Assembly: GCA_910585405.1 (NCBI GenBank)
Contig: CAJUDO010000012.1
Location: 16,105 to 80,104 of the forward strand
DNA length: 64,000 bases
Direction of reading: 5' to 3'
From: an uncultured Peptococcaceae bacterium
GTDB lineage: Bacteria > Bacillota > Peptococcia > Peptococcales > Peptococcaceae
Shown here: positions 1-64,000 of the stretch, one piece after another
Layout of the letters: every line of letters begins with the position of its first letter
How positions within the stretch are numbered: position 1 is the first letter of the stretch
Notes under the pieces: generated by a model
What the model was told of the DNA's origin: nothing
Databases searched by the model: none
The model's input: only the letters and a program-made list of their open reading frames with translations
Translations under genes and position numbers: made by a program

Positions 1-266
1 ATCTACATATTTATCATGAACAATTGGGAAAATATGAAAAAATCGGGCAGATAGGGAAGGAGGAAAAATTTCTAAAACCCTATGGCTTTATACGCTGTCA
101 TAACGGTTATTTGGTAAATGCCCGATATATTGATAATATAAAGAATCAAATCGTTTACCTGAAAAATCCAAGAAATAAAAAATTTATTGAAATTCCGGTT
201 AGTAAAAATAAATTGGCTAAAACAAAAAAAGAATACCAGCATTGGTTGTTAAAAGAGGAGATTTAA
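1..266 (+). CDS. LytTR-family response regulator, C-terminal DNA-binding part (5' end upstream of window)
   Basis: Frame is open to the window edge. FIRCHNGYLVNARYI matches the LytTR domain core. Stop lies 3 nt before the kinase start. Confidence 0.75.
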   Translation, partial: LHIYHEQLGKYEKIGQIGKEEKFLKPYGFIRCHNGYLVNARYIDNIKNQIVYLKNPRNKKFIEIPVSKNKLAKTKKEYQHWLLKEEI

Positions 267-269
267 GGC

Positions 270-1592
270 ATGGCCGATGTATTGTTAAATAGTTTATCCA
301 TTCTTTTTGAATTATTAATATATTATTTCTTTTTTCGTTATTTTTTTCAAAAAGCTCGTTTTTCAAAGCGAACGATGATTTTTGTATATTTGCTGGCAGG
401 TATAGCATCCTTGTATGTATCCATGTATGCTCCCAGCAAATTTGTACATCGTATGGGCTACTTTGTGATAGTGGTTTTACTGGCCTTATGCTATAAAGGA
501 CAGTTATTTATACAGCTGTTTGTTCCATTTGTGTTTCAAGCCATTTCTATAATGGTGGAAAATTGCTATGCATTAGTATTAATGCCACTGAAAAATTCGC
601 TGAAAATATATGGAGATGAGAGCTTTTACTTTTATTATTTTATTGGGATAATTCTTTCAAATTTAACGATACTTCTGCTGGTTCGATTATTTTGCACATG
701 GAAAAATTATGTTTTTGTTAAGGAGAAAGATATTGTATTTCCGGTATATTTCCCCTTACTGTTTTTATTTCCGGTATGTGTGATGTTTGTGATTGACCAA
801 TATTCATTGGCGGTAGCACGTTCTGGAAACATTGAATTCTTAACGGTGACTCCGGTTTTGTTTTTGGTGATCATAACGATAGCTTTTTTCTTTTTGTTTG
901 ATGGGCTACTGCATAGTGTTCAGACAAAACAGAAGATGGACGTACTTCAAAAACAGTTGGAACAAGAGCAAGAGTACTATAGAATTTTATTAAGAAAGCA
1001 TCAGCAGTTTCAGCAGCTTCGGCATGATATGAGAGATGATTTCAATTATATAGCTGGTCTGATAAAAAGTGACGCTTATGTGACGGCTTTAGAATATGCA
1101 CAACGAAAAAGTGGACAATTAGCACTTACCTCGGTCATTCAAACAGGAAATCCAATGTTGGATGCTATCCTTACAATTAAAGAGGAACAAGCACGGCGCA
1201 TACATGCAAATTTTCAAAGTTATATTTCTGTGGAGTTAAATCAGTCTAAAATGGCTATAGAAGATTTGTCTTCATTGTGTTCCAACGTCTTAAACAATGC
1301 GTTGGAGGCCGTGGAGCAAATTGAGGATAAAGCGTTGCGTCGCATCTTTTTTCGACTGGTGCAAAAAGGTCGTTTCCTTTATATTGTTGTACAAAATGCC
1401 ACTTCTAATGAAATTACAATTGAAGGAGATGTGCTGGAAACCACGAAGCAAGATAAAAAAATGCATGGTTTTGGGTTGCCTATTGTGAAAAACATTGTGG
1501 AGAAATATGACGGTGGCTGCCACTTAGAGTGGGAACAGTACATTTTTACAATAAAAATTGTTTTGCCTGTCATGGAGGATGAGGAACAGTGA
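270..1592 (+). CDS. AgrC/ComD-type (HPK10) membrane sensor histidine kinase
   Basis: Polytopic hydrophobic N-terminal ~200 aa. H-box-like LRHDMRDDFNYI. GHKL ATPase C-terminus (NALEA ... HGFGLPIVKNIVEKYDG). Confidence 0.8.
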   Translation: MADVLLNSLSILFELLIYYFFFRYFFQKARFSKRTMIFVYLLAGIASLYVSMYAPSKFVHRMGYFVIVVLLALCYKGQLFIQLFVPFVFQAISIMVENCYALVLMPLKNSLKIYGDESFYFYYFIGIILSNLTILLLVRLFCTWKNYVFVKEKDIVFPVYFPLLFLFPVCVMFVIDQYSLAVARSGNIEFLTVTPVLFLVIITIAFFFLFDGLLHSVQTKQKMDVLQKQLEQEQEYYRILLRKHQQFQQLRHDMRDDFNYIAGLIKSDAYVTALEYAQRKSGQLALTSVIQTGNPMLDAILTIKEEQARRIHANFQSYISVELNQSKMAIEDLSSLCSNVLNNALEAVEQIEDKALRRIFFRLVQKGRFLYIVVQNATSNEITIEGDVLETTKQDKKMHGFGLPIVKNIVEKYDGGCHLEWEQYIFTIKIVLPVMEDEEQ

Positions 1593-2179
1593 CTTATCAA
1601 CTGGCGCAAAAGATGACACGATGGTTTATTCAAAATTGTTTTTTGAAAGAGGAAGACTATGACGTTTATGTTTATTACATCGACAGTTTACTGGCAAAGA
1701 TTTTCTTTTATACAGAGATAGTCCTAGCTGCAATTTTTCTGCGGATGGTTCCTGAAACGCTCAGCTATTATTGGGGTTTTTCAACCATTCGTTATACCGC
1801 GGGGGGATTCCATGCAAAAACAGGTAAAGCTTGTGCTGCCATTAGTTGGATAACCTATTTTTTATCTATGATAGTTATTATGAGTGTTGCACATTTGTTG
1901 TCTGCGACTTTGCTGGTGTCCAGTTCTCTTGTGTTGTTAATATTTTCGCTGGCAATTGTATTGAGATATGCACCGATGGCGCATATCAATAAGCCAGTGC
2001 CACCATCTAAAAAAGCTCGTATGAAAAAAATTTGCGTTGGCTTTCAAGTTGTTCACATGTTGATAACAGTGCTGCTTTTTACGCAGCATGGTTATATTTA
2101 TGCGTTTAGCTTGGCGTTAGGAGACGCTCTAGCTGCGCTGGCGTTATTGATAGCTTATTATCAGAAAGGGGATGAGTGA
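1589..2179 (+). CDS. agrB: AgrB-like autoinducer-peptide processing membrane protease
   Basis: GTG start overlaps the kinase stop (GTGA). Four or more TM segments. IRYTAGGFHAKT matches the conserved AgrB R..aGG.H motif. Confidence 0.8.
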   Translation: MTYQLAQKMTRWFIQNCFLKEEDYDVYVYYIDSLLAKIFFYTEIVLAAIFLRMVPETLSYYWGFSTIRYTAGGFHAKTGKACAAISWITYFLSMIVIMSVAHLLSATLLVSSSLVLLIFSLAIVLRYAPMAHINKPVPPSKKARMKKICVGFQVVHMLITVLLFTQHGYIYAFSLALGDALAALALLIAYYQKGDE

Positions 2180-2182
2180 AAG

Positions 2183-2323
2183 GTGAAAAAGCTGTTTTAT
2201 TCTTGCTGCAATGCTTTTTTGACGCTTGCTGTTTTGATTGGCAGTTTAGATTTATCTGTGATGAGCAGAGATGATTTTTATCAGCCTCCAGTTCCAGAAC
2301 AGCTGCTGAACAAACAACAATAA
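2183..2323 (+). CDS. agrD: AgrD-like autoinducing peptide precursor (46 aa, not in ORF track)
   Basis: Own translation gives VKKLFYSCCNAFLTLAVLIGSLDLSVMSRDDFYQPPVPEQLLNKQQ. It has an amphipathic or hydrophobic leader, and a C-terminal YQPPVPEQL tail resembling the clostridial AgrD HQPxxPxxL recognition tail. Starts 4 nt after agrB and is followed by a hairpin. Confidence 0.6.
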   Translation: MKKLFYSCCNAFLTLAVLIGSLDLSVMSRDDFYQPPVPEQLLNKQQ

Positions 2324-2340
2324 TTGTTTTAATGAATCAA

Positions 2341-2370
2341 GGAGCCTTTTTACGGTGAGAAGGGGCTCCT
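2341..2370 (+). terminator. Stem-loop after agrD-like ORF
   Basis: GGAGCC ... GGCTCC hairpin followed by a T-rich stretch. Confidence 0.45.
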
Positions 2371-2374
2371 TATG

Positions 2375-2898
2375 TTATTGGTTTAGGTGCCAGACTAAGT
2401 TTTTCTGACAATTTTTTAACTGCCAATAATCCTGTTGCCAGTACAAATGATAAGCATATGGACCGTTCACAAAAAAATAAGAATTTCTTACTTTGGGTTG
2501 ATGACATATTTGATGAATAACATCTATAACCTCTGCTTTTGTAGGATGCAAGGGATTTCTTCTGCAACTACGCCAATATATTATTTGACGTAATACATCT
2601 TTGGTTGATTTTTGTTGCATGGCGTTGAAGTCTATCTGGTCATAAAAAGTTTTTTCTTGAGTGATATCTAAACCATTTAGTGCGAGAAAAAATCTCTATG
2701 CCACTCTAAACCAAATTCACTATATGCCTGAATAATAGTTAATAGCTTATGTTCTACTAAGCTGTTAGGATTCTTGGTTTGTAAATCAGAGAGATACGAG
2801 TGAAACAGGTTTAGCAGTATTCGTTCCGCAGAGTCTGTCGATTGAGAAATCAGCACCATTTGTTTGATATTGTTTACTTCACTTCTTTTGGGCAGCAT
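2375..2898 (-). pseudogene. Hypothetical protein split by a frameshift at a homopolymer run
   Basis: ORFs 2677..2898 and 2375..2620 are on the same strand. The downstream frame stays open upstream through the A/T6 run near 2683-2690 (my translation ...RFFLALKWLDYTQEKTFYDQIDFNAMQQK...). One indel would fuse them into about 174 aa. Confidence 0.4.
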
Positions 2899-3155
2899 TC
2901 ATATTCCCCTTTTGTGGTTTTTACCTTAAATAAATTATATCTTTAAAATACGAATAATGAAATAAAAACTTCCTTAAAATGCGCACATTGTAAATTCAAG
3001 CTGTAAAAACAAAAATAGTTCGAATTTTCTTGTGCAGGAAACGAACTTTTAATAATTTATTAGCTCTATTATATACAAAACGCGATAATATTAATCATGG
3101 ATTTATTGAGATAAGGATGATTGTGTCAGTTGCTTGGTTAAGTATGACACTTTTA

Positions 3156-3184
3156 TTGAAAGAAAACTAGAAATCTGGTATAGT
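3156..3184 (+). promoter_or_regulatory. Sigma-A-type promoter (TTGAAA-17 nt-TATAGT, TG-extended)
   Basis: TTGAAA at 3156-3161, 17-nt spacer ending in TGG, TATAGT at 3179-3184. Lies about 330 nt upstream of the 3515 CDS. Confidence 0.5.
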
Positions 3185-3279
3185 GCAAATAAGGAAAGCT
3201 TTTCTTAAAAGTTTATTGGACAAAAATATAATTATGAATTACAGAAAGGTAGTGTAGAACGGATTATGAAAAAATCGAA

Positions 3280-3412
3280 CCCCTTTCCTTGGTACTGACC
3301 GATTATATTTTACTTACGGAAACCCCGTCAAGGCTGAATTTAACGGGCTTTCAGCCCGGCCTTGACTGAGTTCCCGACGTAAAATTTTGGTCACCCAAGC
3401 TAAAGAAAGGGG
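3280..3412 (+). ncRNA. Long imperfect hairpin / structured leader RNA of unknown class
   Basis: Hand-checked pairings: CCCCTTTC/GAAAGGGG, CTTGG/CCAAG, TGACC/GGTCA, TTACG/CGTAA, GTCAAGGC/GCCTTGAC, plus an apical CGGGC-TTTCA-GCCCG hairpin. Confidence 0.35.
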
Positions 3413-3514
3413 AGGTAAAGGCTTTTAACCTCTGAAACCATTGAATTTACTGGGTTTGAGCCGATTTTGGGCATATAAAGTTGACACTATCTACAGAAAT
3501 TAGGAGGATGAAAA

Positions 3515-4399
3515 ATGAAATATGTTTTAAAAAAAGCATCTGCTATAGGTTTGTTATTAGCTATGGCATTGTGCATTGGGACGCCCGCATTTGCAGGAAA
3601 TGATGCGGAAAATGAGACCTATGCAGAAGTAAGTTATTATTCTTCTGAAAACGAAATAGATATTTTGAGAGAATCAAATACACAAGTAAATGATTTTTTC
3701 TTGCAATTAGAAGATGCCAATCCCAATTTAGAACTTGTCGGGGTAGTTGTAAAATCAATGTACATGGAAGAATCTTATGACGAGAATGGAATAGTTACTG
3801 AATGTAATTTCTTAACAAATAAAGAAGTTGAAGAAGCAATTAATCCATTATCTGGTCAAAGCTTTGTAGGTGATGACTATACAACTAGGGGAAAGCTAAC
3901 AATAACATTGGCTGTTTATAAAGATGGAGACTATTATCGCTTAATGGGCGGTTCTTCATGGTCCGGTCGTGATAACAGTAACCCAGAGGGGAGCCCAGCA
4001 GCGGGACGTGATTATATTGCTATATCATGGGGCGGTGGAGGTAATCTTCAGTGTCTGGTTGCACCACAGATGTATGGCTCGTACAGTGATAATTCTTCCA
4101 TTGTGTTTAGTAATACTTTTAGGAATGAAAGTACTGGTTATTGTTGGGATTTTTATGAAGAACAAGGTGGAAAATATGCCAAAGATATGCATGTATATGC
4201 ATCTGTAAAAAAAATAAACACGGAAAATTTAGGAGAAGAAACTTCTGCAAAATTAACGTATATTCATTCTTATAATACAAGTAATTTATCCATTAATGGT
4301 TTCTACATTGGTTCAAGGTTCGTGGCACCATCGCTTGTTATATCAGGTTCAAGTGATTGTGTACGGTCAGAAATTGATGTTCCAAACATAACTTATTGA
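3515..4399 (+). CDS. Secreted protein of unknown function (paralogue A)
   Basis: AGGAGG RBS. Sec signal peptide ending PAFA-GN. Paralogous to 4766..5675 (shared TTRGKL and P[AS]AG[RN]D[YF]IA[IV].W.G.G blocks). Confidence 0.7.
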   Translation: MKYVLKKASAIGLLLAMALCIGTPAFAGNDAENETYAEVSYYSSENEIDILRESNTQVNDFFLQLEDANPNLELVGVVVKSMYMEESYDENGIVTECNFLTNKEVEEAINPLSGQSFVGDDYTTRGKLTITLAVYKDGDYYRLMGGSSWSGRDNSNPEGSPAAGRDYIAISWGGGGNLQCLVAPQMYGSYSDNSSIVFSNTFRNESTGYCWDFYEEQGGKYAKDMHVYASVKKINTENLGEETSAKLTYIHSYNTSNLSINGFYIGSRFVAPSLVISGSSDCVRSEIDVPNITY

Positions 4400-4407
4400 C
4401 TTGAAAT

Positions 4408-4743
4408 ATGAAAAAACGTGCATTTATTTTGGGCTGTGGGATGATATTTTTTTCTCCTATTATTATAGATGGATTATGTCGTTACTGCTATTATGATGTT
4501 GTAATGGAAATAACGACGATTATAGGTTTCATGATTAGTGGGATTCTTTTTTATTTTGATTCCTATAATAATATGAAGAAAGGAACATGGCTTTTAACGG
4601 CTGGAATATTGTTATTTAGTCCCATTTTTGCTAATGCATTTGTAGACTATTATAACTATAATTTCATAATAGAAATTTCGATTATCATAGCTTGTATGAT
4701 ATGTGGAGTCTTGTATTATTTTGATTGTTATTTTAGAAACTGA
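4408..4743 (+). CDS. Small 4-TM membrane protein with internal tandem duplication
   Basis: Two ~52-aa halves align (FSPIIIDGL..YYDVVMEITTIIGFMISGILFYFDSY versus FSPIFANAF..YYNYNFIIEISIIIACMICGVLYYFDCY). No clear RBS. Confidence 0.5.
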   Translation: MKKRAFILGCGMIFFSPIIIDGLCRYCYYDVVMEITTIIGFMISGILFYFDSYNNMKKGTWLLTAGILLFSPIFANAFVDYYNYNFIIEISIIIACMICGVLYYFDCYFRN

Positions 4744-4765
4744 AGAAAAAGGATGTGTTTAAACT

Positions 4766-5675
4766 ATGAGAAAACTGAAAAATATAGTGGCAACTTTATT
4801 AATTTGCAGTTTAATATCACCTATAGCTGCATATGCTTCAATTGATGATTGTGCATCAATTGATATATTGCAATGAAAAGAACTATCAATTAGAGGAAAA
4901 TTTAGATGTTTTAAATGATTTGCACAGCGCTGAATTAATTAAGGAGGATATTTTAACTTCAATGAAGGAAAATCCCGATTTGATTCCAGTTGAAGTAGTT
5001 CAGAAGGAATTTTATCTTTCAGAAACTTATGCAGACGATGGTACAATAGTAGATAGTCATCTTATGACAGAGGGCGAAGTAAATGAATTGAAGAACAATA
5101 TAGTTCCATATGCAGGTACAACTGATTCTACAACAAGAGGGAAATTATATTTCACGGGTACCCTTTATCAGAATTCGTCTACAGGTGGTTATAATTTGAG
5201 CTTCAGAGCAGAGTGGGAAAAAGGTACTTGGATCATTCTTGTGGATAGTCCAGATAATCCTTCTGCCGGAAATGACTTTATTGCAGTAGATTGGGAAGGT
5301 GACGGAAAAGCATTTAAGATAGCATCTTCTAGTATCAGCGGAACATATCAAGTTGATGGGAAAGCTGTTGGTATAAACCAATCATATAAGTCTTCTTATT
5401 ACGGAATTGGTTGGGATTTTGCCGAACGAAAAAACTCATCGGATGGGAAATATAGATATTTTGTAGATACTATAACAGGAAATGTTAATTTGGATAAGGT
5501 TAATTCCGGGACACAAGGAAAAAGTGCTGGATTAAATCTTATATATTATCACACATATAGTGATTTAGATTATAGTCTAACTTTAGTGCCGAATGCAAAT
5601 GGATTTCTCAGTTTCGTTTGTACCCCAAATTCGAATGTGATACCTCTTGCCTTAAGATTTAGAATGAATTATTAA
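4766..5675 (+). pseudogene. Secreted protein paralogue B, frameshifted after its signal peptide
   Basis: ATG at 4766 encodes MRKLKNIVATLLICSLISPIAAYA... and stops at 4874-4876. The mature part continues in the ORF 4833..5675 frame. The frames overlap at 4833-4876. Confidence 0.55.
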
Positions 5676-5929
5676 AATTTTTTATAATATCTACATTCTT
5701 TTATCAGGAATATGGCCTTTAAAAGCCCTATTCCTGATATTTTTTGTTTCTTCACATAGGATATGTGAATGTCAATAAAAATGTGAGCCGCTTGCTGAAG
5801 AAAATTTAAGCCAGTTCTCCAAATAGTCTTTAGGTGATAGACATGGCTATTCATATCTAACATCTAAGAAGAAAATGTTAAATAGTCGATCGTGGCAACT
5901 GCCATTTTTGCAATTCATTTTATTTTCTT

Positions 5930-6859
5930 TTAACTGTTCATATCCTGGAAACGTTGGCTTTCCCGTTCCAGCAATTCAATTACCTTTTGTTCTGGCGGCG
6001 TCATGGGATGATCACCATGATGAAGCCATCCTACAGACATCGTGACGTCAAATTCCGGCACATCTAGCTTGCACAATTGTACACTGTAGGTTCGATTGCT
6101 GTTTTCAATCTCTTTTTCTGGCATAATTAACATCGCTTCCGTACTAGCTACATACTTACGCAGATTGGCCAAATCATTGATAGAGACAACTTCTCTCTGA
6201 TAACCTCGCTGTTTAAAGAAATTGTAGGTCAGTTCATCCATTTTAAAAGCTAAGGAAACCAAGTCATATTGCAGAAGTTCCGAAAAAGCAATTTGTTTTT
6301 TCCCACACAGAGGATGATTTTTTCCCACACAAATACATTGCCGATCCTGGAAGATTTGTTTGTACTCCAAATGATAACGATGCAGTTCCGTAATGATATC
6401 GCTTTCATTGAGTGCATTAAAATTGATGAATCCCAAGTCCAATTCCTTTTGTGCGACAGCTTTGATAATATCTTTAATATATTGGCGTTGCGTTAGGACA
6501 TAAAGTCCCGGATACTGCCGCTTTACCTGAATCATTACATCAGTAATAATATTCATGCAAAAATGACTGCTGCCGCCGATACGTACCTCGCCGGTAAGTT
6601 CATCACTGTTAAAACCGGCTGCCAGTAGAGCGTCTACTTCTTCTATGATAGCCTTTGCCCGAGCTAATACCGCTTTGCCTTCTGTTGTAAAGGAAACGCC
6701 GCGCTTACTGCGATTGAGGATAGTGGTGCCCAGCTCTTCCTCCAAATTGATTAGTGCCAAGCTGACTGTAGATTGGGAAATGTACAGTTCTTGAGCTGCA
6801 CGGGAAATAGAGCCGTACTGCTCTACTGCTACTAAAAATCTGAATTGATTTAGTTGCAT
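5930..6859 (-). CDS. LysR-family transcriptional regulator
   Basis: N-terminal wHTH MQLNQFRFLVAVEQYGSISRAAQELYISQSTVS. GAGGTG RBS before the ATG at 6859. The upstream 35 aa of the track ORF were discarded. Confidence 0.85.
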   Translation of the reverse strand: MQLNQFRFLVAVEQYGSISRAAQELYISQSTVSLALINLEEELGTTILNRSKRGVSFTTEGKAVLARAKAIIEEVDALLAAGFNSDELTGEVRIGGSSHFCMNIITDVMIQVKRQYPGLYVLTQRQYIKDIIKAVAQKELDLGFINFNALNESDIITELHRYHLEYKQIFQDRQCICVGKNHPLCGKKQIAFSELLQYDLVSLAFKMDELTYNFFKQRGYQREVVSINDLANLRKYVASTEAMLIMPEKEIENSNRTYSVQLCKLDVPEFDVTMSVGWLHHGDHPMTPPEQKVIELLERESQRFQDMNS

Positions 6860-7124
6860 ATTGTCACCTCTGCCTGTTAAAAATTTCTTTATATAATAAT
6901 TATACAAAATGCAGGGAAACTTTACAATGCTTTGAAGCAAAATAAAAAATGAGAGAGAAATCACATTAAAAGGATTTTTTCATTTTTTGAAAGATGGTGA
7001 TGCAAAAGTGAATGCGTTAAGTGCGCCTGTTGTTGGCTGATTATAACTATTTATATGCTACGCAATAAAAAAATCTGACGCTATCCGTGCATATTTCCGA
7101 TGAACAATGAGAAACTACAGAGAG

Positions 7125-7325
7125 TTAATGTAGAAATACGCTGTATACAAATAGCAGGACGCCTGGAACCAAGAAGAGATAACAGGCGATATTCATCTGC
7201 GTGTATTTCTTTTTGCTGATGGCAAAGTCTCGTGATTTATTGCTCAGCTGTACTAAAGCAATTATCTTAAACACTGCAGAAATGAGAATAAGTATATAGG
7301 AAAGAATTTCTAGAGCAGCAAACAT
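7125..7325 (-). CDS. Small 2-TM membrane protein, unknown function
   Basis: AGGAGG RBS 6 nt upstream of the ATG. Two hydrophobic helices. Confidence 0.55.
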   Translation of the reverse strand: MFAALEILSYILILISAVFKIIALVQLSNKSRDFAISKKKYTQMNIACYLFLVPGVLLFVYSVFLH

Positions 7326-7399
7326 GATAAACCTCCTAAAAATATTGTTTGTTGCTTATTATAACGTATTTTTGTTTGATTGTCTATTGGAGGGATTTC

Positions 7400-8107
7400 A
7401 TGCTGGGGATCAGTTTGCGGGTGTTGCTGGTATATTTATTGTTATTGCTTGCCATGCGAATTATGGGAAAGCGGGAGATCGGGCAGTTATCGAATTTGGA
7501 TTTTGTGGTGGCAATTGTAGTAGCGGAATTGGCAACATTGCCTATTACAGACCACAATTTGAGCTTAATGCAGAGCGTGCTGCCGATGTTGATTATTACG
7601 GCATTACAGGTGACAGTATCCATGCTGTGTCTGAAAAGTAATCGGTTTCGTCGGTTTTTATATGGAAGGCCCAATGTATTGATTGCTCAAGGTAAGCTGC
7701 AGATGGCAGAGATGCGTAAGGCCCGATATAATATTGATGACTTGCTCAGCCAATTGCGGCAAAAGGACATTTTTGACGTCGCTGATGTGAATTATGCGGT
7801 GCTAGAAACTTCCGGCGATTTAACGGTGACAGTGAAGCCGGAGCTTTGTCCGGTGAACCGGCGTGACTTGCATTTAGAGTGTCCTGTGCAATTTTACGGT
7901 ATGCCGTTAACTCTCATTGATGATGGTGAGATCAACTGGAAAGGCATGGAAGATAATGGATTGACAGAGAAATGGCTGATGGAAAAGTTGGAGCAGTATG
8001 AGATTGAAAATCCTGCGCAAATATTTTTTGCCAGTTTAAGCTGTGATGGGACCTTTTATATTATCACTCGCGAAGAAGCTCTGTGTACAAGGGAAAAAAT
8101 TCATTAA
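7400..8107 (+). CDS. DUF421 (YetF-like) membrane protein
   Basis: MRIMGKREIGQLSNLDFVVAIVVAELA is typical of DUF421. GGAGGG RBS before the ATG at 7400. Confidence 0.75.
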   Translation: MLGISLRVLLVYLLLLLAMRIMGKREIGQLSNLDFVVAIVVAELATLPITDHNLSLMQSVLPMLIITALQVTVSMLCLKSNRFRRFLYGRPNVLIAQGKLQMAEMRKARYNIDDLLSQLRQKDIFDVADVNYAVLETSGDLTVTVKPELCPVNRRDLHLECPVQFYGMPLTLIDDGEINWKGMEDNGLTEKWLMEKLEQYEIENPAQIFFASLSCDGTFYIITREEALCTREKIH

Positions 8108-8149
8108 AGGCCGTTTCTGCTCATATAGTAGAGCAGGAGGCGGTGCAAA

Positions 8150-9133
8150 ATGATAATACAATTATTAGCAGGTTTGTTAACGATTTTGATTGGAGCGGAA
8201 TTATTCACAAATGGCGTAGAATGGTTAGGCAGCCGACTAGGCTTGTCGGAAGGCACAGTCGGCAATTTATTGGCGGCAGTAGGCACCGCATTGCCAGAGT
8301 CCATCATACCCTTAGTGGCGTTTTTGAGTGGGGATAAGGAAGCGATGCATATTGGAATCGGCGCCATTCTGGGCGCACCCTTTATGTTGGGCACGTTGGC
8401 CATGTTTGTAACTGGTTTCAGCGCATGGCTGTTTTGGGGAAGACGTACAGGACGAAAAATTCTTCATGTAGATGCGGCTTTGATTCGACGGGATTTACGG
8501 TTTTTTTTGATAATGTATCTCACGGCTGTGAGTGCAGCTTTTATGCCCCAATGGTGTAAACCTTTTTTTGCTGTTGGATTAATTACAGGGTATTTGATGT
8601 ATGCCTGGCAAGCGGTACATGGCGGCCAATCGTTGTCTGATGATGGATTGCGGAAGCTGTATTTGAGCCGAAGTACAAAACCAGCTTATTTTCTGATTGT
8701 ACTGCAATTGCTTTTAGGGCTGGGGGCTATTGTAGGCGGTGCAGAGTATTTTATTAACGGAATTCAGTACGCGGCGCAAATATATGGAATTCATCCGTTA
8801 GTTTTGTCCATGATTATCGCTCCTGTTGCCACGGAATTGCCGGAAAAATTCAACAGTGTGATTTGGGTAGCCCATGGGAAAGATCGGTTAGCTTTGGGTA
8901 ATGTGACTGGTGCTATGGTGTTTCAAAGTACAATGATTCCAGCTATGGGTATTTTGCTCAGTGATTGGAGATTGAATATGGCTGCGGGGCTTAGCAGTGT
9001 TTTTTTATTGCTGACGATAAGTAGTTTATATATTACCATATGCCGTAAGAATTGCGTACCAATTTCTGCGCTGAGTTTCTGTGGGTTAGGATATTTAGGG
9101 TTCATTTTGGCAATACTGTGGAGTATATTTTAG
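8150..9133 (+). CDS. CaCA-family sodium/calcium (cation) antiporter
   Basis: Two alpha-repeat signatures (VGTALPES and VATELPEK) in a 10-TM-like protein. Confidence 0.75.
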   Translation: MIIQLLAGLLTILIGAELFTNGVEWLGSRLGLSEGTVGNLLAAVGTALPESIIPLVAFLSGDKEAMHIGIGAILGAPFMLGTLAMFVTGFSAWLFWGRRTGRKILHVDAALIRRDLRFFLIMYLTAVSAAFMPQWCKPFFAVGLITGYLMYAWQAVHGGQSLSDDGLRKLYLSRSTKPAYFLIVLQLLLGLGAIVGGAEYFINGIQYAAQIYGIHPLVLSMIIAPVATELPEKFNSVIWVAHGKDRLALGNVTGAMVFQSTMIPAMGILLSDWRLNMAAGLSSVFLLLTISSLYITICRKNCVPISALSFCGLGYLGFILAILWSIF

Positions 9134-9236
9134 TAAAAGCATCAAACCTACAGAAAAATTTTTGTATACAAATATTTTCTCATAAGATAAAATAGAAAAT
9201 ACAAATATCAAAAATAGAAAGTTCAGGTAGGTTGTT

Positions 9237-10844
9237 ATGTATCAAGCAAAGCATGCAGCAAAATCACCAAGAGAGATTTCAAAGAAGAAACGCAAAAGTA
9301 GCAGTGTATTACAGGCTGCTGGTATGCTCACTGTGATGATGGCATTGTCTCGCATATTAGGATTTGTACGAGATATTTCTGTCAGTAGTACCTTCGGTAT
9401 TAGCTGGCAAGCAGATGCTTATTCAGCAGCATTCACCATTCCTGATCTGATTTATTTTGCGTTAGTGGGTGGAGGACTTAGTTCTGCATTTATTCCAGTG
9501 TTCAGCAGTTATTTGGCTACAGATAAAGAGGAAGATAGCGCGATTATGGCCAGTACCATTTTGAATATTGTGGGTTTGGCTGCATTGGCTTTGGTAGCGA
9601 TAGGGCTATTGTTTACACCTCAGTTGGTGAACTTGATGCTGGACTTTAATGAAGAGCGAACAATCAATTTAACAGTAGTATTGACACGCATTATGTTTGC
9701 ACAATGTTTTTTTATGTGTTTGGCAGGGATTGCACAGGGAATTTTACAGTGCTATAAAGAGTTTACCGTGCCGGCACTGGGCGCTGTAGTCTATAATGTC
9801 GCGATTATCGTTATAGGTCTGTTATTATATCGGCAGATTGGGATTATGGGCTTTACCATCGGCGTTGTAGTCGGTGCAGCGTTGAATCTTCTGATGCAGA
9901 TTAGAGCCTTACGGCAATATGATTTTAAGTATCGCTTTGTGTTGCAGCTAGGGCATCCTGGTGTGAAAAAGTTTTTTCTGTTGCTCTTGCCGGTGGTGCT
10001 TGGCCTTTCTATGAATGAAATTAACTTGGTTGTGATTCAGAATCTGGCTTCTGGTTTGGGTGAGGGTGTAGTATATGCACTGAAACAAGCGCAGCGAATT
10101 ATGATGCTGCCGGTGGGTATTTTTGCTTCGGCCATTGGCTTATCATTTTTCCCGACGATGACCGATCATGTGGCCAAGGGAGAGATCACAGCTTATAAGA
10201 AAAATTTGACAATGGGTTTGCGTACCATTATTTTTATCACGTTACCTGCGGCAGTAGGACTGATGGCATTGAGTCACCCCATAGCGCGGGCTATGTACCA
10301 GCAATTTCAGACAACGCCAGAAGAAGTACAGCTGGTAGCTACGATTTTAGTGTTTTATTGTATTGGGATTGTAGGTTATTCGGCACAGCAAATTTTGAAC
10401 AGAGGCTTTTATGCAATACAGGATACGAAATCACCAGTACAGATTAATGTATTTGTGCTGCTCTTTAATATTATATTGAGCATTTTATTGGTAAAAGCGA
10501 TGGAATATCGTGGCTTGGCGCTTGCCTATTCTATTTCTGGTTTGTTGAGTATGCTGGTGCTGGGTTTTGCATTGCGACGAAAGATTGGACCTTTTGGCGG
10601 ACGTTCTCTGGTAAAGTCTGCTCTGCAGTCTATCATTGCGTCAGCAGTGATGGGTGTGACTGTATATCTCACAGCAGGTGGTTTAGAGCAAGTGCTGGAT
10701 GTTACAGGAAAGGTTATGCAAGTGGGGCAAGTGTTGATTAGTGTGATGGTAGGCGTGTTGGTATATGCACTGATGGCAATCATGATGCGTATGGAGGAAG
10801 TGCGTATGATGTTAAGTGTCGTGCGAAGAAAATTGCATCGATAA
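9237..10844 (+). CDS. murJ: Lipid II flippase MurJ
   Basis: LSRILGFVRD ... ADAYSAAFTIPD N-terminal MurJ/MviN signature. About 14 TM, 535 aa. Confidence 0.85.
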   Translation: MYQAKHAAKSPREISKKKRKSSSVLQAAGMLTVMMALSRILGFVRDISVSSTFGISWQADAYSAAFTIPDLIYFALVGGGLSSAFIPVFSSYLATDKEEDSAIMASTILNIVGLAALALVAIGLLFTPQLVNLMLDFNEERTINLTVVLTRIMFAQCFFMCLAGIAQGILQCYKEFTVPALGAVVYNVAIIVIGLLLYRQIGIMGFTIGVVVGAALNLLMQIRALRQYDFKYRFVLQLGHPGVKKFFLLLLPVVLGLSMNEINLVVIQNLASGLGEGVVYALKQAQRIMMLPVGIFASAIGLSFFPTMTDHVAKGEITAYKKNLTMGLRTIIFITLPAAVGLMALSHPIARAMYQQFQTTPEEVQLVATILVFYCIGIVGYSAQQILNRGFYAIQDTKSPVQINVFVLLFNIILSILLVKAMEYRGLALAYSISGLLSMLVLGFALRRKIGPFGGRSLVKSALQSIIASAVMGVTVYLTAGGLEQVLDVTGKVMQVGQVLISVMVGVLVYALMAIMMRMEEVRMMLSVVRRKLHR

Positions 10845-10961
10845 TGTTGCCTTTACTTGACAGAAAGGCAGCAATCTCGTATTCTAAAGAATAAGGTATG
10901 ACAGGAGTATTTGACTTATGAATATTTGGCGGACAAGCTATGGCAAAGGAGTGGAAAGTAA

Positions 10962-11660
10962 ATGGAGAATTTGCAAGTAAATGAGGGGAAAGAATGTGTG
11001 CGTATAGTGGACGGAGTAGGTTATGAGCGGTATGCAATTGGTACCCATGTCATTACCAACGAAGACAACATTGTAGATGTTGTGAAAAAATATGCTGTGC
11101 CGCATATGCAACAAAATGATATTCTTTTTATGTCGGAAAAGGCGGTGGCTTGTACGCAAAACAGAGCGATTCCTATGGATACAATCAAACCGAGACTTTT
11201 GGCGCGTATATTGGTGAAGTTCGTTTATAGGTCGCCTCATGGATTGGGTCGTACTTTGCCTGAAACAATGGAGATTACTTTGCAGCAGGCTGGTACACCT
11301 CGTATCCTTTTTGCTGCTTTCTGCTCTGCTATTGGGAAGCTGTTTAAAAAACGGGGGATTTTTTATGCAATTGCAGGCGAGGCTGTACGTGCTATTGACG
11401 GACCTTGTCCCGGTGCGTTGCCGCCAATGGACCGTTGTGTGACATTAGGACCTGAAAATCCAGAGAAAGTAAGCAAGGAAATTTCTCAGGCAATCGGCTA
11501 CGATGTGGCGATTATTGATGCCAATGATTTAAATATCGAAATTCTTGGCTTTTCTGGAAAGAAGAAGCAAGTGAAATTGTTGGAAGAAGCGCTTCGTGAC
11601 AACCCGTTAGGTCAGGGACGGGAATGTACACCCATGGGAATTTTGCGCAAAGTAGAATAA
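10962..11660 (+). CDS. CofE-like (F420-0:gamma-glutamyl ligase family) protein
   Basis: Overall resemblance to the F420_ligase fold family (DILFMSEKAVA..., IIDANDL, LRDNPLGQG). By-eye call only. Confidence 0.5.
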   Translation: MENLQVNEGKECVRIVDGVGYERYAIGTHVITNEDNIVDVVKKYAVPHMQQNDILFMSEKAVACTQNRAIPMDTIKPRLLARILVKFVYRSPHGLGRTLPETMEITLQQAGTPRILFAAFCSAIGKLFKKRGIFYAIAGEAVRAIDGPCPGALPPMDRCVTLGPENPEKVSKEISQAIGYDVAIIDANDLNIEILGFSGKKKQVKLLEEALRDNPLGQGRECTPMGILRKVE

Positions 11661-11672
11661 CAGGAGTGTGCC

Positions 11673-12338
11673 ATGCATCATATCTTTGTAGATTTTGAGA
11701 TGAATCATATTGCCGGTCAATATGAGGAAGAGCGCAGCTTCAGTAAAATGGAAATTGTGGAGATAGGTGCAGTCATGTTGGACGAGCACTATCAGGAAAT
11801 TAGCAGCTTTCAATCCTATGTGAAACCGGAATATAATGATAAAATAGAAAAACAATGTACTAAGGTGACAGGTATTACCACAGAGACGGTAGCTGATGCG
11901 CCGAGACTGTGGCCTGTGCTGCAGCAGTTTTTGGAGTGGTGCGGCAACGAGGACCTAACCGTATACGCGTGGAGTGACAGTGATTTACAGCAGTTAAAGC
12001 GAGAAATGAATTTGAAGGAGATCGAGTGTAAGGGTTTACACCGACTGTGTAATAATTGGGTAGATTTTCAACGAATTTTCTGTGATCTGCTGGGAATTGG
12101 CAAGCGTGTAGCGTTAAAGCATGCGGTGAATGCGATTCATTCTGAGTTTGACGGCGCTGAGCATGATGCGTTGTGGGATGCGCGCAATACTGCAAAAATT
12201 TTTACTCTATCGAAAAATGAGACAGAATTTCATCGCATTATGGGACCGGTTATTGAAGCCTTTAAACCTGCGGCTCCTATGACCTCCACATTGGGGGATT
12301 TATTTCCTGACATGGCGAAACTGTTGGAGCACAATTGA
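11673..12338 (+). CDS. DEDDh 3'-5' exonuclease (KapD/ERI-like)
   Basis: FVDFEMN ... EIVEIGAV ... HDALWDARNT exonuclease motifs I-III. Confidence 0.7.
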   Translation: MHHIFVDFEMNHIAGQYEEERSFSKMEIVEIGAVMLDEHYQEISSFQSYVKPEYNDKIEKQCTKVTGITTETVADAPRLWPVLQQFLEWCGNEDLTVYAWSDSDLQQLKREMNLKEIECKGLHRLCNNWVDFQRIFCDLLGIGKRVALKHAVNAIHSEFDGAEHDALWDARNTAKIFTLSKNETEFHRIMGPVIEAFKPAAPMTSTLGDLFPDMAKLLEHN

Positions 12339-12609
12339 TAGTGATTGGGCTGCAGTTGCAGGAGTGAAATTGTGTGATTTGATATCCTGGGTGATATTAC
12401 CTGGGATATTTTTTGTGGATAGAATGTTTGGAAAAAAGGATTTTAACATGGGTACGGTGAAATATAATTACGAAAAAATATATTGTTTTGACGATTTTAT
12501 TGGAAAGATGTTAAAAATAGTAGAAAAAATATGTATATTTGCAGCGTTTTTGCCAAGAATCGTAAAATTGGGGAATGCAAGATAAATTGAAAGGTAAAGA
12601 GGGTTGTAG

Positions 12610-14982
12610 ATGATGGATGTGTTGCAGGACAAGATGCAATCAGAGCAAGATATAGAGGAAAATATAGAGAACCAAGCAAAACTGCCAGTAGTGCCGTTGC
12701 GGGGAATGGTTATTTTTCCAAACACAGAGATGCATTTGGATTTAGGACGAAAATTTTCTATTCAGGCTGTACAGGAAAGCGCACAAAATAATACGGAGGT
12801 TTTATTGGCTTTTCAAAAAAATGCAGAACAAGGCTTACCTAGTGCTGAGGATTTGTATGAGATTGGTGTAGTAGCAAAGGTAAAACGTACCATCTCCTTG
12901 CCGACAGAAGGAATGCGGGTGTTGGTAGCAGCCCTGTATCCAGTAAGAGTATTAGGGTATCATATTGGGGAAGAACGGATTACTGCGGTGTATGAGGAAC
13001 TGCCTATGCCCGAATATGACTCGGAAAAATTGGAAGTGAAAATAAGAGCGTTGCGCCATCAGTTTGAAGCCTATTTAAAGCGGAGCAGTCGTGTAGGTGC
13101 AGAACAACTGAAACAAATTATGGATACTGACCCGCTGGTATTTCAGTTAAATATGATGTGCAGCTACTTAAATGTAAAGCCGGAGGAACGCTATGCATTA
13201 TTGGCAGAGCAGGATGTGGAGCAGCGCATCGACGCGATGCTGGAGCTCATTGTGCGGGAAGCCAATTTTGCTGAATTGGAGCGGGAATTGAATGAAAAAG
13301 TTAAAATTCAAGTAGATAAGAGTCAAAAGGAATATTATCTGCGGGAAAAGATGAAAGTCATCAGTGACGAATTAGGTGAAGGTGAAAGTCGTTCTGAAGA
13401 AGTACACGCTTTTAAGGAAAAGTTGGAAACACTACAGTTGGACAAAACGACACGGGAAAAAATAGAAAAGAGTATCAACCAACTGTTAAAAATCAGTACG
13501 ATGTCACCGGAATATTCGGTATTACGCAATTATGTGGAGACGGTATTGGAGTTACCATGGAATCAGTACAGTGAGGATTGTTTGGATATCAAACAGGCGG
13601 AACTTGTTCTGAATCGGGATCATTATGGCTTGGAAAAGGTCAAGGAACGAATTTTAGAGTCTTTGGCGGTACGTCAGCTGCGCAACGATAATAAAGGCTC
13701 TATCTTATGTCTGGTTGGGCCGCCGGGCGTGGGGAAAACATCTCTGGCGCATTCTATTGCTGAGGCGTTAAATCGAAAATACGTACGCATTTCACTAGGC
13801 GGCGTGCGGGATGAAGCGGAAATTCGCGGGCATCGCCGCACCTATGTGGGTGCTATGCCGGGACGTATTATTCGCGGTATGATCGAAGCAGGTACCGCCA
13901 ATCCGGTATTTTTGATGGATGAGATTGACAAAATGACTACAGATTTTCGCGGCGATCCATCCTCCGCACTGTTGGAGGTACTGGATCCGGCACAAAATAA
14001 TACCTTCAGCGACCATTTTATCGAGTTGCCTTTTGATTTATCCAAAGTATTGTTTATCACTACAGCGAATTCACTGCAGACAATTTCACAGCCGCTGTTG
14101 GACCGCATGGAAGTGATAGAGCTATCCAGTTATATTGAAGATGAGAAAGTGCAGATTGCGCAGCGGTATTTATTGCCCAAACAATTGAAAGAACATGGTC
14201 TGGGAGAAAAACAGGTGTACATTTCTGCCAATACCATCTTGCAGATTATCCGCGACTATACCAGAGAATCTGGTGTACGTAGTCTGGAACGGCAGTTGGC
14301 CTCTATCTGCCGTAAAGCTGCTCGGGAAGTTTTGGATAAAAATAAAAAAAGAGTGCGTGTGGACTTACACAATCTAGAACGCTATTTAGGTCGACCTAAA
14401 TATATGCGCAATTTAGAAACCTTACAGGATGAGGTGGGCAAGGTAACAGGGATGGCCTGGACTTCTGTAGGCGGTGAAACGCTGAATATTGAAGTGAATA
14501 CCTTCCCTGGTAAAGGAGAATTATTATTGACTGGCCAGCTGGGCGATGTGATGCAGGAATCTGCGCGATTGGGGTTCAGTTATGTGCGCAGCATTGCCGA
14601 TAGCTTTGGAATTGATGCAGAATTTTTCGAAAAAAATACCACACATATTCATATTCCAGAAGGTGCTACGCCCAAGGATGGTCCGTCGGCAGGTATTTCT
14701 ATGGCTACGGCAGTCATTTCAGCGCTGACGAAGCGCGCTGTGCGTAAAGAATTTGCCATGACAGGAGAGCTGACGTTGCGGGGCAGGGTCCTACCAGTAG
14801 GTGGTATTCGTGAAAAAGTGTTGGCTGCGCATCGGGCGGGATGTACCAAGATTATTTTACCGCAGGAAAATCTCAAGGATACTGAAGAAATTCCAGCAGA
14901 AATTCAGAAATATTTAGAATTTTATCCTGTACAGAACTTGCAGCAGGTATTAGATTTAGCTCTGGTGGAGGCATCGTTATGA
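12610..14982 (+). CDS. lon: ATP-dependent Lon protease
   Basis: LON N-domain (PVVPLRGMVIFP), Walker A GPPGVGKTS, protease site PKDGPSAG. Confidence 0.95.
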   Translation: MMDVLQDKMQSEQDIEENIENQAKLPVVPLRGMVIFPNTEMHLDLGRKFSIQAVQESAQNNTEVLLAFQKNAEQGLPSAEDLYEIGVVAKVKRTISLPTEGMRVLVAALYPVRVLGYHIGEERITAVYEELPMPEYDSEKLEVKIRALRHQFEAYLKRSSRVGAEQLKQIMDTDPLVFQLNMMCSYLNVKPEERYALLAEQDVEQRIDAMLELIVREANFAELERELNEKVKIQVDKSQKEYYLREKMKVISDELGEGESRSEEVHAFKEKLETLQLDKTTREKIEKSINQLLKISTMSPEYSVLRNYVETVLELPWNQYSEDCLDIKQAELVLNRDHYGLEKVKERILESLAVRQLRNDNKGSILCLVGPPGVGKTSLAHSIAEALNRKYVRISLGGVRDEAEIRGHRRTYVGAMPGRIIRGMIEAGTANPVFLMDEIDKMTTDFRGDPSSALLEVLDPAQNNTFSDHFIELPFDLSKVLFITTANSLQTISQPLLDRMEVIELSSYIEDEKVQIAQRYLLPKQLKEHGLGEKQVYISANTILQIIRDYTRESGVRSLERQLASICRKAAREVLDKNKKRVRVDLHNLERYLGRPKYMRNLETLQDEVGKVTGMAWTSVGGETLNIEVNTFPGKGELLLTGQLGDVMQESARLGFSYVRSIADSFGIDAEFFEKNTTHIHIPEGATPKDGPSAGISMATAVISALTKRAVRKEFAMTGELTLRGRVLPVGGIREKVLAAHRAGCTKIILPQENLKDTEEIPAEIQKYLEFYPVQNLQQVLDLALVEASL

Positions 14983-15602
14983 TTGTAAAAAACGCTGAAT
15001 TTGTAATCAGTGCAGTGGGACCAAAGCAGTATCCGGATGATCACTTGCCGGAAATTGCACTGGCAGGTCGCAGTAATGTGGGAAAATCTTCGTTGATCAA
15101 TAAATTCATCAATCGCAAAAATTTGGCCCGCACCAGCAGCAAGCCGGGAAAAACACAAACACTGAATTACTATCGCATCAATGGCAACCAGTTCTATTTT
15201 GTTGATCTGCCTGGCTATGGCTTTGCGCAAGTAAGTCAGAGCGTGAAGGAAAAATGGGGACATTTTATTGAAGCATATTTAGTCAAACGGGAGAATCTCT
15301 GTGGTGTGATTCAACTAGTGGATTTGCGACATCCGCCCAGTAAAGATGATATTGCGATGTATGATTGGTTGATGCAGCTGCAAAAAGAAGTATTAGTAGT
15401 AGCAACTAAATGTGATAAGGTGTCAAAAGGCCAGTGGCAAAAACATATAAAACAAATAAGAGAAGGTTTGAAAGCTGATAAAAGTCAGCAGATTGTGGTA
15501 TTTTCTGCTGAGACAGGACAAGGCTTAGAGGAATTGCATGCTTGGGTAGAAAAGCATATTGCTGGGGCGCCGTTTGCATTAGAAGAAAATTCTGGGGATT
15601 GA
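14979..15602 (+). CDS. engB: Ribosome-biogenesis GTPase EngB/YsxC
   Basis: ATGA overlap with lon. G1 motif AGRSNVGKSS. Conserved lon-ysxC synteny. Confidence 0.9.
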   Translation: MIVKNAEFVISAVGPKQYPDDHLPEIALAGRSNVGKSSLINKFINRKNLARTSSKPGKTQTLNYYRINGNQFYFVDLPGYGFAQVSQSVKEKWGHFIEAYLVKRENLCGVIQLVDLRHPPSKDDIAMYDWLMQLQKEVLVVATKCDKVSKGQWQKHIKQIREGLKADKSQQIVVFSAETGQGLEELHAWVEKHIAGAPFALEENSGD

Positions 15603-15895
15603 CGTTTTATAAAGGAGAGAACCATGATAAGATGCAGACATTGCCTGCAGAAAGAATTTTTGTAATTGCTGACGGTTTTTGAATTGTAGTAAAACCATAA
15701 ATATAGCATAAAACAGTTAGTTTTTGAAACAGTGATTCTTTATGTAAAATTGGAGAGTGACTGTTTTCTTTTTGAGAAGATAATTCAAAATATAAAATAA
15801 AATTGCAGATTGTTCTGAAATCTGCTTTACTTTGCTACTTTAGTATGATAAAATGCTAAATAGATTTACAACCAAATGATTTGGAGGAGAAAAAA

Positions 15896-16717
15896 ATGAA
15901 AAAAAGATGGATGAAAGTATTGGCTTTGGCATTGGTAGCTGGGATGGCTTTAACTGCCTGCGGCGGAAATGACAAACAGGATGCAAAACAAGAAAATAAT
16001 GGTGACAATGCAGCGTTAACCTATGCAGTAGAGGCCGGCTCTGCAGGAGAAGCAGTTGCACAGGAGAATCAATTCAAATACAATTCTGTAGCTTCTCAGG
16101 CTGATGCTCTGATGGAAGTGGCTTCTGGGACATCGGATGCAGCAATTATTGATTTGCTGATGGCTGGTGCGATGATTGGGGAAAACACAAGCTATCCAGA
16201 TTTAGTACTGGGTGATGAACTGACAACCGAAGAATACGGCGTTGGTTGCCGTAAAGGTTCTGATTTGGCATCCTATATCAATGCGGTATTTGCAGAAACC
16301 TATGCGGACGGTACCATGCAAGAGATTGCAACAACCTATGGCGTGCAGGAAGCACTGTTAGAGCAGGCAGATAGTGAATTTACTGCAAGTGATGCGGACA
16401 GCGATGTTGCTTATATTCAGGACAAAGGGACTTTGATTGTAGGGATTACCGAATTCGAACCTATGGACTATAAAAACGAAAACGGTGACTGGATTGGCTT
16501 TGATGCAGATATGGCCCGCAAGGTTGCAGAAAAACTGGGTGTGGAAGTACAGTTTGTAATTATTGACTGGGATAATAAAATCATGGAATTGGATTCCAAA
16601 AATATTGACGTAGTATGGAATGGCATGACTTTAACCAGTGAAACGACTGGAGCAATGGAGTGCACTAATGCATACTGCAATAATGCACAGGTTGTTGTAG
16701 TGCCTGCTGCAAAATAA
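15896..16717 (+). CDS. Amino-acid ABC transporter substrate-binding lipoprotein (family 3), circularly permuted
   Basis: Lipobox LTAC-GG. The C-terminal lobe sequence precedes the N-terminal lobe sequence (see finding). GGAGG RBS before the ATG at 15896. Confidence 0.8.
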   Translation: MKKRWMKVLALALVAGMALTACGGNDKQDAKQENNGDNAALTYAVEAGSAGEAVAQENQFKYNSVASQADALMEVASGTSDAAIIDLLMAGAMIGENTSYPDLVLGDELTTEEYGVGCRKGSDLASYINAVFAETYADGTMQEIATTYGVQEALLEQADSEFTASDADSDVAYIQDKGTLIVGITEFEPMDYKNENGDWIGFDADMARKVAEKLGVEVQFVIIDWDNKIMELDSKNIDVVWNGMTLTSETTGAMECTNAYCNNAQVVVVPAAK

Positions 16718-16797
16718 ATGCTCGTAATATAAAAAGGTGCAAGGGCAGCGTGAGGCTGCCTTTGCTGTTTTACATAATAAAAAAGGGAGAAGTATTT

Positions 16798-17454
16798 ATG
16801 TTTTGGATTGTCACACAGGGACTTTTAAGTGGCTTGGCAACTACATTTCAAATTTTTATCCTGACATTGGTCTTTGCATTGCCGCTGGGGTTGGTATTAG
16901 CACTAGGCACGATAAGTAAATGGAAACTGTTGAGCTACTTTATTCAGGTGATTGTGTGGATTATTCGTGGAACACCGTTGATGCTGCAGTTGATCATTAT
17001 TTTTTATGGCCCCGGTTTGTGGTTGGATCACAATATCTGGAGCGGTGGCGAGACAGGTCGGATTACTGCCACAGTTGTGGCCTTTACTATCAACTATGCC
17101 TGCTATTTTTCTGTTATTTTTCGCGGTGGGATTGAAGGGGTTCCTGCTGGGCAGCGAGAAGCCGGAGAAGTGTTAGGTATGACAAAAGGGCAAATCTTTT
17201 TTAAAGTCACTTTGCTGCAAATGATCAAACGGATTGTACCACCCATGTCTAACGAAATTATTACATTAGTAAAAGATACATCATTGGCGCGTATTATCGC
17301 TGCTTATGAATTGACTTTTACTGGATATTCGTTTATGAAGTCAACAGGGATTACTTGGCCGTTGTTTTACACGGGCGTATTCTATTTGATTTTTGTAGGA
17401 ATCTTGACGTTGCTATTCAATTATATCGAGCGCAAACTGGATTATTTCAAATAG
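16798..17454 (+). CDS. Amino-acid ABC transporter permease (HisM/GlnP type)
   Basis: EAA-like loop (GVPAGQREAGEVLGMTKGQIFFKV). RBS GGGAGA before the ATG at 16798. Confidence 0.85.
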   Translation: MFWIVTQGLLSGLATTFQIFILTLVFALPLGLVLALGTISKWKLLSYFIQVIVWIIRGTPLMLQLIIIFYGPGLWLDHNIWSGGETGRITATVVAFTINYACYFSVIFRGGIEGVPAGQREAGEVLGMTKGQIFFKVTLLQMIKRIVPPMSNEIITLVKDTSLARIIAAYELTFTGYSFMKSTGITWPLFYTGVFYLIFVGILTLLFNYIERKLDYFK

Positions 17455-17469
17455 GGAGGCGTAGCTTAC

Positions 17470-18255
17470 ATGGCAATATTAGAAGCAAACCATATTGAAA
17501 AACATTTTGGCAATACGAAAGTGTTGAAAGATGTGAGCCTCGAGCTGGATGAGGGGGATACCTTGGCTATTATCGGTTCTTCCGGTTCGGGAAAAACGAC
17601 CTTGTTGCGCTGTCTTAATTTTTTGGAGCGACCTGATCACGGGACGATTTCTGTGAGGGGCGAAAAACTGTTTGATGCAGCATGGACGCTTAAAGAACAG
17701 GAAAAAGATTTGCGGCAAAAACGCTTGCATTTTGGAATGGTGTTTCAATCCTTCAATTTGTTTCCCCAATATACTGCTTTAGAGAATGTAATGTTGGCAG
17801 AACAGTTGTTAGCGAAAGAACAGCCTGATTTTAAGCAAAATAAAAAGAAACTTTATTCTGATATTGAAGCCCATGGACGCATTTTGTTGGCGCAAATGGG
17901 GTTGTCTGACAGGATGGATCACTATCCCCATCAGCTTTCTGGTGGTCAGCAGCAGCGGGTAGCGATTGCTCGGGCATTGGCACTGAATCCAGACATTCTT
18001 TGTTTTGATGAGCCGACCTCGGCATTGGACCCAGAGCTGACAGGGGAAGTGTTAAAGGTAATTCGCAGCCTGGCAGAGAACAAGACAACGATGGTCATTG
18101 TCACCCATGAGATGTCCTTTGCCCGTGATGTGGCCGATCAGATTATGTTTATGGACGGCGGTGTTGTGGTAGAAAGGGGTCCAGCGAAACAGCTGATGGA
18201 TCATCCGCAGGAAGAACGGACAAAAAAATTCCTGTCTCGTTATACACAAGGCTGA
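17470..18255 (+). CDS. Amino-acid ABC transporter ATP-binding protein
   Basis: Walker A GSSGSGKTT, signature LSGGQQQR, Walker B ILCFDEPTSALD. Confidence 0.9.
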   Translation: MAILEANHIEKHFGNTKVLKDVSLELDEGDTLAIIGSSGSGKTTLLRCLNFLERPDHGTISVRGEKLFDAAWTLKEQEKDLRQKRLHFGMVFQSFNLFPQYTALENVMLAEQLLAKEQPDFKQNKKKLYSDIEAHGRILLAQMGLSDRMDHYPHQLSGGQQQRVAIARALALNPDILCFDEPTSALDPELTGEVLKVIRSLAENKTTMVIVTHEMSFARDVADQIMFMDGGVVVERGPAKQLMDHPQEERTKKFLSRYTQG

Positions 18256-18525
18256 CGGACAATTGTATATGAATAAAGAGGCATTTTCAGAGATAAGTGG
18301 AAATGTCTTTTTATTATTCAGAGGCGTTTTTATGTTGAGAATATATAAAAGAAAATTGGATATGTAAAGATTAAGAAAGACATGAAGGACAAACTGTTAT
18401 TTAACATAGAGATTTTGAAAATATAAAAATAAAGAATTGCCTGTCTTTATAACTATTTATTTTTTATACTATATGTTATAATTTTCATAATGGATTGTTT
18501 GTAACGGAAAAAAGGAGGACGGCAA

Positions 18526-19062
18526 ATGCACCCTGATGTAAAGGAAATTTTATTTGATGAAGACCAAATTGCGGCGCGGGTAGCAGAATTGGGCAGACAA
18601 ATCAGTGAAGACTATGCCGGACAGGAAGTGCTTGTGGTCTGTGTGTTAAATGGAGCGATGCCTTTTACCGCTGACCTGCTGCGCAAGCTGGACGGACAGG
18701 TGTGCTTGGATACTATCGCAGCATCCAGCTATGGCAGCGGCACCATATCCAGTGGAACAGTAAAGATTACGAAAGAATTAAAGACGGACATCGTTGGACG
18801 CAATGTGCTTTTGGTGGATGATGTATTTGATACAGGTCTTACCATGAGTTTGTTGGTACAAACCTTGCAGGCAAGAGGCGCAAAATCCGTAAAGAGCTGC
18901 GTATTTTTAGACAAAACTGCCCGACACAGCGTAGCTTATCGACCTGACTATGTGGGCTATGAGATTCCCGATGCCTTTGTAATTGGTTATGGATTAGATT
19001 ATAATGAGCAATACAGGCAACTGCCCTATGTGGGAATTATAAAACCAGAAGCAGTGAGATGA
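18526..19062 (+). CDS. hpt: Hypoxanthine phosphoribosyltransferase
   Basis: PRPP-binding loop VLLVDDVFDTGLT. 178 aa. AGGAGG RBS. Confidence 0.9.
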   Translation: MHPDVKEILFDEDQIAARVAELGRQISEDYAGQEVLVVCVLNGAMPFTADLLRKLDGQVCLDTIAASSYGSGTISSGTVKITKELKTDIVGRNVLLVDDVFDTGLTMSLLVQTLQARGAKSVKSCVFLDKTARHSVAYRPDYVGYEIPDAFVIGYGLDYNEQYRQLPYVGIIKPEAVR

Positions 19063-19175
19063 AAGCAGAAAAATGTAAAATTGCTTGTCATAGTATACAA
19101 ATGTATTGTAGAATAAGATATTCAAAGGATTAAAACAAAAATAGTAAAATTTTGAGAGAGGATGGGGAAGCTTCT

Positions 19176-20717
19176 GTGAAAAATGAGATGATTATTGTAT
19201 TGGATTTTGGTGGTCAGTACAATCAATTGATTGCCCGGCGGGTGAGAGAGTGCAATGTATATTGTGAGGTACACCCTTATACTATGACAATAGAGAAAAT
19301 AAAAGAACTGAATCCCAAAGGAATTATTTTTACCGGAGGGCCAAATAGTGTCTATGGCGATGATGCACCCAGCTATTCCACAGAAATTTTTGAATTGGGG
19401 ATTCCAGTATTGGGGATTTGCTATGGTTCCCAGTTGATTGCGCATCTTTTAGGCGGTAAAGTTGAAACTGCACCTGTGAGTGAATATGGTCATACCGAAG
19501 TACAGGTGGACAATCAGTCAATCTTATTTGACAATGTCACAGCCAATACAGTTTGCTGGATGAGCCATACCGATTATATTGCGCAAATGCCGGAAGGTTT
19601 TAATATGACGGCACATACTGCAGTATGTCCTGTAGCTGCTATGGAGAATGCCGAGCGCAAAATTTATGCAACGCAGTTCCATCCTGAAGTAATGCATACC
19701 AAAGAAGGTATGAGAATGCTATCCAACTTTGTGTATAAGGTGTGTGGCTGTAGCGGTGATTGGAAAATGGATGCCTTTGTAGAAACCACCATTGCGCAGA
19801 TTCGGGAAAAGGTTGGCGACGGCAAAGTGTTGTGCGCATTGTCTGGCGGTGTGGATTCTTCAGTGGCTGCCGTAATTTTGGCCAAAGCTGTAGGCAAGCA
19901 GTTGACTTGTGTTTTTGTGGATCATGGTTTGTTGCGTAAAAATGAAGGCGATGAAGTAGAAGCTGTATTTGGTCCAGATGGTCCTTACGATTTAAATTTC
20001 ATTCGTGTGAATGCCCAACAGCGTTTTTATGACAAATTGGCAGGTGTGACAGAACCAGAAACAAAGCGAAAAATCATCGGAGAAGAATTTATCCGTGTGT
20101 TTGAGGAAGAAGCCAAGAAAATCGGCGCGGTGGACTTCCTGGTGCAGGGGACTATCTATCCGGATGTGATTGAAAGCGGATTGGGGAAATCTGCAGTCAT
20201 TAAGTCGCATCATAATGTAGGCGGATTGCCTGATTATGTGGATTTCAAAGAAATCATTGAACCGCTGCGTTTATTGTTTAAGGATGAAGTGCGCAAAGCC
20301 GGTTTGGAATTAGGAATTCCAGAATATCTGGTATATCGTCAGCCGTTCCCTGGTCCGGGCTTAGCCATTCGGATTATTGGAGAAGTGACCGAAGAAAAAA
20401 TAAAAATTCTGCAGGATGCTGATGCGATTTATCGGGAAGAAGTGGACAAGGCCGGATTATCCCGCGGAATTGGTCAATATTTTGCAGCACTGACCAACAT
20501 GCGTTCCGTAGGTGTTATGGGCGATTTCCGTACCTATGACTATGCCGTGGCCCTGCGGGCAGTAGAAACTTCCGATTTCATGACCGCCGATTCCTTCGAG
20601 ATGCCATGGGAAGTGTTGAAAAAAGTAACCAACAGAATTGTAAACGAAGTAAAAGGTGTGAACCGTGTGCTGTATGATTGCACCGGCAAACCGCCAGCTA
20701 CAATAGAGTTCGAGTAA
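19176..20717 (+). CDS. guaA: GMP synthase (glutamine-hydrolysing)
   Basis: GATase domain ([10 protein letters not shown]), ATP-PPase SGGVDSS, canonical C-terminus ...PPATIEFE. Start is uncertain: GTG at 19176 or ATG at 19188. Confidence 0.95.
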
Positions 20718-20733
20718 AGAAGGATTGCATATT

Positions 20734-21039
20734 ATGGCTGATTTGGAACAGAAATTCAAATTAGAACTTGAAGATAAAATGCGCAGAGCAAAAAAAGAAT
20801 GCCAATACAATCCGACCCGGTTTAATCAGATGCTTTCAAAGTACGGAGCCGTAGAAACAGCCAAACGACTAATTTCCAACGCAAAGAAAACCGGAATTGT
20901 TTCCGATGGGTTTACAACATTGTATTTGTGTGGTCGTTTAGATTTAACTGTGGAACATTCCGTATGCAAGAAAGAGTATCAACCTCTTTTTTCATCGGAC
21001 GAAATTGCATATTGTGAGGAACTATTGAAAACCTCGTAG
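20734..21039 (+). CDS. Hypothetical 101-aa protein inside the guaA-end islet
   Basis: ATG at 20734 with an AAGGA RBS. No motif recognised. Confidence 0.45.
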   Translation: MADLEQKFKLELEDKMRRAKKECQYNPTRFNQMLSKYGAVETAKRLISNAKKTGIVSDGFTTLYLCGRLDLTVEHSVCKKEYQPLFSSDEIAYCEELLKTS

Positions 21040-21241
21040 TTGTATTTTTGCCCTTTGCATGGTAAAATAGCCCTATTCACTATTTGAGCAAACCCAATAT
21101 ATTTGTACTCCCGTTATCATATCTGATAACAATATGATAACAGCCCAATCGTATAGGCTGAATAATATGGATATATCAAATAATCAAAAGAACAGGGCAT
21201 TATATTTCCGAAGCAAAATCCGTTAGGATATGATGCCTAGC

Positions 21242-21256
21242 ATAGAGTTCGAATAA
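21242..21256 (+). repeat. Degenerate second copy of the guaA 3' end (direct repeat of 20703-20717)
   Basis: ATAGAGTTCGAATAA versus ATAGAGTTCGAGTAA, a 14/15 match. Both read IEFE-stop. Confidence 0.6.
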
Positions 21257-21336
21257 TTGTGGAAACGGCGCAAACTATATTGGTTGAGCGAAAAGTAACC
21301 CTTGAAAATAGGGTTTTGACATTAAAATGACATTAT

Positions 21337-21380
21337 AAAAGGGGAAGCGTTATGCAACCCCTTTTATTTTGCGTTTTTTT
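21337..21380 (+). terminator. Intrinsic terminator without an adjacent gene (probable ancestral guaA terminator)
   Basis: AAAAGGGG-13 nt-CCCCTTTT followed by a T-rich run. Confidence 0.55.
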
Positions 21381-22140
21381 TCTGGTAGTTTCCTTGAGAG
21401 CGGGTAGCTGGAGCGGAGTAGAGACTACTTTTATCAGGTTTTGAAGTGTGATAGAAAAAATATTTTCTGAAGGAGAGATATATGTACGCTGCTGTTTAAG
21501 ATGTTTATAAATTTTCTTGTTGGGCTATTTATGGTTTCAAGTTTAGTTTTCCATAGTGTTTTAGTAATATTTTCTACGTGGTACACGAGGAGGCTGGCTA
21601 GATATATTTTAATCAGTGCAGCAATAGCGTTCAATAATAATAGTTTCAAAAAATTTCTTTTAGGTTTTGAGCTATTGAGGTTTTTCCCTATATTGGAATG
21701 GACAAGGTCTTTCATTTCGTTCTGCCAATTTCATTACCGCTTGACGTTTTCGTGCTTCGCGCGTTATCTTGTTCATGAAAAGTCATTCTTTTGTGCTTTG
21801 TGGTTTGTGTGAACTTATAATACCACATTGGAATCGACTTCTCTTTTTGGGGCTCAAATCATTTTAACACATACATGCGCAATATATTTTTACTGAGAAT
21901 CTATGAATTGTTAAAATGCATTTGGCAGTACAAAATGAAAAAGAAGTTATAGTTAAACACTTGTGAAATCATGTAATTGATGTTATAGTAAAGTAAAAGA
22001 AGAAAGAAACTTCTTTCCTTGTTACACCACGAAAAAATAGTTCCATGGGTGAGAAAATAATTCTTTCTATCATAAATGAATTGAGAACAATATTTTGCAG
22101 CAGTGTGTATACTGCCAAAAGAAAAACAGGAGGCTGAATC

Positions 22141-22518
22141 ATGAGAACACAGGAATCGGGAGAAGATTATTTAGAAGCGATTTTGCTGCTGTATCGCAAG
22201 CAGGGCTATGTGCGTTCCACAGACATTGCCAATGCTATGAACTACACAAAAGCAAGTATCAGTCGCGCAGTAAGAATTTTAAAAGATGCGGATTATATCT
22301 ATTTGGATCCCAATAAAATGATCTTTCTCACAGAAAAAGGGGAAGCGAAGGCGTTGGAAATCTATGAGCGCCATCAGGTGATTGCAGAATATCTGGAAAA
22401 AGTGGTAGGCGTAGACCCCGAAACCGCTGACCAGGATGCCTGCCATATGGAGCATATTCTCAGCGATCAAACCTTCGACGGAATTAAGCGTTTGTTGAAA
22501 GAAGCGAAGGAAGCATGA
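22141..22518 (+). CDS. DtxR/MntR-family metal-dependent transcriptional repressor
   Basis: ESGEDYLEAILLL ... VRSTDIANAMNYTKASISRAV wHTH. AGGAGG RBS. Confidence 0.8.
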   Translation: MRTQESGEDYLEAILLLYRKQGYVRSTDIANAMNYTKASISRAVRILKDADYIYLDPNKMIFLTEKGEAKALEIYERHQVIAEYLEKVVGVDPETADQDACHMEHILSDQTFDGIKRLLKEAKEA

Positions 22519-23189
22519 GATATATCACAGATGCGCTGTACAAAAAAATGCAGTTATTTCATCTGCCAGTGGATGGGGATATGAGCTTAGCAGATGTGGA
22601 AGAACTATTTGGCATTGAAGCCGAAGATTTTTTGCTGCAGGAGTTATTGGCTCGGGATGATTGGTATGATACCTATTTGCCAGAGCCGCTACACAGCCGT
22701 TTGTTCGACAGTAATGGTGAGGTTAGTTTGCGGGATCTGGATGATAGCCTTTGGCAGGAGATTCTCCAATATCGGCAGAGCGTCGAACAGGAGTGGGCAC
22801 AGGCTGCGGCGCAGGCGCAGGAAGAAAAAAGAAAACTTATGACAGCTGCTCCCGAGTTGGGCGCTCTGGTGCAGCTAGATTTGCGTGACAGCGAGATTCG
22901 CAGTATTTCCGGGATTGACAGTGATAAGATACAAATTGAGCTTTATCCCCAGTGGGATTTAGGGAAAATTTTAGTGCTGTGCTTTACCGACGTGAAGGAC
23001 AGCTGGATGAGCCGGATGCATCCCGATGATGCCAACTGGTGGTTGGCGGATGAAATAGCCCTTGATGAAGAGCGTCCAGGGAGGTATACCTTGCAAGCAC
23101 TCTTTGGCAATGCCGATTTTGTAGGACAACTGCAATTTTCCTTTGCCGGAGTCACTATCAAGGAACGGGAAGACCCGCTGGAATATTAA
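22515..23189 (+). CDS. Hypothetical acidic protein, translationally coupled to the repressor
   Basis: ATGA overlap with the upstream gene. No motif securely recognised. Confidence 0.55.
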   Translation: MRYITDALYKKMQLFHLPVDGDMSLADVEELFGIEAEDFLLQELLARDDWYDTYLPEPLHSRLFDSNGEVSLRDLDDSLWQEILQYRQSVEQEWAQAAAQAQEEKRKLMTAAPELGALVQLDLRDSEIRSISGIDSDKIQIELYPQWDLGKILVLCFTDVKDSWMSRMHPDDANWWLADEIALDEERPGRYTLQALFGNADFVGQLQFSFAGVTIKEREDPLEY

Positions 23190-23198
23190 TCTTTTGGA

Positions 23199-23235
23199 AA
23201 AAAAGACGAATTACGCCATGAATTCGTCTTTTTTG
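23199..23235 (+). terminator. Intrinsic terminator
   Basis: GACGAATT-8 nt-AATTCGTC followed by T6. Confidence 0.7.
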
Positions 23236-23236
23236 T

Positions 23237-23266
23237 TTGACTTGATAAATTGGTATGTACTATAAT
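23237..23266 (+). promoter_or_regulatory. Sigma-A-type promoter of leuS (TTGACT-18 nt-TATAAT)
   Basis: Hexamers at 23237-23242 and 23261-23266. Confidence 0.5.
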
Positions 23267-23295
23267 ATGTCTTATATGATAGGGGGAGAATGCCA

Positions 23296-25767
23296 ATGAA
23301 TGAACGCTATGATTTTGCCAGTATCGAAAGCAAATGGCAAAAAAAGTGGGCTGAAGAAAAAACATATAAAGTGACAGAAGACAAAAGCAAACCAAAATAC
23401 TATTGTCTGGAAATGTTTCCGTATCCGTCGGGAAACCTGCACATGGGGCATGTGCGTAACTATTCTATCGGTGATGTCATCGCACGGTTTAAGACCATGC
23501 ATGGGTATAATGTACTGCATCCCATTGGTTGGGATTCCTTTGGCTTGCCAGCTGAAAATGCGGCTATCAAACACAAGACGCCGCCTGCCAAGTGGACCAA
23601 AGAAAATATTGCCAATATGAATCGCCAGCTGCATGCCATGGGCTTGAGCTATGACTGGGACCGGGAAGTAACGACCTGTCTGCCCGAATATTATAAATGG
23701 ACGCAATGGTTTTTCCTGCAGTTCTACAAAAAGGGTCTGGCCTACAAAAAAGGCGCTTCGGTGAACTGGTGTCCGGGATGTCAGACAGTGCTGGCCAATG
23801 AACAGGTGGTAGAAGGAAAATGCGAGCGCTGCGACAGTGTAGTAGAGAAAAAATCTCTGGAGCAGTGGTTCTTCAAAATTACAGAATATGCGGACCGCCT
23901 GTTGAAAGATTTGGACAAACTGCAAGGCTGGCCTAATAAAGTGCGCGTCATGCAGGAAAACTGGATTGGCCGCAGCGAAGGGGCAATTTTGCGTTTTCCG
24001 GTGCAGGAAAGCGACGATATCATTGAAGTATTCACCACTCGCCCTGACACGGTGTTTGGGTTGAGTTATATGGTACTGGCGCCGGAGCATCCATTGGTGG
24101 AGAAACTGATTGCTGGCACCAAATATGAGGCGGACGTGCGCGCATTTGTGAAAGAAGTTCAGCAGATGACAGAAGTGGAACGAGTATCCACAGAATTAGA
24201 GAAAAAAGGAATTTTCATCGGCGCCCATGTAGTTAGTCCCGCGGACGGTAAAATCGTACCAATCTTAGTGGGGAACTATATTATTTATGAATACGGCACC
24301 GGTGCTGTTATGGGCGTACCAGCTCATGATGAACGAGATTTTCTGTTTGCGAAAAAGTATGACCTGCCTATCACCATCGTGGTTATGCCCGAAGGGAAAG
24401 AACTGCGCGTAGAGGATATGACAGAGGCCTCCAAAGAAAACGGCATTATGGTCAATTCCGGGCAGTTTAACGGCATGAAAAACGAAGACGCCAAAAAAGC
24501 CATCGTTGACTACCTGGCCGAAAAGGGCATGGGCGAGATGAAGGTCAACTTCCGCCTGCGCGACTGGTTGATTTCCCGTCAGCGCTTCTGGGGCGCACCC
24601 ATTCCCATTATTTATTGCGACCATTGCGGTACGGTACCAGTGCCGGAGGAGCAGCTGCCAGTTATGCTGCCCCATGATGTAGATTTCAAACCAACAGGAG
24701 AATCTCCATTAAAATATATGGAAGAATTCGTGAATACCACTTGTCCTATCTGCGGTCGTCCTGCACGCAGGGAGACAGACACCATGGATACCTTTGTGTG
24801 CTCCAGCTGGTACTATCTGCGTTACACCGATGCGCGCAACGACAAAGAAGCCTTTGCCAAGGAAAACGCAGACCACTGGATGAATGTAGACCAATATATC
24901 GGCGGTGTAGAACATGCCATTCTGCATTTATTGTATGCGCGGTTTTTCACCAAAGTACTCTATGATATGGGCTTAGTCAGTGTCGATGAGCCGTTCCAGA
25001 ATCTGCTCACCCAGGGTATGGTGCTCATGGACGGCAGCAAGATGTCCAAATCCAAGGGCAACATCGTCAGTCCTGAGGCAATTATTGATAAATTCGGCGC
25101 AGATACTGCCCGCCTGTTTATCCTGTTTGCTGCACCGCCGGAACGGGATTTGGAATGGAATGATCAGGCTGTAGAAGGCTGTTATCGGTTTATCAATCGC
25201 GTGTGGCGCCTTGCCTATGACTATGTACAGAGTCGTGGCGGTGAGAACGCAGAAGCTGGCGAATTGAGCAGAAAAGATAAAGATATGCGCCGTCTAGTAC
25301 ACACCACCATCAAACGGGTGACCGATGATGCAGGTACACGATTCAACTTTAACACAGCAATCAGCGCAATTATGGAGCTGGTGAACGGCTTGTATCAGTA
25401 TCGGGAAGTGGCAGACTACAACAAAGCAGTGATGGCAGAAGCGGTAGATACGCTGGTGCTGCTTTTGGCGCCGTTTATTCCCCATGTGACAGAAGAGCTG
25501 TGGCAGGATTTAGGTCATGGAGAGAGCGTACACAAGCAAAAATGGCCTGTTGTAGACGAAGCGGCGCTGGTGGCTGACGAAGTAACAGTGATTGTCCAGG
25601 TAAATGGCAAAGTACGGGATAAAATCTTGATGCCGGTAAATCTCGATAAGGCAGAGACAGAAAAAATGGTATTGGCACAGCCAAAAATTGCCGAAATCCT
25701 TACAGGAAAGGAAGTGAAAAAGGTTGTTGTGGTACCGAATAAATTAGTCAATGTTGTAGTAGGCTGA
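23296..25767 (+). CDS. leuS: Leucyl-tRNA synthetase
   Basis: HMGH (HIGH-type) and KMSKS motifs plus class Ia architecture. The second ATG (23296) is better spaced from the GGGGGAG RBS than 23290. Confidence 0.95.
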
Positions 25768-26169
25768 GCACATGTTTTCAAAACCGACAGGGATGAGTGG
25801 TGCAGCTTTGGAAAGCAGTGTCGCTGACACAAGCAAACCTGCCGACAACGAAACGTCGGTATAATAAAATATCAGGAAGTATAATGAAAAAGCGGAAGGA
25901 ATCTCTTTGCAGATACCTTCTGTTTTTTACAGCTCTTTATATAACAGAAGTAGCTTTTACAATGAATATGAGCTTTTATATTTAGGAGGGAAGAATTGCT
26001 TGATTTGTGATACTGGTAATTTACAGGAGAGTGTAAGCGTAAAGAAAGGTATAAATGAGAATAAAGTATTTGAGTTTGTTCCAAACCAAAAGATAAGTAT
26101 CTTTATTTTGTTATCTGTTAAAATGAAACAAGAAAAAAGATATTAATAATTTTAGGTGGTGACAAAATT

Positions 26170-27081
26170 TTGCGTATTGAACAATTAGAATATATGATGG
26201 AAGTGTCAAAAGTTTCTTCACTGACTACAGCTGCAGAAAATTTATATATGACACAGTCGGCTTTAAGTCGTTCTATTAAAGCTTTAGAGGAAGAGTTGGG
26301 TGGATGTTTGTTAGAGCGTAATTCAGAGGGAGTCTCTTTAACTCAGGCAGGAAAAGAGCTTTTAGGAGATATGGAGCATATACTAAAAGAAATAGATATT
26401 TTCCGTGAGAAGGCATCTGTTATTTTTGAGACAAGTAAGAAATCTAAAGAAAGTATGGAACTAGTTATTTATTCTTTAAGCGGAATTATAGATGCATTAT
26501 TTCCAAAAACCTTAAAACTTTTCAATCGAAAATATAAGAATGTGAAGATTCGAGTTAAAACGGTAATGTTATTGGAGGCGGTTGAATTAATAAATAGTAG
26601 TTGTCAAGGTGTAATTATCATTAATAACTTGAATTCTATTTGGGATAGCGAGTTAGAAAAAAGTGAAAAAGCTTGTAAATTACTATTTGTAGAACAATAT
26701 GCAGTGGTTATGAGAAAAGATTCTTTTTTGGCGAGGAAAAACTTTTTAACAAAAGAAGAGTTAGTGGACTATAAATGTATTATGCATCATAATGGTATGG
26801 ATTATGATGCATTCTTAAATCGCAATACAAACAAAGAAGAAAAATTTGATATATTGTTATGTAGTAATAATCCTGAAGTGGTAAAAGATATGATCTTGGA
26901 ATACAATGCAGTGTACATAGCTGCAAATACAGTTGTGAAAAATTTCTATAGCAATTATTCTGAATTAGTGTCGGTTCCATTGAAAACGGGTAGAGGAGCA
27001 TTGTATGCGATATATGATGAAAAAATTGATAATGTTCCATTAATTGATGAATTTTTAGACTGCATAAAAAAAGCAAGATAG
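26170..27081 (+). CDS. LysR-family transcriptional regulator (TTG start)
   Basis: wHTH VSSLTTAAENLYMTQSALSRSIKALEEELG. Same strand and immediately upstream of the permease-GRE-SDR genes. Confidence 0.8.
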   Translation: MRIEQLEYMMEVSKVSSLTTAAENLYMTQSALSRSIKALEEELGGCLLERNSEGVSLTQAGKELLGDMEHILKEIDIFREKASVIFETSKKSKESMELVIYSLSGIIDALFPKTLKLFNRKYKNVKIRVKTVMLLEAVELINSSCQGVIIINNLNSIWDSELEKSEKACKLLFVEQYAVVMRKDSFLARKNFLTKEELVDYKCIMHHNGMDYDAFLNRNTNKEEKFDILLCSNNPEVVKDMILEYNAVYIAANTVVKNFYSNYSELVSVPLKTGRGALYAIYDEKIDNVPLIDEFLDCIKKAR

Positions 27082-27085
27082 CGAG

Positions 27086-27122
27086 AACCTATGTCAAAAT
27101 AATAGTTGGCATAGGTTTTTTT
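27086..27122 (+). terminator. Intrinsic terminator
   Basis: AACCTATG-16 nt-CATAGGTT followed by T7. Confidence 0.65.
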
Positions 27123-27336
27123 ATGGACTTTTAATAACAATTAAGGTATGAAAAAAAAGAATAGGTGACAGGGGGAATACATGAATAATAAGAATTTCAC
27201 ACTTAGAGAAAAGAATGATAAACTAAATTTATCGTTAACGAGAATTTATGAAAAAAGAGGAGGAAGATAGAACTTTAAAAATTTACAAAATGAAATTTGC
27301 ACACAATAATCATAATTTGCGTTAGGAGTGAATTTT

Positions 27337-28722
27337 ATGTCAGTTTCTCAAAACGATAAAATGAAGATTGATAAGAAAATATTTGCTTGGATTGTGGCAA
27401 TTTTTGTTCCAATAGTTATTTTGTTAATTCCAGAAACAGAAATCTTCAGCTTACAAATTAAGTTGTTCCTTGCAATTACGGTGTTTGGTATTGTAGTGAT
27501 GTGTTTTGAATTAATGGATTACATGGTGCCGGCTTTGTTGATACCGTTAGCATATTATTTATGTAAAGTTTCTTCGGCTGCAGTTGCATTTGGAGCATGG
27601 ACAAGTTATTTGCCTTGGATGTTTCTAGGAATGTTTATCATTACAGAATGTTTTGAAAGAATTGGTTTAATTTCAAGAGTTGCTTATTGGTGTGTTGTAA
27701 AAATTGGTGGTGGTTTCAAAGGATTGGCAATTTCTGTGCTTGTTGCAGGTATTATTTTGTCTTTGGTGTTGCCTGGAGGAAATGCGTTTGTACCTCTAGC
27801 GATGTTTGTCTTGGGCATTTGCCGTGCAAACGGCTGGGAATGCACAAAAGAATCTACAGTTTTAATGATGTATGCTATGTTAAGTACGTACACAGCCTCA
27901 AAGTTTTTATTGGGTCCGTCATTTCTTCTGATGGCTGGAATGGTTGGTGTTACAGAAGGAGTTACTTTTTTTAGGTTCTTATATCATAGTGCAATTTTTA
28001 TAGTATGGATGATATTGATAGCTTTATTAATTTGGTTTTTAATTAAACCAGAGGGCAATATGCATTCCCAAAAGTATTTTGTTGAAAAATATAAAGAAAT
28101 GGGCAAAATGTGTAGTGACGAAAAAAAAGGTAGTTTTGTGGCGATTCTTTTAGTATTAGGGATTTTTACAATGTCTATTCATAAAATTGATATGGGTTGG
28201 TTATTTGTTCTAGGAGCATGTTTATTATATTTTCCAGGGATTAAAATTGGTCATGCTGAAGACATAAAAAAGGTGAATTTTACAATGCCATTTTTTGTAG
28301 CAGCCTGTATTTCTATTGGGAATGTTGCTACCAGTTTGGGAATTGGACAGATTATTGCAGATTTAGTTGTCCCACATATGGAAGGCTTGAGTATAACAGG
28401 AGTATATTTGTGTATTTGGTTCTTTTTATGTGTAGCTAATTTTGTCATGACACCATTTGCCTTGATTGCTTCTTTTACGGTGCCTGTGGTTGATATTACG
28501 AGTAGTATGGGAATTCCTGTTTTACCCACGTTATATTGTTTTGGGTATGCTACCAGTCAAATATTATTGCCATATGAATATGTTGCATATTTGCTGATGT
28601 TCTCATTTGGGACAATGACGATGAAAAATTTTGTAAAAGTTTATGGAAGCAAATTGGCACTGAGCGGGATATTTCTGGCATGTTGCGTAATACCATATTG
28701 GAAGTTTATTGGAATTTTATAG
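27337..28722 (+). CDS. ArsB/NhaD-superfamily (SLC13/DASS-like) anion permease
   Basis: About 12-14 TM, 461 aa, with a central hydrophilic loop. Overall resemblance to anion/dicarboxylate permeases. Family call is tentative. Confidence 0.55.
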   Translation: MSVSQNDKMKIDKKIFAWIVAIFVPIVILLIPETEIFSLQIKLFLAITVFGIVVMCFELMDYMVPALLIPLAYYLCKVSSAAVAFGAWTSYLPWMFLGMFIITECFERIGLISRVAYWCVVKIGGGFKGLAISVLVAGIILSLVLPGGNAFVPLAMFVLGICRANGWECTKESTVLMMYAMLSTYTASKFLLGPSFLLMAGMVGVTEGVTFFRFLYHSAIFIVWMILIALLIWFLIKPEGNMHSQKYFVEKYKEMGKMCSDEKKGSFVAILLVLGIFTMSIHKIDMGWLFVLGACLLYFPGIKIGHAEDIKKVNFTMPFFVAACISIGNVATSLGIGQIIADLVVPHMEGLSITGVYLCIWFFLCVANFVMTPFALIASFTVPVVDITSSMGIPVLPTLYCFGYATSQILLPYEYVAYLLMFSFGTMTMKNFVKVYGSKLALSGIFLACCVIPYWKFIGIL

Positions 28723-28750
28723 TGGTGGGAAAAAACAAGGAGGAATTATT

Positions 28751-31231
28751 ATGGAATGTTGTGTTAAAAAGTTAACTTTAACTCCACAAGAACATTGGCA
28801 TTTAAATGGAGTATATCCAGAGATGCAAGAACGGCAGAGAGCATTTCGTATTTATGAGAAAATTAGAAATTGTCCTGTTACAGTAGATATGTATCGTGCA
28901 CGGCTATTTACAGAATCATTTAAGTTGACAGAGGGGCAACCGCTTCATTGGCGATGGGCACAAGCATTAATGCATATTGCGGAAAATATGCCAATTGTAA
29001 TAGATGAAGATGATGTTATCGTGGGAAAAATGACAGGCAAAATGGGACGTTATGCGGTAGTTTATCCTGAATTGGAAGGCCCGACATTATTGGATTTAGA
29101 AAATGCATATGATAGACCATCAAGTCCGGTGAAAATTTCGAGCGAGGACTTGAAAATACTAAAAGAAGAAATCTATCCTTATTGGAAAGATCGAAGTTTT
29201 GCTCAAGATTTTGCAGGAAATCTGCCAGAGGAAACAAGAAGACTGTTATATGGTGATGATCCTAAAAATTTTAGTCCTATGAGTTCTATGATAGGGCAAA
29301 CGGCGACGACAAGATCTACATTAAATTTTAATTTTAATTATGAGTATTTACTTAATCGTGGTATAGCAGCGTTACGTAAGGAATCGGAAATGCATATAAC
29401 AAAAATAGAAAGCGAACCAGCGTTAATTGCCGAAAAAAAATCATTTGTAGATGCCGCACTTTTAACTTGGGATGCATTTAGTTTATTTATAGAGCGGTAT
29501 GGTTTGGAAGCTGAGCGTTTGATAGGGACTGAAAGAAGGGAAACACGCAAGGAAGAATTAAAGGAAATTGTTGATTGTTGTTTATGGATTGCGCATAATG
29601 CTCCAAGAACTTTTAAAGAAGCACTACAATTACAGTGGTTCGTTGTAGTTTTTGCATGTCTAGAGCAGAAAATAGGAGCAGCTTTAGGTAATGGACGCAC
29701 AGATCAACATTTGTATCCATTTTATAAAAATGATATAGAAAATGGCAGATTGACACGTGAAGAGGCAAAACGTTTATTTGAGTATTACTGGTTAAATATG
29801 GCTCAGAATCCGATGGTGCCATTGACCAATTCTGCATCTAAGTCGTTTGAAGCATATGCACATTTCGAAACCGTTACGATTGGTGGAGTTGATAAAAATG
29901 GTAATGATGCAACAAATGAGTTATCTTATGTTATTTTAGAATCTAAAAGAGGCTTTCCGATTCCATATCCAGATTTAGCGGCTAGAATTCATTCTGGAAC
30001 ACCAGATAAATTTTTAAAAGCTTGCTGTGAGGTTATTAAAGATGGGCAAGGATTTCCTAAGTTGTTAAATGATGAAGAAATTGTTCCGTTATATGTTGCT
30101 AAAGGTGCAACGTTAGCGGATGCCTATAATTATGCTTGTTCTGGTTGTACAGAAGTTCGTATTTTTGATAAGGAGACGTATATTACGGGTGGAGGATCTG
30201 TTAATTTAGGTGCCATCATTGAAACGGCATTACACAACGGGCGGATGAAAGTAAAAGGAGAGAAACCAATTGGCGTAGAGACAGGAGACCCTAAAGATTT
30301 TGATAGTTTTGAAAAATTTTATAATGCGATAAATATACAAATGAAGTATGCTTTGAAAAACTTAATTATTCAACAAGTAGTTGCAGAAAAGGTAAAGGCG
30401 AAAAAATTAGCTGCTCCGTTTTGTTCCGTTATGACGAAAGCTTGTAGAGAGCAAGATATTGATATTCACCAATATGTACCAAACAGTTTTAGAACAGCAA
30501 ATATAAATCTAATTGGATATGCTACCTACATCAATTCAGTAGTGGCAATAAAAAAATTAGTATTTGAAGATAAGAAATATACAATGGCAGAGATTCTTGA
30601 AGGAATAGATGCAAATTTTGATGGGTATGAAGTTATGCGACAAGAATTATTACACGCTCCAAAATATGGAAATAATGATAATTATGCCGATTCAGTGGGA
30701 TTAGCCTTAGATAGAGAGGTACAAGAATATTTGGCACAGCATAGGGGTGCTTATGGAGAAATTTTCGAAACAAGAGTAATTCCTATTACTGGACATATCT
30801 CTTATGGTTGGCTAGTACAAGCGACACCAGATGGGAGATTGGCAGGTACGCCTCTTTCGGAAGGCACTGCTGGATCCGCTGGCACAGAAAATAACGGCCC
30901 AACAGCGATTTTACTTTCAAATAAAAAAGTAAAAAATGAAGGGTATGCAGAACGCGCAGCAAGATTATTAAATATTAAATTTAGTCCAAGTGTTGTAGCA
31001 GGAGATGAAGGAACGAGACGTCTGATGTCATTTATTCGTACGTGGTGTGACCTAAAGTTATGGCATGTACAATTTAACATTGTGAATAAAGAGACAATGT
31101 TAAAAGCACAAAAAGATCCAGAGAATTATAAAGATTTAATTGTACGTGTAGCTGGATATAGTGCTTACTTTACAGAGATGACAAAAAAATTGCAGGATGA
31201 AATTATTGAACGTGCAGAATTTGATGTGTAA
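28751..31231 (+). CDS. Glycyl-radical enzyme, PFL2/eliminase (dehydratase/lyase) class
   Basis: C-terminal glycyl-radical motif LIVRVAGYS (Gly codon 31154-31156). Cys loop CSGCTEV with the Cys-x-Glu pair (Cys codon 30146-30148). About 826 aa. AAGGAGG RBS before the ATG at 28751. Confidence 0.9.
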   Translation: MECCVKKLTLTPQEHWHLNGVYPEMQERQRAFRIYEKIRNCPVTVDMYRARLFTESFKLTEGQPLHWRWAQALMHIAENMPIVIDEDDVIVGKMTGKMGRYAVVYPELEGPTLLDLENAYDRPSSPVKISSEDLKILKEEIYPYWKDRSFAQDFAGNLPEETRRLLYGDDPKNFSPMSSMIGQTATTRSTLNFNFNYEYLLNRGIAALRKESEMHITKIESEPALIAEKKSFVDAALLTWDAFSLFIERYGLEAERLIGTERRETRKEELKEIVDCCLWIAHNAPRTFKEALQLQWFVVVFACLEQKIGAALGNGRTDQHLYPFYKNDIENGRLTREEAKRLFEYYWLNMAQNPMVPLTNSASKSFEAYAHFETVTIGGVDKNGNDATNELSYVILESKRGFPIPYPDLAARIHSGTPDKFLKACCEVIKDGQGFPKLLNDEEIVPLYVAKGATLADAYNYACSGCTEVRIFDKETYITGGGSVNLGAIIETALHNGRMKVKGEKPIGVETGDPKDFDSFEKFYNAINIQMKYALKNLIIQQVVAEKVKAKKLAAPFCSVMTKACREQDIDIHQYVPNSFRTANINLIGYATYINSVVAIKKLVFEDKKYTMAEILEGIDANFDGYEVMRQELLHAPKYGNNDNYADSVGLALDREVQEYLAQHRGAYGEIFETRVIPITGHISYGWLVQATPDGRLAGTPLSEGTAGSAGTENNGPTAILLSNKKVKNEGYAERAARLLNIKFSPSVVAGDEGTRRLMSFIRTWCDLKLWHVQFNIVNKETMLKAQKDPENYKDLIVRVAGYSAYFTEMTKKLQDEIIERAEFDV

Positions 31232-31250
31232 AAATGAATGAGGTGTTTAT

Positions 31251-32075
31251 ATGGGAAAACTGGATGGAAAAATAGCGCTTGTGACTGGAGGCAGTCAAGG
31301 GTTAGGAAAAGGAATTGTTGAAGCTTTTTTGTTAGAAGGAGCGAAGGTTGCTTTTTGTGGGAGAAATATGGAAAAGTTAAAAAAGGTTGAAGCACATTTT
31401 AAGACTTTAGGCGATGTCTATGCGATACAATGTGATGTCAGCGATAGTTCAGACGTAAAAAAAATGTTTGCTCAAATAGCTGCACATTACGGAACCTTGG
31501 ATATATTAGTTAATAATGCAGGAAAAACTGGAGGAAGAAATTTACCAAATAATGACAGAGAAAATTATTTTAAGTTGAAAGAGAATGGATGTGAAAAATT
31601 TTCCTTAGAAATTACAAAAAACATGACTGATAGGGAATGGGATGAAAGCGTCAAAATTAATTTATATGGAACGTTTTATTGCACTAGGGAAGCCTTAAAA
31701 ATTATGGAGCAAAAAAAATATGGAAAAATTATAAATGTAGTTTCTACAGGCGGAATTGATAATACTAGCCCACATTCTCCAAACTATGTTGCAGCAAAAG
31801 GTGGAGTAGTAGCATTTACGAAAAATCTAGCAGTGGAAGTTATCGGTGCAGGTGTAATTGTAAATGCCATTGCTCCAGGCGCTATTATGTCAGAGGGGTA
31901 TGATAGGGTCTTAGCATCAGCTGGTGATGACTTTAAAAATAGGTTGTTGAAAGCAATTCCGGCTGGAAGGTTAGGAACTGTGCAAGAACATGCTTCTTTA
32001 GTTGTGTATTTAGCTAGCGATGAAGCAAATTATATTGTAGGGCAAATAATAGCTGCTAATGGTGGGGTATGTTAG
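31251..32075 (+). CDS. SDR-family NAD(P)-dependent oxidoreductase with an atypical insertion
   Basis: TGGSQGLG cofactor motif, NNAG, catalytic YVAAK. About 24 extra residues between NNAG and the following helix. Confidence 0.85.
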   Translation: MGKLDGKIALVTGGSQGLGKGIVEAFLLEGAKVAFCGRNMEKLKKVEAHFKTLGDVYAIQCDVSDSSDVKKMFAQIAAHYGTLDILVNNAGKTGGRNLPNNDRENYFKLKENGCEKFSLEITKNMTDREWDESVKINLYGTFYCTREALKIMEQKKYGKIINVVSTGGIDNTSPHSPNYVAAKGGVVAFTKNLAVEVIGAGVIVNAIAPGAIMSEGYDRVLASAGDDFKNRLLKAIPAGRLGTVQEHASLVVYLASDEANYIVGQIIAANGGVC

Positions 32076-32540
32076 GTTAGTGCGTAATTGATTTAGGAAT
32101 TTGTTCGCACTTTCCAGCCAGTATAAACGGAGATAAATAATGAAACTGTTTCAGGTATGAAATAAAAATAATATAAGATTTATGAATCATTATAAATGGG
32201 CAGAGCCGGGTTTTTTGGTTCTGCTCATAGTTATATTATTACGGTATTTTCAAAATGTATTAAAAAACTGTCCTGTTAGCTAACTCTTATAGATTCTTGA
32301 GATAATTTTATTTTTTATGGAAAAAATCTTGTATTTCTAATTTTGATTTTGTAAAAAATAATGTGGACGCGGGACAAGTTTATATATGGTGATGGATTCA
32401 TAATAGAAGTTAAAATATGGATATTATCTATACTTCTGAGTAAACAATGAAACCTTTGAATACATAGTATATTTTTCACCAAATAGTTCTTTATTAGGAA
32501 AAGAAAGAGGAATCCTCTTTTTGCTGCCGAATCTTCTTAT

Positions 32541-33440
32541 GTGGATAACATATGCAAATCAAAAGGGGCGAGTGGTGTGGTGAAGGAATGGTGCCGACAC
32601 AGAAAGCTGCGAATGTTTCAGGTCATGATGGGGCTGGGTTTGCTGGCAGGTGCGCTGTTGTGCTATAGCTTTTTTATAGAACCTTATCTGTTGGTTGTGC
32701 GGCATTATCAGATACAGGTGCAGGAAAGTGGTGAGGAGAGAGTGCGGCTGGTACAAATTTCTGATTTACAGTTGGGCGAAAATTATTCTTTGCAGCAGTT
32801 ACGCAAGGTCGTGAATAAAATACAAAAGCAGCGTCCTGATGTGATTATTTTCAGCGGCGATTTGTTTGAGGACTACAAGCTTTGCGGCGCGGAGCTGGAG
32901 GAAGATGTCACAGCGCTTTTGGGAGAACTGGAGGCGCCGCTGGGCAAATATGCGGTGTGGGGCAATCGGGATTACGGCGGCGGCGCAGAGCGGGCTTATC
33001 GGAGAATCATGCAGGCATCTGGTTTTCATTTGCTTTGCAATGCCTATGAAACGGTACAGCTTGCCGACGGACAAGAGATGTTGTTGTGCGGCCTGGATGA
33101 CAGTCTATTTGGTAAGCCGGACAGCAGTATTTTTGCAGAATTTGCTGGGCAGGAATCTAGTTATCGTATTCTGTTGCTCCATGAGCCGGACGTAGCGCAG
33201 CTGCTGAGCTATTCAGATTTTCATCTCATTCTTGCGGGGCACAGTCATGGCGGACAGGTGCGGTTGCCATTTTTCGGCGGTTTGAAGACGGTACTGGCGC
33301 AGGAATATGTGCGCCATTTCTATACGCTGAATGAAAAAACAGGTCTACGGCTATATGTGAATACCGGATTGGGCACTTCTCATCTTGCGGTGCGTTTTGG
33401 CGTACCTCCGGAAATTGCCGTGTTTGAGATACAGCTTTGA
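32541..33440 (+). CDS. Membrane-anchored metallophosphoesterase (YkuE-like)
   Basis: ISDLQLG, GDLFED, GNRDYG and AGHSHGGQ calcineurin-like motifs. Start codon is uncertain (GTG at 32541 or later). Confidence 0.75.
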   Translation: MDNICKSKGASGVVKEWCRHRKLRMFQVMMGLGLLAGALLCYSFFIEPYLLVVRHYQIQVQESGEERVRLVQISDLQLGENYSLQQLRKVVNKIQKQRPDVIIFSGDLFEDYKLCGAELEEDVTALLGELEAPLGKYAVWGNRDYGGGAERAYRRIMQASGFHLLCNAYETVQLADGQEMLLCGLDDSLFGKPDSSIFAEFAGQESSYRILLLHEPDVAQLLSYSDFHLILAGHSHGGQVRLPFFGGLKTVLAQEYVRHFYTLNEKTGLRLYVNTGLGTSHLAVRFGVPPEIAVFEIQL

Positions 33441-33530
33441 TAAAAAATGCAGTGAAACAGGCTCTAGGGACATTTTGTCTGCATATATAATATTGTTATA
33501 GTATTTTTATCCGTTTCTCTTGTTAATTCT

Positions 33531-35273
33531 ATGAAAATAGATTATAATATAGAGGTTAGTTTGGTCGGTGCAATATCAAAAATAGTAAGGAGGTTTCTGG
33601 TCATTAAGAATAAAAATTATGATGGCGTCAGTATTATTCCTTTGGGCGGATTGGGTGAAATCGGGAAAAATATGACAGCAATCAAATGTAACAATGAAAT
33701 TCTTATTATCGATGCCGGGCTGATGTTTCCGGAAGAAGAATTGCTGGGCATTGATATCGTAATTCCCGATCTCAGTTATTTACTGGAAAACAGGGACATG
33801 GTAAAAGGGGTAGTGATTACACACGGACATGAAGATCATATCGGTGGTCTGCCCTATTTGCTGCGAGAAATAAACGTACCTGTTTACAGCATGAAGCTTA
33901 CGATCGGTTTAATTGAGGCAAAACTAAAAGAGACGACATTTGTGAACGTTCCTCGTTTACATGTGGTCAGACCGCGGCAGGAGTTTAAGGTGGGATCATT
34001 TCGGGTTGAATTGGTACGTACCTGCCATAGTATTCCTGATGCGGTGGCGGTGGCGGTGCATACGCCTTACGGGATTATTTTCCACTCTGGAGATTTTAAA
34101 TTTGACCAAACGCCGATTGATGGCCATGCTATAGACTATCAACGTATTGCGGAGTTGGGAAATAAGGGCGTGCTGGCCTTTTTGTCTGACAGCACCAATG
34201 TGGAGCGGCCCGGATACAGTACATCGGAAAAAACCGTGGGCGAGAATTTTGATAATATTTTCCGCTCAGCCAAGGAGCGCATTGTGATTGCAACTTTTGC
34301 TTCCAATGTGCACCGGATTCAGCAGGTGATCAATGCTGCCTGTCAGTATGGCCGGAAGGTGGCGATTGCTGGACGCAGCATGGTGAATATTGCAAATGTA
34401 TCTCAGGAACTGGGGTATTTGCAGGTGCCGCCAAACACGATTATTGAGCTGGATGAGTTGGATCAATATCCGCGCAATGAGGTCGTTTTGCTCACGACAG
34501 GCAGTCAGGGCGAGCCCATGTCTGCACTGACTCGTATGGCCATGTCCGATCATCGCCGGGTAAAAATTGAAGAGGGCGATACGGTAATTCTTTCAGCTTC
34601 ACCCATTCCGGGCAACGAGAAATTGGTGTCCCGCGTAATTGATATGCTGTACCGTTTGGGTGCAAGGGTGATTGCCGGTTCCAACAACGGTGTGCATACT
34701 TCTGGGCATGCCTGCAGAGAAGAATTAAAAATGATGATTAATTTGGTAAAGCCCAAGTATTTCATTCCGGTGCACGGCGAATATCGTATGCTGGTGAAGC
34801 ATAAACAGCTGGCGGTAGAAGTAGGGATGCCGGAAGAAAATGTGTTTATCGCGGAGAATGGCAGTGTGATTGAGTTGAATGACCAAAAAGGCGCCATTAC
34901 CGGAAAAGTAACCGCTGGGCGGGTATTGATTGACGGCTTGGGTGTAGGCGATGTAGGCAATATTGTATTGCGTGACCGCAAGCAACTATCACAGGATGGG
35001 ATTTTGATTGTGGTCGTGACGCTGGATCGCCAGAATCATGCCATTGCCGCAGGGCCGGATATTGTATCGCGGGGCTTTGTGTACGTGCGGGAGGCGGATG
35101 AGCTGATGGCCGGTGCCAAGGAGCGCGTGACGCAGAGTCTGGAAAAATATCTGGAGCGCAATATTGTGGATTGGTCCAGCTTGAAAAGCGGTTTGCGGGA
35201 TAGCTTGAGCAAATATCTTTATGAAAAAACGCGACGTAGACCGATGATTTTACCGATCATTCAAGAAATCTAA
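33531..35273 (+). CDS. rnj: Ribonuclease J
   Basis: Metallo-beta-lactamase HGHEDHIGG, beta-CASP and C-terminal domains. The true start is probably near 33597-33603 (see finding). Confidence 0.9.
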   Translation: MKIDYNIEVSLVGAISKIVRRFLVIKNKNYDGVSIIPLGGLGEIGKNMTAIKCNNEILIIDAGLMFPEEELLGIDIVIPDLSYLLENRDMVKGVVITHGHEDHIGGLPYLLREINVPVYSMKLTIGLIEAKLKETTFVNVPRLHVVRPRQEFKVGSFRVELVRTCHSIPDAVAVAVHTPYGIIFHSGDFKFDQTPIDGHAIDYQRIAELGNKGVLAFLSDSTNVERPGYSTSEKTVGENFDNIFRSAKERIVIATFASNVHRIQQVINAACQYGRKVAIAGRSMVNIANVSQELGYLQVPPNTIIELDELDQYPRNEVVLLTTGSQGEPMSALTRMAMSDHRRVKIEEGDTVILSASPIPGNEKLVSRVIDMLYRLGARVIAGSNNGVHTSGHACREELKMMINLVKPKYFIPVHGEYRMLVKHKQLAVEVGMPEENVFIAENGSVIELNDQKGAITGKVTAGRVLIDGLGVGDVGNIVLRDRKQLSQDGILIVVVTLDRQNHAIAAGPDIVSRGFVYVREADELMAGAKERVTQSLEKYLERNIVDWSSLKSGLRDSLSKYLYEKTRRRPMILPIIQEI

Positions 35274-35291
35274 AAAAGTATGTCCTATGGA

Positions 35292-35338
35292 AAGCACCCT
35301 GCAGTGGCTGATACAAGTCGCTGCAGGGTGCTTTTATA
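35292..35338 (+). terminator. Intrinsic terminator after rnj
   Basis: AAGCACCCTGCAG-16 nt-CTGCAGGGTGCTT followed by TTATAT. Confidence 0.65.
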
Positions 35339-35495
35339 TGGTGAAAAGATTTTTTTCGGTGTTGTGCCTGTGTGCAAGATTTTTTGGGATAGCTATTGCA
35401 AAACGCCAAGACAAGGATTTTTTTTTCGCATAAAAACAGGCGACTTCTTTCATACTATGGATGCAATATTTTTGTTGTGCAGAGGAGGAGATTGC

Positions 35496-36182
35496 ATGTC
35501 AGAGGAAGAAGTACAAGAACCAGAGGTATTATTGGAGAATTACGGGACCACGGCGTTGCCTGCTGCGTCAGATGCCCCCATTCATTGTCTCACTATCATC
35601 GGTCAGATTGAGGGGCATATGATTTTGCCCCAAAACAATAAAACGACCAAATATGAACACTTGATTCCCCAGTTGGTAGCCATTGAACAGGATGAAAAGG
35701 TAAAAGGCGTTTTGATTGTGTTGAATACTGCTGGCGGTGATGTAGAGTCAGGTTTGGCCATTGCGGAGGCCATTCGCGGCTTGAGCAAGCCTAAGGTGTC
35801 TATTGTGATGGGCGGCGGACACAGTATTGGCGTGCCCATTGCAGTGGCCAGCGACTATTCTTTTATTGCGCCCAGTGCGACGATGACTATTCACCCGGTA
35901 CGACTTACTGGTATGGTGATTGGTGTGCCGGCTACCATGGAATATATGGAGCGGATGCAGGACAGAGTGGTGGCCTTTGTGACGGCCAACTCTCATATTG
36001 ACGAGCAGACTTTTCGGCGTCTGATGCTTACAGTGGGCGAATTGTCTCAAGACATTGGCACTGTGATTGTGGGCAAAAAGGCGGTGGAATATGGTCTGAT
36101 TGATGAGGTGGGCAGTATTCACGAGGCAATGCATAAGCTGAATGCGCTGATTAATGAGCGGGAGGCTGCGTGTCATGACTGA
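35496..36182 (+). CDS. tepA: ClpP-fold protease family protein (TepA-like)
   Basis: GQIEGH ... [15 protein letters not shown] ... MGGGHSIG. rnj-tepA-ylzJ order as in Bacillus. GGAGGAG RBS before the ATG at 35496. Confidence 0.75.
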
Positions 36183-36402
36183 TGTATATTATACGCTGAT
36201 GCCGCCCCAGATGGTTTTTTTTGATGAGAAAGCGGTTCCTGAAAGTCAGTTGCTTTGTTATAAAGGTGTCAATTTGTATGCCCGTCCCTATGACGCCAGT
36301 CATTATCAGATTACGGGACTGTGCACGACCAATCCGAAGTATTATTTGTCAAGGGAACTGCAGCCCGGTGCATTGATTCCCATCTTGGGAAAAAGCAGAT
36401 GA
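36175..36402 (+). CDS. YlzJ-like small protein
   Basis: [17 protein letters not shown]-terminus. Position directly after tepA. Confidence 0.5.
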
Positions 36403-36481
36403 AATCATAGTTCCATTGCTGAAGAAGTATGATATAATAAAGTGATATTTTAGTTGAGCGCGGAGGGAGGAGAGCATAGAG

Positions 36482-37765
36482 ATGGTATGGGAAACAGGGC
36501 ATGATACTGCGGAACAAAAGGAACGGGCTGTGCTGGTGCTGCTACCGGAGTCTAAGGACCGCTGGCAGGAAGAGGACATGCTGCAGGAGTTGACGGAATT
36601 AGGCAGAACGGCAGGCCTGGATGTGGTGGATCATGTGATTCAGCATCGCAGTGTGCCGGACGCAGCGTATTGCATCGGCAGAGGAAAGCTGGAAGAGGTA
36701 CGGCAGTTATGCTTGACCTGGGATGCGACCTGTGTTGTATTTGACCGATCTTTGTCTCCCTCGCAGTTGTACAATATAGGTAAGGCGCTGGATTTGAAAG
36801 TACTGGATAAGACGATGCTGATTCTGGATATTTTTGTGCAGAGAGCCCGCAGCCGCGAAGGCAAGCTGCAGGTAGAACTGGCCCAGGCCAATTATCTCTT
36901 GCCGCGGCTTTTAGGCCAGGGGATGAATTTGTCCCGGCAGGGCGGCGGCAGTAAAGGTGGTGTGGGCAACCGCGGCCCTGGTGAGACCAAGCTGGAGACC
37001 GACAGGCGTCGGATACGGCAGCGGATTCAGATGGTGGAGCGGGAGCTCAAAGAGGTGCGGAAACAACGGGCGGTACAGCAAAAGAGCAAGCTGAAAGGCG
37101 GTCTGCCCTTGATTTCGCTGGTGGGATATACCAATGCGGGAAAATCTTCGCTTTTAAATACGCTTACCGACGAACAGATTTATGCGGAAGATCAATTGTT
37201 TGCGACGCTGGATCCTACAACACGGGCTTTTTATCTACCTGGTGGCAGCAAGGCGCTGCTTACCGACACGGTAGGCTTTATTCGCGATTTGCCGCCGCAG
37301 CTGATAGAAGCTTTTAAGGCTACGTTGGACGAGTTGCAGTATGCGGATTTATTGCTGCATGTGGTGGATCTCAGCAATTCCAATTTTCAGAATCAGCTGC
37401 AGGAGGTGGAGGAGATTCTCCTGCAGTTGAATCTGCAGGAAAAGCCGCGGATTTTTGTCTTTAACAAAATTGATATGCTGGACGAACTGCCGTCTGTAGG
37501 TCAGGGCTTGGAGCGGGAGAGCTGCTGCTATGTGTCGGCGGTCTCTGGGCAGGGGATTCCTGCGCTGTTGGAGATGATGGAAGCCCGGCTGATCAAGACT
37601 GTTAGCTGTAAGGTGCAGCTGCCTGTGGCAGAAGGACGTCTGCTGTACAAAGCTTATGAGACGGGAAGTGTCCGTGATCTGGAGTATACGGAAGCGGGTA
37701 TTTGCTTTACATGGAGTGGCAGAGGGGAGAAGATACCTCCCGAATTTGCAGAATTCTGTCTGTAG
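36482..37765 (+). CDS. hflX: GTPase HflX
   Basis: HflX N-domain, G1 GYTNAGKSS, DTVGF. Confidence 0.9.
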   Translation: MVWETGHDTAEQKERAVLVLLPESKDRWQEEDMLQELTELGRTAGLDVVDHVIQHRSVPDAAYCIGRGKLEEVRQLCLTWDATCVVFDRSLSPSQLYNIGKALDLKVLDKTMLILDIFVQRARSREGKLQVELAQANYLLPRLLGQGMNLSRQGGGSKGGVGNRGPGETKLETDRRRIRQRIQMVERELKEVRKQRAVQQKSKLKGGLPLISLVGYTNAGKSSLLNTLTDEQIYAEDQLFATLDPTTRAFYLPGGSKALLTDTVGFIRDLPPQLIEAFKATLDELQYADLLLHVVDLSNSNFQNQLQEVEEILLQLNLQEKPRIFVFNKIDMLDELPSVGQGLERESCCYVSAVSGQGIPALLEMMEARLIKTVSCKVQLPVAEGRLLYKAYETGSVRDLEYTEAGICFTWSGRGEKIPPEFAEFCL

Positions 37766-37849
37766 CATTGGGCTGTATTGCTGCGGACAGCGGCAAAAGT
37801 GCATAAAGAGTTTGAAAATTCATATACTATAGAACGAGGTAAGTAGCAA

Positions 37850-39118
37850 ATGAACGATTATTTTTCATCATTACAAAAGAAATATCATATCAGTGATGGG
37901 CTGATGGAGCAGATTGTGCAGGCCTATGCAAAGGTGCAGCCTTATTGGCAGTCTATGGGCAATCAGACGTGGACTGCGCAGATTAAAATTTTAGACGCTT
38001 TTCAAAAGCATCAGGCATCGGATTTTCATCTGAATGGTTCGACTGGATATGGCTATGGGGATACAGGCAGAGATATTTTGGAATTGATTTGGGCGGATAT
38101 TTTTAAGGCAGAAAAAGCTTTGGTACGCTCTAATATTGCATCGGGAACTCATGCATTGGCGCTGGGCCTTTTCGGCAATCTGCTGCCGGGCGATACCTTT
38201 GTTTCTATCAGCGGAGCGCCTTATGATACGTTACAGACCATTATTGGTCATGATCGGGAAGCGGGAACATTGTCGGAGCTGGGCGTACAGCATAAGGTTG
38301 TGGAGTTGGTTGACGACGATTTTGATTTTGACGGGATTGCCAAAACGGTGACGCCTGATGTGAAAATGGTGTGTATTCAGCGCTCGCGGGGATACAGCTG
38401 GCGGAAATCTCTGAGTATTTCCAAAATTGCCAAGGCTATTGACTTTGTAAAGCAGATTGATCCCAATATTATTTGTTTTGTGGATAATTGCTACGGAGAG
38501 TTTGTGGAATTGCAGGAACCGTTGGAGGTAGGCGCCGATCTGATTGCCGGTTCGTTGATTAAAAATCCTGGAGGCGGGTTGGCGCCTCGGGGAGGCTATG
38601 TGGCTGGCCGTGCAGATTTGGTGGATCGGGCTGCCGCGCGTCTGACGGCGCCGGGAATTGCGGAGGATGTTGGTTCGGCACTGGATTTTAACCGCTTAGC
38701 GTTTCAAGGGCTGTTTATGGCGCCACTTATCGTAGAGCAGGCGATGAAAGGTGCTATTTTTGCAGCGCAGCTGCTGAGCCAGTTGGGGTATAAGGTGTCA
38801 CCGGAAGCTGATGCGTCCCGCACAGACATTATTCAGGCAATCCAACTGGATGAACCCGATGCAGTGCGGCGTTTCTGCAAAGGGATCCAAATGGCTTCAC
38901 CATTGGATGCTCATGTGACGCCTTATGATGCAGAGTTGCCGGGATATGATGATCCTGTGATTATGGCGGGCGGTACATTTGTGCAGGGTTCTTCCATTGA
39001 GATGAGTATTGACGGCCCTATGCGGGAGCCGTATATCGTCTATATGCAAGGCGGGTTGTCAGTGGCCCATGTGATTGCCGGAGTTGTGGCAGCAGTGGGT
39101 CAAATGGAGCAAAAATAG
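37850..39118 (+). CDS. YnbB-type methionine gamma-lyase family (aluminium-resistance) protein
   Basis: Overall match to the YnbB family. Conserved hflX-ynbB synteny. Confidence 0.75.
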   Translation: MNDYFSSLQKKYHISDGLMEQIVQAYAKVQPYWQSMGNQTWTAQIKILDAFQKHQASDFHLNGSTGYGYGDTGRDILELIWADIFKAEKALVRSNIASGTHALALGLFGNLLPGDTFVSISGAPYDTLQTIIGHDREAGTLSELGVQHKVVELVDDDFDFDGIAKTVTPDVKMVCIQRSRGYSWRKSLSISKIAKAIDFVKQIDPNIICFVDNCYGEFVELQEPLEVGADLIAGSLIKNPGGGLAPRGGYVAGRADLVDRAAARLTAPGIAEDVGSALDFNRLAFQGLFMAPLIVEQAMKGAIFAAQLLSQLGYKVSPEADASRTDIIQAIQLDEPDAVRRFCKGIQMASPLDAHVTPYDAELPGYDDPVIMAGGTFVQGSSIEMSIDGPMREPYIVYMQGGLSVAHVIAGVVAAVGQMEQK

Positions 39119-39148
39119 TGGGAAAGCACAGCAGAGGGGTGGATTGCA

Positions 39149-40234
39149 ATGACAAAAAAAAAGATAGGTTTATTATTTGGCGGGCGCTCAGGTGAACATG
39201 AGGTTTCCCTGACATCAGCAAGTACCATTGCCAATAACTTTGCGGCGGAGCAGTTTGAGGTAGTGCCGTTGTTGATCAGCAGGGATGGTCGTTGGTATGG
39301 TCCGATTGCACTGCAGGATATTGCGACAGCGACGGCGGAGCAGTATGGGGAGCAGGAAGTCATATTGGCGCCTCAGCCTGGAGGGCGCTTGTTATCTGCT
39401 GCCGATGGACGGGAAATCTGCTGTTTGGACGTGATGTTTCCTATTGTACACGGTACCTATGGAGAGGATGGGATTTTGCAGGGCTTGTTAGAACTGGTGG
39501 GCGTCCCTTATATAGGTGCAGGCGTTGCGGGGTCGGCAATTTGTATGGATAAAGTATTGATGCGCAAAATATTGGCCTATCATCATATTCCCCAGGTTGC
39601 TTTTACTACTGTGCTGCGCAGCCAAATTGAGCAGAATTTACCGCAGGCAATCATGCAGATAGAAGCGGCATTGGCCTATCCAGTATTTGTGAAGCCGGCC
39701 AATGGCGGTTCCAGTGTGGGCATCAGTAAGGCACGGGATAAGGAAGAATTGGCGCAGGCACTGAAATTGGCAGCATGTTATGACAGAAAGATTCTCATCG
39801 AGCAGGGTATCATTGCGCGGGAAATTGAAATTTCTGTTTTGGGAAATGAAGAGCCCAAGGTTTCCATGCCTGGGGAAATCTGCTCCAGCAATGAATTTTA
39901 TGATTATAAAGCGAAGTATATTGATAACAAATCGGTATCGGTGATCCCAGCACAGCTCCCTGAGGAAACGATAAAAAATATTCAGCAATTGGCTGTGGAG
40001 GCGTATAAGGTTTTGGATTGTGAAGGGTTCGCCCGTGTTGACTTTTTTGTGAGCAAAACAGACGGTCAGATTTACTTAAATGAGATCAACACACTGCCGG
40101 GATTTACGGACATCAGTATGTATCCTAAGATGTGGGAGGCAGCAGGCGTGCCGATGCAAGCCCTTTTGTGCCAACTGGTCGAATTGGCAGAGCAGCGTTT
40201 TCTGGAGCGCAGCAAGAACTCGGTGGAACGATAG
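39149..40234 (+). CDS. ddl: D-alanine--D-alanine ligase
   Basis: GGRSGEHEVS, HGTYGEDG, ATP-grasp LNEINTLPGFT. Confidence 0.9.
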   Translation: MTKKKIGLLFGGRSGEHEVSLTSASTIANNFAAEQFEVVPLLISRDGRWYGPIALQDIATATAEQYGEQEVILAPQPGGRLLSAADGREICCLDVMFPIVHGTYGEDGILQGLLELVGVPYIGAGVAGSAICMDKVLMRKILAYHHIPQVAFTTVLRSQIEQNLPQAIMQIEAALAYPVFVKPANGGSSVGISKARDKEELAQALKLAACYDRKILIEQGIIAREIEISVLGNEEPKVSMPGEICSSNEFYDYKAKYIDNKSVSVIPAQLPEETIKNIQQLAVEAYKVLDCEGFARVDFFVSKTDGQIYLNEINTLPGFTDISMYPKMWEAAGVPMQALLCQLVELAEQRFLERSKNSVER

Positions 40235-40269
40235 ATGGAATATAGCTTCTTTTTATCTGGGAAATTCTG

Positions 40270-40299
40270 TTGACAAGTATAAGAAGCGTATTCTATAAT
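40270..40299 (+). promoter_or_regulatory. Sigma-A-type promoter of recA (TTGACA-18 nt-TATAAT)
   Basis: Hexamers at 40270-40275 and 40294-40299. Confidence 0.55.
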
Positions 40300-40315
40300 A
40301 CAAACATATATTTGT
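40300..40315 (+). promoter_or_regulatory. Possible degenerate LexA (SOS) operator
   Basis: ACAAA-CATATA-TTTGT palindrome abutting the -10 box. It deviates from the CGAAC-N4-GTTCG consensus. Confidence 0.3.
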
Positions 40316-40371
40316 GGAAATTATTTTTTGATATAGGTGCATCGTGAATGAAATGATAACGGAGGATGATT

Positions 40372-41472
40372 ATGGCGGATAGCGGAAACAAAGTGCAGAA
40401 CAGGGGACAGGAGAAAGTGCAGAGCAAAGAAGAGGCTTTGGAAAATGCATTAAAGCGGATAGACAAACAGTTTGGCAAAGGTACATTGATGCGGCTGGGG
40501 GAACGGGAAAAGATCGAAATGGAGGTCATTCCCACTGGCTCCATTGCCCTGGATAGTGCATTGGGGGTAGGCGGTATTCCCAAAGGCAGAATTACTGAAA
40601 TTTACGGTCCGGAATCTTCCGGTAAAACAACAGTTGCACTGCATATTGTGGCAGAGTGTCAGAAAGAGGGCGGCATTGCAGCGTTTATTGACGCGGAGCA
40701 TGCGTTGGATCCTGTGTATGCCAAAAAGATTGGAGTAGATATAGACAACCTGCTGGTTTCTCAACCCGACTATGGAGAACAGGCGCTGGAGATTTGCGAT
40801 GAGCTAGCGCGCAGCGGCGCAGTGGACATCATCGTCGTGGATTCGGTGGCAGCATTGACGCCGCGGGCTGAAATTGAAGGAGATATGGGAGATACCCACG
40901 TAGGGTTATTGGCCCGTTTGATGTCGCAGGCATTACGTAAAATGACAGGTAATATCAGCAAAAACAACACAACCATGGTGTTTATCAATCAGGTGCGTGA
41001 AAAAATCGGCGTGATGTATGGAAATCCGGAAGTCACCACTGGCGGGAGAGCGTTAAAATTCTATTCTTCGGTGCGTATGGAAGTGCGCAAAGGTGAGGCG
41101 TTAAAGCGGGGGAGTGAAATCATTGGCAACCGCACCAAGGTGAAGGTGGTCAAGAATAAGGTTGCGCCGCCATTTAAAACGGTAGAGTTTGATATTATGT
41201 TCGGCGAAGGGATTTCCAATGAGGGCAGTATCATTGATGTAGGCGTAGAGTTAGAGATTATTCGCAAGAGCGGTGCATGGTATTCCTATGAAGGCGAAAA
41301 GATTGGCCAGGGTCGCGACAATGCCAAAGAATATTTAAAAGCCAATCCAGAAACGCGAGCGGAGATAGAGGAAAAAATCCGGCAACATTCTCAGGATATT
41401 GGCATGGTGGTGGAAGTGCAGGACGATGACGAAGATGAGCCTGTCAATGAGCTGTTCTTTGATGAAGAGTAG
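40372..41472 (+). CDS. recA: Recombinase RecA
   Basis: GPESSGKTT Walker A, full-length RecA similarity, acidic C-tail. Confidence 0.97.
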
Positions 41473-41497
41473 TGCAAAAAGGAGTTGCGGTAGATAG

Positions 41498-41992
41498 ATG
41501 GACACTTTGGAGCAGGCGAAGGAAACAGCGTTAAAGTATTTGACTGTGCGTCTGCGCACACGGCAGGAAGTAAAGCAATTGCTGCAAAAGAAGGGCTATA
41601 CGGCTGAGATTACGGCACAGGTGTTGGAATTTTTGGAGCGCTATCAGTATTTAGACGATGCTGTATATTGTCGCAGCTGGATTTCTGACCGGGTGCGTTT
41701 TCATCCGTGCGGCCGTCAGAAGATGGCCTTTGAGTTGTCAAAAAAAATCAACGACCGGCAGTTGATTGCCGAAAATTTGGAAACCTACTTTCCTCGAGAG
41801 CTAGAGATAGAGAGCGCGGTTGCCGCAGCACAAAAAAAAATTGCGGGCAGCAGCCAGGGCATTGGCAGAGAAAAATTGAGCCGTTTTCTTTACAGCAAAG
41901 GCTATGGCGGCAGTGTAATCAGGGCAGTATTTCAAGAGGACGAGATTCTTGCTTTGCTGGATGCCCCAGCGGAATGCTATGATGAAAATTGA
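41498..41992 (+). CDS. recX: RecA regulator RecX
   Basis: Three-repeat helical protein. ALKYLTVRLRTRQEV motif. Downstream of recA. Confidence 0.85.
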   Translation: MDTLEQAKETALKYLTVRLRTRQEVKQLLQKKGYTAEITAQVLEFLERYQYLDDAVYCRSWISDRVRFHPCGRQKMAFELSKKINDRQLIAENLETYFPRELEIESAVAAAQKKIAGSSQGIGREKLSRFLYSKGYGGSVIRAVFQEDEILALLDAPAECYDEN

Positions 41993-42019
41993 ATAAAGAT
42001 TGCCTGGATTCAGATATGG

Positions 42020-42081
42020 GCTGTCTCTTCTTTTCCTTTTTACAAACTGTATGGTGAAAGGAAAAGTGGGACAGCTTTTTT
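42020..42081 (+). terminator. Intrinsic terminator after recX
   Basis: GCTGTC..CTTTTCCTT / AAGGAAAAG..GACAGC long stem followed by T6. Confidence 0.7.
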
Positions 42082-42157
42082 GTATTTCTGTCCGGGATAT
42101 GCTATAATAAGGCAATCATTTATCAGAAATTTCAGTTATGTAACGGGGGCAGACACG

Positions 42158-45100
42158 ATGCTGACACAGATGATCACAGAAACCTTATTGGGCGCACTGA
42201 CAGGGTATGTGACCAATCACACGGCAATTCGCAGTTTATTTCAGCCGGGCGGTGTGATTGAGCATACGCGGGATGATTTTGCCAAAGAGGCAGGCGAGCT
42301 GCTGGAAGAACAGGTATTGACCCAAGCGGTATTAAAACAGCAGTTAGAATTGCCGCAAATGCAGCAAGCCCTGAATGATGCTTTGGAGGATTTTTGGCTG
42401 CGGGCGCTGCCGCAGTCCTTTGCCGGCAAAACACTGGGGGATTTGCCGGACTATGACGAGTGTATGAAAACGGTGCAGAAGCTTGTTGTACAATTTGCAG
42501 AGCAAGAGCGGGAAAGGATTTTGCTCTGGCTGAAAACTTATTTACCGGTGCAGGAAATTTTTACGGAAGCCCAGTGTCAACAACTGAGCGGGCAGATGGA
42601 AACACTGCTGCTGGAAACGGTACAGCAGGAGGATTTGGCGGTGCGTTTTTTGGACGCGTGGAAGCAGGAGAAGGGCGCACAAACTTTGGAGGAATTAGGT
42701 CTCAGGGATTTGTGCAGTAGTTTGGTCAAGCAGGCGGCGCAGCAGGGCAAAGAGTGGAAGGTTCAGTTGCTGCAGCAGCATGAGACAGAGCTGAAGGCGC
42801 TGCTGCTGGAGACCATTCAAAAAATACAGCTCCACTCTGTACTCTCTCAGCTGGATGAACAAATGGCGCAGTATACGCTGCGGCAATATCTCCATTGTGA
42901 CGAAGAAACGCTGTCGCGACTGCTGTATGAGGCTGCGGGCAGTGAAGCAGGGCAGCAATTGCTGAAGGTTGTTGCCGATGAATTGGTGAAGGCATTGGCA
43001 ACGGTGGATGCGCCCATCGGGGAAGTGATTCCTGAAGATCTTCTCACTGGCATTGCCCAGCTGCTGGAACAACAAATGCCCGTGATATTGGAAAGCCTGT
43101 TGGAGTGGCTGCAGGGAGAAGCGCAGGCGGTAGCTGCTATGCTGGAATCGGCAGTAAATGAAGTAGCCGCGGAGCTGGGCGGCATGAAAGGCATGCTGTT
43201 GGCACAGTTGAAGGAGAGCTTGCTGGAACAGGTTTTGCAGGAGACAAATCTGGGCGACTTGGTGCAGCAATTTCTGCTGACACCGCAAACCACAAAAGAG
43301 GCTGCGGCTTTGCTGACAGCGACAATCAAAGAGCAGCTGACTATATATCCTGTAGGAGCTTTAGTGCAGCGCATGAACGGCAATGGGCAACTGGCACAGG
43401 TTGTGCAGCTTTTCCTCACGAAAAATATACAGCGTCTGCTTTCTGGGCGGAGCGCCGCTTTTCTGCAGTCCATATTGGCATGGCAGCCAGGCTCCTTTCA
43501 TTTGACGGAACGAAAAACAGAACTAGAGCATTGGCTCACGGAGATACTCTGGCAGGGGATGGTGCAGCTGGACGTAGAAGCGCTGTTAAAGGACAAGGGA
43601 GATTGGCTTTGCCAAGTGCCGGCTTCTCAATTGCTGCCGTGGGAGGATGAACAGGTTCGCGCTGGGGTGAACGGCGCAATCCGGCAGGGATGCAAGCATC
43701 TTGCTGAGACACTGCCGCAAATTTCCTCCGATGCGTTCTATCGGCCATTGTATCATGCTTTGGAGCAGGCTTTGCGGCAACGAGGTACAGCATGGCTGGC
43801 GCATTGGACATCTTCCTGCCCGATGGAGCAGATATTGGTAGCACTGCAGGGAGAGCTGCTGGCACAAAAGCCGCAAATGGTTCAAGGATTGACGCAGCTA
43901 GGAATGGAATTGCTGGAAGGACGTCTGAGTAAGCTGGCGGAAGGGCAAATTCAGAAGCTGAGCAATGAGGACATGCGCAAGCTGGTGGAGGATTTTATGG
44001 GCAGGGAGCTGCAGCCTTTGAACTATCTGGGTGCTGGAATGGGGGCTGTGGCTGGTATGACAGTGGGAACGACAATGTCCGCTGCATTGCCGATAACTGC
44101 TGCCGCTGCGCCTGCAGTGCTTTTAGGCGCTTTGGCAGGGAAGTCCTTTTTATTTGGCGCAGTGGGCTATGGGACCAACTGTGCGGCGGTAAAGGGTTTG
44201 TTCTGGCCTTATGAGCCGGTGGGCGGTATGGAAATGCTACAAGGTGTGATTCCAAAGCAAAAGGCGAGATTTGCACACAGTATGGGCAATCTGGTGGAGC
44301 GCTATGTGCTCAATGAGGAGATTTTGCAGCAGAAACTGGAGTACAGTGAAAAAATTCTCTCAGCCAACATCAAACAGCTGGCGGAGAACGAAAAAGTCTG
44401 GCAGTCTTTTATGGCTGAGGTGGTGCACAGACGCAGAGTGCTTGTGCGAGCTTGCTTGGCACAGCTGGAGAAACAAAGCCTGTCAAAATATGACGAGGTA
44501 CTGTTGCATTTGGGCAGCCAGCCCTTTGCTTTTCTGCGCAATGATCTCTGGAAAACGGTGCAGCTGGAAAACTATCTTTTGCCGTGGGCAGAGCGATGGT
44601 TGCAGAGACAGCTGCATGGCGAGATTCCGCTGAACGCAATTTTATCTGACGAACAATTTGGCCGGTATGGGGTGCAATGGCTGGGTGGACAGCGTGTGCC
44701 GGATGTGTGCCGGTGGGCTGATACGCTACTGCACAGTGAAAAAAGTGTGGTGCAGCTGTTGACGCAGGAAAAGCTGCAGAGTTATGCGGAAACGATACAG
44801 GATAGAGTGCACAGCTGGTTGAGTGAACCTGCTCACGGCGGGGCGTTGGCACAGCAGCTGAGCCAATTTTTTACGGTAGAACGACTGAAGCAATGGCTGG
44901 AAAGATACAGCAGTGCATGGCTGGAAACGAATCTGTCCGGTTTGCTTGTGCTGGTGGAACAGACCTGCTTGAAGCTGGTCCGGCAAAAAGAGCGTGACAT
45001 TGTGGAACGTGTCCAGCGTGCCATTTTTTCCAAGATGGGCTTTATGCAGCAGATGGGCTACAGTATGATGGGTGGAGATGAGATTGTTGCCCAGGTAGTG

Positions 45101-46018
45101 GCGCGCATTTTGCATCAGAAATTGCCTATCTTTTTGTCGCTGAAGAGTAAGGAGTTGCAACAGCTGCTTGCGCGCTGCTGGCAGCAGACACTTTTTCCAG
45201 CACTGTTGGAGAGTCCTGTGAAGCAGGAGCACATTGGAATATTGCTATACACCCTTTTGCGGCAGCCGGCAGTGCATCGGGGCATGGCTGACATTGCCAA
45301 GGAGAGCATTCTTATTCTGGCGCAGCAGCCGCTGAACAGCTGGGGGAGATGGCTCAATCCAGAGCCGCTTTTAGAGAAGGCACAGCTGCAATTGGGGTTT
45401 CAGTGGAAGCTGAACAGCAGCTTGGCAGTACAGCACTGGCAGCCGCTCTTGCAGGATTTCTATAGGGAAACCATCGGAAAGACTACTTTGGAACAGCTTA
45501 CCAGAGACTTTCATGGAACAGTGCCCTTGGCCCAAATCCTGCAGCATGATGCCCTTGCCGAAAATTTGCGCAGCGCCCAGCTGAGATTGCAGGAAAACAT
45601 GGCCATTACCCGTCCCCAGCAGTGGCTGTGCTGGACGGAGTTTACAGAAGCCTTAGGACAGGCTCTTCAGGGATTGGAGGAAGACCAATCCTTCCGAGGC
45701 TGGTGCCAATATGAAGGAGAAACGTTGCTGGTTCGATTGTCTGCTGACTGGCCCAATCTGCTGCCGTCCAAGACCAGAGAGGCGCTGATGGATGTTTTGC
45801 TGCAAGCGTTCTTTGCTGCGGCCAGAGCCCATGGCAAGGACCTCTTGTCAGCGATGGAGCTGTCCCAATTGGCAGAAAGACAATTGCTATTGATGGACAG
45901 TGCGCATTTAGAACAGGTGGTGCGGGGATTTGCCAGTCAATATTTGACCCATATTGAGAATCGCGGTTGGCTGGGTGCGGTATTTGCGCTGCCTGGGATG
46001 CTGCTTTACTTGCTATAA
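42158..46018 (+). CDS. Giant (about 1286 aa) DUF445-like protein with Q/L-rich helical expansions
   Basis: Two DUF445/YheB-like segments (GALTGYVTNHTAIRSLFQP, and GAVGYGTNCAAVKGLFWPYEP...GVIPKQKARFAHSMGNLV). C-terminal LTHIENRGWLGAVFALPG. Confidence 0.65.
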   Translation: MLTQMITETLLGALTGYVTNHTAIRSLFQPGGVIEHTRDDFAKEAGELLEEQVLTQAVLKQQLELPQMQQALNDALEDFWLRALPQSFAGKTLGDLPDYDECMKTVQKLVVQFAEQERERILLWLKTYLPVQEIFTEAQCQQLSGQMETLLLETVQQEDLAVRFLDAWKQEKGAQTLEELGLRDLCSSLVKQAAQQGKEWKVQLLQQHETELKALLLETIQKIQLHSVLSQLDEQMAQYTLRQYLHCDEETLSRLLYEAAGSEAGQQLLKVVADELVKALATVDAPIGEVIPEDLLTGIAQLLEQQMPVILESLLEWLQGEAQAVAAMLESAVNEVAAELGGMKGMLLAQLKESLLEQVLQETNLGDLVQQFLLTPQTTKEAAALLTATIKEQLTIYPVGALVQRMNGNGQLAQVVQLFLTKNIQRLLSGRSAAFLQSILAWQPGSFHLTERKTELEHWLTEILWQGMVQLDVEALLKDKGDWLCQVPASQLLPWEDEQVRAGVNGAIRQGCKHLAETLPQISSDAFYRPLYHALEQALRQRGTAWLAHWTSSCPMEQILVALQGELLAQKPQMVQGLTQLGMELLEGRLSKLAEGQIQKLSNEDMRKLVEDFMGRELQPLNYLGAGMGAVAGMTVGTTMSAALPITAAAAPAVLLGALAGKSFLFGAVGYGTNCAAVKGLFWPYEPVGGMEMLQGVIPKQKARFAHSMGNLVERYVLNEEILQQKLEYSEKILSANIKQLAENEKVWQSFMAEVVHRRRVLVRACLAQLEKQSLSKYDEVLLHLGSQPFAFLRNDLWKTVQLENYLLPWAERWLQRQLHGEIPLNAILSDEQFGRYGVQWLGGQRVPDVCRWADTLLHSEKSVVQLLTQEKLQSYAETIQDRVHSWLSEPAHGGALAQQLSQFFTVERLKQWLERYSSAWLETNLSGLLVLVEQTCLKLVRQKERDIVERVQRAIFSKMGFMQQMGYSMMGGDEIVAQVVARILHQKLPIFLSLKSKELQQLLARCWQQTLFPALLESPVKQEHIGILLYTLLRQPAVHRGMADIAKESILILAQQPLNSWGRWLNPEPLLEKAQLQLGFQWKLNSSLAVQHWQPLLQDFYRETIGKTTLEQLTRDFHGTVPLAQILQHDALAENLRSAQLRLQENMAITRPQQWLCWTEFTEALGQALQGLEEDQSFRGWCQYEGETLLVRLSADWPNLLPSKTREALMDVLLQAFFAAARAHGKDLLSAMELSQLAERQLLLMDSAHLEQVVRGFASQYLTHIENRGWLGAVFALPGMLLYLL

Positions 46019-46045
46019 ATTTTTGCGGAAAATGAGGTGTTTGGG

Positions 46046-47206
46046 ATGCGCATCTTCCATATGGCGGATTTGCATATTGGAAAAAAGCTGAATCAGGTTT
46101 CTTTGCTGCCGGACCAACAGCATCTGTTGCAGCAGGTAGTGGCCTTGATTCAGCAGCGAAGGCCGGACGTATTGTTGCTGGCAGGAGATATTTATGACCG
46201 GCGCAGTCCGGCAGTGGAGGCGGTACAGCTTTTGGACAGCTTCCTTTCGGAGGTGGTGCTGCGCTGTCATGTGCCGGTGATTGCCATCAGCGGAAACCAT
46301 GACAGTGGGGAACGTTTGGGATTTGCCCAGGGACTGTTGTCTCAGGCTGGTTTTTACATTGCAGGGCGGTGTACAGTGCCGCTGCCACAGGTGACATTGC
46401 AGGACCAATGGGGACTGGTAGTATTCCATCAGCTTCCCTATGCAGATTTAGCCACCTTGAAATATATATTGCAAACGGAGGAAGCAATCAATTATGAAGA
46501 GGCTATAGAGCGATTGTTGCAAACTTTGGAGCTGGAGCGAACGGAAGGAACACGGCATGTGCTTTTGGCTCACGGCGTTGTAGCTGGCAACGACGGAGAA
46601 AATTTGGAGCGCTGTGACTCGGAACGGGAATTGAGCATTGGCGGGACAGAGTTTTGGAGCAGCAGCTTACTAAGCGGATTTAGTTATGTGGCGCTGGGGC
46701 ATCTGCATAGCTGCCAGCGCAGCGGCAGCGAACGGATTCGCTATGCCGGTTCCCCTTTCAAATACTCTTTTTCTGAGGAACGGCAGCAGAAAGGCTTGCT
46801 GCAAATTGATTTGGACGGTGCAGGCGATATCGAGGTAACCCAGCTGCCGCTGACGCCACTGCGGGATTTGCGCACCATTCGCGGCAATTTGCAGGACCTT
46901 TTGCAGGATGATATAGTGCAGGCAGCCAATGCCGCAGATTATATTCGGGCGATTTTGACTGATTATGGAGAATTATTGGAGCCAATGGCGCAATTGAAAG
47001 AAAAATATCCCAATACGCTTACCTTAGAGCGAGAGCACCAATTGTTGTCTGAGCCTATGGAGAATTACGAGAAAATTGACTTGCAAAGACAAACGCCAGA
47101 ACAGCTATTTGGCAATTTTTATCGGCAGATAACAGGATCGGATATCACAGAGGATGAACTGTCGGTACTGACAGCAGCTTTTCAAGCATTGCGGGAGGTG
47201 GAGTGA
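46046..47206 (+). CDS. sbcD: Exonuclease SbcD (Mre11-like)
   Basis: MRIFHMADLHIG, GDIYD, SGNHD, GHLH phosphoesterase motifs. Confidence 0.9.
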   Translation: MRIFHMADLHIGKKLNQVSLLPDQQHLLQQVVALIQQRRPDVLLLAGDIYDRRSPAVEAVQLLDSFLSEVVLRCHVPVIAISGNHDSGERLGFAQGLLSQAGFYIAGRCTVPLPQVTLQDQWGLVVFHQLPYADLATLKYILQTEEAINYEEAIERLLQTLELERTEGTRHVLLAHGVVAGNDGENLERCDSERELSIGGTEFWSSSLLSGFSYVALGHLHSCQRSGSERIRYAGSPFKYSFSEERQQKGLLQIDLDGAGDIEVTQLPLTPLRDLRTIRGNLQDLLQDDIVQAANAADYIRAILTDYGELLEPMAQLKEKYPNTLTLEREHQLLSEPMENYEKIDLQRQTPEQLFGNFYRQITGSDITEDELSVLTAAFQALREVE

Positions 47207-49903
47207 ATGCGGCCGTTACAGCTATCCATGCAGGCCTTTGGGCCTTATGCGCAGCGGGTAGAATTGGATTTTACCCAGCTGGGCGACCAGAATATTTTTG
47301 TCATTGCCGGACCTACCGGCGCCGGAAAAACTACAATTTTTGATGGGATGTGCTATGCACTGTACGGAAGGGCTACCGGTGAACGCAGCGAAAAAGGTCT
47401 GCGCAGCGATTTTGTGCAGGAGGAAGAACGAAGAATTACAGAAGTGTGCTTTCGTTTTGCTGTGCGGGATAAGGTGTACGAGATTTACCGTCGACCGGCA
47501 CAGCGCTTGCCCAAGGAGCGGGGACAGGGATTTAAAGATGGCGTGCATGAGGCAACGCTGCGCTGCATAGGACATGAAGAGTTTGCACCGCTAAGCCGGT
47601 TGAATGAGGTAGCGGAGAAAATACAGGAAATCTTAGGCTTGGACTATGAGCAGTTTCGCAAAATTGTGATGATTCCTCAGGGGGAATTTCGGCGCTTTCT
47701 CACAGCGCCTACCGGGGAGAAACAGCAGATTTTACGCCAATTGTTCGGGACAGAGCTGTTTGAGCGTCTGCAGAAAGAGTTGGCTGATCATGGCCGACAA
47801 CTGGAGCGGCAATATAAAGAGCGGAAAAATCAGTTGGCGTTGGAGTTTAAGCGGATTCATCTCAATGGGAATCAGGAGCTGGAGCAGGCAATTCAGAATG
47901 GCAATACAGAGAATATTCTGACAGTGCTGGAACAGCATTTGGCTCAAAGAAGTATACAACTGGCGGAGCAGGAAGCACAAAACGATGTTTGGACAGCACA
48001 GCAGGAAAGGCTGCAGCGAGAATTGGAAAAGGCGGGAAAGCTGCAGGAACAATTTTCTCAGCTGGCTGATAAGCGGCGGTGGCAAGAAGATTTGCTGCGG
48101 CAAAAGTCAGCCATGGAGGACAAGCAGCGCTTGCTGGATGGGGCGGAGCAGGCAAGCCGGCTGGAGCCTTTGGCTGAGAGCTGTAAACAGCAGGAGCAGC
48201 AAATGGACAGGCAAAAAAAAGACTTTCTGCAGCAGCAAAAAAAAATGCAGCAGATGGAGCAGCGTCGAGAAAAAAATCAACAGCAGGTGCAGGCGGCAGA
48301 CCAATTGACAGAGCTGCAGGAACGTTTGACAGCGGCACAAGAAAATAGAGAAACATTATTAAAACAATACAATGGGATTAATCGATATCTTGAATCATTA
48401 AAAAAATATCAGGTACAACAAAAACAATTACAGGAGCTTCAGCAAGCGGTTGAAACACAACAACAGCATATTCACCAATTGCGCCAAAAACAGCGTCAAT
48501 TTTTGGGTGCTTCCCTGGCGGCTGATTTACAAGAAGGGATGCCGTGTCCTGTATGCGGTGCCACTCATCATCCTGCACTGAATAAAGAACGTGGCATTGG
48601 CGTGGCAGACAGTGTGCTCCAACAGGCAGAGGATAAGCTGGAAGTGCTGCGTAAGCAGTATCAAGAAAGCTTAAGTGACGCCTCTATTGTAAAGGGACAG
48701 CTGGAGCAACGGCAGCAAACACTAGAAGAAGAATTGGGCCCTCATTCCACTGCGGAGTGGATGGAGCGCAAGAAAGAAATTTATAACGAAGGCATTGCGC
48801 TGAAGGCGCAAATAGAAGAAAGGCAGAAGGAACAGCAGCAGTGTTTGTTAATGTTGGGCTGGAAAATGCTGCCTGACGATTGGAAAGTACAAATCGTACA
48901 GTTGCGGCAGCAGATAGAGCAGGCGCAGCGAGAATATCATACCCTGGCAGGAGGGCTGAAGGCTTCCGAGCAGCATCTGGCACAAATGCAGGAGCAGTTG
49001 AAAGGACAGCAGGCAGTATGGCAGGAAGCATGGCAGAAGCATTTCCCCAGCGAGAACGCATATCAGCGGGCGCGGCAATCCTTGGAGCAAATGGCAGGCC
49101 TGCGGGAGCAGTGCAGCAATTACAATGCTGCCGTGAAGACCGCAGCGGAGGAAATCGCAGCATATGAATTGGCGTTGCGAGGAAAGCAGCCTGTTGAGAT
49201 AGAAAAACTGCAAAGTCAATTGAAAAAACTATCTGGCGAGATAGAAAACGGGACAAAAGCGTATCAAAAATTATCCTTGGAGCAAGAGCAGGACGGTCAA
49301 ATTTTGGCGGAGGGGAAGGCTGCTATGACTGCAATGCAGGATTTAGCGCAGCAATATACCATGGTACAGCGGCTGGCCAAATTGGCCAACGGAGAAAATG
49401 ACTGGCGTATGTCCTTTGAAACCTATGTCTTGGTCACCTATTTTCTGCAAGTGTTGGAGCAGGCTAATCGGCGGTTGCTGAAGATGACAGGCGGCAGGTA
49501 TTATTTTCTGCGGCATTGCGAAGCGGAGGACAAGCGCAAAGCAGCAGGATTGGATTTGGATATCATGGACAACTTTACAGGCCGCTCCCGCGCCGTATCC
49601 TCTCTGTCAGGCGGGGAAGGCTTCAAGGCGTCGTTGGCCCTGGCGCTGGGCTTGTCGGATGTGGTGCAGAGCACCAGCGGTGGGATAGAGCTAAACACCA
49701 TTTTTATTGATGAAGGTTTTGGGACCTTGGACCACGACTCTCTGGAAAACACCATCGGCTGTCTTTTGGAATTGCAGCAGCACGGACGGCTGGTAGGCGT
49801 TATTTCCCATGTGGCAGAATTAAAAGAGCAAATCCCTGCATGGCTGGTCGTGGAAAGCAGCGAAAAAGGCAGCAACGCCTATTTTCAGCTGCGGGAAGCA
49901 TGA
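47207..49903 (+). CDS. sbcC: Exonuclease SbcC (Rad50-like ATPase)
   Basis: Walker A GPTGAGKTT, long coiled coil with a CPVCG zinc hook, signature LSGGE, Walker B IFIDEGFG. Confidence 0.9.
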   Translation: MRPLQLSMQAFGPYAQRVELDFTQLGDQNIFVIAGPTGAGKTTIFDGMCYALYGRATGERSEKGLRSDFVQEEERRITEVCFRFAVRDKVYEIYRRPAQRLPKERGQGFKDGVHEATLRCIGHEEFAPLSRLNEVAEKIQEILGLDYEQFRKIVMIPQGEFRRFLTAPTGEKQQILRQLFGTELFERLQKELADHGRQLERQYKERKNQLALEFKRIHLNGNQELEQAIQNGNTENILTVLEQHLAQRSIQLAEQEAQNDVWTAQQERLQRELEKAGKLQEQFSQLADKRRWQEDLLRQKSAMEDKQRLLDGAEQASRLEPLAESCKQQEQQMDRQKKDFLQQQKKMQQMEQRREKNQQQVQAADQLTELQERLTAAQENRETLLKQYNGINRYLESLKKYQVQQKQLQELQQAVETQQQHIHQLRQKQRQFLGASLAADLQEGMPCPVCGATHHPALNKERGIGVADSVLQQAEDKLEVLRKQYQESLSDASIVKGQLEQRQQTLEEELGPHSTAEWMERKKEIYNEGIALKAQIEERQKEQQQCLLMLGWKMLPDDWKVQIVQLRQQIEQAQREYHTLAGGLKASEQHLAQMQEQLKGQQAVWQEAWQKHFPSENAYQRARQSLEQMAGLREQCSNYNAAVKTAAEEIAAYELALRGKQPVEIEKLQSQLKKLSGEIENGTKAYQKLSLEQEQDGQILAEGKAAMTAMQDLAQQYTMVQRLAKLANGENDWRMSFETYVLVTYFLQVLEQANRRLLKMTGGRYYFLRHCEAEDKRKAAGLDLDIMDNFTGRSRAVSSLSGGEGFKASLALALGLSDVVQSTSGGIELNTIFIDEGFGTLDHDSLENTIGCLLELQQHGRLVGVISHVAELKEQIPAWLVVESSEKGSNAYFQLREA

Positions 49904-49938
49904 ATGCAACCTGATGGTCTGCGGAAGAAGGAGAAAAA

Positions 49939-50148
49939 ATGAACTGGAAGAAACTATTTGCACCGTATATTGAGGAAAGCATGTCCTTTTATGCAGGCGG
50001 TAGGAAAGATTATCAGCATTGGGTATCCTTGCTTCGCAGAATGAAAAAAATAGAGGGCGGCTCTCAGATGGTGGATGAGATTGTAGCAGGATGGAAGGTG
50101 CGGTATAAAAACAGACCGGCGATGATGGATGAACTGAGCCGACTATAA
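49939..50148 (+). CDS. Hypothetical 69-aa protein
   Basis: AAGGAG RBS. No motif recognised. Confidence 0.5.
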   Translation: MNWKKLFAPYIEESMSFYAGGRKDYQHWVSLLRRMKKIEGGSQMVDEIVAGWKVRYKNRPAMMDELSRL

Positions 50149-50355
50149 TGCGTTGTAATGCACAACTTTTTTAATGTTATTTTTCGGTAGTTTTGCTTGC
50201 TATGCCATCATAAAGAGAGCAAAATACAGTTTTCTGCATTTTACTCTCTTTACTATTTATCTTTTTTTAACTTAATGACATTAGTTTAGGGTAGTGCTAC
50301 CGTTATTGTAAGTGATGAAACATTCAAGAAACGATGTGATTCGTTATCAGATCAA

Positions 50356-51015
50356 TTAAATAATTTCGGATAAGAAATTTTTAAGGGGTAATAGTTTATT
50401 GCTATTCCAGTTAAAAGCGCCTGCTTTAGCGGCTTCGCCAATTTTTAAGGAAACATATTCATCCGTAACAGAAAAATAGGTATGCAGTTTTGTCTTAAAT
50501 TCATGCGGATAGGATCGATTATATTTATTTTCCAAGTTATTCATAAAACCTCGTATTTCATATAAAATATTGGAACTATTTTCTTCAGACAAGATAGATA
50601 GACAAAGATCTTCTAATGTTCCAACTTGAACAAATGTATCGCATGTTGGAAATAGTAAATAACCTACTTTAGGAACATGGCCATACCAACAATGAGGAGT
50701 ATCTGGAATTGCAAGATTACAATTTCGTAACGTTGATTTAATATCAGCTATAGCTTTCTTAGAATCTCTTTCGGCATCTCGAATGATTAACAATGATTCA
50801 ACTCGATCAAAACCTTCCATATTCTGTAATGTGCGAATGAAATTAGTTAGGTCTGTTATTCCGCCAAAATCCATAACCTGAAAATCGTTAGAGAATGCAG
50901 ATACATTGGAAAGTGCATCGCTGTTTAGGTAAGTGATGAGTACTTCTTCCGCATCACGCCCTTCACATAAAATAAGGTGTTTCTTTCTGATACTGTTGTT
51001 TGTTTTGCGTGCCAT
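50356..51015 (-). CDS. Toprim-like small protein (DUF4435/DUF3226/RloB class), partner of the ATPase
   Basis: ILCEGRDAE (Toprim-like Glu) and LLIIRDAERD (acidic cluster). Start abuts the ATPase stop (TAAATG). Confidence 0.55.
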   Translation of the reverse strand: MARKTNNSIRKKHLILCEGRDAEEVLITYLNSDALSNVSAFSNDFQVMDFGGITDLTNFIRTLQNMEGFDRVESLLIIRDAERDSKKAIADIKSTLRNCNLAIPDTPHCWYGHVPKVGYLLFPTCDTFVQVGTLEDLCLSILSEENSSNILYEIRGFMNNLENKYNRSYPHEFKTKLHTYFSVTDEYVSLKIGEAAKAGAFNWNSNKLLPLKNFLSEII

Positions 51016-52086
51016 TTACCGAACCTCCATACTGAAATTAATGGCGGAACGCACTAAATCGCCAGAATATCTGAAAGCTTTATTTTCTCCATCTGCCCGC
51101 TCGATTCGATAATAGCAAAACGCATTCTGCATATTTGCCGTTTCAATGCCATCAATCGCTCCATTTATACATTCATAACTGTGAGTAGTTGCTATAATTT
51201 GACAATTATTTTTCTGCGCAACAATAGAAATAATTTCCCACAATTTAGCATACATAGAAAAATGAAAACCAGTTTCAATTTCATCAATTAGGATTACTGA
51301 ATTTGGGTTTGCAATAATAGACAGAACAATGAATAGCAGTTTGTTAATGCCATCACCAGCCAGCTTGAGCGGCAATAACTTTTCCCCCATTTTTGCATAA
51401 AGCTGAATTTGACCTTGAAACGCAATTGTTGATATATCACATATAGATGCATCAATAATTCTTAATACATCAATTACCTGTTGTTTTTTGCCTTCTATTT
51501 CCAATTTACCAAACCACTCGGTAATTACACTATCATTATTTATAATTGAAGCGTTAATATATTGCGTAAACGGCATAGGAAGCAGTTGGTTATTGTCACT
51601 ACTGGTATGAACATTTCGCAACACACCAGAAGAACTTACAACAAAATGACCATCTTCGGTGTAATCACCATGTGAGAAATGAAACTTCAATGTATATGTT
51701 GACTTAGCTGAAGAAATAAATTGATTGAAAACATCTTGGGGAGCGCCAGCAGCATCAGATGGGACAAAAGAATCGTCTCGGGAGTATGTCAGAACTGTTT
51801 CCACATCGTCTAGTTGCATAGAAATACGCAATGTTTCTTTCGTATTCAAATCATAAAACATTGGTGCCCATAGGACAGATGGATCCGTAGACATAGATAA
51901 TCCGCGAAATCTATTGATTTTTACAAAAGACTCTGGCGCAATATGATCAATTGCCAGGAAGATTCCTTCCAAAATCGAGCTCTTACCTGCATTATTTTTT
52001 CCAGATATTAGAGTAACTTGACCAAGTTCTGGAAGATGAATTTTTTTTAATCCACGAAAGTTTTCAAAAGTTAGATTGTTAATCAT
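51016..52086 (-). CDS. ABC/SMC-fold AAA ATPase (AAA_21/AAA_15-like)
   Basis: MINNLTFENFRG...GKNNAGKSS Walker A, Walker B VILIDEIETGFH, H-loop ATTHS. AGGAGG RBS before the ATG at 52086. Confidence 0.8.
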   Translation of the reverse strand: MINNLTFENFRGLKKIHLPELGQVTLISGKNNAGKSSILEGIFLAIDHIAPESFVKINRFRGLSMSTDPSVLWAPMFYDLNTKETLRISMQLDDVETVLTYSRDDSFVPSDAAGAPQDVFNQFISSAKSTYTLKFHFSHGDYTEDGHFVVSSSGVLRNVHTSSDNNQLLPMPFTQYINASIINNDSVITEWFGKLEIEGKKQQVIDVLRIIDASICDISTIAFQGQIQLYAKMGEKLLPLKLAGDGINKLLFIVLSIIANPNSVILIDEIETGFHFSMYAKLWEIISIVAQKNNCQIIATTHSYECINGAIDGIETANMQNAFCYYRIERADGENKAFRYSGDLVRSAINFSMEVR

Positions 52087-52344
52087 GGGATAGCCTCCTA
52101 AATCACGATTATTGAAAACATTTTTATTATACCCTATATAAAAAGAAATTACCAGAAAAAACTGTAAACGACAGGGAAAAGAGTAGGAAGTAAACATTGT
52201 GGCTTCTCCAGCCTTATTGGAAACATTGATGTTATATATTCGAGAAAGGCTAAATCGGAATTGTGAAATAGGCGTCCGGGAGAAGAGAAACAGGCATCTC
52301 TCGGACTTTGGCATTGTTCCGATAAAAATATTATTCTGATTCCG

Positions 52345-52480
52345 TTGCCATTGTTCCGATAATTGGGTATACTACTATTTGAAATAAGATATGGATTTAT
52401 CTGCCATGGCATTGAATGGCGCATAGTTTGAAGGAGATTACCCTGTCAGCTTTTCGCAAAAGCGGACGGGGTAGTTTTTT
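52345..52480 (+). ncRNA. Candidate ~100-nt sRNA bracketed by a near-consensus promoter and a strong terminator
   Basis: TTGCCA (52345-50), 17 nt, TATACT (52368-73). A 14-bp stem at 52441-52471 followed by T6. Divergent from the ATPase gene. Confidence 0.4.
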
Positions 52481-52759
52481 GCCTTCATGGGGTTGATGAT
52501 ACTGCCAAACAAAAAGGTTTTGCGGTGAAAGAAAGTTTAAAGAAAATGTTAAAATTTTGTACCCGAAAATCGAAGCATCATATAAAAAATATTCTTATAG
52601 AAAAAAACAAAAAAACACAGAAAATACTGGTAAAACATAGTAGATATATGTTTTTTTTAGTACAAACAGCAGAAAAATTGTCTTTGCACTTTTTCAGTGT
52701 AAAGAAAGTGTAAAAGTCCTAAAAGTTATAAATTTTCGAGGGGCTTTTTTTGTACCCTT

Positions 52760-52811
52760 AAATGCACATATATAGTGATATTCATTCAAATATCACTATA
52801 TATGTGCATTT
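52760..52811. repeat. Perfect 21-bp inverted repeat with a 10-nt loop
   Basis: AAATGCACATATATAGTGATA (52760-80) and TATCACTATATATGTGCATTT (52791-811), nested inside a 16-bp outer inverted repeat (52721-36 / 52824-39). Confidence 0.85.
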
Positions 52812-52879
52812 TCATTTTGTTTAAAAATTTATAACTTTTTAGACGCTGCTGCGAAAAAAATATTTGGAGGTGAGAGGAC

Positions 52880-53347
52880 GTGACAGGTGCTTCATCGCAA
52901 ACACCGCCAAAGTGTGGGAACAGTGCGGTCATCCGTATGGACAGCTATGAGGACAAGAATCCTCAAGGCACCCTTTATCTGCTCCACACCCAGGAAGAGA
53001 TTGCCTTTACCAATCTGTTTGAACTGTTAGAGCAGTTGGACCGTTTAGCGCAGTGCAGCGAGAGCAGGGCATCCTGCAATCCAGGCATGCAGCGGGTCGT
53101 TACAGGAAAACGAGAGGATGTTGCCTTGCGGTCGACGCCGGAGATACAGGGCGACATTGCAACATTTCAGATAAAAATATTTTTCTGTGCCAATGCCACC
53201 TGGCAGGGCAGCCTGGGCTGGAAAGAGGGCAAACAGAAGCTGCGTTTTCGCAGCGCGTTGGAATTTGTAAAGTTATTGGACAGCGCGTTACCCCAACCGC
53301 CGCTGCAAAAAGGCGAATTGTGCTGTGAAGCGGCTCATGCAGGATAA
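52880..53347 (+). CDS. Hypothetical 155-aa cytoplasmic protein, first gene of the SipW cluster
   Basis: GTG start with a GGAGGTG RBS. No signal peptide. C-terminal block ATFQIKIFFCANATWQGSLGW...FRSALEFVKLLDSAL. Confidence 0.55.
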   Translation: MTGASSQTPPKCGNSAVIRMDSYEDKNPQGTLYLLHTQEEIAFTNLFELLEQLDRLAQCSESRASCNPGMQRVVTGKREDVALRSTPEIQGDIATFQIKIFFCANATWQGSLGWKEGKQKLRFRSALEFVKLLDSALPQPPLQKGELCCEAAHAG

Positions 53348-53373
53348 ACGTGCTGGGCAATCGATAAAATTTT

Positions 53374-53943
53374 ATGGATACTGTGAAGAAAATTTGGAAT
53401 AGCGCCACAACAGTGCTGGTGGCAGTCGTGGTCATCCTGGCCCTATTGCTGGCAGGACCGCGACTGATGGGCATGCAGGTATTTACCGTGTTGTCAGGCT
53501 CCATGGAGCCGGTGTATCACACCGGGTCGCTTATCTATGTGCGGGACGTGGACCCCATGGAGATCGAGCTGGGACAGGTGATTACTTTTATGCTGGATGA
53601 GGACACTGTGGCCACCCATCGGGTGGTGGAAGTGGTACCCGATGAGACAGACCATTCCGTGGTGCGGTTTCGCACCAAAGGGGACGCCAACGACGCCGAG
53701 GACGGCGGCTTGGTGCATTGCAACAATGTGCTGGGTACGCCGGTGTTCACCATTCCCCAGCTGGGCTATCTGGCCAATTATATTCAGAAGCCGCCGGGCA
53801 TGTACCTGGCCATCTCCGCCGGAGCGCTGCTTTTGATGCTGGTGTTCCTGCCCGATTTGTTCGGCAGCGACGAACCGGAAGAAAAGAAGAAGCGCAGGAA
53901 AAACAAGGGGAAAAGGGCGGAGAAACCACAACAGGAGGAATAA
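53374..53943 (+). CDS. sipW: SipW-type (ER/archaeal-type) signal peptidase I
   Basis: N-terminal TM, catalytic LSGSMEP, ATHRVV, KGDANDAEDG. C-terminal TM and a K/R/E-rich tail. Confidence 0.85.
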   Translation: MDTVKKIWNSATTVLVAVVVILALLLAGPRLMGMQVFTVLSGSMEPVYHTGSLIYVRDVDPMEIELGQVITFMLDEDTVATHRVVEVVPDETDHSVVRFRTKGDANDAEDGGLVHCNNVLGTPVFTIPQLGYLANYIQKPPGMYLAISAGALLLMLVFLPDLFGSDEPEEKKKRRKNKGKRAEKPQQEE

Positions 53944-53995
53944 GCCGCAAGGCTTCCTAAAATATGAAATTTAATTTTATTTAGAGGGGGATTTT

Positions 53996-54595
53996 ATGAT
54001 GAAATCTGTAAAGAAAGCAATCGTTGCCGCTTTATGTGCCGGCACACTAGTAGTAGGTTCCGTAGCAGGAACCATGGCGTATTTGACAAGCGAGGATAAA
54101 GTAGAGAACACATTTACAGTGGGAAATGTGGCTATTACATTGGACGAAACCGATGTAGATAACAGCACACAAGACAGCGAGCGTGACCGAGCAAATACTT
54201 ATAAATTGATGCCAGGCCACACCTATATCAAAGACCCAATTGTTCATGTAGATAAAGATAGTGAAGATTGCTATTTGTTTGTGAAAGTAGATAATGAAAT
54301 TACCGCTATTGAAGGTGACACTACTGTTGCTGTTCAGATGGCTGCAAAGGATTGGGTAGCTGTTGATGGTGTAGACGACATCTATGTTTATAGTACAGGT
54401 GATACTCCTACTGCTGTTACTGCTGATGAGAATAAGATCGTATTTGAAAACTTCACAATCGCTGGAACAGTAGATAACGATAAATTAGCAAATTATGCAA
54501 ATAAAACAATTATAGTAACTGCTTATGCAATTCAGGCTAATGGCTTTGAAGGTAAAACTGCTTCCGAAATCTGGAACGCAGCTAACTTTAAATAA
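53996..54595 (+). CDS. TasA/BsaA/camelysin-like subunit with SipW-cognate signal peptide (1)
   Basis: N-terminus KKAIVAALCAGTLVVGSVAGTMAYLTSED...NTFTVGNV. Shares MPGHT..KDP..V...SEDCYLFVKV with its paralogues. Confidence 0.8.
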   Translation: MMKSVKKAIVAALCAGTLVVGSVAGTMAYLTSEDKVENTFTVGNVAITLDETDVDNSTQDSERDRANTYKLMPGHTYIKDPIVHVDKDSEDCYLFVKVDNEITAIEGDTTVAVQMAAKDWVAVDGVDDIYVYSTGDTPTAVTADENKIVFENFTIAGTVDNDKLANYANKTIIVTAYAIQANGFEGKTASEIWNAANFK

Positions 54596-54645
54596 TCGCA
54601 ATCTTCTAACGATTTAGCTCATTTCGCGAGAAAGGAGGAAATTGC

Positions 54646-55230
54646 GTGAAAACGATGAAAAAAACGATTGCCTTGCTGGTGGCAGTATCCATGATTGTCG
54701 GCTGTGCCATCGGCGGCACGCTGGCGTGGCTGACCCATTCAACTGGTCCTGTGACGAATACCTTTACGACCAGTGATATTGAGGTAACATTGGAAGAAAC
54801 AACGGGCGATACGTACAAGATGATTCCTGGCTATACCATTACAAAAGACCCGAAGGTGACTGTGACCACTGGCTCTGAGGAATGCTATTTGTTCGTTAAA
54901 ATGGAAAAGTCTAATAATTTTGATATTTTTATGACTTATGAGATAGCAGAAGGTTGGACTGCCTTGAATGGTATTGCTGGTGTGTATTATCGTGTGATTA
55001 AAACTGCAGATATGGACAGACCGCACAACATTTTGAAGGATGATCAGGTTGCTGTCGAGGATACTGTCACAAAAGCCATGATGGATGGCTTGACGAGTGA
55101 AACCTATCCGACCTTGACTGTTACTGCATATGCATCACAATTGTACAAGAATAATACGGAAACATTCGCCGCAACAGAGGCATGGGAAAATGTTCCGGCT
55201 AATTCGAGTACACAAACAGACGGAGAGTAA
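54646..55230 (+). CDS. TasA/BsaA/camelysin-like subunit with SipW-cognate signal peptide (2)
   Basis: GGTLAWLTHST..NTFTTSD, MIPGYTITKDPKVTV..SEECYLFVKM. GTG start with a GGAGG RBS. Confidence 0.8.
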   Translation: MKTMKKTIALLVAVSMIVGCAIGGTLAWLTHSTGPVTNTFTTSDIEVTLEETTGDTYKMIPGYTITKDPKVTVTTGSEECYLFVKMEKSNNFDIFMTYEIAEGWTALNGIAGVYYRVIKTADMDRPHNILKDDQVAVEDTVTKAMMDGLTSETYPTLTVTAYASQLYKNNTETFAATEAWENVPANSSTQTDGE

Positions 55231-55278
55231 CGCTTAAATAAAAAAACTCAGATAAAAATTAATAAGGAGAGATTGATT

Positions 55279-56016
55279 ATGAAAAAGAAATTGGTAACTG
55301 GCGCATTAATTGCAGCCTTTGGCGCAGTAGCCATCACCGGCGGTACCTTAGCTTATTTTACAGATACCGATGCAAAAACAAATACCTTTACCGTTGGGAA
55401 TGTTGCTATCGACTTAATTGAAAATTTTGGAGATAACGATCCAACTACACCAGAAAAATTGTTGCCTGCTACCGGTTCTGCACAAGCTGGTACTTTGCAG
55501 AATGGCATCACCAAAGAAGTTAGTGTAAAAAACACAGGTTCTGAAGATGCTTATGTTCGTGTACACATTGCAATTCCTAGTATGTTAGACAATGGAAATC
55601 CAGAGTTTGATGCAGGGAAAAATGCTTTGCATTTCAACTATACAAATGATTCTATTGGAGCAGGCAAATGGGACTGGTCTACGACAGCAGGAGCACCGTA
55701 CCAAGGTAATTGGAACTATTATGAAACAACGATTGATGAAATTGGCTATAATGTATACGTTGTAACTTATGGTACAGCTTTGAAACAAGGAGAAGAAACT
55801 CAAGAAAAAGCTATGCATCAAGTTTATTTAGACAAGAATACATCTAATGAAGCAATTAACTCCTATGTAGAAACTTTAGGAGAAAACTGGCAGATTAAAG
55901 TGCTGGCAGAAGGTGTACAGGCAGCTGGTTTTGATGATGCTTATACAGCATTAAATACTGCTTTTGGTGTACCTGGTGAGTATACTGTTGACTGGAGTGG
56001 AGCTACTGCACAGTAA
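55279..56016 (+). CDS. TasA/BsaA/camelysin-like subunit with SipW-cognate signal peptide (3)
   Basis: GGTLAYFTDTDAKTNTFTVGNV. SEDAYVRVHI block. Confidence 0.8.
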   Translation: MKKKLVTGALIAAFGAVAITGGTLAYFTDTDAKTNTFTVGNVAIDLIENFGDNDPTTPEKLLPATGSAQAGTLQNGITKEVSVKNTGSEDAYVRVHIAIPSMLDNGNPEFDAGKNALHFNYTNDSIGAGKWDWSTTAGAPYQGNWNYYETTIDEIGYNVYVVTYGTALKQGEETQEKAMHQVYLDKNTSNEAINSYVETLGENWQIKVLAEGVQAAGFDDAYTALNTAFGVPGEYTVDWSGATAQ

Positions 56017-56175
56017 TTTCCCCAATTAATTTATTTCTACGCTCTGCCCGATTTGGGCAGGGTGTAGAAGAGCACCTGAAGGGGCGCGGATGTTCTTCTG
56101 CACCCTGCACTATGCGGGGGCGGCTAAAAATGTTTCAAAAAGAGAGAAGATAGCATAAAAGGAGGATGAGGGAAC

Positions 56176-56724
56176 ATGATAAAAAAGAGACTGTTCAGTC
56201 TGGCGGTCATCGTGATCTGCCTGTCCATTGCGGGCGCGGGTACGTTGGCCTATTTCAGCGACCGGACGGTAGCCCACAATGTCATCACCTCCGGCAACAT
56301 CAAGATTGATTTGCTGGAAACCAAAGCCGACGGCAGCACCTTTGAGAATGTGATTGGCGTGATGCCCGGCACATCGGTGGAAAAGGTGGTACAGGTAAAA
56401 AATATTGGGGACAATGATGCCTGGATTCGTGTGCGGGTGGACAAAGAACTCACCAAAGCAAACGGGCAAGCCGGTGATGCGGATCTGCTGGGGATTAATT
56501 TTGATTCCCGGAACTGGATTGCACAGGACGGCTACTACTATTACGATAAGACCTTGAAATCCGGGGACGTGACAGAACCGTTGTTTGAAAGTGTGCAATT
56601 TAATGCATCTATGGGAAACGACTATCAGAATAGCACGGCCCAGGTGTACGTATTTGCGCAGGCAACCCAGACGGCCAACAACGGAGAAGCCGTACTGGAA
56701 GCCAATGGCTGGCCGGAAGACTGA
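56176..56724 (+). CDS. TasA/BsaA/camelysin-like subunit with SipW-cognate signal peptide (4)
   Basis: AGTLAYFSDRT, MPGTSVEKVVQVKNIGDNDAWIRVRV. Confidence 0.8.
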   Translation: MIKKRLFSLAVIVICLSIAGAGTLAYFSDRTVAHNVITSGNIKIDLLETKADGSTFENVIGVMPGTSVEKVVQVKNIGDNDAWIRVRVDKELTKANGQAGDADLLGINFDSRNWIAQDGYYYYDKTLKSGDVTEPLFESVQFNASMGNDYQNSTAQVYVFAQATQTANNGEAVLEANGWPED

Positions 56725-56756
56725 GCCGATAGACCAATAGAGGAGGATGACAGAAC

Positions 56757-57470
56757 ATGAAAGGTATATTAGGAAAGAATAAATGGATTGCAGTACTGCT
56801 GTGCATTACGATGCTGTTGTGTATCTCTCCGCTGAGTCCCCTTGTTGCCTTTGGGGAAGACGGTGACGCTGGAGTTTCCGACAGTGTAGAAGATGGCGCT
56901 GGGGATGCATCCACAGAGGATGGCAGCATTGCCGGTGACGACGGAGAAGAAACTTCCGACGGTGAGGAAACGACAGAAGGTACCGGCGATGGCACAGAAG
57001 AAACTCCCGACGGAGCAGAGAACCAACCTGCTGACGGCGAACAGCAGGAAGGTACAGAAGGCAATCAGCCCGCCGATGGGGAACAGGAAGAAGAAATTGC
57101 CGATGAAAATGTACCCAAAACCGAAGTTCCGGCAGTATCTGGACATATGGACGGCTGCTCCGACGAATGTACCGGTGAAGGATGCACTTGTCCTTGCCAT
57201 TTGTATCAGCGTTTGATGGCGTGTGAAACCTTTGAAGAATTGATGATGCTCATCGAAGCCACACCTGAGGAAGCATTGCTGGCACTGACTGAGGATGAAG
57301 TGATGCAGATTGAGGCGAAAATTGCCGAATTGGAGCCGGAACCGCTGCCCCCGGTGGTGGAGGAAGATTCTGATATTATGACAACGGATGAACCGGTGGA
57401 GAGCGAGATTATTTATCCCACAGTAAATTTCACCAATGTAGCGCCCTTTGGTGATCCGGTTGTCGGATAA
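56757..57470 (+). CDS. Secreted, highly acidic low-complexity protein with a Cys-rich motif
   Basis: Sec signal peptide ...LVAFG-ED. D/E/G/T-rich with tandem GNQPADGEQ. CSDECTGEGCTCPCH. Confidence 0.7.
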   Translation: MKGILGKNKWIAVLLCITMLLCISPLSPLVAFGEDGDAGVSDSVEDGAGDASTEDGSIAGDDGEETSDGEETTEGTGDGTEETPDGAENQPADGEQQEGTEGNQPADGEQEEEIADENVPKTEVPAVSGHMDGCSDECTGEGCTCPCHLYQRLMACETFEELMMLIEATPEEALLALTEDEVMQIEAKIAELEPEPLPPVVEEDSDIMTTDEPVESEIIYPTVNFTNVAPFGDPVVG

Positions 57471-57485
57471 GGAAGGAGGCAGAGT

Positions 57486-60437
57486 ATGAAAAAAACAAAA
57501 ATCATTTCCCTGCTTCTCTCTGTATCTATGTTGGTGTCTGTTGCGATACCAGGTACGCTGGCACAACCAGAAGAAAACCCAGGGACAGAGGGACTGGAAA
57601 TCAGTAAAACCGCCACGGAAAATAAGGACGGAACCTACACCATTCAGTTGGAAGCCTATGCCACCGGAGATAAAATCATCACCGAGGCGAAAGCAGATGT
57701 TCCTACGGACATTGTTCTGGTATTGGATCAGTCCGGCTCTATGGAAGAGGATATGTCTACCTATTCCTTCTCAGCGTATGAAAATCGAGACAATAGCTAT
57801 CTGTATGGACAGCGACACAATCGTCAGAGAAATAAGAACCTCTACTATAAGCTGGAGGATGGCAGCTATGTCGAGGTTTATGTGACCAGAACAGAAGGAG
57901 AAGGAAATATTACTTATACACAATGTCCGGCTGATTGGCCGAATGATTCCTATTTTTCTTCTCAAGATAATTACTTTACGCATAGCAGCAATCTCTATGT
58001 GAAAAGTGGTGATAGTTGGCAGAAAGTAACTTTAGAGAGAAAAGAGAGTGGTTCCTTCTGGGAACGTAAATACCAATACATTTATACATTTCCAGATGGA
58101 TCTACTGTAGTCAGTGAGAACCGAGACGGTCTCCCTGGTTTTGGTGAAAAAGGGCCGCTGTATTATGTTACCCAGGGAAGAGGCGACTATGAGTATACTT
58201 ATACTTACCGAGTAAATGGACGAGATGTAACGATTGGGACATCTACCGGTCAGGATACGGTTCCGGAGTTTACCTTGTATGAGAGAAGTGAAGGTGGGAG
58301 CGTCTCTCGTTTGTCTGCTTTGCGAACCGCTGTAACCAACTTTGCCGATAGCGTTGCGGAAAAAGCAAAAGGTAAGGATGGACAGCTCGGAACTGATGAC
58401 GATGTAAACCACCGGATTGCTGTGGTGGGATTTGCAAGCAAATCTGGTTACGGTAACAATACGGAGCTTCTTTCCATTAGCGGCAGTAATAGCGGCAACG
58501 TAGGCGTTAAATATGGCAGTATCAGCCAGCAGAACTATAAGGATGTTTTGCAGAGCATGACTACCCAGGCCGGTCGGAATATGGTCAATAGCGCCATCAA
58601 TGCGCTGGCCACTGAAGGCGCTACCGAGGCGAATCTGGGTATGGAAATGGCGAACGGCATTTTGGATGCAAACCCAGTGCCTACTGGCGAAAAGCGCAAC
58701 CGTGTTGTGATCCTGTTTACTGATGGCTCACCGACTACCTTCAATGGATTTAGTGAGAATGTTGCGAATAGTGCGATTGCTGAGGCGGATACCGCCAGAG
58801 CAAAAGGCGCAAATGTTTACTCTGTTGGTATCTTTGAAGGAGCAGATGCGAGCTCTGCTGGTAGTCTGAGCGGCGATGACACGCAGAAGGCAAACTGGTT
58901 CATGCAGAATGTGTCCGACAACAAGGGCACACCCCAGAACCCCAGCTACTACCTCTCCGCTGCGGACGCGGATTCCCTGAACGATATTTTCCAGCAGATC
59001 AGCGATAACATCGAAACTGGTGGTTCTTCCACCACGCTGGATGAAAATGCAATCATCAAGGATATCATTGCTCCCTCTTTCCAGCTCCCGAAGGGCGCAA
59101 CCGTGAATGATATCAAGCTGGAAACCTACAGCTACACCGGTGAGAATCAGTGGCAAGCGAACAACGATACTATGGGCGCTACAGCCACCGTGGAGGATGA
59201 CAAGGTCGATGTGACTGGCTTTGACTTTGCGGAGAACTGGTGCGGTAAGGAAACCACAAACGGTATGGAAAACTACCGTGGCAATAAGCTGGTGATCAGC
59301 TTCAAGGTCGAGCCTAAGCCTGGCTTCCTCGGCGGCAACGGTGTCTATACCAATACCAACGCCGGGGTCTATGAGAATGGTCAGGCAAGTGACCCGCTCT
59401 TTACCTTCAATCGTCCCCAGGTGGATGTGGAGATCAAGGAAATCAACGTCACTGCGCAGGATAAGAACGTCTACCTTATGGGCGACCTGACCGCTGAGCA
59501 GATCAAGTCCGGCGCAATTGCCAACGTTGGCGACGTGGAGCTGAAACTTGGCGAGACAAACTACGGTCTGCAAGACTGGCAGCACGAGTATGTGGAAATC
59601 TCTGTCGATTATCAAGATAAAAATGGCAATACACTTAACAATTTGGAGAATCTGATAGCTGACACTACTTACAGCGTCGTTGTTACTGTTAAACCTAAGG
59701 AAACAAAGGGTACGGCCGTCGAACAGACTGATAGCGATGATGGCAATATCAACGTCTTCAAGCCCGAGCTGACCTTTAAGGACGGCGAAGCATGGTATGG
59801 CGGCGATGTTCCTGCCGATACTGAGTTGAATACGAATTTAACCAAAACCGAATGGAAGCACGGAGAAACTGTTGCTGACACTACTAAGATGGGGGATGCT
59901 CCTGAGCTGACCCTGACCTACACCCTGGATGCGTCCAAGTTGAAGAATGGAAAAATCAACAGCAAAACGGCTGATATCCCTGTAGATGTCACAATAAAAT
60001 TTGGTGAGGGGGAAGTGACAGATCATACTGCTTTCCAGCATACAAACTGTGACGGAAAGACTTGTAAACTCCCGGAAAATAATGAGTTCCTCCTGCACAT
60101 CAATACCTGCCGGCTGACCATTACCAAAACCGGCGGCGCAGCGGACGAGCCGTATGTGTTCGACATCATGAAAGATAAGGAAAAGTATTCCGAAGTCACC
60201 ATTGTTGGAAACAACAGCGAAACCATTTACGAACTGCCGGTGGGCAGCTACGCTATCGCAGAGGATAAAGGCTGGAGCTGGCGTTATAATCCTACTTATA
60301 GCAATAATGGCGTGACTTTGAGCAAGGATCAAACTAGCGGAACCATAACCTGCACCAACAATAAGGAAAAAGATAAATGGCTCAACGGCTACAGTGATAT
60401 TGTGACAAATATCTTTGGCGAGCGCCATGACAATTGA
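57486..60437 (+). CDS. Secreted 983-aa von Willebrand factor A protein with an inserted arm and a C-terminal Ig/prealbumin-like domain
   Basis: Sec signal peptide. MIDAS VLVLDQSGSM, TEANLG, ILFTDGSPT. About 185-aa insertion after the MIDAS loop. C-terminal LTITKTGG...GWSWRY. No sorting signal. Confidence 0.85.
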   Translation: MKKTKIISLLLSVSMLVSVAIPGTLAQPEENPGTEGLEISKTATENKDGTYTIQLEAYATGDKIITEAKADVPTDIVLVLDQSGSMEEDMSTYSFSAYENRDNSYLYGQRHNRQRNKNLYYKLEDGSYVEVYVTRTEGEGNITYTQCPADWPNDSYFSSQDNYFTHSSNLYVKSGDSWQKVTLERKESGSFWERKYQYIYTFPDGSTVVSENRDGLPGFGEKGPLYYVTQGRGDYEYTYTYRVNGRDVTIGTSTGQDTVPEFTLYERSEGGSVSRLSALRTAVTNFADSVAEKAKGKDGQLGTDDDVNHRIAVVGFASKSGYGNNTELLSISGSNSGNVGVKYGSISQQNYKDVLQSMTTQAGRNMVNSAINALATEGATEANLGMEMANGILDANPVPTGEKRNRVVILFTDGSPTTFNGFSENVANSAIAEADTARAKGANVYSVGIFEGADASSAGSLSGDDTQKANWFMQNVSDNKGTPQNPSYYLSAADADSLNDIFQQISDNIETGGSSTTLDENAIIKDIIAPSFQLPKGATVNDIKLETYSYTGENQWQANNDTMGATATVEDDKVDVTGFDFAENWCGKETTNGMENYRGNKLVISFKVEPKPGFLGGNGVYTNTNAGVYENGQASDPLFTFNRPQVDVEIKEINVTAQDKNVYLMGDLTAEQIKSGAIANVGDVELKLGETNYGLQDWQHEYVEISVDYQDKNGNTLNNLENLIADTTYSVVVTVKPKETKGTAVEQTDSDDGNINVFKPELTFKDGEAWYGGDVPADTELNTNLTKTEWKHGETVADTTKMGDAPELTLTYTLDASKLKNGKINSKTADIPVDVTIKFGEGEVTDHTAFQHTNCDGKTCKLPENNEFLLHINTCRLTITKTGGAADEPYVFDIMKDKEKYSEVTIVGNNSETIYELPVGSYAIAEDKGWSWRYNPTYSNNGVTLSKDQTSGTITCTNNKEKDKWLNGYSDIVTNIFGERHDN

Positions 60438-60455
60438 GAGAGGAGGGGAAGATAG

Positions 60456-61031
60456 ATGGCTTATGGTAAGCATACAAAAAAGCAAAATGGCAAGAAGCTG
60501 AGCGGAAAAGCCGGAGCATTGCTGATTTCCCTCCTGCTGATTTTTACCGTGACGGTAAGTGGCACCATGGCATTTTTGGTGACAAATACAGGTGGTTTGA
60601 CGAATACCTTCACTCCTTCCCATGTGAGTTGTGGCGTGACGGAAAGTTTTGACGGCACGACCAAAAGCAATGTCAACGTGACCAACACCGGTGACATCGA
60701 CGCTTACATTCGGGTGAAGCTGGTTTCCTACCGTGTCAATGATGATGGTCAGCACATCGGCGGCATTGCCAGGGTGCCGGACTTCATGCCGGGAAACGGA
60801 TGGGTAAAAAAAGGTGATTACTACTATTATACCGCACCGGTAGCTTCCGGTGCGCAACCTAAGACAGGTTTGATTGATAGTATTGACTTGACAGATTCTT
60901 ATAGTGATCCCGATGGCGGTAAGCAGGTAATCGAAGTTATGGCGGAAGCCATTCAGGCTGAGGGCGTTGATGCCGATGGTATGAAAGCAGTTGTAAAAGC
61001 CTGGGGTGTAGACCCTGAAACACTTAGTTAA
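60456..61031 (+). CDS. TasA/BsaA/camelysin-like subunit with SipW-cognate signal peptide (5)
   Basis: SGTMAFLVTNTGGLTNTFT, NTGDIDAYIRVKL. Confidence 0.8.
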   Translation: MAYGKHTKKQNGKKLSGKAGALLISLLLIFTVTVSGTMAFLVTNTGGLTNTFTPSHVSCGVTESFDGTTKSNVNVTNTGDIDAYIRVKLVSYRVNDDGQHIGGIARVPDFMPGNGWVKKGDYYYYTAPVASGAQPKTGLIDSIDLTDSYSDPDGGKQVIEVMAEAIQAEGVDADGMKAVVKAWGVDPETLS

Positions 61032-61041
61032 GGAGTGAGCG

Positions 61042-61962
61042 ATGATGAAACAACAGAAGACAACAAACAAAGTGATCGCCCTCCTTTTGGCAGTGCTGCT
61101 GGTGCTGGGTACAGCGCCGGCGGCGCTGGCCGCTGACGGGGAGGCTGACGGCGATAAAACGGTGGGCATCATCTATCAAGGGCAGTCTGCCCTTGCGCGC
61201 TGGATATATCAGAATCCTGATACCACTTATACCGCGACCGATTTGTTTCCCCAGTTAAAGGGTGTGATGCCGGGCGATCGGCTGCAGCAGGACTTTATCG
61301 TCAAAAACAACAGCGCCAACGATATCCAGCTGTTTGTACAGCTGCTGCCTCACAATGGAGACAATCCGCTGAGCGACGGTGTGGACGCGCAAACTACCAC
61401 CGCTTCCTCTATCGCCTTTTTGAACCAGCTGGAAATGAAAATTACAGCCGGTGAGGGCCAACAGGAACAGACTTTATTTGAGATTCCCAAAGGAAAGCTG
61501 GGCGCTTATGCCGGGCAGAAGGAATTGGGCACGCTGAAAGCAAGGCAGGGCGCTGTGCTCCATGTGTATCTCACGGTGCCTATTGAGATGGGCAATGAGT
61601 TTATGTATCTGATGGAGCAGGCGCAGCAGGGTACAGCCGCTGGGATTGGTGAGTTGGATTTGGCCTTTACCATTCGGGAGGAAACGGGAGGCGGCGGCAG
61701 TGACCCAACGCCCAATCCGCCCGATGAGGAAATTGATGATCCCAATGTGCCGTTAGGACCGCCGGAGGAAGAAATCGACGATCCCGATGTGCCATTGGAC
61801 CCTGGTATTGAAATTCCGGGGACGCCGGTGGAGGAAATTCATGATCCCGAGGTGCCCTTGGCAGATGCGCCGAAGACCGGCGATACCAACAATATCTTAT
61901 TGATGCTGGTATTGTTGGCAGTGGGCGCAGGGGGTCTGCTGGTTGTGAGAAAGAAAAGCTAA
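61042..61962 (+). CDS. TasA-like-core surface protein with a Sec signal peptide and an LPXTG-type cell-wall sorting signal
   Basis: ALA-ADGE signal cleavage site. MPGDRLQQDFIVKNNSANDIQLFVQL block. Three EEI[DH]DP.VPL repeats. APKTGD plus a hydrophobic helix plus RKKS. Confidence 0.8.
   Translation: MMKQQKTTNKVIALLLAVLLVLGTAPAALAADGEADGDKTVGIIYQGQSALARWIYQNPDTTYTATDLFPQLKGVMPGDRLQQDFIVKNNSANDIQLFVQLLPHNGDNPLSDGVDAQTTTASSIAFLNQLEMKITAGEGQQEQTLFEIPKGKLGAYAGQKELGTLKARQGAVLHVYLTVPIEMGNEFMYLMEQAQQGTAAGIGELDLAFTIREETGGGGSDPTPNPPDEEIDDPNVPLGPPEEEIDDPDVPLDPGIEIPGTPVEEIHDPEVPLADAPKTGDTNNILLMLVLLAVGAGGLLVVRKKS
61717..61863 (+). repeat. Three tandem coding repeats (P-x-EEI-D/H-DP-x-VPL)
   Basis: PPDEEIDDPNVPLG / PPEEEIDDPDVPLD / TPVEEIHDPEVPLA, read directly from the translation. 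Confidence 0.8.
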
Positions 61963-62040
61963 AAAAGAAGATAGATAGAGGACGAAACGTGCCGCAAGTG
62001 ATCTACAAGATGCGTCGGCATGGTATATAAGCAAAAACAG

Positions 62041-62085
62041 AAGGCGAACCCCTACATCGTAAATTACGAGGTAGGGGTTCGCCTT
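62041..62085. terminator. Bidirectional terminator between convergent genes
   Basis: Perfect 15-bp stem AAGGCGAACCCCTAC / GTAGGGGTTCGCCTT with further inner pairing. T-rich on both sides. Confidence 0.75.
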
Positions 62086-62098
62086 TTAATTTCTATTT

Positions 62099-62953
62099 TT
62101 ATTCTTCCTGTCGGCTTATGGCCGATTTCGGCAAATTATTTAAGCTTACGGTTTCCAGTGTTTGCAATTGTTGTATCGCCAACTGCCGTAACAATTCCAT
62201 ACGTTCTTTTTGCGCTTTCCTCTGATGAATTAAAACCGCATTATAACTTTCCAGATTTGCAAGTACCAGCAATTGGTTTAGCGTTGCGACGTCCCGCATC
62301 GTTCCTTTCACCGTTGGATTTTCATCTTTCCATTGCTTCGCCGTTTTTCCAAACAAGACAACATTCAACATATCTGCTTCATTGGCATAGGTATAGGCCA
62401 CCTGTGTAGGCGTTAATTCTGGTGGGAGCAGATTTTCCTTAATCGCATCTGTATGGATTCTATAATTCAACTTAGAAATTTCTCTATTCAAATTCCAATT
62501 CAAAGATAATCGACTGTTTTCGTCTGCCTTTAAACGTCTATAGTCTTTCATGATATACAGTTGAAACTCAGGAGAAATCCATGTAGCAAAGGACATAGCA
62601 ATATCGCTATGGGCATAGGTTCCTCCGTAGCGTCCTGCTTTTGAAACGATACCTATCGCATCTGTCGCTTCTATCCATTTTTTCGGTGACATTGTAAATG
62701 CATTGGCACCAGCCTGCTTTTTAAACCCCTCGAATTCGAGGGGTTTAAAATCTGGATTATGTAATCTTTCCCATAGTCCCAGAAATTCTATCACGTCCCG
62801 ATTTCTCATCCAATTTTGAATAACCGCCGTTGGTTCATCGCTCTTATACCGGGCCATATCTGTCAAGGAAATAAATTCATTTTCGAAGTCCTGCGTATAA
62901 ATTCCAATATCAATCCCATTTGCATGGAGTGTGTCTTTAATTATTTTTCCCAT
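62099..62953 (-). CDS. KilA-N domain-containing protein
   Basis: FISLTDMARYKS...IQNWMRNRDVIEFLGLWE...GGTYAHSDIAMSFATWISPEF. GGAGG RBS before the ATG at 62953. Confidence 0.75.
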   Translation of the reverse strand: MGKIIKDTLHANGIDIGIYTQDFENEFISLTDMARYKSDEPTAVIQNWMRNRDVIEFLGLWERLHNPDFKPLEFEGFKKQAGANAFTMSPKKWIEATDAIGIVSKAGRYGGTYAHSDIAMSFATWISPEFQLYIMKDYRRLKADENSRLSLNWNLNREISKLNYRIHTDAIKENLLPPELTPTQVAYTYANEADMLNVVLFGKTAKQWKDENPTVKGTMRDVATLNQLLVLANLESYNAVLIHQRKAQKERMELLRQLAIQQLQTLETVSLNNLPKSAISRQEE

Positions 62954-63129
62954 TATTCCTCCAATAATCATAAAATAATTTTTTCAAGACGCTATTTCTC
63001 TTTCTTTATTTATAGGAATCATAGTATCTGGTGATTTGTAGGACAAAAGCACGATGGTTTCATGAATTGTAGCTATGCAAACTGTAGTATCTCTGACTCT
63101 GCCTTGGATAAGACTGATTCAAAGAAGTA

Positions 63130-64000
63130 TCAGTTATTTTTCAAAATTTCTTCGATGGCTGCTTCGTCCGGAGTGATGTAAATGGTCTTCTGGTTTTCAT
63201 AGATGACACGGCCGGGCTTAGCGCCGTTGGGTTTGTGCACGTAGCGTTTCAAGGTATAATCCACCGGCACCAGAGAGGAATACCGGCTTTTGCTGAAATA
63301 GGCGGCCAGATGGGCGGCAAAGTCCAGCGCATCCTGTGTGAGTTCCCGCTGTTCCTGGTGATTGCGAAGGACAACATGGGAGCCGGGAATATCTTTTACG
63401 TGAAACCATACATCGTTGTTGCGCGCCAGACGGGTGGTTACGTAGTCGTTCTGCACATTGTTCTTGCCAATCAGGATTTCGATATCGCCGTAATGGACCA
63501 CCAACGGTTTAAAGGTGGGTTCTTTTTTCCCTTTTTTATTTTGCTTGGTCAATTTTGCTTTTACGTAGGATGCGCTTTCCAGCTCCAAACGGATATCCTG
63601 CAGATCTTCCGGCGTCTGCGCGGTCTGCAGGCTGTTTTTGATGCTGTCCAGATAGTTTAATTCGTCCTGGGTATGCTCGGCCTGAATCAGCGATTGCTGC
63701 GCCCCTGCTTTGGCTTTGGCATATTTTTTAAAATATTTTTGGGCATTTTCGTTGGGCGTAAGATTTTCCTGCAGGGGAATGGTGAGGACCTGCTGCTCCG
63801 GGTCATAATAATTGATGACCTGTGCGGATTTCCCCTGTTTAATCTGATAGAGATTGGCAGTCAAAAGCTCGCCCCAAATTTTGAAATGCTCGGCATTTTC
63901 CCCTTCCTGCACCTTATCCAGCTGCAAAGCCAATTTCTTTTCGCAGCGCTCGATTTCTCTGTTGATGATGCGCTCCAAGTCGCCGCTGCGTTGGGCCAGG
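63130..64000 (-). CDS. rqcH: RqcH / NFACT-family (FbpA-like) ribosome quality-control protein, C-terminal part (5' end beyond window)
   Basis: NFACT-R/DUF814 block IEILIGKNNVQNDYVT...DVWFHVKDIPGSHVVL. ORF is open at the window edge. Confidence 0.8.
   Translation of the reverse strand, partial: LAQRSGDLERIINREIERCEKKLALQLDKVQEGENAEHFKIWGELLTANLYQIKQGKSAQVINYYDPEQQVLTIPLQENLTPNENAQKYFKKYAKAKAGAQQSLIQAEHTQDELNYLDSIKNSLQTAQTPEDLQDIRLELESASYVKAKLTKQNKKGKKEPTFKPLVVHYGDIEILIGKNNVQNDYVTTRLARNNDVWFHVKDIPGSHVVLRNHQEQRELTQDALDFAAHLAAYFSKSRYSSLVPVDYTLKRYVHKPNGAKPGRVIYENQKTIYITPDEAAIEEILKNN

Follow-up and report, generated by a model that had tools for sequence, protein, structure and literature searches.

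How a glycyl radical enzyme (GRE) encoded on a strain-variable stretch of DNA could function with no activator beside it, and on which substrate, are the questions raised by this locus, since GREs need a radical-SAM activating enzyme (activase). A sequence-only reading had described an AT-rich island with genes for an eliminase-type GRE, an anion permease, an SDR oxidoreductase, and a LysR-family regulator, and had proposed from them a pathway for a hydroxy-acid or sulfonate-like substrate. Here, we follow up this proposal in the window, that is, the whole 64-kb stretch of DNA analyzed, and at related loci from conspecific strains and more distant relatives (designated by L and a number).

A strain-variable island of foreign origin

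The island comprises four same-strand genes, in the order LysR, DASS permease, GRE, and SDR, located between leuS and a phosphoesterase gene (Table 1), where it replaces approximately 105 bp of intergenic DNA present in island-free conspecific strains. Its boundaries follow from blastn comparison of the empty-site locus L088 with the window, in which L088 positions 8572–12633 correspond to 21876–25928 on the left and positions 12739–22472 to 32490–42222 on the right, both at 95% nucleotide identity; the junctions between island and flanks were also aligned directly. The island is a presence/absence polymorphism, with leuS directly adjoining the phosphoesterase gene in conspecific strains and in a sister species. 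The low GC content reported earlier was reproduced (0.337 versus 0.442 in the remaining window), and GC3 is 0.23–0.29 in the four island genes, compared with 0.42–0.60 in the flanking genes. Because of this deviant GC3 and the empty site in both conspecific strains and the sister species, the island is horizontally acquired, as had been suspected from its composition. No direct or inverted repeats were found at its ends, and no integrase or tRNA at the island. Hundreds of metagenome contigs carry leuS alleles at 99–100% amino acid identity; conspecific contigs with the island are in the minority (about 60 plus 19 with exact GRE alleles, versus several hundred with the 99% leuS alleles). The host is a common gut Clostridia species, as yet uncultured, of which only some strains carry the island.

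Table 1. Coordinates of the island, its flanking genes, and features discussed in the text (window positions).
Feature	Position	Strand	Basis or remark
leuS, left flank, core genome	23296..25767	+	Pfam
Strain-variable AT-rich island	25929..32489	.	6561 bp
LysR-family transcriptional regulator, 303 aa, TTG start	26170..27081	+	Pfam HTH_1 1.6e-18, LysR_substrate 1.1e-13
Promoter-like TTTACA-17-AATAAT, candidate promoter of the operon, before the permease gene	27282..27310	+	Consensus scan, 10/12 matches
DASS (divalent anion:Na+ symporter, SLC13-like) permease, 461 aa	27337..28722	+	Pfam
GRE, 826 aa, clade C of sulfonate C–S lyase family	28751..31231	+	Pfam, PDB matches, NJ tree
GRE Arg188 codon	29312–29314	+	
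GRE Asn192 codon	29324–29326	+	
A8 homopolymer inside GRE gene	29426..29433	+	A9 in L106 splits GRE into 243 + 601 aa
GRE Phe372 codon	29864–29866	+	
GRE Cys466 codon	30146–30148	+	
GRE Glu468 codon	30152–30154	+	
GRE Arg675 codon	30773–30775	+	
GRE Ile679 codon	30785–30787	+	
GRE Gly802 codon	31154–31156	+	
Classical SDR oxidoreductase, 274 aa	31251..32075	+	Pfam adh_short 174 bits
Terminator-like hairpin, 15-bp stem, after SDR gene	32196..32228	+	
Metallophos phosphoesterase, right flank, core genome	32541..33440	+	Pfam; directly after leuS in island-free strains

The earlier calls for the LysR regulator, anion permease, GRE, and SDR coincide exactly with open reading frames, and the Pfam families agree. 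The LysR gene, whose product has no NCBIfam equivalog match at or above cut-off, is apparently a transcription unit of its own. Within the permease frame (27328–28722), the likely start is the ATG at 27337, which follows an AGGAG ribosome-binding site; the permease scores 77 bits against Na_sulph_symp (cut-off 27) and 43 bits against CitMHS in Pfam, reaches 67 bits against TIGR00785, under the cut-off of 198.6, and yielded no PDB relative. The promoter-like site upstream of the permease gene counts for little, because shuffled sequence has at least as many such sites in total, and the hairpin downstream of the SDR gene is the probable operon end.

The GRE belongs to a sister branch of sulfite-releasing lyases

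The GRE frame extends over 28709–31231, and the real start is the ATG at 28751, 7 nt after AAGGAGG, which yields the form called in public assemblies, with Pfam matches to PFL-like (538 bits) and Gly_radical (95 bits). Both the RVAGYS glycyl loop and the G-C-T-E Cys loop recognized earlier are present (VRVAGYS with Gly802; SGCTE with Cys466 and Glu468), and none of the catalytic residues Gly, Cys, and Glu is altered. Since C-x-E is also found in decarboxylase GREs, the motif alone is no proof of an eliminase, and the eliminase-type assignment holds by virtue of family placement. The best-matching structures are the isethionate sulfite-lyases IseG (5YMR, 770 bits) and IslA (7KQ3, 750 bits) and HpsG, the (S)-2,3-dihydroxypropanesulfonate (DHPS) sulfolyase of Bilophila wadsworthia (6LON, 749 bits, a full-length homologue at 43% identity), with HypD at 457 bits and CutC likewise at about 455 bits. 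Identity to the three lyases is only 43–45%. In the NJ tree, IslA, IseG, and HpsG form clade B (bootstrap 99/100), whereas the island GRE falls into a separate clade C (100/100) with no characterised member, rather than clustering tightly with a known enzyme. Judged by its sequence, the GRE thus belongs to an uncharacterised branch that is sister to the sulfite-releasing sulfonate lyases. The "IseG cluster," defined by more than ~60% identity and an invariant Arg-Gln-Arg triad (PMC6453916), excludes it.

Catalytic architecture and the pair of sulfonate-binding arginines are shared with IslA and IseG, Arg188 and Arg675 aligning with IslA Arg189 and Arg678 (residue roles in IslA from PMC8473560 and PMC13450708). 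The third member of the sulfonate triad, IslA Gln193, is essential in IslA (PMC13450708) and is replaced by Asn192, so that the substrate, and even the leaving group, may differ. This position belongs, together with IslA Trp374 (Phe in the island GRE) and Ala376 (Thr), to the strictest clade-discriminating positions, all within or beside the active site; Val680 and Phe682 of IslA are both Ile in the island GRE. HpsG has in common with the island enzyme GCTE, the Gly loop, both arginines, and Ile (Ile676, corresponding to Ile679) at the Phe position of the isethionate enzymes; it differs at Gln187 (Asn) and at the Trp (Phe) and Ala (Thr) of the YAHWEA motif. Both enzymes are encoded in transporter-linked catabolic clusters. 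HpsG comes with a TRAP transporter and with HpsH, an activase encoded next to it, and no partner SDR is described for it in the accessible literature, whereas on the island, which lacks an activase, the GRE is accompanied by a DASS permease and a conserved SDR. In contrast to IslA and IseG, the island also has no microcompartment.

A recurrent module and its probable substrate

The SDR displays the motifs TGGSQGLG, NNAG, and Y179xxxK, and Arg38 in "FCGR" suggests an NADP(H)-type enzyme. An insert of ~28 aa after NNAG is common to its orthologues in relatives (47–62% identity), which adjoin GREs at numerous loci (L006, L008, L009, L012, L013, L018, L019, L024, L102, L103, L107, L108, L109, and L112) and do so only where the GRE has Val, Ile, or Leu at the IslA Phe682 position, never Phe. 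Permease orthologues (34–52% identity) likewise adjoin clade C GREs (L004, L006, L010, L102, L104, L107, L109, and L112). GRE, SDR, LysR, and a DASS or TRAP transporter occur together in L006/L103, L008/L009, L012, L102, L107, L109, and L112; the gene set on which the earlier pathway was built is a recurrent module and no chance neighbourhood. SDR-type enzymes stand beside a sulfonate-cleaving step elsewhere too, namely the DHPS 2-dehydrogenases HpsO and HpsP of the aerobic HpsNOP pathway and the sulfoacetaldehyde reductase IsfD. The likeness is at family level, the island SDR matching PF13561, to which HpsO is assigned (PMC13335735), but having the clade-specific insert; its closest solved structures and NCBIfam matches are generic FabG-type reductases, all under cut-offs.

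The window contains no TauE or sulfite reductase gene. Other clade C loci, whose hosts include Desulfobacterales and Desulfovibrionaceae, have two TauE/SafE genes adjoining the GRE (L010), a NIR_SIR sulfite-reductase-like gene 2.5 kb upstream (L112), and a TRAP binding protein closest to the isethionate-binding protein IseP (L008; 211 bits, next match 133). Because of these neighbours, the three C–S lyases as closest structures, and the retention of both arginines, the "hydroxy-acid or sulfonate-like" substrate can probably be narrowed to a sulfonate. Since Ile679 is as in HpsG and the SDR never accompanies Phe-type GREs, this is most likely a DHPS- or sulfolactate-type C3 compound rather than isethionate.

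Another possibility is that the GRE is simply a functional orthologue of a known enzyme, either an HpsG-like (S)-DHPS sulfolyase or an isethionate sulfite-lyase, with the SDR reducing hydroxyacetone or acetaldehyde; the missing activase would then be the sole novelty. The shared Ile and the occurrence of the same SDR family beside Val/Leu-type clade B GREs (L013, L018, and L024) speak for this, as does the score of 993 bits on NF048011, just short of the cut-off of 1000, which several clade C relatives pass and are named accordingly. However, NF048011 is not substrate-specific, and IseG (1556), HpsG (1505), and IslA (1485) all score ~500 bits above the island GRE. Along with the separate clade, the discriminating Asn, Phe, and Thr, and five ligand-contacting or hinge residues at which the clade C IseP-like protein departs from IseP, this renders such an identity rather unlikely.

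Probable activation in trans and maintenance of the island

No open reading frame of at least 100 aa in the window has CxxxCxxC in the N-terminal position typical of activases, and tblastn with three cognate activases from relatives' loci detected neither activase nor remnant below E = 0.01 in the 64 kb, in agreement with the earlier observation. The accompanying statement that the activase is almost always adjacent stands for the family, with one nearby at 45 of 48 loci, but applies much less to clade C, in which about 4 of 10 evaluable loci have none nearby (among them L010, L104, and L112); the same is true of L035 and L039, two loci from gut Peptococcaceae. Unlinked activases thus appear normal in clade C, and activation of the island GRE in trans, by an enzyme encoded outside the 64 kb, is plausible. 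In Escherichia coli, TdcE and GrcA, likewise without an adjacent activase of their own, are activated in trans by PflA. These are PFL-type proteins served by a PFL activase, whereas the island GRE is of the eliminase type and the cognate activases of its relatives carry extra ferredoxin-like domains (Pfam Fer4 matches).

Alternatively, the cluster could be a dead fragment, transferred without its activase, not activatable in this host and drifting to loss. The activase-free window and the minority distribution are compatible with this, as are three independent disruptions: A9 in the homopolymer of the L106 GRE gene, a nonsense mutation in the L106 LysR gene (CAA>TAA at 26605, Gln146 stop), and a 1-bp frameshifting deletion in the LysR gene of L097/L100. 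These alleles suggest that in part of the population the island can be dispensed with or is undergoing decay, although the extra A in the L106 GRE gene might stem from misassembly. Against general decay, all four genes are under purifying selection, with dN/dS between two island lineages of 0.07 (LysR; dS 0.36 against allele L096), 0.14 (DASS), 0.12 (GRE), and 0.18 (SDR), a signal that could be partly older than arrival in the present host. The catalytic residues, ribosome-binding sites, promoter-like site, and terminator are all kept, and an activase is missing from the vicinity of further clade C GREs as well; we therefore regard a dead fragment as unlikely.

Proposed pathway

The GRE could also perform a different chemistry, either dehydration (C–O cleavage, the reaction of HpfG with DHPS) or an elimination whose substrate is an anion other than a sulfonate, for example a hydroxy-dicarboxylate or 2-hydroxyethylphosphonate. 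This would accord with the loss of the triad Gln, with an importer family better known for divalent anions (typically dicarboxylates, sulfate, or phosphate according to the Pfam and TIGR00785 descriptions, and classically tricarboxylates too), and with an IslA pocket that could bind hydroxyethylphosphonate (PMC8473560), but is quite improbable in view of the two retained arginines, the sulfonate-related neighbours at clade C loci, and the far greater distance of HpfG (419 bits on NF048009).

In the desulfonation pathway that we favour, LysR would switch on the operon upon sensing the substrate or a metabolite related to it, and the DASS permease would import a small anionic hydroxy-sulfonate. 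The gene for the radical-SAM activase would lie elsewhere in the genome; its product would install the glycyl radical at Gly802, from which a thiyl radical at Cys466 would form and abstract hydrogen from the carbinol carbon. Arg188, Asn192, and Arg675 would hold the sulfonate, Glu468 would deprotonate the hydroxyl, and sulfite would leave the neighbouring carbon. The carbonyl product would be reduced by the SDR, which may alternatively supply the correct hydroxy-sulfonate or stereoisomer. Altogether, the island probably provides some strains of its host with a LysR-controlled DASS-GRE-SDR operon for the uptake and desulfonation of a small hydroxy-sulfonate, its GRE being activated in trans.

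Gene content and organization of the island

The AT-rich island between leuS and a Metallophos phosphoesterase gene carries 4 open reading frames (ORFs), all on the same strand, and their Pfam assignments agree with the sequence-only reading of the region, which had described an orphan glycyl radical enzyme (GRE) accompanied by an anion permease, an oxidoreductase of the SDR family, and a LysR regulator. The low GC content noted in that reading also held up, the island lying far below its flanks (GC 0.337 versus 0.442 in the remainder of the window; GC3 of the island genes 0.23–0.29 versus 0.42–0.60). A promoter-like site before the permease gene, a terminator-like hairpin after the SDR gene, and the short spacers (28 and 19 bp) between the permease, GRE, and SDR genes suggest that these 3 genes form one operon and that LysR is a unit of its own. 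The 826-aa form of the GRE is also the one called in public assemblies.

Features of the island and its surroundings
Feature	Window position	Strand	Basis or remark
GHKL-domain histidine kinase gene	270–1592		agr-like quorum-sensing pair with AgrB
AgrB gene	1589–2179		agr-like quorum-sensing pair
AT-rich stretch, strain-variable	20706–21876		GC 0.34–0.39; upstream of Fe-dependent repressor gene
leuS	23296–25767		left flank
Insert	25929–32489		blastn; 6561 bp in place of ~105 bp
LysR regulator gene	26170–27081	+	ORF and Pfam
Promoter-like site	27282–27310		before permease gene
DASS-type permease gene	ORF from 27328, likely start ATG 27337, end 28722	+	ORF and Pfam
GRE gene	ORF from TTG 28709, real start ATG 28751, end 31231	+	AAGGAGG 7 nt before ATG
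SDR gene	31251–32075	+	ORF and Pfam
Terminator-like hairpin	32196–32228		15-bp stem; after SDR gene
Phosphoesterase gene	32541–33440		right flank

The regulator contains both the N-terminal HTH_1 and the LysR substrate-binding domains (Pfam), and no specific NCBIfam equivalog reached its cut-off. The permease belongs to the divalent anion:Na+ symporter (DASS)/SLC13 family (TC 2.A.47; PF00939, 77 bits against a cut-off of 27, residues 16–463), falls below the stricter TIGR00785 subfamily cut-off (67 versus 198.6), and found no relative among PDB entries. The SDR is of the classical type (TGGSQGLG at residue 12, NNAG at 88, Y179VAAK; adh_short, 174 bits), retrieved only generic FabG-like matches from the PDB and NCBIfam, and, judging only from Arg38, probably prefers NADP(H). 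An Rfam search of the window returned no match.

The GRE belongs to an uncharacterized clade of the sulfonate C–S lyase family

The island GRE scores far above the cut-offs of both superfamily models (PF02901, 538 bits; PF01228, 95 bits), and its fold is not in doubt (E = 1e-230). The RVAGYS loop and the Cys-x-Glu eliminase motif recognized earlier were both confirmed: the glycyl loop reads VRVAGYS, with Gly802, and the Cys loop reads SGCTE, with C466-T-E468 aligning with C468/E470 of IslA, C466/E468 of IseG, and C462/E464 of HpsG. In GRE 1,2-eliminases, the Glu of this motif serves as a general base for the substrate hydroxyl (PMC13450708). Among enzymes of known structure, IseG (5YMR, 770 bits), IslA (7KQ3, 750 bits), and HpsG (6LON, 749 bits) match best; HypD (6VXC) and CutC (9F3W) score much lower, ~455 bits each.

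Rather than clustering tightly with a characterized GRE, which the sequence-only reading had named as grounds for abandoning its interpretation, the enzyme falls outside the characterized clade by both phylogeny and identity. A neighbor-joining tree rooted on HypD resolved 3 clades: clade B (bootstrap 99/100), which contains all 3 characterized enzymes, and clades A and C (100/100 each), neither with a characterized member, clade C comprising the island GRE and homologues P0002–P0036 except P0035. The island GRE is 43–45% identical to IslA, IseG, and HpsG, which are 61–73% identical to each other, the similarity-network criterion for grouping with these lyases being more than ~60% identity; even the nearest relatives in the databases reach only 57% identity with it.

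The active sites differ as well. Arg189, Cys468, Glu470, Arg678, and Gly805 of IslA are retained in the island GRE as Arg188, Cys466, Glu468, Arg675, and Gly802, and Gln193, Trp374, Ala376, Val680, and Phe682 are replaced by Asn192, Phe372, Thr374, Ile677, and Ile679. An Arg-Gln-Arg triad holds the sulfonate in the known lyases, and IslA requires Gln193, both Arg residues, Glu470, and Val680 (PMC13450708, PMC8473560, PMC6453916). The island GRE keeps both Arg residues of the triad and has in place of the Gln an Asn that is invariant in clade C; the positions strictly separating clade B from clade C are Q193N, W374F, A376T, and a few others outside the active-site residues named in these papers.

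These data bear on the strongest rival explanation, that the island GRE simply does what HpsG or IslA does. Isethionate-specific lyases carry a Phe packed against the C2 substrate (IslA 682, IseG 680), whereas the island enzyme has Ile679, and here it resembles HpsG (Ile676); set against this likeness are the separate clade, the low identity, and the altered triad. The NCBIfam model NF048011, named "(2S)-3-sulfopropanediol dehydratase," scores IseG (1556 bits) and IslA (1485 bits) as high as HpsG (1505 bits) and is therefore family-wide rather than substrate-specific, so that its name is no evidence of clade C function. The island GRE (993 bits) does not pass the cut-off of 1000, clade C relatives reach 1026–1050 bits, and version NF048011.1 narrowly admits proteins of clades A and C as well. 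Both the name and the specificity of the model look wrong: the dehydratase is HpfG, whereas HpsG is a sulfolyase. The name is applied too broadly.

Several homologues have unusual active sites. In the one from Desulfitobacterium sp. Sab5 (L019:9956–12430, NZ_CP172056.1) and in P0075, P0097, and P0119, the catalytic Cys is replaced by Thr (T-G-T-V-E-H where G-C-x-E is expected) and the Gly loop reads VAGYN; their close relatives P0050 and P0062 retain the Cys. In the P0031–P0036 group (loci L104:10001–12475 and L105), which is nested in clade C and occurs in gut metagenomes (at least 54 blocks), Asp replaces the catalytic Glu (N-G-C-I-D-P) and YQF replaces YAHF. The GRE of 2 metagenome-assembled genomes of gut Peptococcaceae, MGYG-HGUT-00413 and MGYG-HGUT-04093 (L035:8199–14944 and L039), is 46% identical to the island GRE, with Asn at the triad Gln position and the Trp kept.

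Island polymorphism, exchange, and decay

Judged by its leuS protein, the organism belongs with the uncultured gut Clostridia, and alleles of 99–100% identity are present in hundreds of metagenome contigs; the nearest named relative, annotated "MAG: Peptococcaceae bacterium," is 79% identical. In conspecific strains (L088–L090; flanks 95% identical in nucleotide sequence), the phosphoesterase gene directly follows leuS and the island is absent, and the same arrangement is found in a sister species (L091–L093; leuS 90% identity). This empty site and the deviant composition back the horizontal acquisition proposed from sequence. The island ends show no terminal repeats, no integrase, transposase, or other mobility genes, and no tRNA (Rfam); of the features of an integrative mobile genomic island, only presence/absence polymorphism and deviant composition were found. 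The other strain-variable AT-rich stretch of the window has neighbors that vary from assembly to assembly: in L001 it lies beside type I restriction genes, in L088 beside a methionine-type ABC transporter, and in L002, as in the window, beside GMP synthase.

A second island-bearing lineage (L096–L101) differs from the window with a dS of 0.13–0.26 in flanking core genes, only 0.05–0.06 in the permease, GRE, and SDR genes, and 0.36 in LysR. These unequal values show that the history of the island is mosaic and that it was probably moved between lineages by recombination. At the nucleotide level, the LysR segment (26075–27565) differs by 6–11% between the 2 lineages and the operon segment (27566–32065) by only 1–2% (dS 0.05).

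The same comparison bears on the possibility that the island is a stranded, non-functional fragment, the next rival to be considered. Between the 2 lineages, dN/dS is 0.12 for the GRE (25 synonymous and 12 non-synonymous changes), 0.14 for the permease, 0.18 for the SDR, and 0.07 for LysR, with 0.015–0.08 for housekeeping neighbors, and these low values argue for a functional island. In the fragment's favor, in one strain (L106) LysR is interrupted by a stop codon (CAA>TAA at 26605) and the GRE gene by a frameshift (A8 to A9 at 29426–29433), and 2 others (L097 and L100) carry an uncompensated 1-bp deletion in LysR; given broken alleles in several strains, at least some of the population can do without the island.

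Clade C GREs are often unlinked from an activase

GREs need a radical-SAM activating enzyme, the gene for which usually adjoins that of the GRE. As first read, the window contains none: no ORF of at least 100 aa across the 64 kb has an activase-like CxxxCxxC motif, and tblastn with 3 activases from relatives' loci found no match below E = 0.01 and no remnant. Pfam, applied to most of the remaining large ORFs, identified nothing but housekeeping genes. In the sister species (L091), 2 radical-SAM genes lie upstream of leuS; they were considered as GRE activases and rejected, having no similarity to the activases of the clade.

The accompanying claim that GRE genes almost always adjoin their activase stands for the family but is much weaker for clade C. 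Among the matches listed, 45 of the 48 evaluable family loci (GTDB-species loci flanked on each side by 5 kb or more) encode an activase, which in 40 cases lies within 500 bp, but about 4 of 10 evaluable clade C loci have none nearby, so that unlinked activases are common among clade C loci. Of only 3 activase-less loci among those 48, 2 are L035 and L039, which encode, in this order, DASS, GRE, Amidohydro_2, beta-hydroxyacid dehydrogenase, and LysR, with no activase within 10 kb. Paralogue-pair loci (L006/L103, L102, and L112) encode 2 clade C GREs, in tandem or close together, and one activase or none in the stretch examined, consistent with one activase serving several GREs. Frequent lack of a linked activase among these eliminase-type GREs bears on genome-mining rules that demand GRE–activase adjacency.

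Gene neighborhoods suggest a C3-type substrate or product

Comparison of gene neighborhoods, proposed in the sequence-only reading, showed that the LysR, DASS, GRE, and SDR genes recur together in clade C loci, to which a scan of metagenome contigs contributed at least 4 members. The repeated arrangements identify the 4 genes of the window as a recurrent module.

Gene arrangements at clade C loci (AE, activase)
Locus	Genes	Remark
L004	GRE, DASS, LysR, AE
L006, L103	GRE, GRE, SDR, LysR, DASS, MFS, AE
L008, L009	GRE, TRAP, SDR, AE, LysR
L010	aminotransferase, GRE, TauE, DASS, LysR, TauE	no activase in available flank
L012	LysR, GRE, TRAP, SDR, AE
L102	AE and second GRE, then GRE, SDR, LysR, DASS	AE and second GRE divergently transcribed
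L104	LysR, GRE, DASS	no activase within 10 kb either side
L107	LysR, GRE, AE, DASS, SDR
L109	DASS, GRE, SDR	order as in window
L112	GRE, SDR, LysR, DASS, MFS, second GRE	no activase in 16 kb; sulfite-reductase-like gene (NIR_SIR) 2.5 kb upstream

The L104/L105 subgroup also has TRAP, 2 Amidohydro_3, and arylsulfotransferase genes nearby.

The SDRs beside GREs form one orthologous group (47–62% identity) with a common insert of ~28 aa after NNAG and an arginine in an "FCGR" motif, a position at which arginine is typical of NADP(H)-dependent SDRs. Its members stand beside GREs of clade C and, in clade B, beside those in which Val or Leu occupies the position of IslA Phe682, and never beside Phe-type (isethionate-type) GREs, a distribution suggestive of a C3-type substrate or product. 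The Thr-type GRE gene of L019 also lies directly upstream of this insert-bearing SDR. For the L008 TRAP binding protein, the best match is IseP, which binds isethionate (211 bits, versus 133 for the next match); the protein differs from IseP at Tyr153, Trp200, Asn217, Ser242, and His244, which suggests a related but different ligand. As contextual evidence, the TauE genes, the NIR_SIR gene, and the IseP-like binding protein would support sulfite release from a 2-hydroxy-sulfonate. The weakest rival, non-sulfonate or dehydratase chemistry, sits poorly with these neighbors.

Predicted function and significance

Taken at the level of sequence, the island most likely specifies LysR-controlled import and radical C–S cleavage of a small hydroxy-sulfonate. 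LysR would control import; an activase encoded elsewhere would install the glycyl radical; the GRE would cleave the C–S bond to yield sulfite and a carbonyl compound; and the SDR would act on that product, or supply the substrate or its right stereoisomer. (S)-2,3-dihydroxypropanesulfonate (DHPS) is a possible substrate, and (R)-DHPS, sulfolactate, or another C3 sulfonate equally so. A route from cysteate through sulfopyruvate to sulfolactate, prompted by the aminotransferase gene of L010, was set aside because that locus has no SDR.

A 2026 review of GREs lists only IslA, IseG, and HpsG as C–S lyases, that is, 3 enzymes acting on 2 substrates (PMC13450708). Our literature searches found nothing that connects a GRE with sulfolactate or with an SDR, and full-text searches no description of a GRE–SDR sulfonate cluster. 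Many GRE clades still await assignment. New here are a well-supported uncharacterized sister clade, the change in its triad, the SDR dedicated to it as a partner, and a linkage to the activase that is frequently lost. We tentatively propose, while thinking it somewhat more probable that one or another element will prove wrong, that clade C GREs and the insert-bearing NADP-type SDR constitute an undescribed anaerobic desulfonation route in an uncultured, highly prevalent species of gut Clostridia, acting on neither isethionate nor (S)-DHPS (but, for example, on (R)-DHPS, 3-sulfolactate, or another C3 hydroxy-sulfonate) and relying on an unlinked, possibly shared activase.

In the gut, the production of hydrogen sulfide draws on sulfite released from organosulfonates, and here a clade C GRE lies on a strain-variable island of a widespread, prevalent uncultured gut species. 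The island offers a good starting point for enzymology and for studies of sulfur metabolism in the gut: should its substrate be new, it would represent an added source of gut sulfite and provide a strain-level marker for that source.

Follow-up and report, generated by a model that had tools for sequence, protein, structure and literature searches.

A strain-variable gene pair for an ABC ATPase and a DUF3226 protein in a Peptococcaceae bacterium, a candidate AbiL-like defence module

A 64 000-nucleotide stretch of DNA from an uncultured Peptococcaceae bacterium (contig CAJUDO010000012.1; hereafter the window) carries on its minus strand two abutting open reading frames, one for a 356-aa ABC ATPase and one for a 219-aa protein of the Pfam family DUF3226. 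On balance, we regard the pair as probably a horizontally acquired defence-type module, akin to AbiL and to the PDC-M38 system of PADLOC, in which the ATPase would control a metal-dependent nuclease, and we infer that such a module would act against phages.

Few designs in bacterial immunity have been as successful as the pairing of an ABC ATPase with a Toprim protein (Old, Gabija, retron Eco8, PARIS, AbiL and Mad3-4), and only a few of these systems have a known mechanism. The branch with DUF3226 is a large one and is recorded solely as an unpublished PADLOC candidate. The window copy is one more member of this catalogued candidate family and brings no new principle; it is a minimal version of the design, an ATPase without coiled coil plus a putative nuclease core, and because of this minimal size the pair could be a tractable model for the gating of a nuclease by an ATPase.

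The locus and its acquired segment

The two genes sit directly after sbcDC, with the recA-recX-sbcDC cluster adjacent and a SipW/TasA-like operon on the other side; both flanking operons run on the plus strand, antisense to the pair (Table 1). The ATPase gene ends and the 219-aa frame begins within the string TAAATG, and the two genes are probably translationally coupled. The first-pass annotation of this DNA had noted the orientation and the junction, together with three ATPase motifs (GKNNAGKSS, read here as ISGKNNAGKSS, LIDEIETGFH and ATTHS) and two acidic motifs in the small protein (ILCEGRDAE and IIRDAERD), all of which we find in place.

Table 1. Features of the ATPase-DUF3226 locus, in window coordinates
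Feature	Position	Strand	Size and basis
ATPase gene (Rad50/SMC-type, AbiLi / PDC-M38A type)	51016..52086	-	356 aa; Pfam, PADLOC, AF2/Foldseek
DUF3226 gene, putative metal-dependent nuclease effector	50356..51015	-	219 aa; Pfam, alignment, AF2
Strain-variable low-GC segment carrying both genes	50149..52422		2274 bp; blastn against L073 and L076
Conserved region upstream of the operon, with promoter and ribosome-binding site	52087..52166	-	sequence reading; homology with L091
Hairpin, 19-nt arms, 4-nt loop	50211..50252		inverted repeat, 89% complementary
Pair of 18-nt direct repeats, TTGSCATTGTTCCGATAA, 37 nt apart	52308..52362		repeat search

Comparison of the window by blastn with two conspecific contigs, L073 and L076, delimits the segment: homology of the flanks (97-99%) stops at 50148 and restarts at 52423, and both contigs have ~79 bp of unrelated sequence in its place. 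This empty site was read in two of 70 conspecific contigs, while the cassette is present in the other 68 and so is nearly fixed in the species. Genomes that lack it are GCA_964319875.1 and GCA_965619745.1. The segment has a GC content of 34.8%, the remainder of the window 43.5%; within the segment, the pair region has 31-37% against about 50-52% in the flanking genes, and the GC3 of the two genes is 25-27% against 52-59%. These values bear out the AT-rich composition remarked on in the first-pass annotation, and the horizontal acquisition that it had drawn from the AT-rich islet stands for 50149..52422, with its low GC and its two empty sites. It does not stand for 52423-52880, AT-rich DNA with a long palindrome which must be native, since it is found also in strains without the ATPase-DUF3226 pair; we therefore ruled out that the whole AT-rich stretch to 52880 is foreign. 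For the segment we found neither a target-site duplication nor a flanking repeat nor an integrase. The genes are not core genes of all relatives, two conspecific contigs being without them, and the cassette is an accessory, horizontally acquired low-GC insertion.

The open frame of the ATPase reaches upstream to 52314, and public gene calls start the protein at an ATG at 52197, which would give 393 aa. We dropped this start in favour of the ATG at 52086, because of an AGGAGG at 52099-52094, a TATAAT at 52131-52126, the lengths of the homologues (348-362 aa, all of them) and the limit of homology with the closest relative, L091, whose 81% nucleotide identity over 1811 nt extends from ~80 nt 5' of the ATPase ATG to the stop codon of the small gene. 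As read from the sequence, a spacer of 17 nt separates the TATAAT from a -35-like TGGTAA (52154-52149), and the promoter region has CTGGTAATTTC and GTGATTTAGGAGGC in common with L091; a generic promoter scan did not include the TATAAT site among its predictions. At the far end of the operon, the hairpin lies between the small gene and, convergent with it, a 69-aa ORF and the sbcC operon; it has a T-run 3' of it on the plus strand and is, to judge from its sequence, likely a terminator. Also inside the acquired segment, 5' of the promoter, are the 18-nt repeats. A search of the loci of other species did not find their motif, homology ending before it reaches 52308-52362, and we ruled them out as part of the module given this want of conservation. 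A search of the islet against Rfam returned spurious hairpin matches only and no sign of an RNA component.

The ATPase, its pairing and its distribution

The ATPase matches the Pfam families AAA_15 (2.8e-23) and AAA_21 (5e-18). Its best PADLOC model is AbiLi (PDLC02336; 3.1e-56, residues 1-356 on model positions 1-340 of 340); PDC-M38A is also matched at full length (4e-46), the AriA models partially (1e-23 on residues 202-307, and 3e-21), and mad3 at 7e-12. The protein has a Walker A motif (G29-x-N-N-x-G-K35-S), a signature-like G244-D-G246 and a Walker B motif (L266-x-D268-E269), as well as G273-x-H275, Q296, H302 and an invariant C-terminal E-V-R; Walker A, Walker B with its catalytic Glu, and the H-loop are conserved in sets of 50 and of 36 homologues. 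Its AF2 model (pLDDT 85) has no long coiled coil, and the best Foldseek matches of that model are Rad50, PtuA, retron PtuA/Eco8, GajA and SMC heads (E ~1e-12). The 356-aa protein is a compact Rad50/PtuA/GajA-like ABC ATPase.

The first-pass annotation had described a two-gene module, and this arrangement recurs far beyond the window: in 45 of 58 genome loci, spanning at least ten phyla, the gene just upstream and in the same orientation encodes a full-length ATPase homologue, with an estimated gap between the two genes of -4 to +35 nt in 44 of the 45. The remaining loci, mostly contig ends or degraded copies, gave a partial ATPase match or none. The two proteins diverge in step (Spearman 0.88, n = 45), and ATPase and DUF3226 protein are a co-inherited unit that has diverged together across phyla. 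The DUF3226 family comprises ~2700 clusters at 50% identity, and none of its 150 best representatives, almost all of 200-240 aa, is fused to an ATPase. The pair is patchy in its distribution across phyla. As a class it ranges widely, from Clostridia of the gut to archaea, and is carried also by small Klebsiella plasmids that are very common.

Relatives occur on ~138 Klebsiella plasmid records, the partner gene having been verified on one plasmid; most of those listed are ~4 kb and ColE-type, an example of a 4.1-kb plasmid with the pair being NZ_CP070894.1, and 139 of 155 matching plasmid records were typed as non-mobilizable. A tblastn search with the small protein of the window gave no relatives in phage or plasmid records, nor did viral contigs give any when scanned for a pattern. 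Should defence be the reason for its presence on small Klebsiella plasmids, the pair could matter for phage therapy. The related pairs are apparently the main cargo of these plasmids, as would be expected if the pair were mainly a toxin-antitoxin or addiction module, in which the nuclease would be the toxin and the ATPase its antidote, carrier DNA would be stabilised, and any role against phages would be nil or incidental. The near fixation of the cassette in the species fits this reading too, and PARIS itself behaves as a type II toxin-antitoxin pair (PMC13064643). However, PARIS also exemplifies that addiction and defence are not exclusive. Moreover, the hydrolysis motifs of the ATPase are all intact, more than a simple antidote would require, and loss of the cassette is tolerated, since empty-site strains exist. 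We consider it rather unlikely that stabilisation of carrier DNA is the main role of the pair.

The DUF3226 partner and its putative Toprim site

Whereas the first-pass annotation could not place the small protein in a named family, it belongs to Pfam DUF3226 (PF11536), one of the families that the annotation had put forward for comparison. The match is full length (residues 13-218 on profile positions 2-206 of 208) and scores 74.4 bits against a cut-off of 27 (E 1.4e-20); all 49 of a diverse set of relatives match the same model. DUF4435 and RloB had been put forward as well: for the former the 219-aa protein has no match in Pfam at E <= 1, and for the latter none was seen.

In an alignment of 49 DUF3226 sequences, with identity down to 28%, E18, G19, D21, D80, G132, E135 and K174 are invariant, E82 and G52 nearly so, and R79 is also conserved. 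In Toprim domains a parallel sheet of four strands, in the order 2-1-3-4, lies between helices; the AF2 model (pLDDT 92) shows four strands in alternation with helices and then five helices after b4. On this predicted fold, E18 directly follows b1 (residues 13-17), G52 follows b2 (45-49), and D80-x-E82 closes b3 (74-80), while E135 and K174 fall in the C-terminal helices; the DxE of the window branch is D-A-D in the Klebsiella plasmid relative. In order, and with similar spacing, the conserved set matches both the published definition of Toprim and the catalytic set of Bp OLD, E400/E404/D455/D457/E508/K562 (PMC6755086; PMC12065111).

Profile comparisons gave matches of varying strength. The OLD-like_TOPRIM model has a cut-off of 23.2 bits: the window protein falls short of it at 14.8 bits, and the family consensus reaches it exactly (E 1.1e-4); 19 of the 49 members match this model (best 6.4e-5), and it is their sole recurrent second Pfam match. 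Among PADLOC models, PDC-M38B is matched by 38 of the 49 (best 2.6e-16) and AbiLii by seven, and a few members match the AriAB, GajA, RT-Toprim or Mad4 models. The window protein itself matches AbiLii weakly (PDLC02338; 9.6e-6, 24 bits, residues 58-216 on model positions 13-121 of 125) and PDC-M38B likewise (best 4.1e-5, 21 bits), and it misses the PDC-M38B model matched by most of its relatives.

Foldseek with the high-confidence DUF3226 model against PDB and BFVD gave no match at E <= 1e-3, to a Toprim, OLD or AriB structure or to any other; primase, RloB-like and topoisomerase structures appeared below threshold only, and the best matches were lumazine synthase and other generic alpha/beta folds, with TM ~0.3. 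An hhalign comparison of the DUF3226 family with the single P2 Old sequence gave no match, and sequence and profile searches of the PDB gave nothing useful; their one lead, a very weak match over a 'lilcEGkD' motif to P. horikoshii PH0156 (2p62; E 1.3), was not borne out with a closer DUF3226 query. A parallel search for relatives of the OLD Toprim domain returned four proteins for the Old C-terminus, and by tblastn P2 alone among phages and no plasmids. Since Foldseek gave no significant match, the Toprim assignment is made on motifs, topology and borderline profile matches, from which the protein is predicted to be a stand-alone Toprim-like domain followed by a helical region. The likeness to Toprim/OLD nucleases proposed in the first-pass annotation thus holds as to the acidic site (E18, D21, D80 and E135 invariant) and its Toprim/OLD arrangement, and was not recovered by structure search.

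These outcomes bear on the alternative that the small protein has no catalytic role and serves as an adaptor or regulator built on a generic Rossmann-like or flavodoxin-like fold, the output of the module being something other than cleavage of nucleic acid. The generic folds at the head of the Foldseek list and the empty PDB searches are what such a protein would give. On the other hand, even at 28% identity the family retains, unchanged or almost so, five acidic residues and a lysine, which stand at the catalytic positions of Toprim/OLD enzymes; the sole recurrent second family is OLD-like_TOPRIM, and the classical D-A-D motif is present in Klebsiella relatives. With this residue pattern, a non-catalytic role seems to us distinctly improbable.

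Known systems and a proposed mechanism

The nearest counterpart of the module that we favour, an ATPase controlling a metal-dependent nuclease, is PDC-M38, like the other PDC systems of PADLOC an unpublished candidate; no paper in the literature searched names DUF3226 or PDC-M38. It has the same two-gene architecture, with A and B adjacent, and the likeness extends to the full-length ATPase match and to the many DUF3226 members that match PDC-M38B. In a Plesiomonas relative both models are matched strongly (PDC-M38A 2.8e-91, PDC-M38B 1.3e-52), and RefSeq calls the partner a DUF3226 domain-containing protein. The small protein of the window differs in representing a divergent branch, as its low PDC-M38B score indicates, and PADLOC might label the window pair AbiL or PDC-M38, or miss the B gene.

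AbiL of Lactococcus lactis is an experimentally shown abortive-infection system (PMC13064643; PMC11464382), and its AbiLii has been described as Toprim-like in a 2026 review (PMC13064643). It shares with the window pair the order of an ABC ATPase and then a small Toprim/OLD-like protein, with AbiLi as best ATPase model and a weak match to most of AbiLii. In contrast, the figures of the review (212 of 453 aa aligned) suggest that the lactococcal AbiLi is ~100 aa longer (PMC13064643), and the AbiLii model is matched by few DUF3226 members; a tblastn search with the window ATPase found no lactococcal plasmid.

PARIS, a class 4 OLD-like system, also splits an ABC ATPase from a Toprim nuclease, which the ATPase sequesters (PMC13064643; PMC11464382). 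However, AriB is a DUF4435 protein of ~35 kDa, and AriA, of ~55 kDa, has coiled-coil insertions for hexamer assembly and trigger binding, as opposed to a DUF3226 partner and an ATPase modelled without long coiled coil; a single one of the 49 DUF3226 relatives matches the AriB model (8.8e-3). The pair is not PARIS, because it has no DUF4435 match, and the partial AriA match and missing coiled coil accord with this rejection. Of the architectures named in the first-pass annotation (PARIS, AbiL or split OLD), the AbiL-like one survives, with PDC-M38 beside it, and PARIS does not.

The OLD proteins (P2 Old of class 1, GajA, and Bp OLD of class 2) resemble the pair in the layout of the core, a Toprim domain (a predicted one in DUF3226) followed by a helical region, with residues in the order E/E(D)/DxD(E)/E/K, in the size of the core (~205 aa in Bp OLD, 219 aa in the window) and in a related ATPase fold. 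They differ in joining ATPase and nuclease in one polypeptide, in giving no significant structural or pairwise profile match to the DUF3226 protein, and in having Asp at the third motif position, where the window branch has Glu; a fused OLD protein was rejected for the window given the two frames and their junction. Mad3-Mad4 of MADS and Campylobacter RloAB combine an AAA_15/21 ATPase with a small Toprim protein of the DUF4276 or RloB type (PMC11464382; PMC12065111). Here the likeness is weak (the mad3 match of the ATPase, and mad4 matched by three of 49 DUF3226 members), and those systems lie within larger methylation or type I restriction-modification loci, whereas the window pair stands alone.

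By analogy with these systems, the ATPase would be sensor and regulator, like AriA in PARIS and the ATPase domain in OLD/GajA, binding the nuclease and holding it inactive until a phage-derived cue or a change of nucleotide state releases or activates it. In the nuclease, E18, D80 and E82 would bind metal A and D21 and E135 metal B, with K174 as the catalytic lysine. The enzyme may then cut nucleic acid, nicking or degrading DNA as do OLD/GajA or cleaving tRNA as does AriB, and this would halt phage replication at a cost to host growth. It is quite possible, though we put it forward tentatively, that DUF3226 proteins are stand-alone OLD-type catalytic cores and form, with compact, coiled-coil-less AbiLi-like ATPases, a distinct split OLD-like immune class, which would differ from the others in its trigger and in the nucleic acid that it targets.

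That the pair is instead a housekeeping factor of DNA repair or chromosome maintenance, working with recA-recX-sbcDC, is suggested by its place directly after sbcDC, by the likeness of its ATPase to Rad50/SbcC heads and by Cran1 of Sulfolobales, an OLD-family protein with a non-defensive role, yet it is very unlikely given the conspecific strains without the pair, its foreign composition, its patchiness across phyla and its unrelated contexts in other genomes, where sbcDC was never seen beside it; a functional link to sbcDC was rejected on the empty sites and these contexts.

Against the defence reading itself we counted that presence in 68 of 70 contigs is unusual for a costly abortive system, that phage records and viral contigs yielded no relative, that OLD-family proteins are not always defensive, as Cran1 illustrates, and that homologous pairs mostly have housekeeping genes for neighbours. 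In raw counts, the 146 neighbouring ORFs at 46 loci include a minority of defence genes, with matches to the models of mad3 (four) and of HmaA, DrmD, BrxH and DpdE (two each). Some relatives adjoin an IS element, an Mrr-like gene or a Fic gene, and the Plesiomonas relative adjoins P2-like tail genes.

Gene pair and limits of the islet

The first-pass annotation had described two abutting reading frames with Walker and ATTHS motifs in one and acidic motifs in the other, joined by TAAATG (ATPase stop plus small-gene start) and lying on the strand opposite to their neighbours, and all of these are present in the sequence. Plus-strand operons flank the pair: one is recA-recX-DUF445-sbcD-sbcC, the other a SipW/TasA-like fibre operon. 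Composition along the window confirms the AT-rich setting, with GC down to 31–37% at the pair. The host is an uncultured member of Bacillota, and the cluster that holds its RecA is labelled 'Peptococcaceae bacterium'. The ATPase frame extends without a stop to 52314, and in public gene calls the start is an ATG at 52197, which would give a protein of 393 aa. However, the AGGAGG and TATAAT ahead of 52086, the lengths of ATPase homologues (348–362 aa) and the nucleotide homology to the nearest relative, which begins only ~80 nt upstream of 52086, indicate that the true start is 52086. Homologue lengths, ribosome-binding site and promoter all counter the longer protein, and across the assemblies the 393-aa calls (51016–52197) seem to be a systematic start-site error. 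The unit common to the closest relative (81% nucleotide identity) comprises ~80 bp of promoter and ribosome-binding site and the two genes, and ends exactly at the stop codon.

Coordinates of features in the window
Feature	Position	Strand	Description
LysR-type regulator gene	26170..27081
Membrane transporter gene	27328..28722		464 aa
DUF445 protein gene	42080..46018		1286–1312 aa
Small-protein ORF	50356..51015	minus	219 aa; ILCEGRDAE, IIRDAERD
ATPase ORF	51016..52086	minus	356 aa; Walker A GKNNAGKSS, Walker B LIDEIETGFH, ATTHS
AGGAGG	52099..52094		ahead of ATPase start
TATAAT	52131..52126		ahead of ATPase start
Direct repeats	52308..52362		two of 18 nt (TTGSCATTGTTCCGATAA), 37 nt apart
Palindrome	52760..52811		near-perfect, 20-bp arms
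Fibre operon	52880..56016 and beyond

We looked up the neighbouring 155-aa protein in public assemblies and read 70 conspecific contigs; in 68 of them the pair is present here. In the other two, L073 (GCA_964319875.1) and L076 (GCA_965619745.1), sbcC and a 69-aa ORF are joined directly to the fibre operon without the pair. Aligned against these empty sites, flank homology of 97–99% stops at 50148 and restarts at 52423, the 2274 bp between them being replaced by ~79 bp of unrelated sequence; the foreign segment is therefore 50149–52422. Its GC content is 34.8%, and GC3 is 25–27% in the two module genes versus 52–59% in the flanking genes. Neither this alignment nor a repeat search revealed a target-site duplication, terminal repeat or integrase at the islet. 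Horizontal acquisition, as originally proposed, and accessory status are thus borne out by the empty sites and by low GC and GC3, but the proposal that the AT-rich DNA was acquired applies only to 50149–52422, as the AT-rich DNA at 52423–52880 is native.

Two other conspecific contigs are rearranged here: in L069 an inversion has put the pair behind a truncated TasA-like gene, and in L072 the sbcC side is replaced by an IS256-family transposase (Transposase_mut). This junction looks like a hotspot for rearrangement. Within the acquired segment, upstream of the module promoter, lie two direct repeats that were not found at the relatives' loci; they may be vestigial or act as a local regulatory site. 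The palindrome, which precedes the 155-aa gene at the head of the SipW/TasA-like operon by ~70 bp, is also found in the empty-site strains and is thus native; it could be an operator or terminator, and Rfam returned only spurious miRNA-type matches to it.

Domain identities and classification

The ATPase matches Pfam AAA_15 and AAA_21, and its best PADLOC model, end to end, is AbiLi (PDLC02336, 3.1e-56), followed by PDC-M38A (4e-46), with further partial matches to AriA, NsnB, PtuA, GajA, Old and Mad3. Among 50 homologues from genome loci and 36 from a protein collection, Walker A, a G-D-G signature-like motif, Walker B with its Asp-Glu, G-x-H, Q296, H302 and the final three residues E-V-R are invariant or nearly so. 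The AF2 model (pLDDT 85) has no long coiled coil and in Foldseek matches Rad50, SMC heads, PtuA (of Septu and retrons), retron Eco8 and GajA (E ~1e-12, TM ~0.5). On these profile matches, retained motifs and fold matches, the protein belongs to the defence-associated AAA_15/21 group as a compact ABC ATPase of Rad50 type, and appears able to hydrolyse ATP.

The small protein, which the first-pass annotation could not place in a named family, belongs over its full length to Pfam DUF3226 (74.4 bits against a cut-off of 27; no NCBIfam match). The family comprises 2702 clusters at 50% identity (E <= 1e-3), the best 150 of which are almost all stand-alone proteins of 200–240 aa. In an alignment of 49 members, with identity down to 28%, E18, G19, D21, D80, G132, E135 and K174 are invariant, and R79, E82, G52 and a few others nearly so. 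The confident AF2 model (pLDDT 92, pTM 0.88) has b1 (13–17), helix, b2 (45–49), helix, b3 (74–80), helix and b4 (116–122), then five helices, with E18 after b1, G52 after b2 and D80-x-E82 at the end of b3. This is the placement of the published Toprim signature: glutamate after b1, glycine after b2 and DxD after b3 (PMC6755086, PMC12065111). In the OLD-family nuclease Bp OLD, Toprim and helical domains make up a C-terminal region of ~205 aa (PMC6755086). The order and spacing of the conserved residues and the predicted secondary structure, rather than an alignment, lead us to infer that these residues match its catalytic set in the same order and at similar spacing, the third-motif residue being E82 here versus D457.

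Conserved DUF3226 residues and their putative counterparts in Bp OLD (PMC6755086)
Residue	Offset from E18	Bp OLD residue	Offset from E400	Role in Bp OLD
E18	0	E400	0	metal A
D21	+3	E404	+4	metal B
D80	+62	D455	+55	metal A
E82	+64	D457	+57	metal A
E135	+117	E508	+108	metal B; first helix of helical domain
K174	+156	K562	+162	catalytic lysine

The only recurrent second Pfam match is OLD-like_TOPRIM (19/49 members, best 6.4e-5), always over the b1-to-a2 part of the domain; the family consensus scores 23.2 bits (1.1e-4), a borderline value exactly at the gathering cut-off. A few members match AriAB (3.4e-7), GajA, RT-Toprim and Mad4 models, and the family HMM aligns 'lilcEGkDa', weakly, to 'LLVEGKTE' of P2 Old. 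Foldseek of the model against PDB and BFVD gave no significant match, and hhalign of the family against the single P2 Old sequence gave nothing. A Toprim/OLD-like nuclease is thus a prediction well supported by motifs, not structurally confirmed.

The pair belongs with modules of an ABC ATPase and a stand-alone Toprim protein, and corresponds at family level to PADLOC candidate PDC-M38; PDC systems are unpublished candidates, predicted from their embedding in known defence loci, and the literature searched mentioned neither DUF3226 nor PDC-M38. By profile it is also AbiL-like, the ATPase matching AbiLi strongly and the small protein AbiLii weakly. AbiL is an experimentally shown abortive-infection system of unresolved mechanism, grouped with PARIS and RloAB (PMC13064643, PMC11464382). 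Of the likenesses first suggested (PARIS, AbiL/RloB-type and split OLD), PARIS is ruled out because the pair has neither DUF4435 nor a coiled-coil ATPase. Nor is it a fused OLD protein, its two ORFs being separate. The initial observation and its cautious interpretation hold; added here are family names, exact islet limits, empty-site proof of accessory status, family breadth and the putative OLD catalytic-set match.

Distribution and possible mode of action

A scan of one genome per species gave 58 loci, in Lachnospiraceae, Oscillospiraceae, Erysipelotrichaceae, Helicobacter, Fretibacterium and Odoribacter, as well as Planctomycetota, Desulfobacterales, Nitrospirae, Chthonomonas, Spirochaetia and Dehalococcoidia, among others. 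At 45 of them the same strand carries a full-length ATPase homologue immediately upstream, with an estimated gap of -4 to +35 nt in 44 of these; in the rest, mostly at contig ends or in degraded copies, the ATPase match is partial or absent. Identity to the window pair is strongly correlated between the two proteins (Spearman 0.88, n = 45). Lachnospiraceae relatives carry the pair as a lone insert amid housekeeping genes, and in a 73%-identical relative it adjoins an IS element, an Mrr-like gene and a Fic gene. Most of 146 neighbouring ORFs at 46 loci are housekeeping genes, a minority matching defence models (Mad3, HmaA, DrmD/DrmA, BrxH, DpdE and PDC-S15).

Full-length ATPase relatives (26–29% identity) occur on 155 plasmid records, 138 from Klebsiella; most ATPase-bearing plasmids among the records listed are ~4-kb ColE-type. 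Most of the 155 are typed non-mobilizable. The one Klebsiella plasmid checked for a partner, a 4167-bp ColE-type plasmid of Klebsiella pneumoniae (NZ_CP070894.1), has the ATPase at 2579–3694 and, from 3694 across the origin, a 210-aa DUF3226 protein (6.6e-27; PDC-M38B 3.9e-11) with a classical D-A-D motif. This partner spans the record start and is absent from the distributed gene table. A Plesiomonas shigelloides megaplasmid (NZ_CP027853.1) carries a canonical PDC-M38 pair at 5001–6745 (A 2.8e-91, B 1.3e-52), an AAA ATPase and an annotated DUF3226 domain-containing protein. A few kb separate this pair from P2-like tail genes (tape measure, tail protein X, gpD-like), and it may be at a prophage end. 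Searches of phage records, plasmids and viral contigs turned up no member of the window subfamily itself.

The data show the pair's domain identities, conserved motifs, co-inheritance and accessory status. By analogy with PARIS and OLD/Gabija, an ATPase oligomer would bind and restrain the DUF3226 nuclease until a phage cue or a change of nucleotide state frees or activates it, and two-metal cleavage of DNA or tRNA would then halt infection. The leading alternative is a toxin–antitoxin role in addiction alone, suggested by carriage of relatives on small plasmids and near-fixation of the cassette (68/70 contigs). That the small protein is a non-catalytic partner is less likely, as is a repair function linked to sbcDC, which the empty sites and the unrelated contexts in other genomes contradict. 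The family is already catalogued as a candidate system and the pair follows a well-known design; part of the appeal of DUF3226 systems is their minimal size.

Other features of the window

The fibre operon (also seen in loci L059–L076, which include conspecific contigs) encodes the 155-aa protein, a SipW-type signal peptidase, several TasA/camelysin-like (Peptidase_M73) subunits and a ~985-aa VWA protein, with a lower GC (39–44%) in the subunit genes. Subunit lengths vary among conspecific strains (e.g. 198, 204, 218 and 230 aa), which suggests that the fibre subunits are diversifying. A second low-GC stretch (25600–28900, 31–33%) holds genes for a LysR-type regulator and a membrane transporter, with a glycyl-radical-enzyme-like gene after it, and is probably a metabolic islet that was likewise acquired. 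Finally, the very large DUF445 protein encoded between recX and sbcD is kept in all conspecific contigs.

Follow-up and report, generated by a model that had tools for sequence, protein, structure and literature searches.

Results

Organisation of the locus

Between positions 52880 and 61962 of the window, by which we mean the whole 64-kb stretch of DNA analysed, ten co-directional open reading frames were found on the forward strand, exactly where the first-pass annotation had placed ten genes with short gaps. In the order P1 to P10 the intergenic distances are 26, 52, 50, 42, 159, 32, 15, 18 and 10 nt. The features are listed below.

52760..52811 (+): candidate terminator, attenuator or operator hairpin, perfect 20-bp arms, then a U-run
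52880-53347 (+): P1, 155 aa, no signal peptide, candidate regulator
53374-53943 (+): SipW, ER/archaeal-type Ser-His signal peptidase I (TIGR02228, 94.7 bits; cutoff 51.85)
53996-54595 (+): T1, TasA/BsaA-like subunit (TIGR04088, 28.2 bits; cutoff 19)
54646-55230 (+): T2, TasA/BsaA-like subunit (BLASTP against T1, E 1e-25)
55273-56016 (+): T3, largest TasA/BsaA-like subunit, 247 aa (PF12389, 32.9 bits, cutoff 22.5; TIGR04088, 38.5 bits)
56176-56724 (+): T4, most BsaA-like subunit (PF12389, 31.7 bits; TIGR04090, 56.1 bits, cutoff 60)
56757-57470 (+): P7, secreted acidic protein with a Cys/His cluster (read from the sequence)
57486-60437 (+): P8, 983-aa vWA protein (PF00092, 32.5 bits, cutoff 23.8; PF13519 also over its cutoff)
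60117..60365 (+): last domain of P8, SpaA/DUF5979-like, residues 878-960 (DUF5979 and DUF7601 models)
60366..60434 (+): C-terminal tail of P8, residues 961-983, WLNGYSDIV-T-N975-I-F-G, beyond the domain models
60456-61031 (+): T5, TasA/BsaA-like subunit (BLASTP against T4, E 8e-9)
61042-61962 (+): P10, anchor protein (TIGR01167, 23.7 bits, cutoff 15.9; PF00746, 22.9 bits, cutoff 20)
62039..62095 (+): intrinsic terminator hairpin, stem 62039-62087, then a U-run, UUUUAAUUU

The upstream hairpin (dG -30 kcal/mol, z -11.7) lies about 70 nt 5' of P1, at the 5' edge of the locus, inside a block that is 97.5% identical between the window and the sister locus L013. The downstream stem (dG -36.5 kcal/mol, z about -10.2) is located between P10 and a convergent KilA-N gene, at the 3' end of the transcription unit, and the ten genes are predicted to form a real operon.

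SipW and the accessory genes

The Ser/His peptidase recognised on first pass was borne out by the TIGR02228 match; against the SipW equivalog model NF046067 the protein scored 119.8, under the cutoff of 190, and its nearest solved relatives are human SEC11C/A (E 7.7e-12). Neither a known family (HMM searches) nor a PDB match was found for P1, whose place in L013 and L006 is taken by homologues of 95.5% and 36% identity, respectively. Since a TetR regulator takes this position in the sister loci L009 and L015, we regard P1 as a candidate regulator. P7, which matched no family in HMM searches, shows conservation in a helix and in the C-terminal IIYPTVNF(T/D)(N/D)VAPFG, and a custom HMM found it in part of the lineages only; it is possibly an accessory or chaperone-like factor.

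Five TasA/BsaA-like paralogues share an Asn/Glu/Lys triad

The TIGR04088 model of the SipW-cognate signal was exceeded by T1, T3 and T4, in agreement with the N-termini noted earlier for these proteins, except that T4 reads NVIT and not the NTFT ascribed to it. T3 and T4 exceed the PF12389 (Peptidase_M73/TasA) cutoff, T4 falls under that of the BsaA family TIGR04090, and T2, T3 and T5 score weaker still against the latter. No curated HMM cutoff was reached by T2 or T5, although BLASTP still marks both as clear paralogues.

Based on triad alignment, T1 (signal GTMAYLT) carries the donor strand V-E-N38-T-F with E51 and K79, and T2 (signal GTLAWLT) carries V-T-N38-T-F with E51 and K67. The corresponding residues are N37, E50 and K81 in T3, N50, E63 and K70 in T5, and N35, E48 and K70 in T4, where they are invariant across 53 orthologues and the donor pattern is A-x-N-x-I vs. 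V-x-N-x-F in the other paralogues. In the paralogues of six loci, neither Asn nor Glu varies (30/30), nor does Lys in the 24 sequences of T1-T4 (24/24), that of T5 being shifted one position earlier; among regex-matched metagenomic paralogues, Asn was present in 151/151 and Glu in 150/151. T1 and T2 carry KDP, and T5 has a long basic N-region and lacks the MPG loop. Orthogroup identity across loci averages 52% within and 26% between groups, and the five paralogues, as judged from these comparisons, are distinct orthogroups whose gene order is fixed across lineages.

The AF2 monomer of T4 (pLDDT 85.3), in which residues 24-39 are disordered, found the TasA fibre 8aur_A as its best TM match in Foldseek (TMq 0.48), and the donor-strand pilins CfaB, CooA and Csu were also matched; the E-values are marginal (~1e-3), and other jelly-roll folds get similar scores. 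Each paralogue has an N-terminal strand that the monomer model leaves disordered and, after it, a TasA-like beta-sandwich, and the suggestion that these proteins would model as TasA relatives holds, down to the free N-terminal strand of T4.

In C. perfringens, BsaA polymerises through donor-strand exchange plus an intermolecular isopeptide; its donor strand is V33-x-N35-x-F37, and N35, E56 and K74 were shown by mutation to be necessary (2025 preprint, PMC11580942). Plain donor-strand exchange was assumed on first pass, but the conserved triad points to a BsaA-type covalent lock. Because the Asn-Glu spacing is 13 residues in the paralogues vs. 21 in BsaA, the assignment of the catalytic Glu is uncertain.

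P8 ends in a candidate donor strand

P8, confirmed as the vWA protein of the first-pass annotation and having thousands of homologues, is composed of a Sec-type signal, a vWA domain with a large insertion and the MIDAS motif D81-x-S-x-S, and beta-rich stalk domains, and bears no sorting signal. In its last domain an invariant Lys (LTITK881), Glu/Asp (AE926D) and Asn (CTN958) form a candidate intramolecular isopeptide set. The tail beyond this domain contains a V-x-N-x-F motif resembling the donor strands of the subunits, found in 108/120 close homologues and in 78 of 80 metagenomic loci, with the Asn kept in both misses. It is shared by a 1690-aa non-vWA protein of L006 and is thus kept despite a swap of the passenger domain. 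On these grounds we propose that the tail is a C-terminal donor strand.

The tail might instead be the last beta-strand of P8's own CnaB/SpaA-like, isopeptide-forming domain, with P8 attached otherwise or not at all. CnaB-type isopeptide strands follow the pattern hydrophobic-V-x-N/D-x-aromatic, as in SpyTag, which the tail resembles, and Pfam domain boundaries are approximate. However, the match to DUF5979 covers almost the whole model (positions 2-102 of 104) and that to DUF7601 runs through the final one (116 of 116), both stop at residue 960, 23 residues before the C-terminus, and the domain already owns an invariant Lys, Glu/Asp and Asn. We therefore consider this reading doubtful, while giving it real weight.

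P10 and the sortase question

The sixth relative, described on first pass as having a normal Sec leader and an LPXTG-type anchor, indeed has an ordinary AXA signal and a TasA-related core (~residues 41-215). A wall-spanning linker rich in Pro, Asp and Glu comes next, and after it the sorting signal APKTGD, a TM segment and RKKS. Its relationship to the paralogues was recovered by hhalign (95.8% probability, E 7e-9), and its AF2 model matched TasA 5of1_B at E 3e-4 in Foldseek, with 7ueg_A also among the fold matches; as for T4, the Foldseek E-values are marginal and other jelly-roll folds score about as well. The core lacks the Asn/Glu/Lys triad and has Gln/Glu and other residues where Lys and Glu would be expected. 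The P10 family comprises 2,763 clusters, with a recognised sorting-signal class in 136 of the best 150, and P10, rather than being simply a further paralogue, belongs to this separate, large, TasA-related family, which has lost the triad of the polymerising subunits. In the model, its groove may be filled in cis by its own N-terminal strand. The Lys and Glu that a covalent acceptor should have are missing from P10, which speaks against the mechanism outlined below.

No sortase was found in the 64-kb window by Pfam scans of ORFs of at least 110 aa, by BLASTP or with a locus-linked sortase HMM built from three sortases. The first-pass annotation was correct on this absence but treated it as a feature of the system: in sister loci with LxxTGQ anchors a sortase lies immediately downstream in 11/11 cases, vs. 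0/35 with an adjacent sortase for xPxTG anchors of the P10 type, and variant anchors in other loci combine Cna_B stalks with a dedicated sortase. Lack of an adjacent sortase is thus a trait of this lineage, not of the system.

The adjacency of sortase and anchor genes in sister loci, together with the resemblance of P8 to vWA tip adhesins and its SpaA/DUF5979-like last domain, could suggest an ordinary sortase-assembled Gram-positive pilus in which SipW plays a SipA-like accessory role. Yet a sorting signal occurs in P10 alone, and neither T1-T5 nor P8 has LPXTG or a TM segment at its end. No sortase was found in the window, the linked sortases pass the cutoff of the generic family but of no class C model, and the subunits belong to the TasA family and bear SipW-cognate signals. 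This explanation is in our judgement highly improbable.

The cluster is conserved as a unit

We surveyed 80 metagenomic loci, most of them of human-gut origin. Wherever coverage extended from SipW to the anchor, the order was SipW, three to four TasA-like genes, (P7), big protein, T5, anchor, (sortase). Four TasA-like genes lie between SipW and the big protein in 43/48 loci, the gene immediately after the big protein is T5 in 76/76, and an anchor gene lies downstream of the big protein in 60 of the 61 loci with room. Six full loci were documented, and the reduced loci L010-L012 retain an adjoining pair of T4-like and P10-like genes. By these sequence comparisons the cluster is a conserved unit.

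The genes diverge at different rates. Between close relatives, identity is 98% for T4, 97% for SipW and 96% for P10, vs. 83-90% for T1-T3 and the big protein; the window and L013 show the same pattern, and T1-T3 and P8 drop to 46-70% where the flanks are 97.5% identical. T3 is the most variable subunit. Its conservation between strains and its place beside the anchor gene where loci are reduced make T4 a candidate for the shaft subunit or for an adaptor at the base.

The fast divergence of T1-T3 and P8 is also what would be expected if T1-T5 were alternative or antigenically variable major subunits, forming homopolymers or a stochastic mix on one anchor and no ordered heteropolymer; in B. cereus, TasA and CalY co-assemble with no strict order known (PMC13082335). 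Against this, the five orthogroups are ancient and distinct, with their order kept in nearly all lineages, and they have features of their own, such as the absence of the MPG loop in T5, the KDP of T1/T2 and the larger size of T3, a pattern typical of specialised, non-redundant pilus subunits. We hold this explanation to be unlikely.

Cumulatively, our findings favour, with reasonable though not high confidence, an operon for a cell-wall-anchored, heteropolymeric, SipW-dependent fibre of the TasA/BsaA class that carries an adhesin at one end and is anchored by sortase at its base. This strengthens the core of the original proposal because the cluster is conserved, the paralogues are TasA-like with a free N-terminal strand and the sorting signal is confined to P10; its premise of novelty and its framing of the sortase and of P10 did not survive.

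Alternatively, the paralogues could form secreted biofilm-matrix fibres, released or membrane-tethered, like those of TasA or of BsaA in C. perfringens strain 13, with P8 and P10 as independent proteins that merely share the operon. In C. perfringens HN13, BsaA oligomers are SDS-released and membrane-anchored rather than wall-linked, BsaC is free and secreted, and BsaB has no covalent link to BsaA oligomers (PMC11580942); the missing triad of P10 fits as well. On the other hand, P10 is itself a TasA relative, the positions of T5 and the anchor behind the big protein are nearly constant, reduced loci retain just the T4-like and P10-like genes, and the big-protein tail with its invariant Asn is kept whatever the passenger domain. 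Further, strain 13 apparently lost LPXTG-BsaB through rearrangement. We find this separation of the proteins rather improbable.

Discussion

[quoted passage not shown] Both encode a peptidase of SipW type, a vWA protein and TasA-like subunits whose signals are of SipW type, and the V-x-N-x-F donor strand of BsaA comes with an Asn-Glu-Lys lock. Most C. perfringens strains also have an LPXTG-bearing BsaB and an adjacent srtB, for which the authors speculate on fibre anchoring (PMC11580942). Unlike bsa, which has one polymerising subunit plus BsaB, the present locus has five fixed orthogroups, P7 and P1 as extra genes, an anchor family without the triad, and no adjacent sortase in this lineage; BsaC is ~70 kDa, whereas P8 has 983 aa and a conserved C-terminal Asn tail. 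The earlier statement that characterised systems pair SipW with one or very few subunits was incomplete, since operons that contain several paralogues along with genes for LPxTG and SpaA-domain proteins, signal peptidase and sortase had already been noted (PMC11580942).

B. subtilis tapA-sipW-tasA (8AUR; PMC9674648, PMC10151520) shares SipW-dependent export, a jelly-roll subunit polymerising through its N-terminal donor strand, and an accessory protein, the strand-complementing TapA, that nucleates or anchors the fibre (PMC9674648, PMC10151520). It has, in contrast, one major subunit without the isopeptide triad (PMC11580942) and neither a sortase substrate nor an adhesin, and TapA showed no homology to P10 by any test in this analysis. 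B. cereus sipW-tasA-calY forms heterofilaments of two TasA-family paralogues with CapP, a chaperone-like factor at the cell wall (PMC13082335), but is sortase-independent, limited to those two paralogues and devoid of a vWA protein (PMC13082335); no similarity of CapP to P7 was detected, the pair not having been compared directly.

Sortase-assembled pili (SpaA type; RrgA, GBS104) follow the same logic: their vWA tip adhesin has stalk domains of the isopeptide type, the shaft contains several subunits, and a sortase links a basal subunit to peptidoglycan. Their subunits have the CnaA/CnaB fold, here TasA-like, while T1-T5 lack sorting signals and the pilin motif, and strand insertion with a spontaneous isopeptide is predicted in place of sortase transpeptidation. 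Chaperone-usher pili (Fim, Pap, CFA/I) are also ordered heteropolymers of specialised paralogues with N-terminal donor strands, one non-donating tip component and one terminator, and CfaB and Csu are among the T4 structural matches, marginal as the fold match is; the present system, however, involves neither chaperone nor usher nor outer membrane, and chaperone-usher pili lack the proposed covalent lock. Archaeal threads and bundling pili (PMC9715654; PMC9245690, 7UEG) show donor-strand complementation of TasA-like subunits and, in threads, isopeptide bonds between subunits and the context of an ER-type signal peptidase, but are homopolymers without sortase anchoring or an adhesin.

For the proposed wall-anchored fibre, we infer the insertion of donor strands, the isopeptide and the order of the subunits. 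If assembly resembles that of C. perfringens BsaA, Sec would export the subunits, which would stay tethered as long as the signal peptide is uncleaved, each preceding subunit would insert its freed N-terminal strand into the groove of the next, and the junction would be locked by an Asn-Lys isopeptide with Glu as catalyst. SipW would cleave last, and the fibre would therefore grow from its base. More speculatively, P8 would be incorporated first via its V-x-N975-x-F tail and, being donor-only, would therefore occupy the distal tip; T5, of intermediate divergence rate and placed by gene position, could be the tip adaptor, fast-diverging T1-T3 the exposed shaft, and strain-conserved T4 the subunit that docks on P10. 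P10 would act as an acceptor-type terminator, which a sortase encoded elsewhere in the genome would join to peptidoglycan via APKTGD, and P7 and P1 might be accessory or regulatory factors.

The design of this locus is already foreshadowed for C. perfringens (PMC11580942), and loci of this type are common in human-gut Clostridia.

The operon and its surroundings

The ten plus-strand open reading frames of the fibre locus were recovered at exactly the positions given in the first-pass annotation, with intergenic gaps of 26, 52, 50, 42, 159, 32, 15, 18 and 10 nt from gene 1 to gene 10. They encode, in order, P1, a SipW-type signal peptidase, four TasA/BsaA-like paralogues (T1, T2, T3 and T4), the acidic Cys/His protein P7, the 983-residue vWA protein P8 (hereafter also the big protein), a fifth paralogue (T5) and the anchor protein P10.

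52760-52811: inverted repeat (perfect 20-bp arms, then a U-run), about 70 nt 5' of P1 (dG -30 kcal/mol, z -11.7)
52880-61962, + strand: the ten-gene fibre locus
62039-62087: hairpin (-36.5 kcal/mol) followed by a U-run

The hairpin closes the operon. The inverted repeat, which has no further copies within the window, may serve as terminator, attenuator or operator; promoter-like sites were not enriched relative to shuffled sequences and no promoter is claimed. The surrounding window is housekeeping chromosome (Agr-like module, MurJ, Lon, GuaA, LeuS, RNase J, HflX, Ddl, RecA, RecX, SbcCD), on which ground a mobile-element origin of this copy was rejected, and no type IV pilus genes were found in the 64 kb. 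Three other regions of the window were recorded:

270-2179: Agr-like quorum-sensing pair, a GHKL histidine kinase (440 aa) and AgrB (196 aa)
26170-32075: low-GC block (32-36%) with a LysR regulator, a Na/sulfate-type symporter, a PFL-like glycyl-radical enzyme (840 aa) and a short-chain dehydrogenase
50356-52314, - strand: AAA_15/AAA_21 ATPase (432 aa) and DUF3226 protein (219 aa), between sbcCD and the fibre locus

The last of these stands out by its low GC content (about 35%, where the neighbouring sequence has roughly 50%) and resembles a small defence-type island; the same gene pair occurs in L013, a locus closely related to that of the window.

Conservation of the gene set

The cluster is a conserved unit: the same gene order was found in six full loci of different lineages (the window, L013, L006, L009, L015/L016 and L018). 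A profile scan of genome contigs with a tighter P10 alignment returned only four distant loci, while a metagenome scan that used the big protein's C-terminal module as query was far richer, yielding 80 loci, mostly from human gut, that form 18 clusters at 90% and 12 at 70% identity of that module. With metagenomic reading frames classified by HMMs built from the reference loci, every locus spanning SipW to anchor followed the order SipW, three or four T genes, (P7), big protein, T5, P10, (sortase). Four TasA-like genes lay between SipW and the big protein in 43 of 48 loci and three in another 4; T5 was directly 3' of the big protein in all 76 loci with enough sequence, and a P10-like gene was present in 60 of 61, the exception (L029) being rearranged. 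The five paralogues are old, distinct orthogroups, with an identity across loci that averages 52% inside an orthogroup vs. 26% between orthogroups.

Several variants of the locus were observed. The most widespread version, L015 (1-22955) and L016, has a 984-aa vWA protein and an IS110 transposase inserted between T1 and T2; it is flanked by relaxase and integrase genes on one side and by serine recombinase and toxin-antitoxin genes on the other, and this type of copy is probably carried on an integrative mobile element. Reduced loci (L011, L012) retain only a T4-like gene adjoining a P10-like gene. Another design is found in L010, where giant passengers are fused to a SipW-type signal and TasA-like N-domain, with which proteins of 544 and 1691 aa begin (358-1992 and 6322-11397); the larger has an apparent Hint-like end, recognised by eye only. 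P7 homologues (window 56757-57470; L015 8915-9982) consist of variable Cys/His-rich repeats (CxxCxxxxCxCxCH in the window, HTH..C in L015), then a conserved helix and a conserved C-terminal IIYPTVNFxxVAPFG; the repeats may indicate metal binding. Neither P1 nor P7 matched any family, even at an E-value of 10.

Signal peptidase and TasA-like subunits

The product of gene 2 scores above the curated cutoff of the ER/archaeal-type signal peptidase I model TIGR02228 (94.7 bits, cutoff 51.85) and under that of the Bacillus SipW equivalog NF046067 (119.8 bits, cutoff 190), and its nearest solved relatives are human SEC11C/A; by these scores it is best described as SipW-like and not as a SipW equivalog. 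The proposed SipW-cognate signal (TIGR04088, cutoff 19) was confirmed in T1 (28.2 bits), T3 (38.5) and T4 (32.7), whereas in T2 (GTLAWLT) and T5 (GTMAFLV) the motif was recognised by eye only. From genomic adjacency and the cognate motif, the neighbouring TasA-like precursors are putative substrates of this peptidase.

With PF12389 (Peptidase_M73/TasA, cutoff 22.5), T3 scored 32.9, T4 31.7 and T1 18.4 bits, and T2 and T5 gave no match; against the BsaA family TIGR04090 (cutoff 60) all five fell below, T4 being best at 56.1. T2 and T5 thus pass no curated model, yet they appear as clear paralogues in direct comparison (T2 vs. T1, E 1e-25; T5 vs. T4, E 8e-9). The reading of the subunits as camelysin proteases was rejected, as the name Peptidase_M73 is considered a misidentification (PMC11580942).

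PDB sequence searches with T4, the paralogue profile, P8 and P1 returned nothing useful, and in structure databases the link between the subunits and TasA came from fold comparison only. An AF2 monomer model of T4, built from 53 orthologues, bore out the expected TasA-like beta-sandwich with a free N-terminal donor strand (pLDDT 85.3, residues 24-39 disordered); in models of BsaA from C. perfringens the equivalent segment is likewise without order in the monomer and becomes inserted in the subunit that follows (PMC11580942). The highest TM-score match was the TasA fibre 8aur_A (TMq 0.48, probability 1.00, E only 1.6e-3). Because the matches also include the donor-strand pilins CfaB, CooA and Csu and other jelly rolls, the fold evidence is consistent with a TasA-like subunit and not exclusive to it.

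Residue conservation is more telling than the fold match. The Asn of the donor strand V-x-N-x-F (A-x-N-x-I in T4) and a Glu 13 residues further on are invariant in 30/30 paralogues of the six loci. The MPG loop is followed by an invariant Lys in 24/24 sequences of T1-T4; in T5 the Lys lies one position earlier. This triad (N35, E48 and K70 in T4) is unchanged across 53 T4 orthologues. Among metagenomic paralogues matched by pattern, Asn was kept in 151/151 and Glu in 150/151. The donor strand of BsaA comprises V33, N35 and F37, and mutation showed that N35, E56 and K74 are needed for heat- and SDS-stable oligomers (PMC11580942). Compared with BsaA as described in that publication, the identity of the donor Asn with N35 is well supported, and the Glu and Lys may correspond to E56 and K74.

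The anchor protein and linked sortases

P10 carries the sorting signal reported for it, APKTGD followed by a transmembrane segment and RKKS, and exceeds the cutoff of both anchor models (TIGR01167, 23.7 bits, cutoff 15.9; PF00746, 22.9 bits, cutoff 20), while its N-terminal domain is covered by no Pfam or NCBIfam model. A profile of its relatives recovered 2,763 clusters (50% identity) at E <=1e-3 and 472 at 1e-30. The C-terminal motif of the best 150 representatives was xPxTG in 97, xxTGD in 20 and L(I/L)xTGQ in 19, each preceding a membrane segment and a basic tail; only 1 of these 150 has a SipW-type N-terminus. Long variants of the family (median 417 aa) have Cna_B stalk domains inserted ahead of an LxxTGQ signal.

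Alignment by hhalign relates the P10 family to the paralogues (95.8% probability, E 7e-9). The fold matches of the AF2 core of P10 (pLDDT 80-90 over residues 70-180) include TasA 5of1_B (E 3e-4) and 7ueg_A, a bundling pilin from archaea, alongside jelly rolls of CUB type. In the hhalign alignment, the family has lost all three triad positions, with Gly for the donor Asn, no Glu, and Gln (62%) or Glu (35%) at the Lys site; it conserves instead residues of its own (TDLF, K73, D79, N89, N185, D206). P10 is accordingly predicted to be a specialised, non-polymerising TasA relative. Its triad-less state agrees with that of BsaB, which is reported to have no triad and to form at most dimers (PMC11580942).

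As first noted, the 64-kb window contains no sortase. To regard this as a hallmark of the system would be mistaken, since a sortase gene lies immediately downstream of 11/11 P10-like proteins with LxxTGQ anchors vs. 0/35 of those with xPxTG anchors, the type found in the window. Anchor motif and sortase adjacency follow a clean, strict rule across the loci. The absence of a sortase is thus a feature of the lineage, which presumably relies on a sortase encoded elsewhere. The linked sortases of the relatives pass only the generic model TIGR01076 and no class model, reaching 38-39 bits against the class C cutoff of 160. An ordinary sortase-assembled pilus, which the first-pass annotation had named among the outcomes that would overturn its reading, was rejected because P10 is the only sortase substrate; T1-T5 and P8 have no C-terminal sorting signal.

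The big protein and its C-terminal tail

P8 scores above the cutoff of the vWA model PF00092 (32.5 bits, cutoff 23.8) and has the MIDAS motif D-x-S-x-S (D81-Q-S-G-S85). Its homologues number in the thousands, a single 90%-identity cluster holding 1,425 sequences. The last Pfam-recognisable domain ends at residue 960, where the matches to DUF5979 (2-102 of its 104 positions) and to DUF7601 (up to its last position) stop, and it contains an invariant Lys (LTITK), Glu/Asp (AED) and Asn (CTN) of its own. The C-terminal 23 residues, WLNGYSDIVTN975IFGERHDN, lie outside this domain. Of 120 close homologues 108 conserve them, as do 78 of 80 metagenomic loci, the Asn being kept in the two pattern misses, and V-T-N-I-F fits the V-x-N-x-F of the subunit donor strands.

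The tail is also independent of the passenger. In the otherwise syntenic L006 (3919-8991) the vWA protein is replaced by a 1690-aa Listeria-Bacteroides (Flg_new) repeat protein with the same C-terminal domain and tail, which makes the passenger of the big protein exchangeable. The tail could alternatively be the last strand of its own domain, which it directly follows, and not a donor strand; the two family models reach, or nearly reach, their ends before it begins. Given its position outside the domain, its conservation, its occurrence with either passenger and its likeness to V-x-N-x-F, we propose a donor-only role for the big protein, which would plug into a subunit groove through its C-terminal strand.

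Proposed fibre layout and strain divergence

In the model put forward for BsaA, growth takes place at the base of the fibre: a newly exported subunit, still tethered by its signal peptide, receives the N-terminal strand set free on the subunit before it and is then cleaved by SipW. Polarity of this type implies that a donor-only P8 would be at the distal end and an acceptor-only P10 at the proximal end, and the latter position fits the C-terminal wall anchor and the wall-spanning linker or Cna_B stalk of P10.

Patterns of divergence agree with this layout. Between the loci of the window (53996-61031) and of L013 (6322-13648), whose flanks are 97.5% identical at the DNA level, protein identity is 91-97% for P1, SipW, T4, P7 and P10 and falls to 70% for T1, 65% for T2, 46% for T3, 62.5% for P8 and 78% for T5. 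Such mosaic divergence within what is seemingly one species suggests allelic replacement of exposed fibre parts. In a wider set of 262 pairs of loci, all with a SipW identity of 95% or more, mean identity was 98% for T4 and 96% for P10, against 90% for T1, 85% for T2, 83% for T3 and 87% for the big protein. It appears that strains swap the exposed parts and retain those that form the base or serve assembly.

Discussion

[quoted passage not shown] Judged by that description, the window shares with it sipW, a TasA-like polymerising subunit, an LPXTG-bearing TasA-like protein and a vWA protein. The first interpretation of the locus, as a heteromeric, adhesin-tipped, wall-anchored SipW-dependent fibre, was largely right, except for its emphasis on the missing sortase and its premise of novelty, BsaC and LPXTG-bearing BsaB being already on record. 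A greater distance separates the locus from B. subtilis TasA/TapA and B. cereus TasA/CalY/CapP, which have one or two subunits and neither a sortase substrate nor an adhesin; TasA lacks the triad (PMC11580942). Sortase pili and chaperone-usher pili follow a similar logic, but the locus belongs to neither. The present analysis adds a fixed, widespread gene set in human-gut bacteria, the retention of the candidate lock triad in all five orthogroups, anchors that constitute a distinct triad-less family, the strict rule linking anchor motif to sortase adjacency, a candidate C-terminal donor strand of the adhesin and mosaic strain diversification of exposed parts.

We raise tentatively, with more doubt than conviction, the possibility that these loci encode a third class of Gram-positive pilus. 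Five specialised TasA-fold subunits would form an ordered heteropolymer, each junction being made by donor-strand insertion and then locked by a spontaneous intermolecular Asn-Lys isopeptide bond. A large exchangeable adhesin, of vWA or Flg_new type, would be plugged in by a reverse, C-terminal donor strand; growth would be ended by dedicated triad-less TasA relatives fixed to peptidoglycan by sortase; and recombination would swap exposed parts between strains. To our knowledge, Gram-positive pili have so far been essentially sortase pili or type IV pili.

If true, this would combine three mechanisms normally found in separate systems, namely gating by an ER-type signal peptidase, the donor-strand polymerisation of chaperone-usher pili, and the isopeptide locking and sortase anchoring of Gram-positive pili. 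It would explain the purpose of the C. perfringens vWA protein BsaC and LPXTG-bearing BsaB, and it would provide naturally occurring, orthogonal coupling modules that pair a strand with an isopeptide and are comparable with SpyTag. What had been a speculative remark in a single preprint becomes, through the present analysis, a defined set of genes whose residue-level predictions can be probed by mutagenesis and mass spectrometry. Adhesion of gut Firmicutes to mucus, to food particles, to host cells and to one another is determined by their surface fibres. The locus type is frequent in human-gut metagenomes, and a third pilus class would, under this reading, be abundant in human-gut Clostridia.
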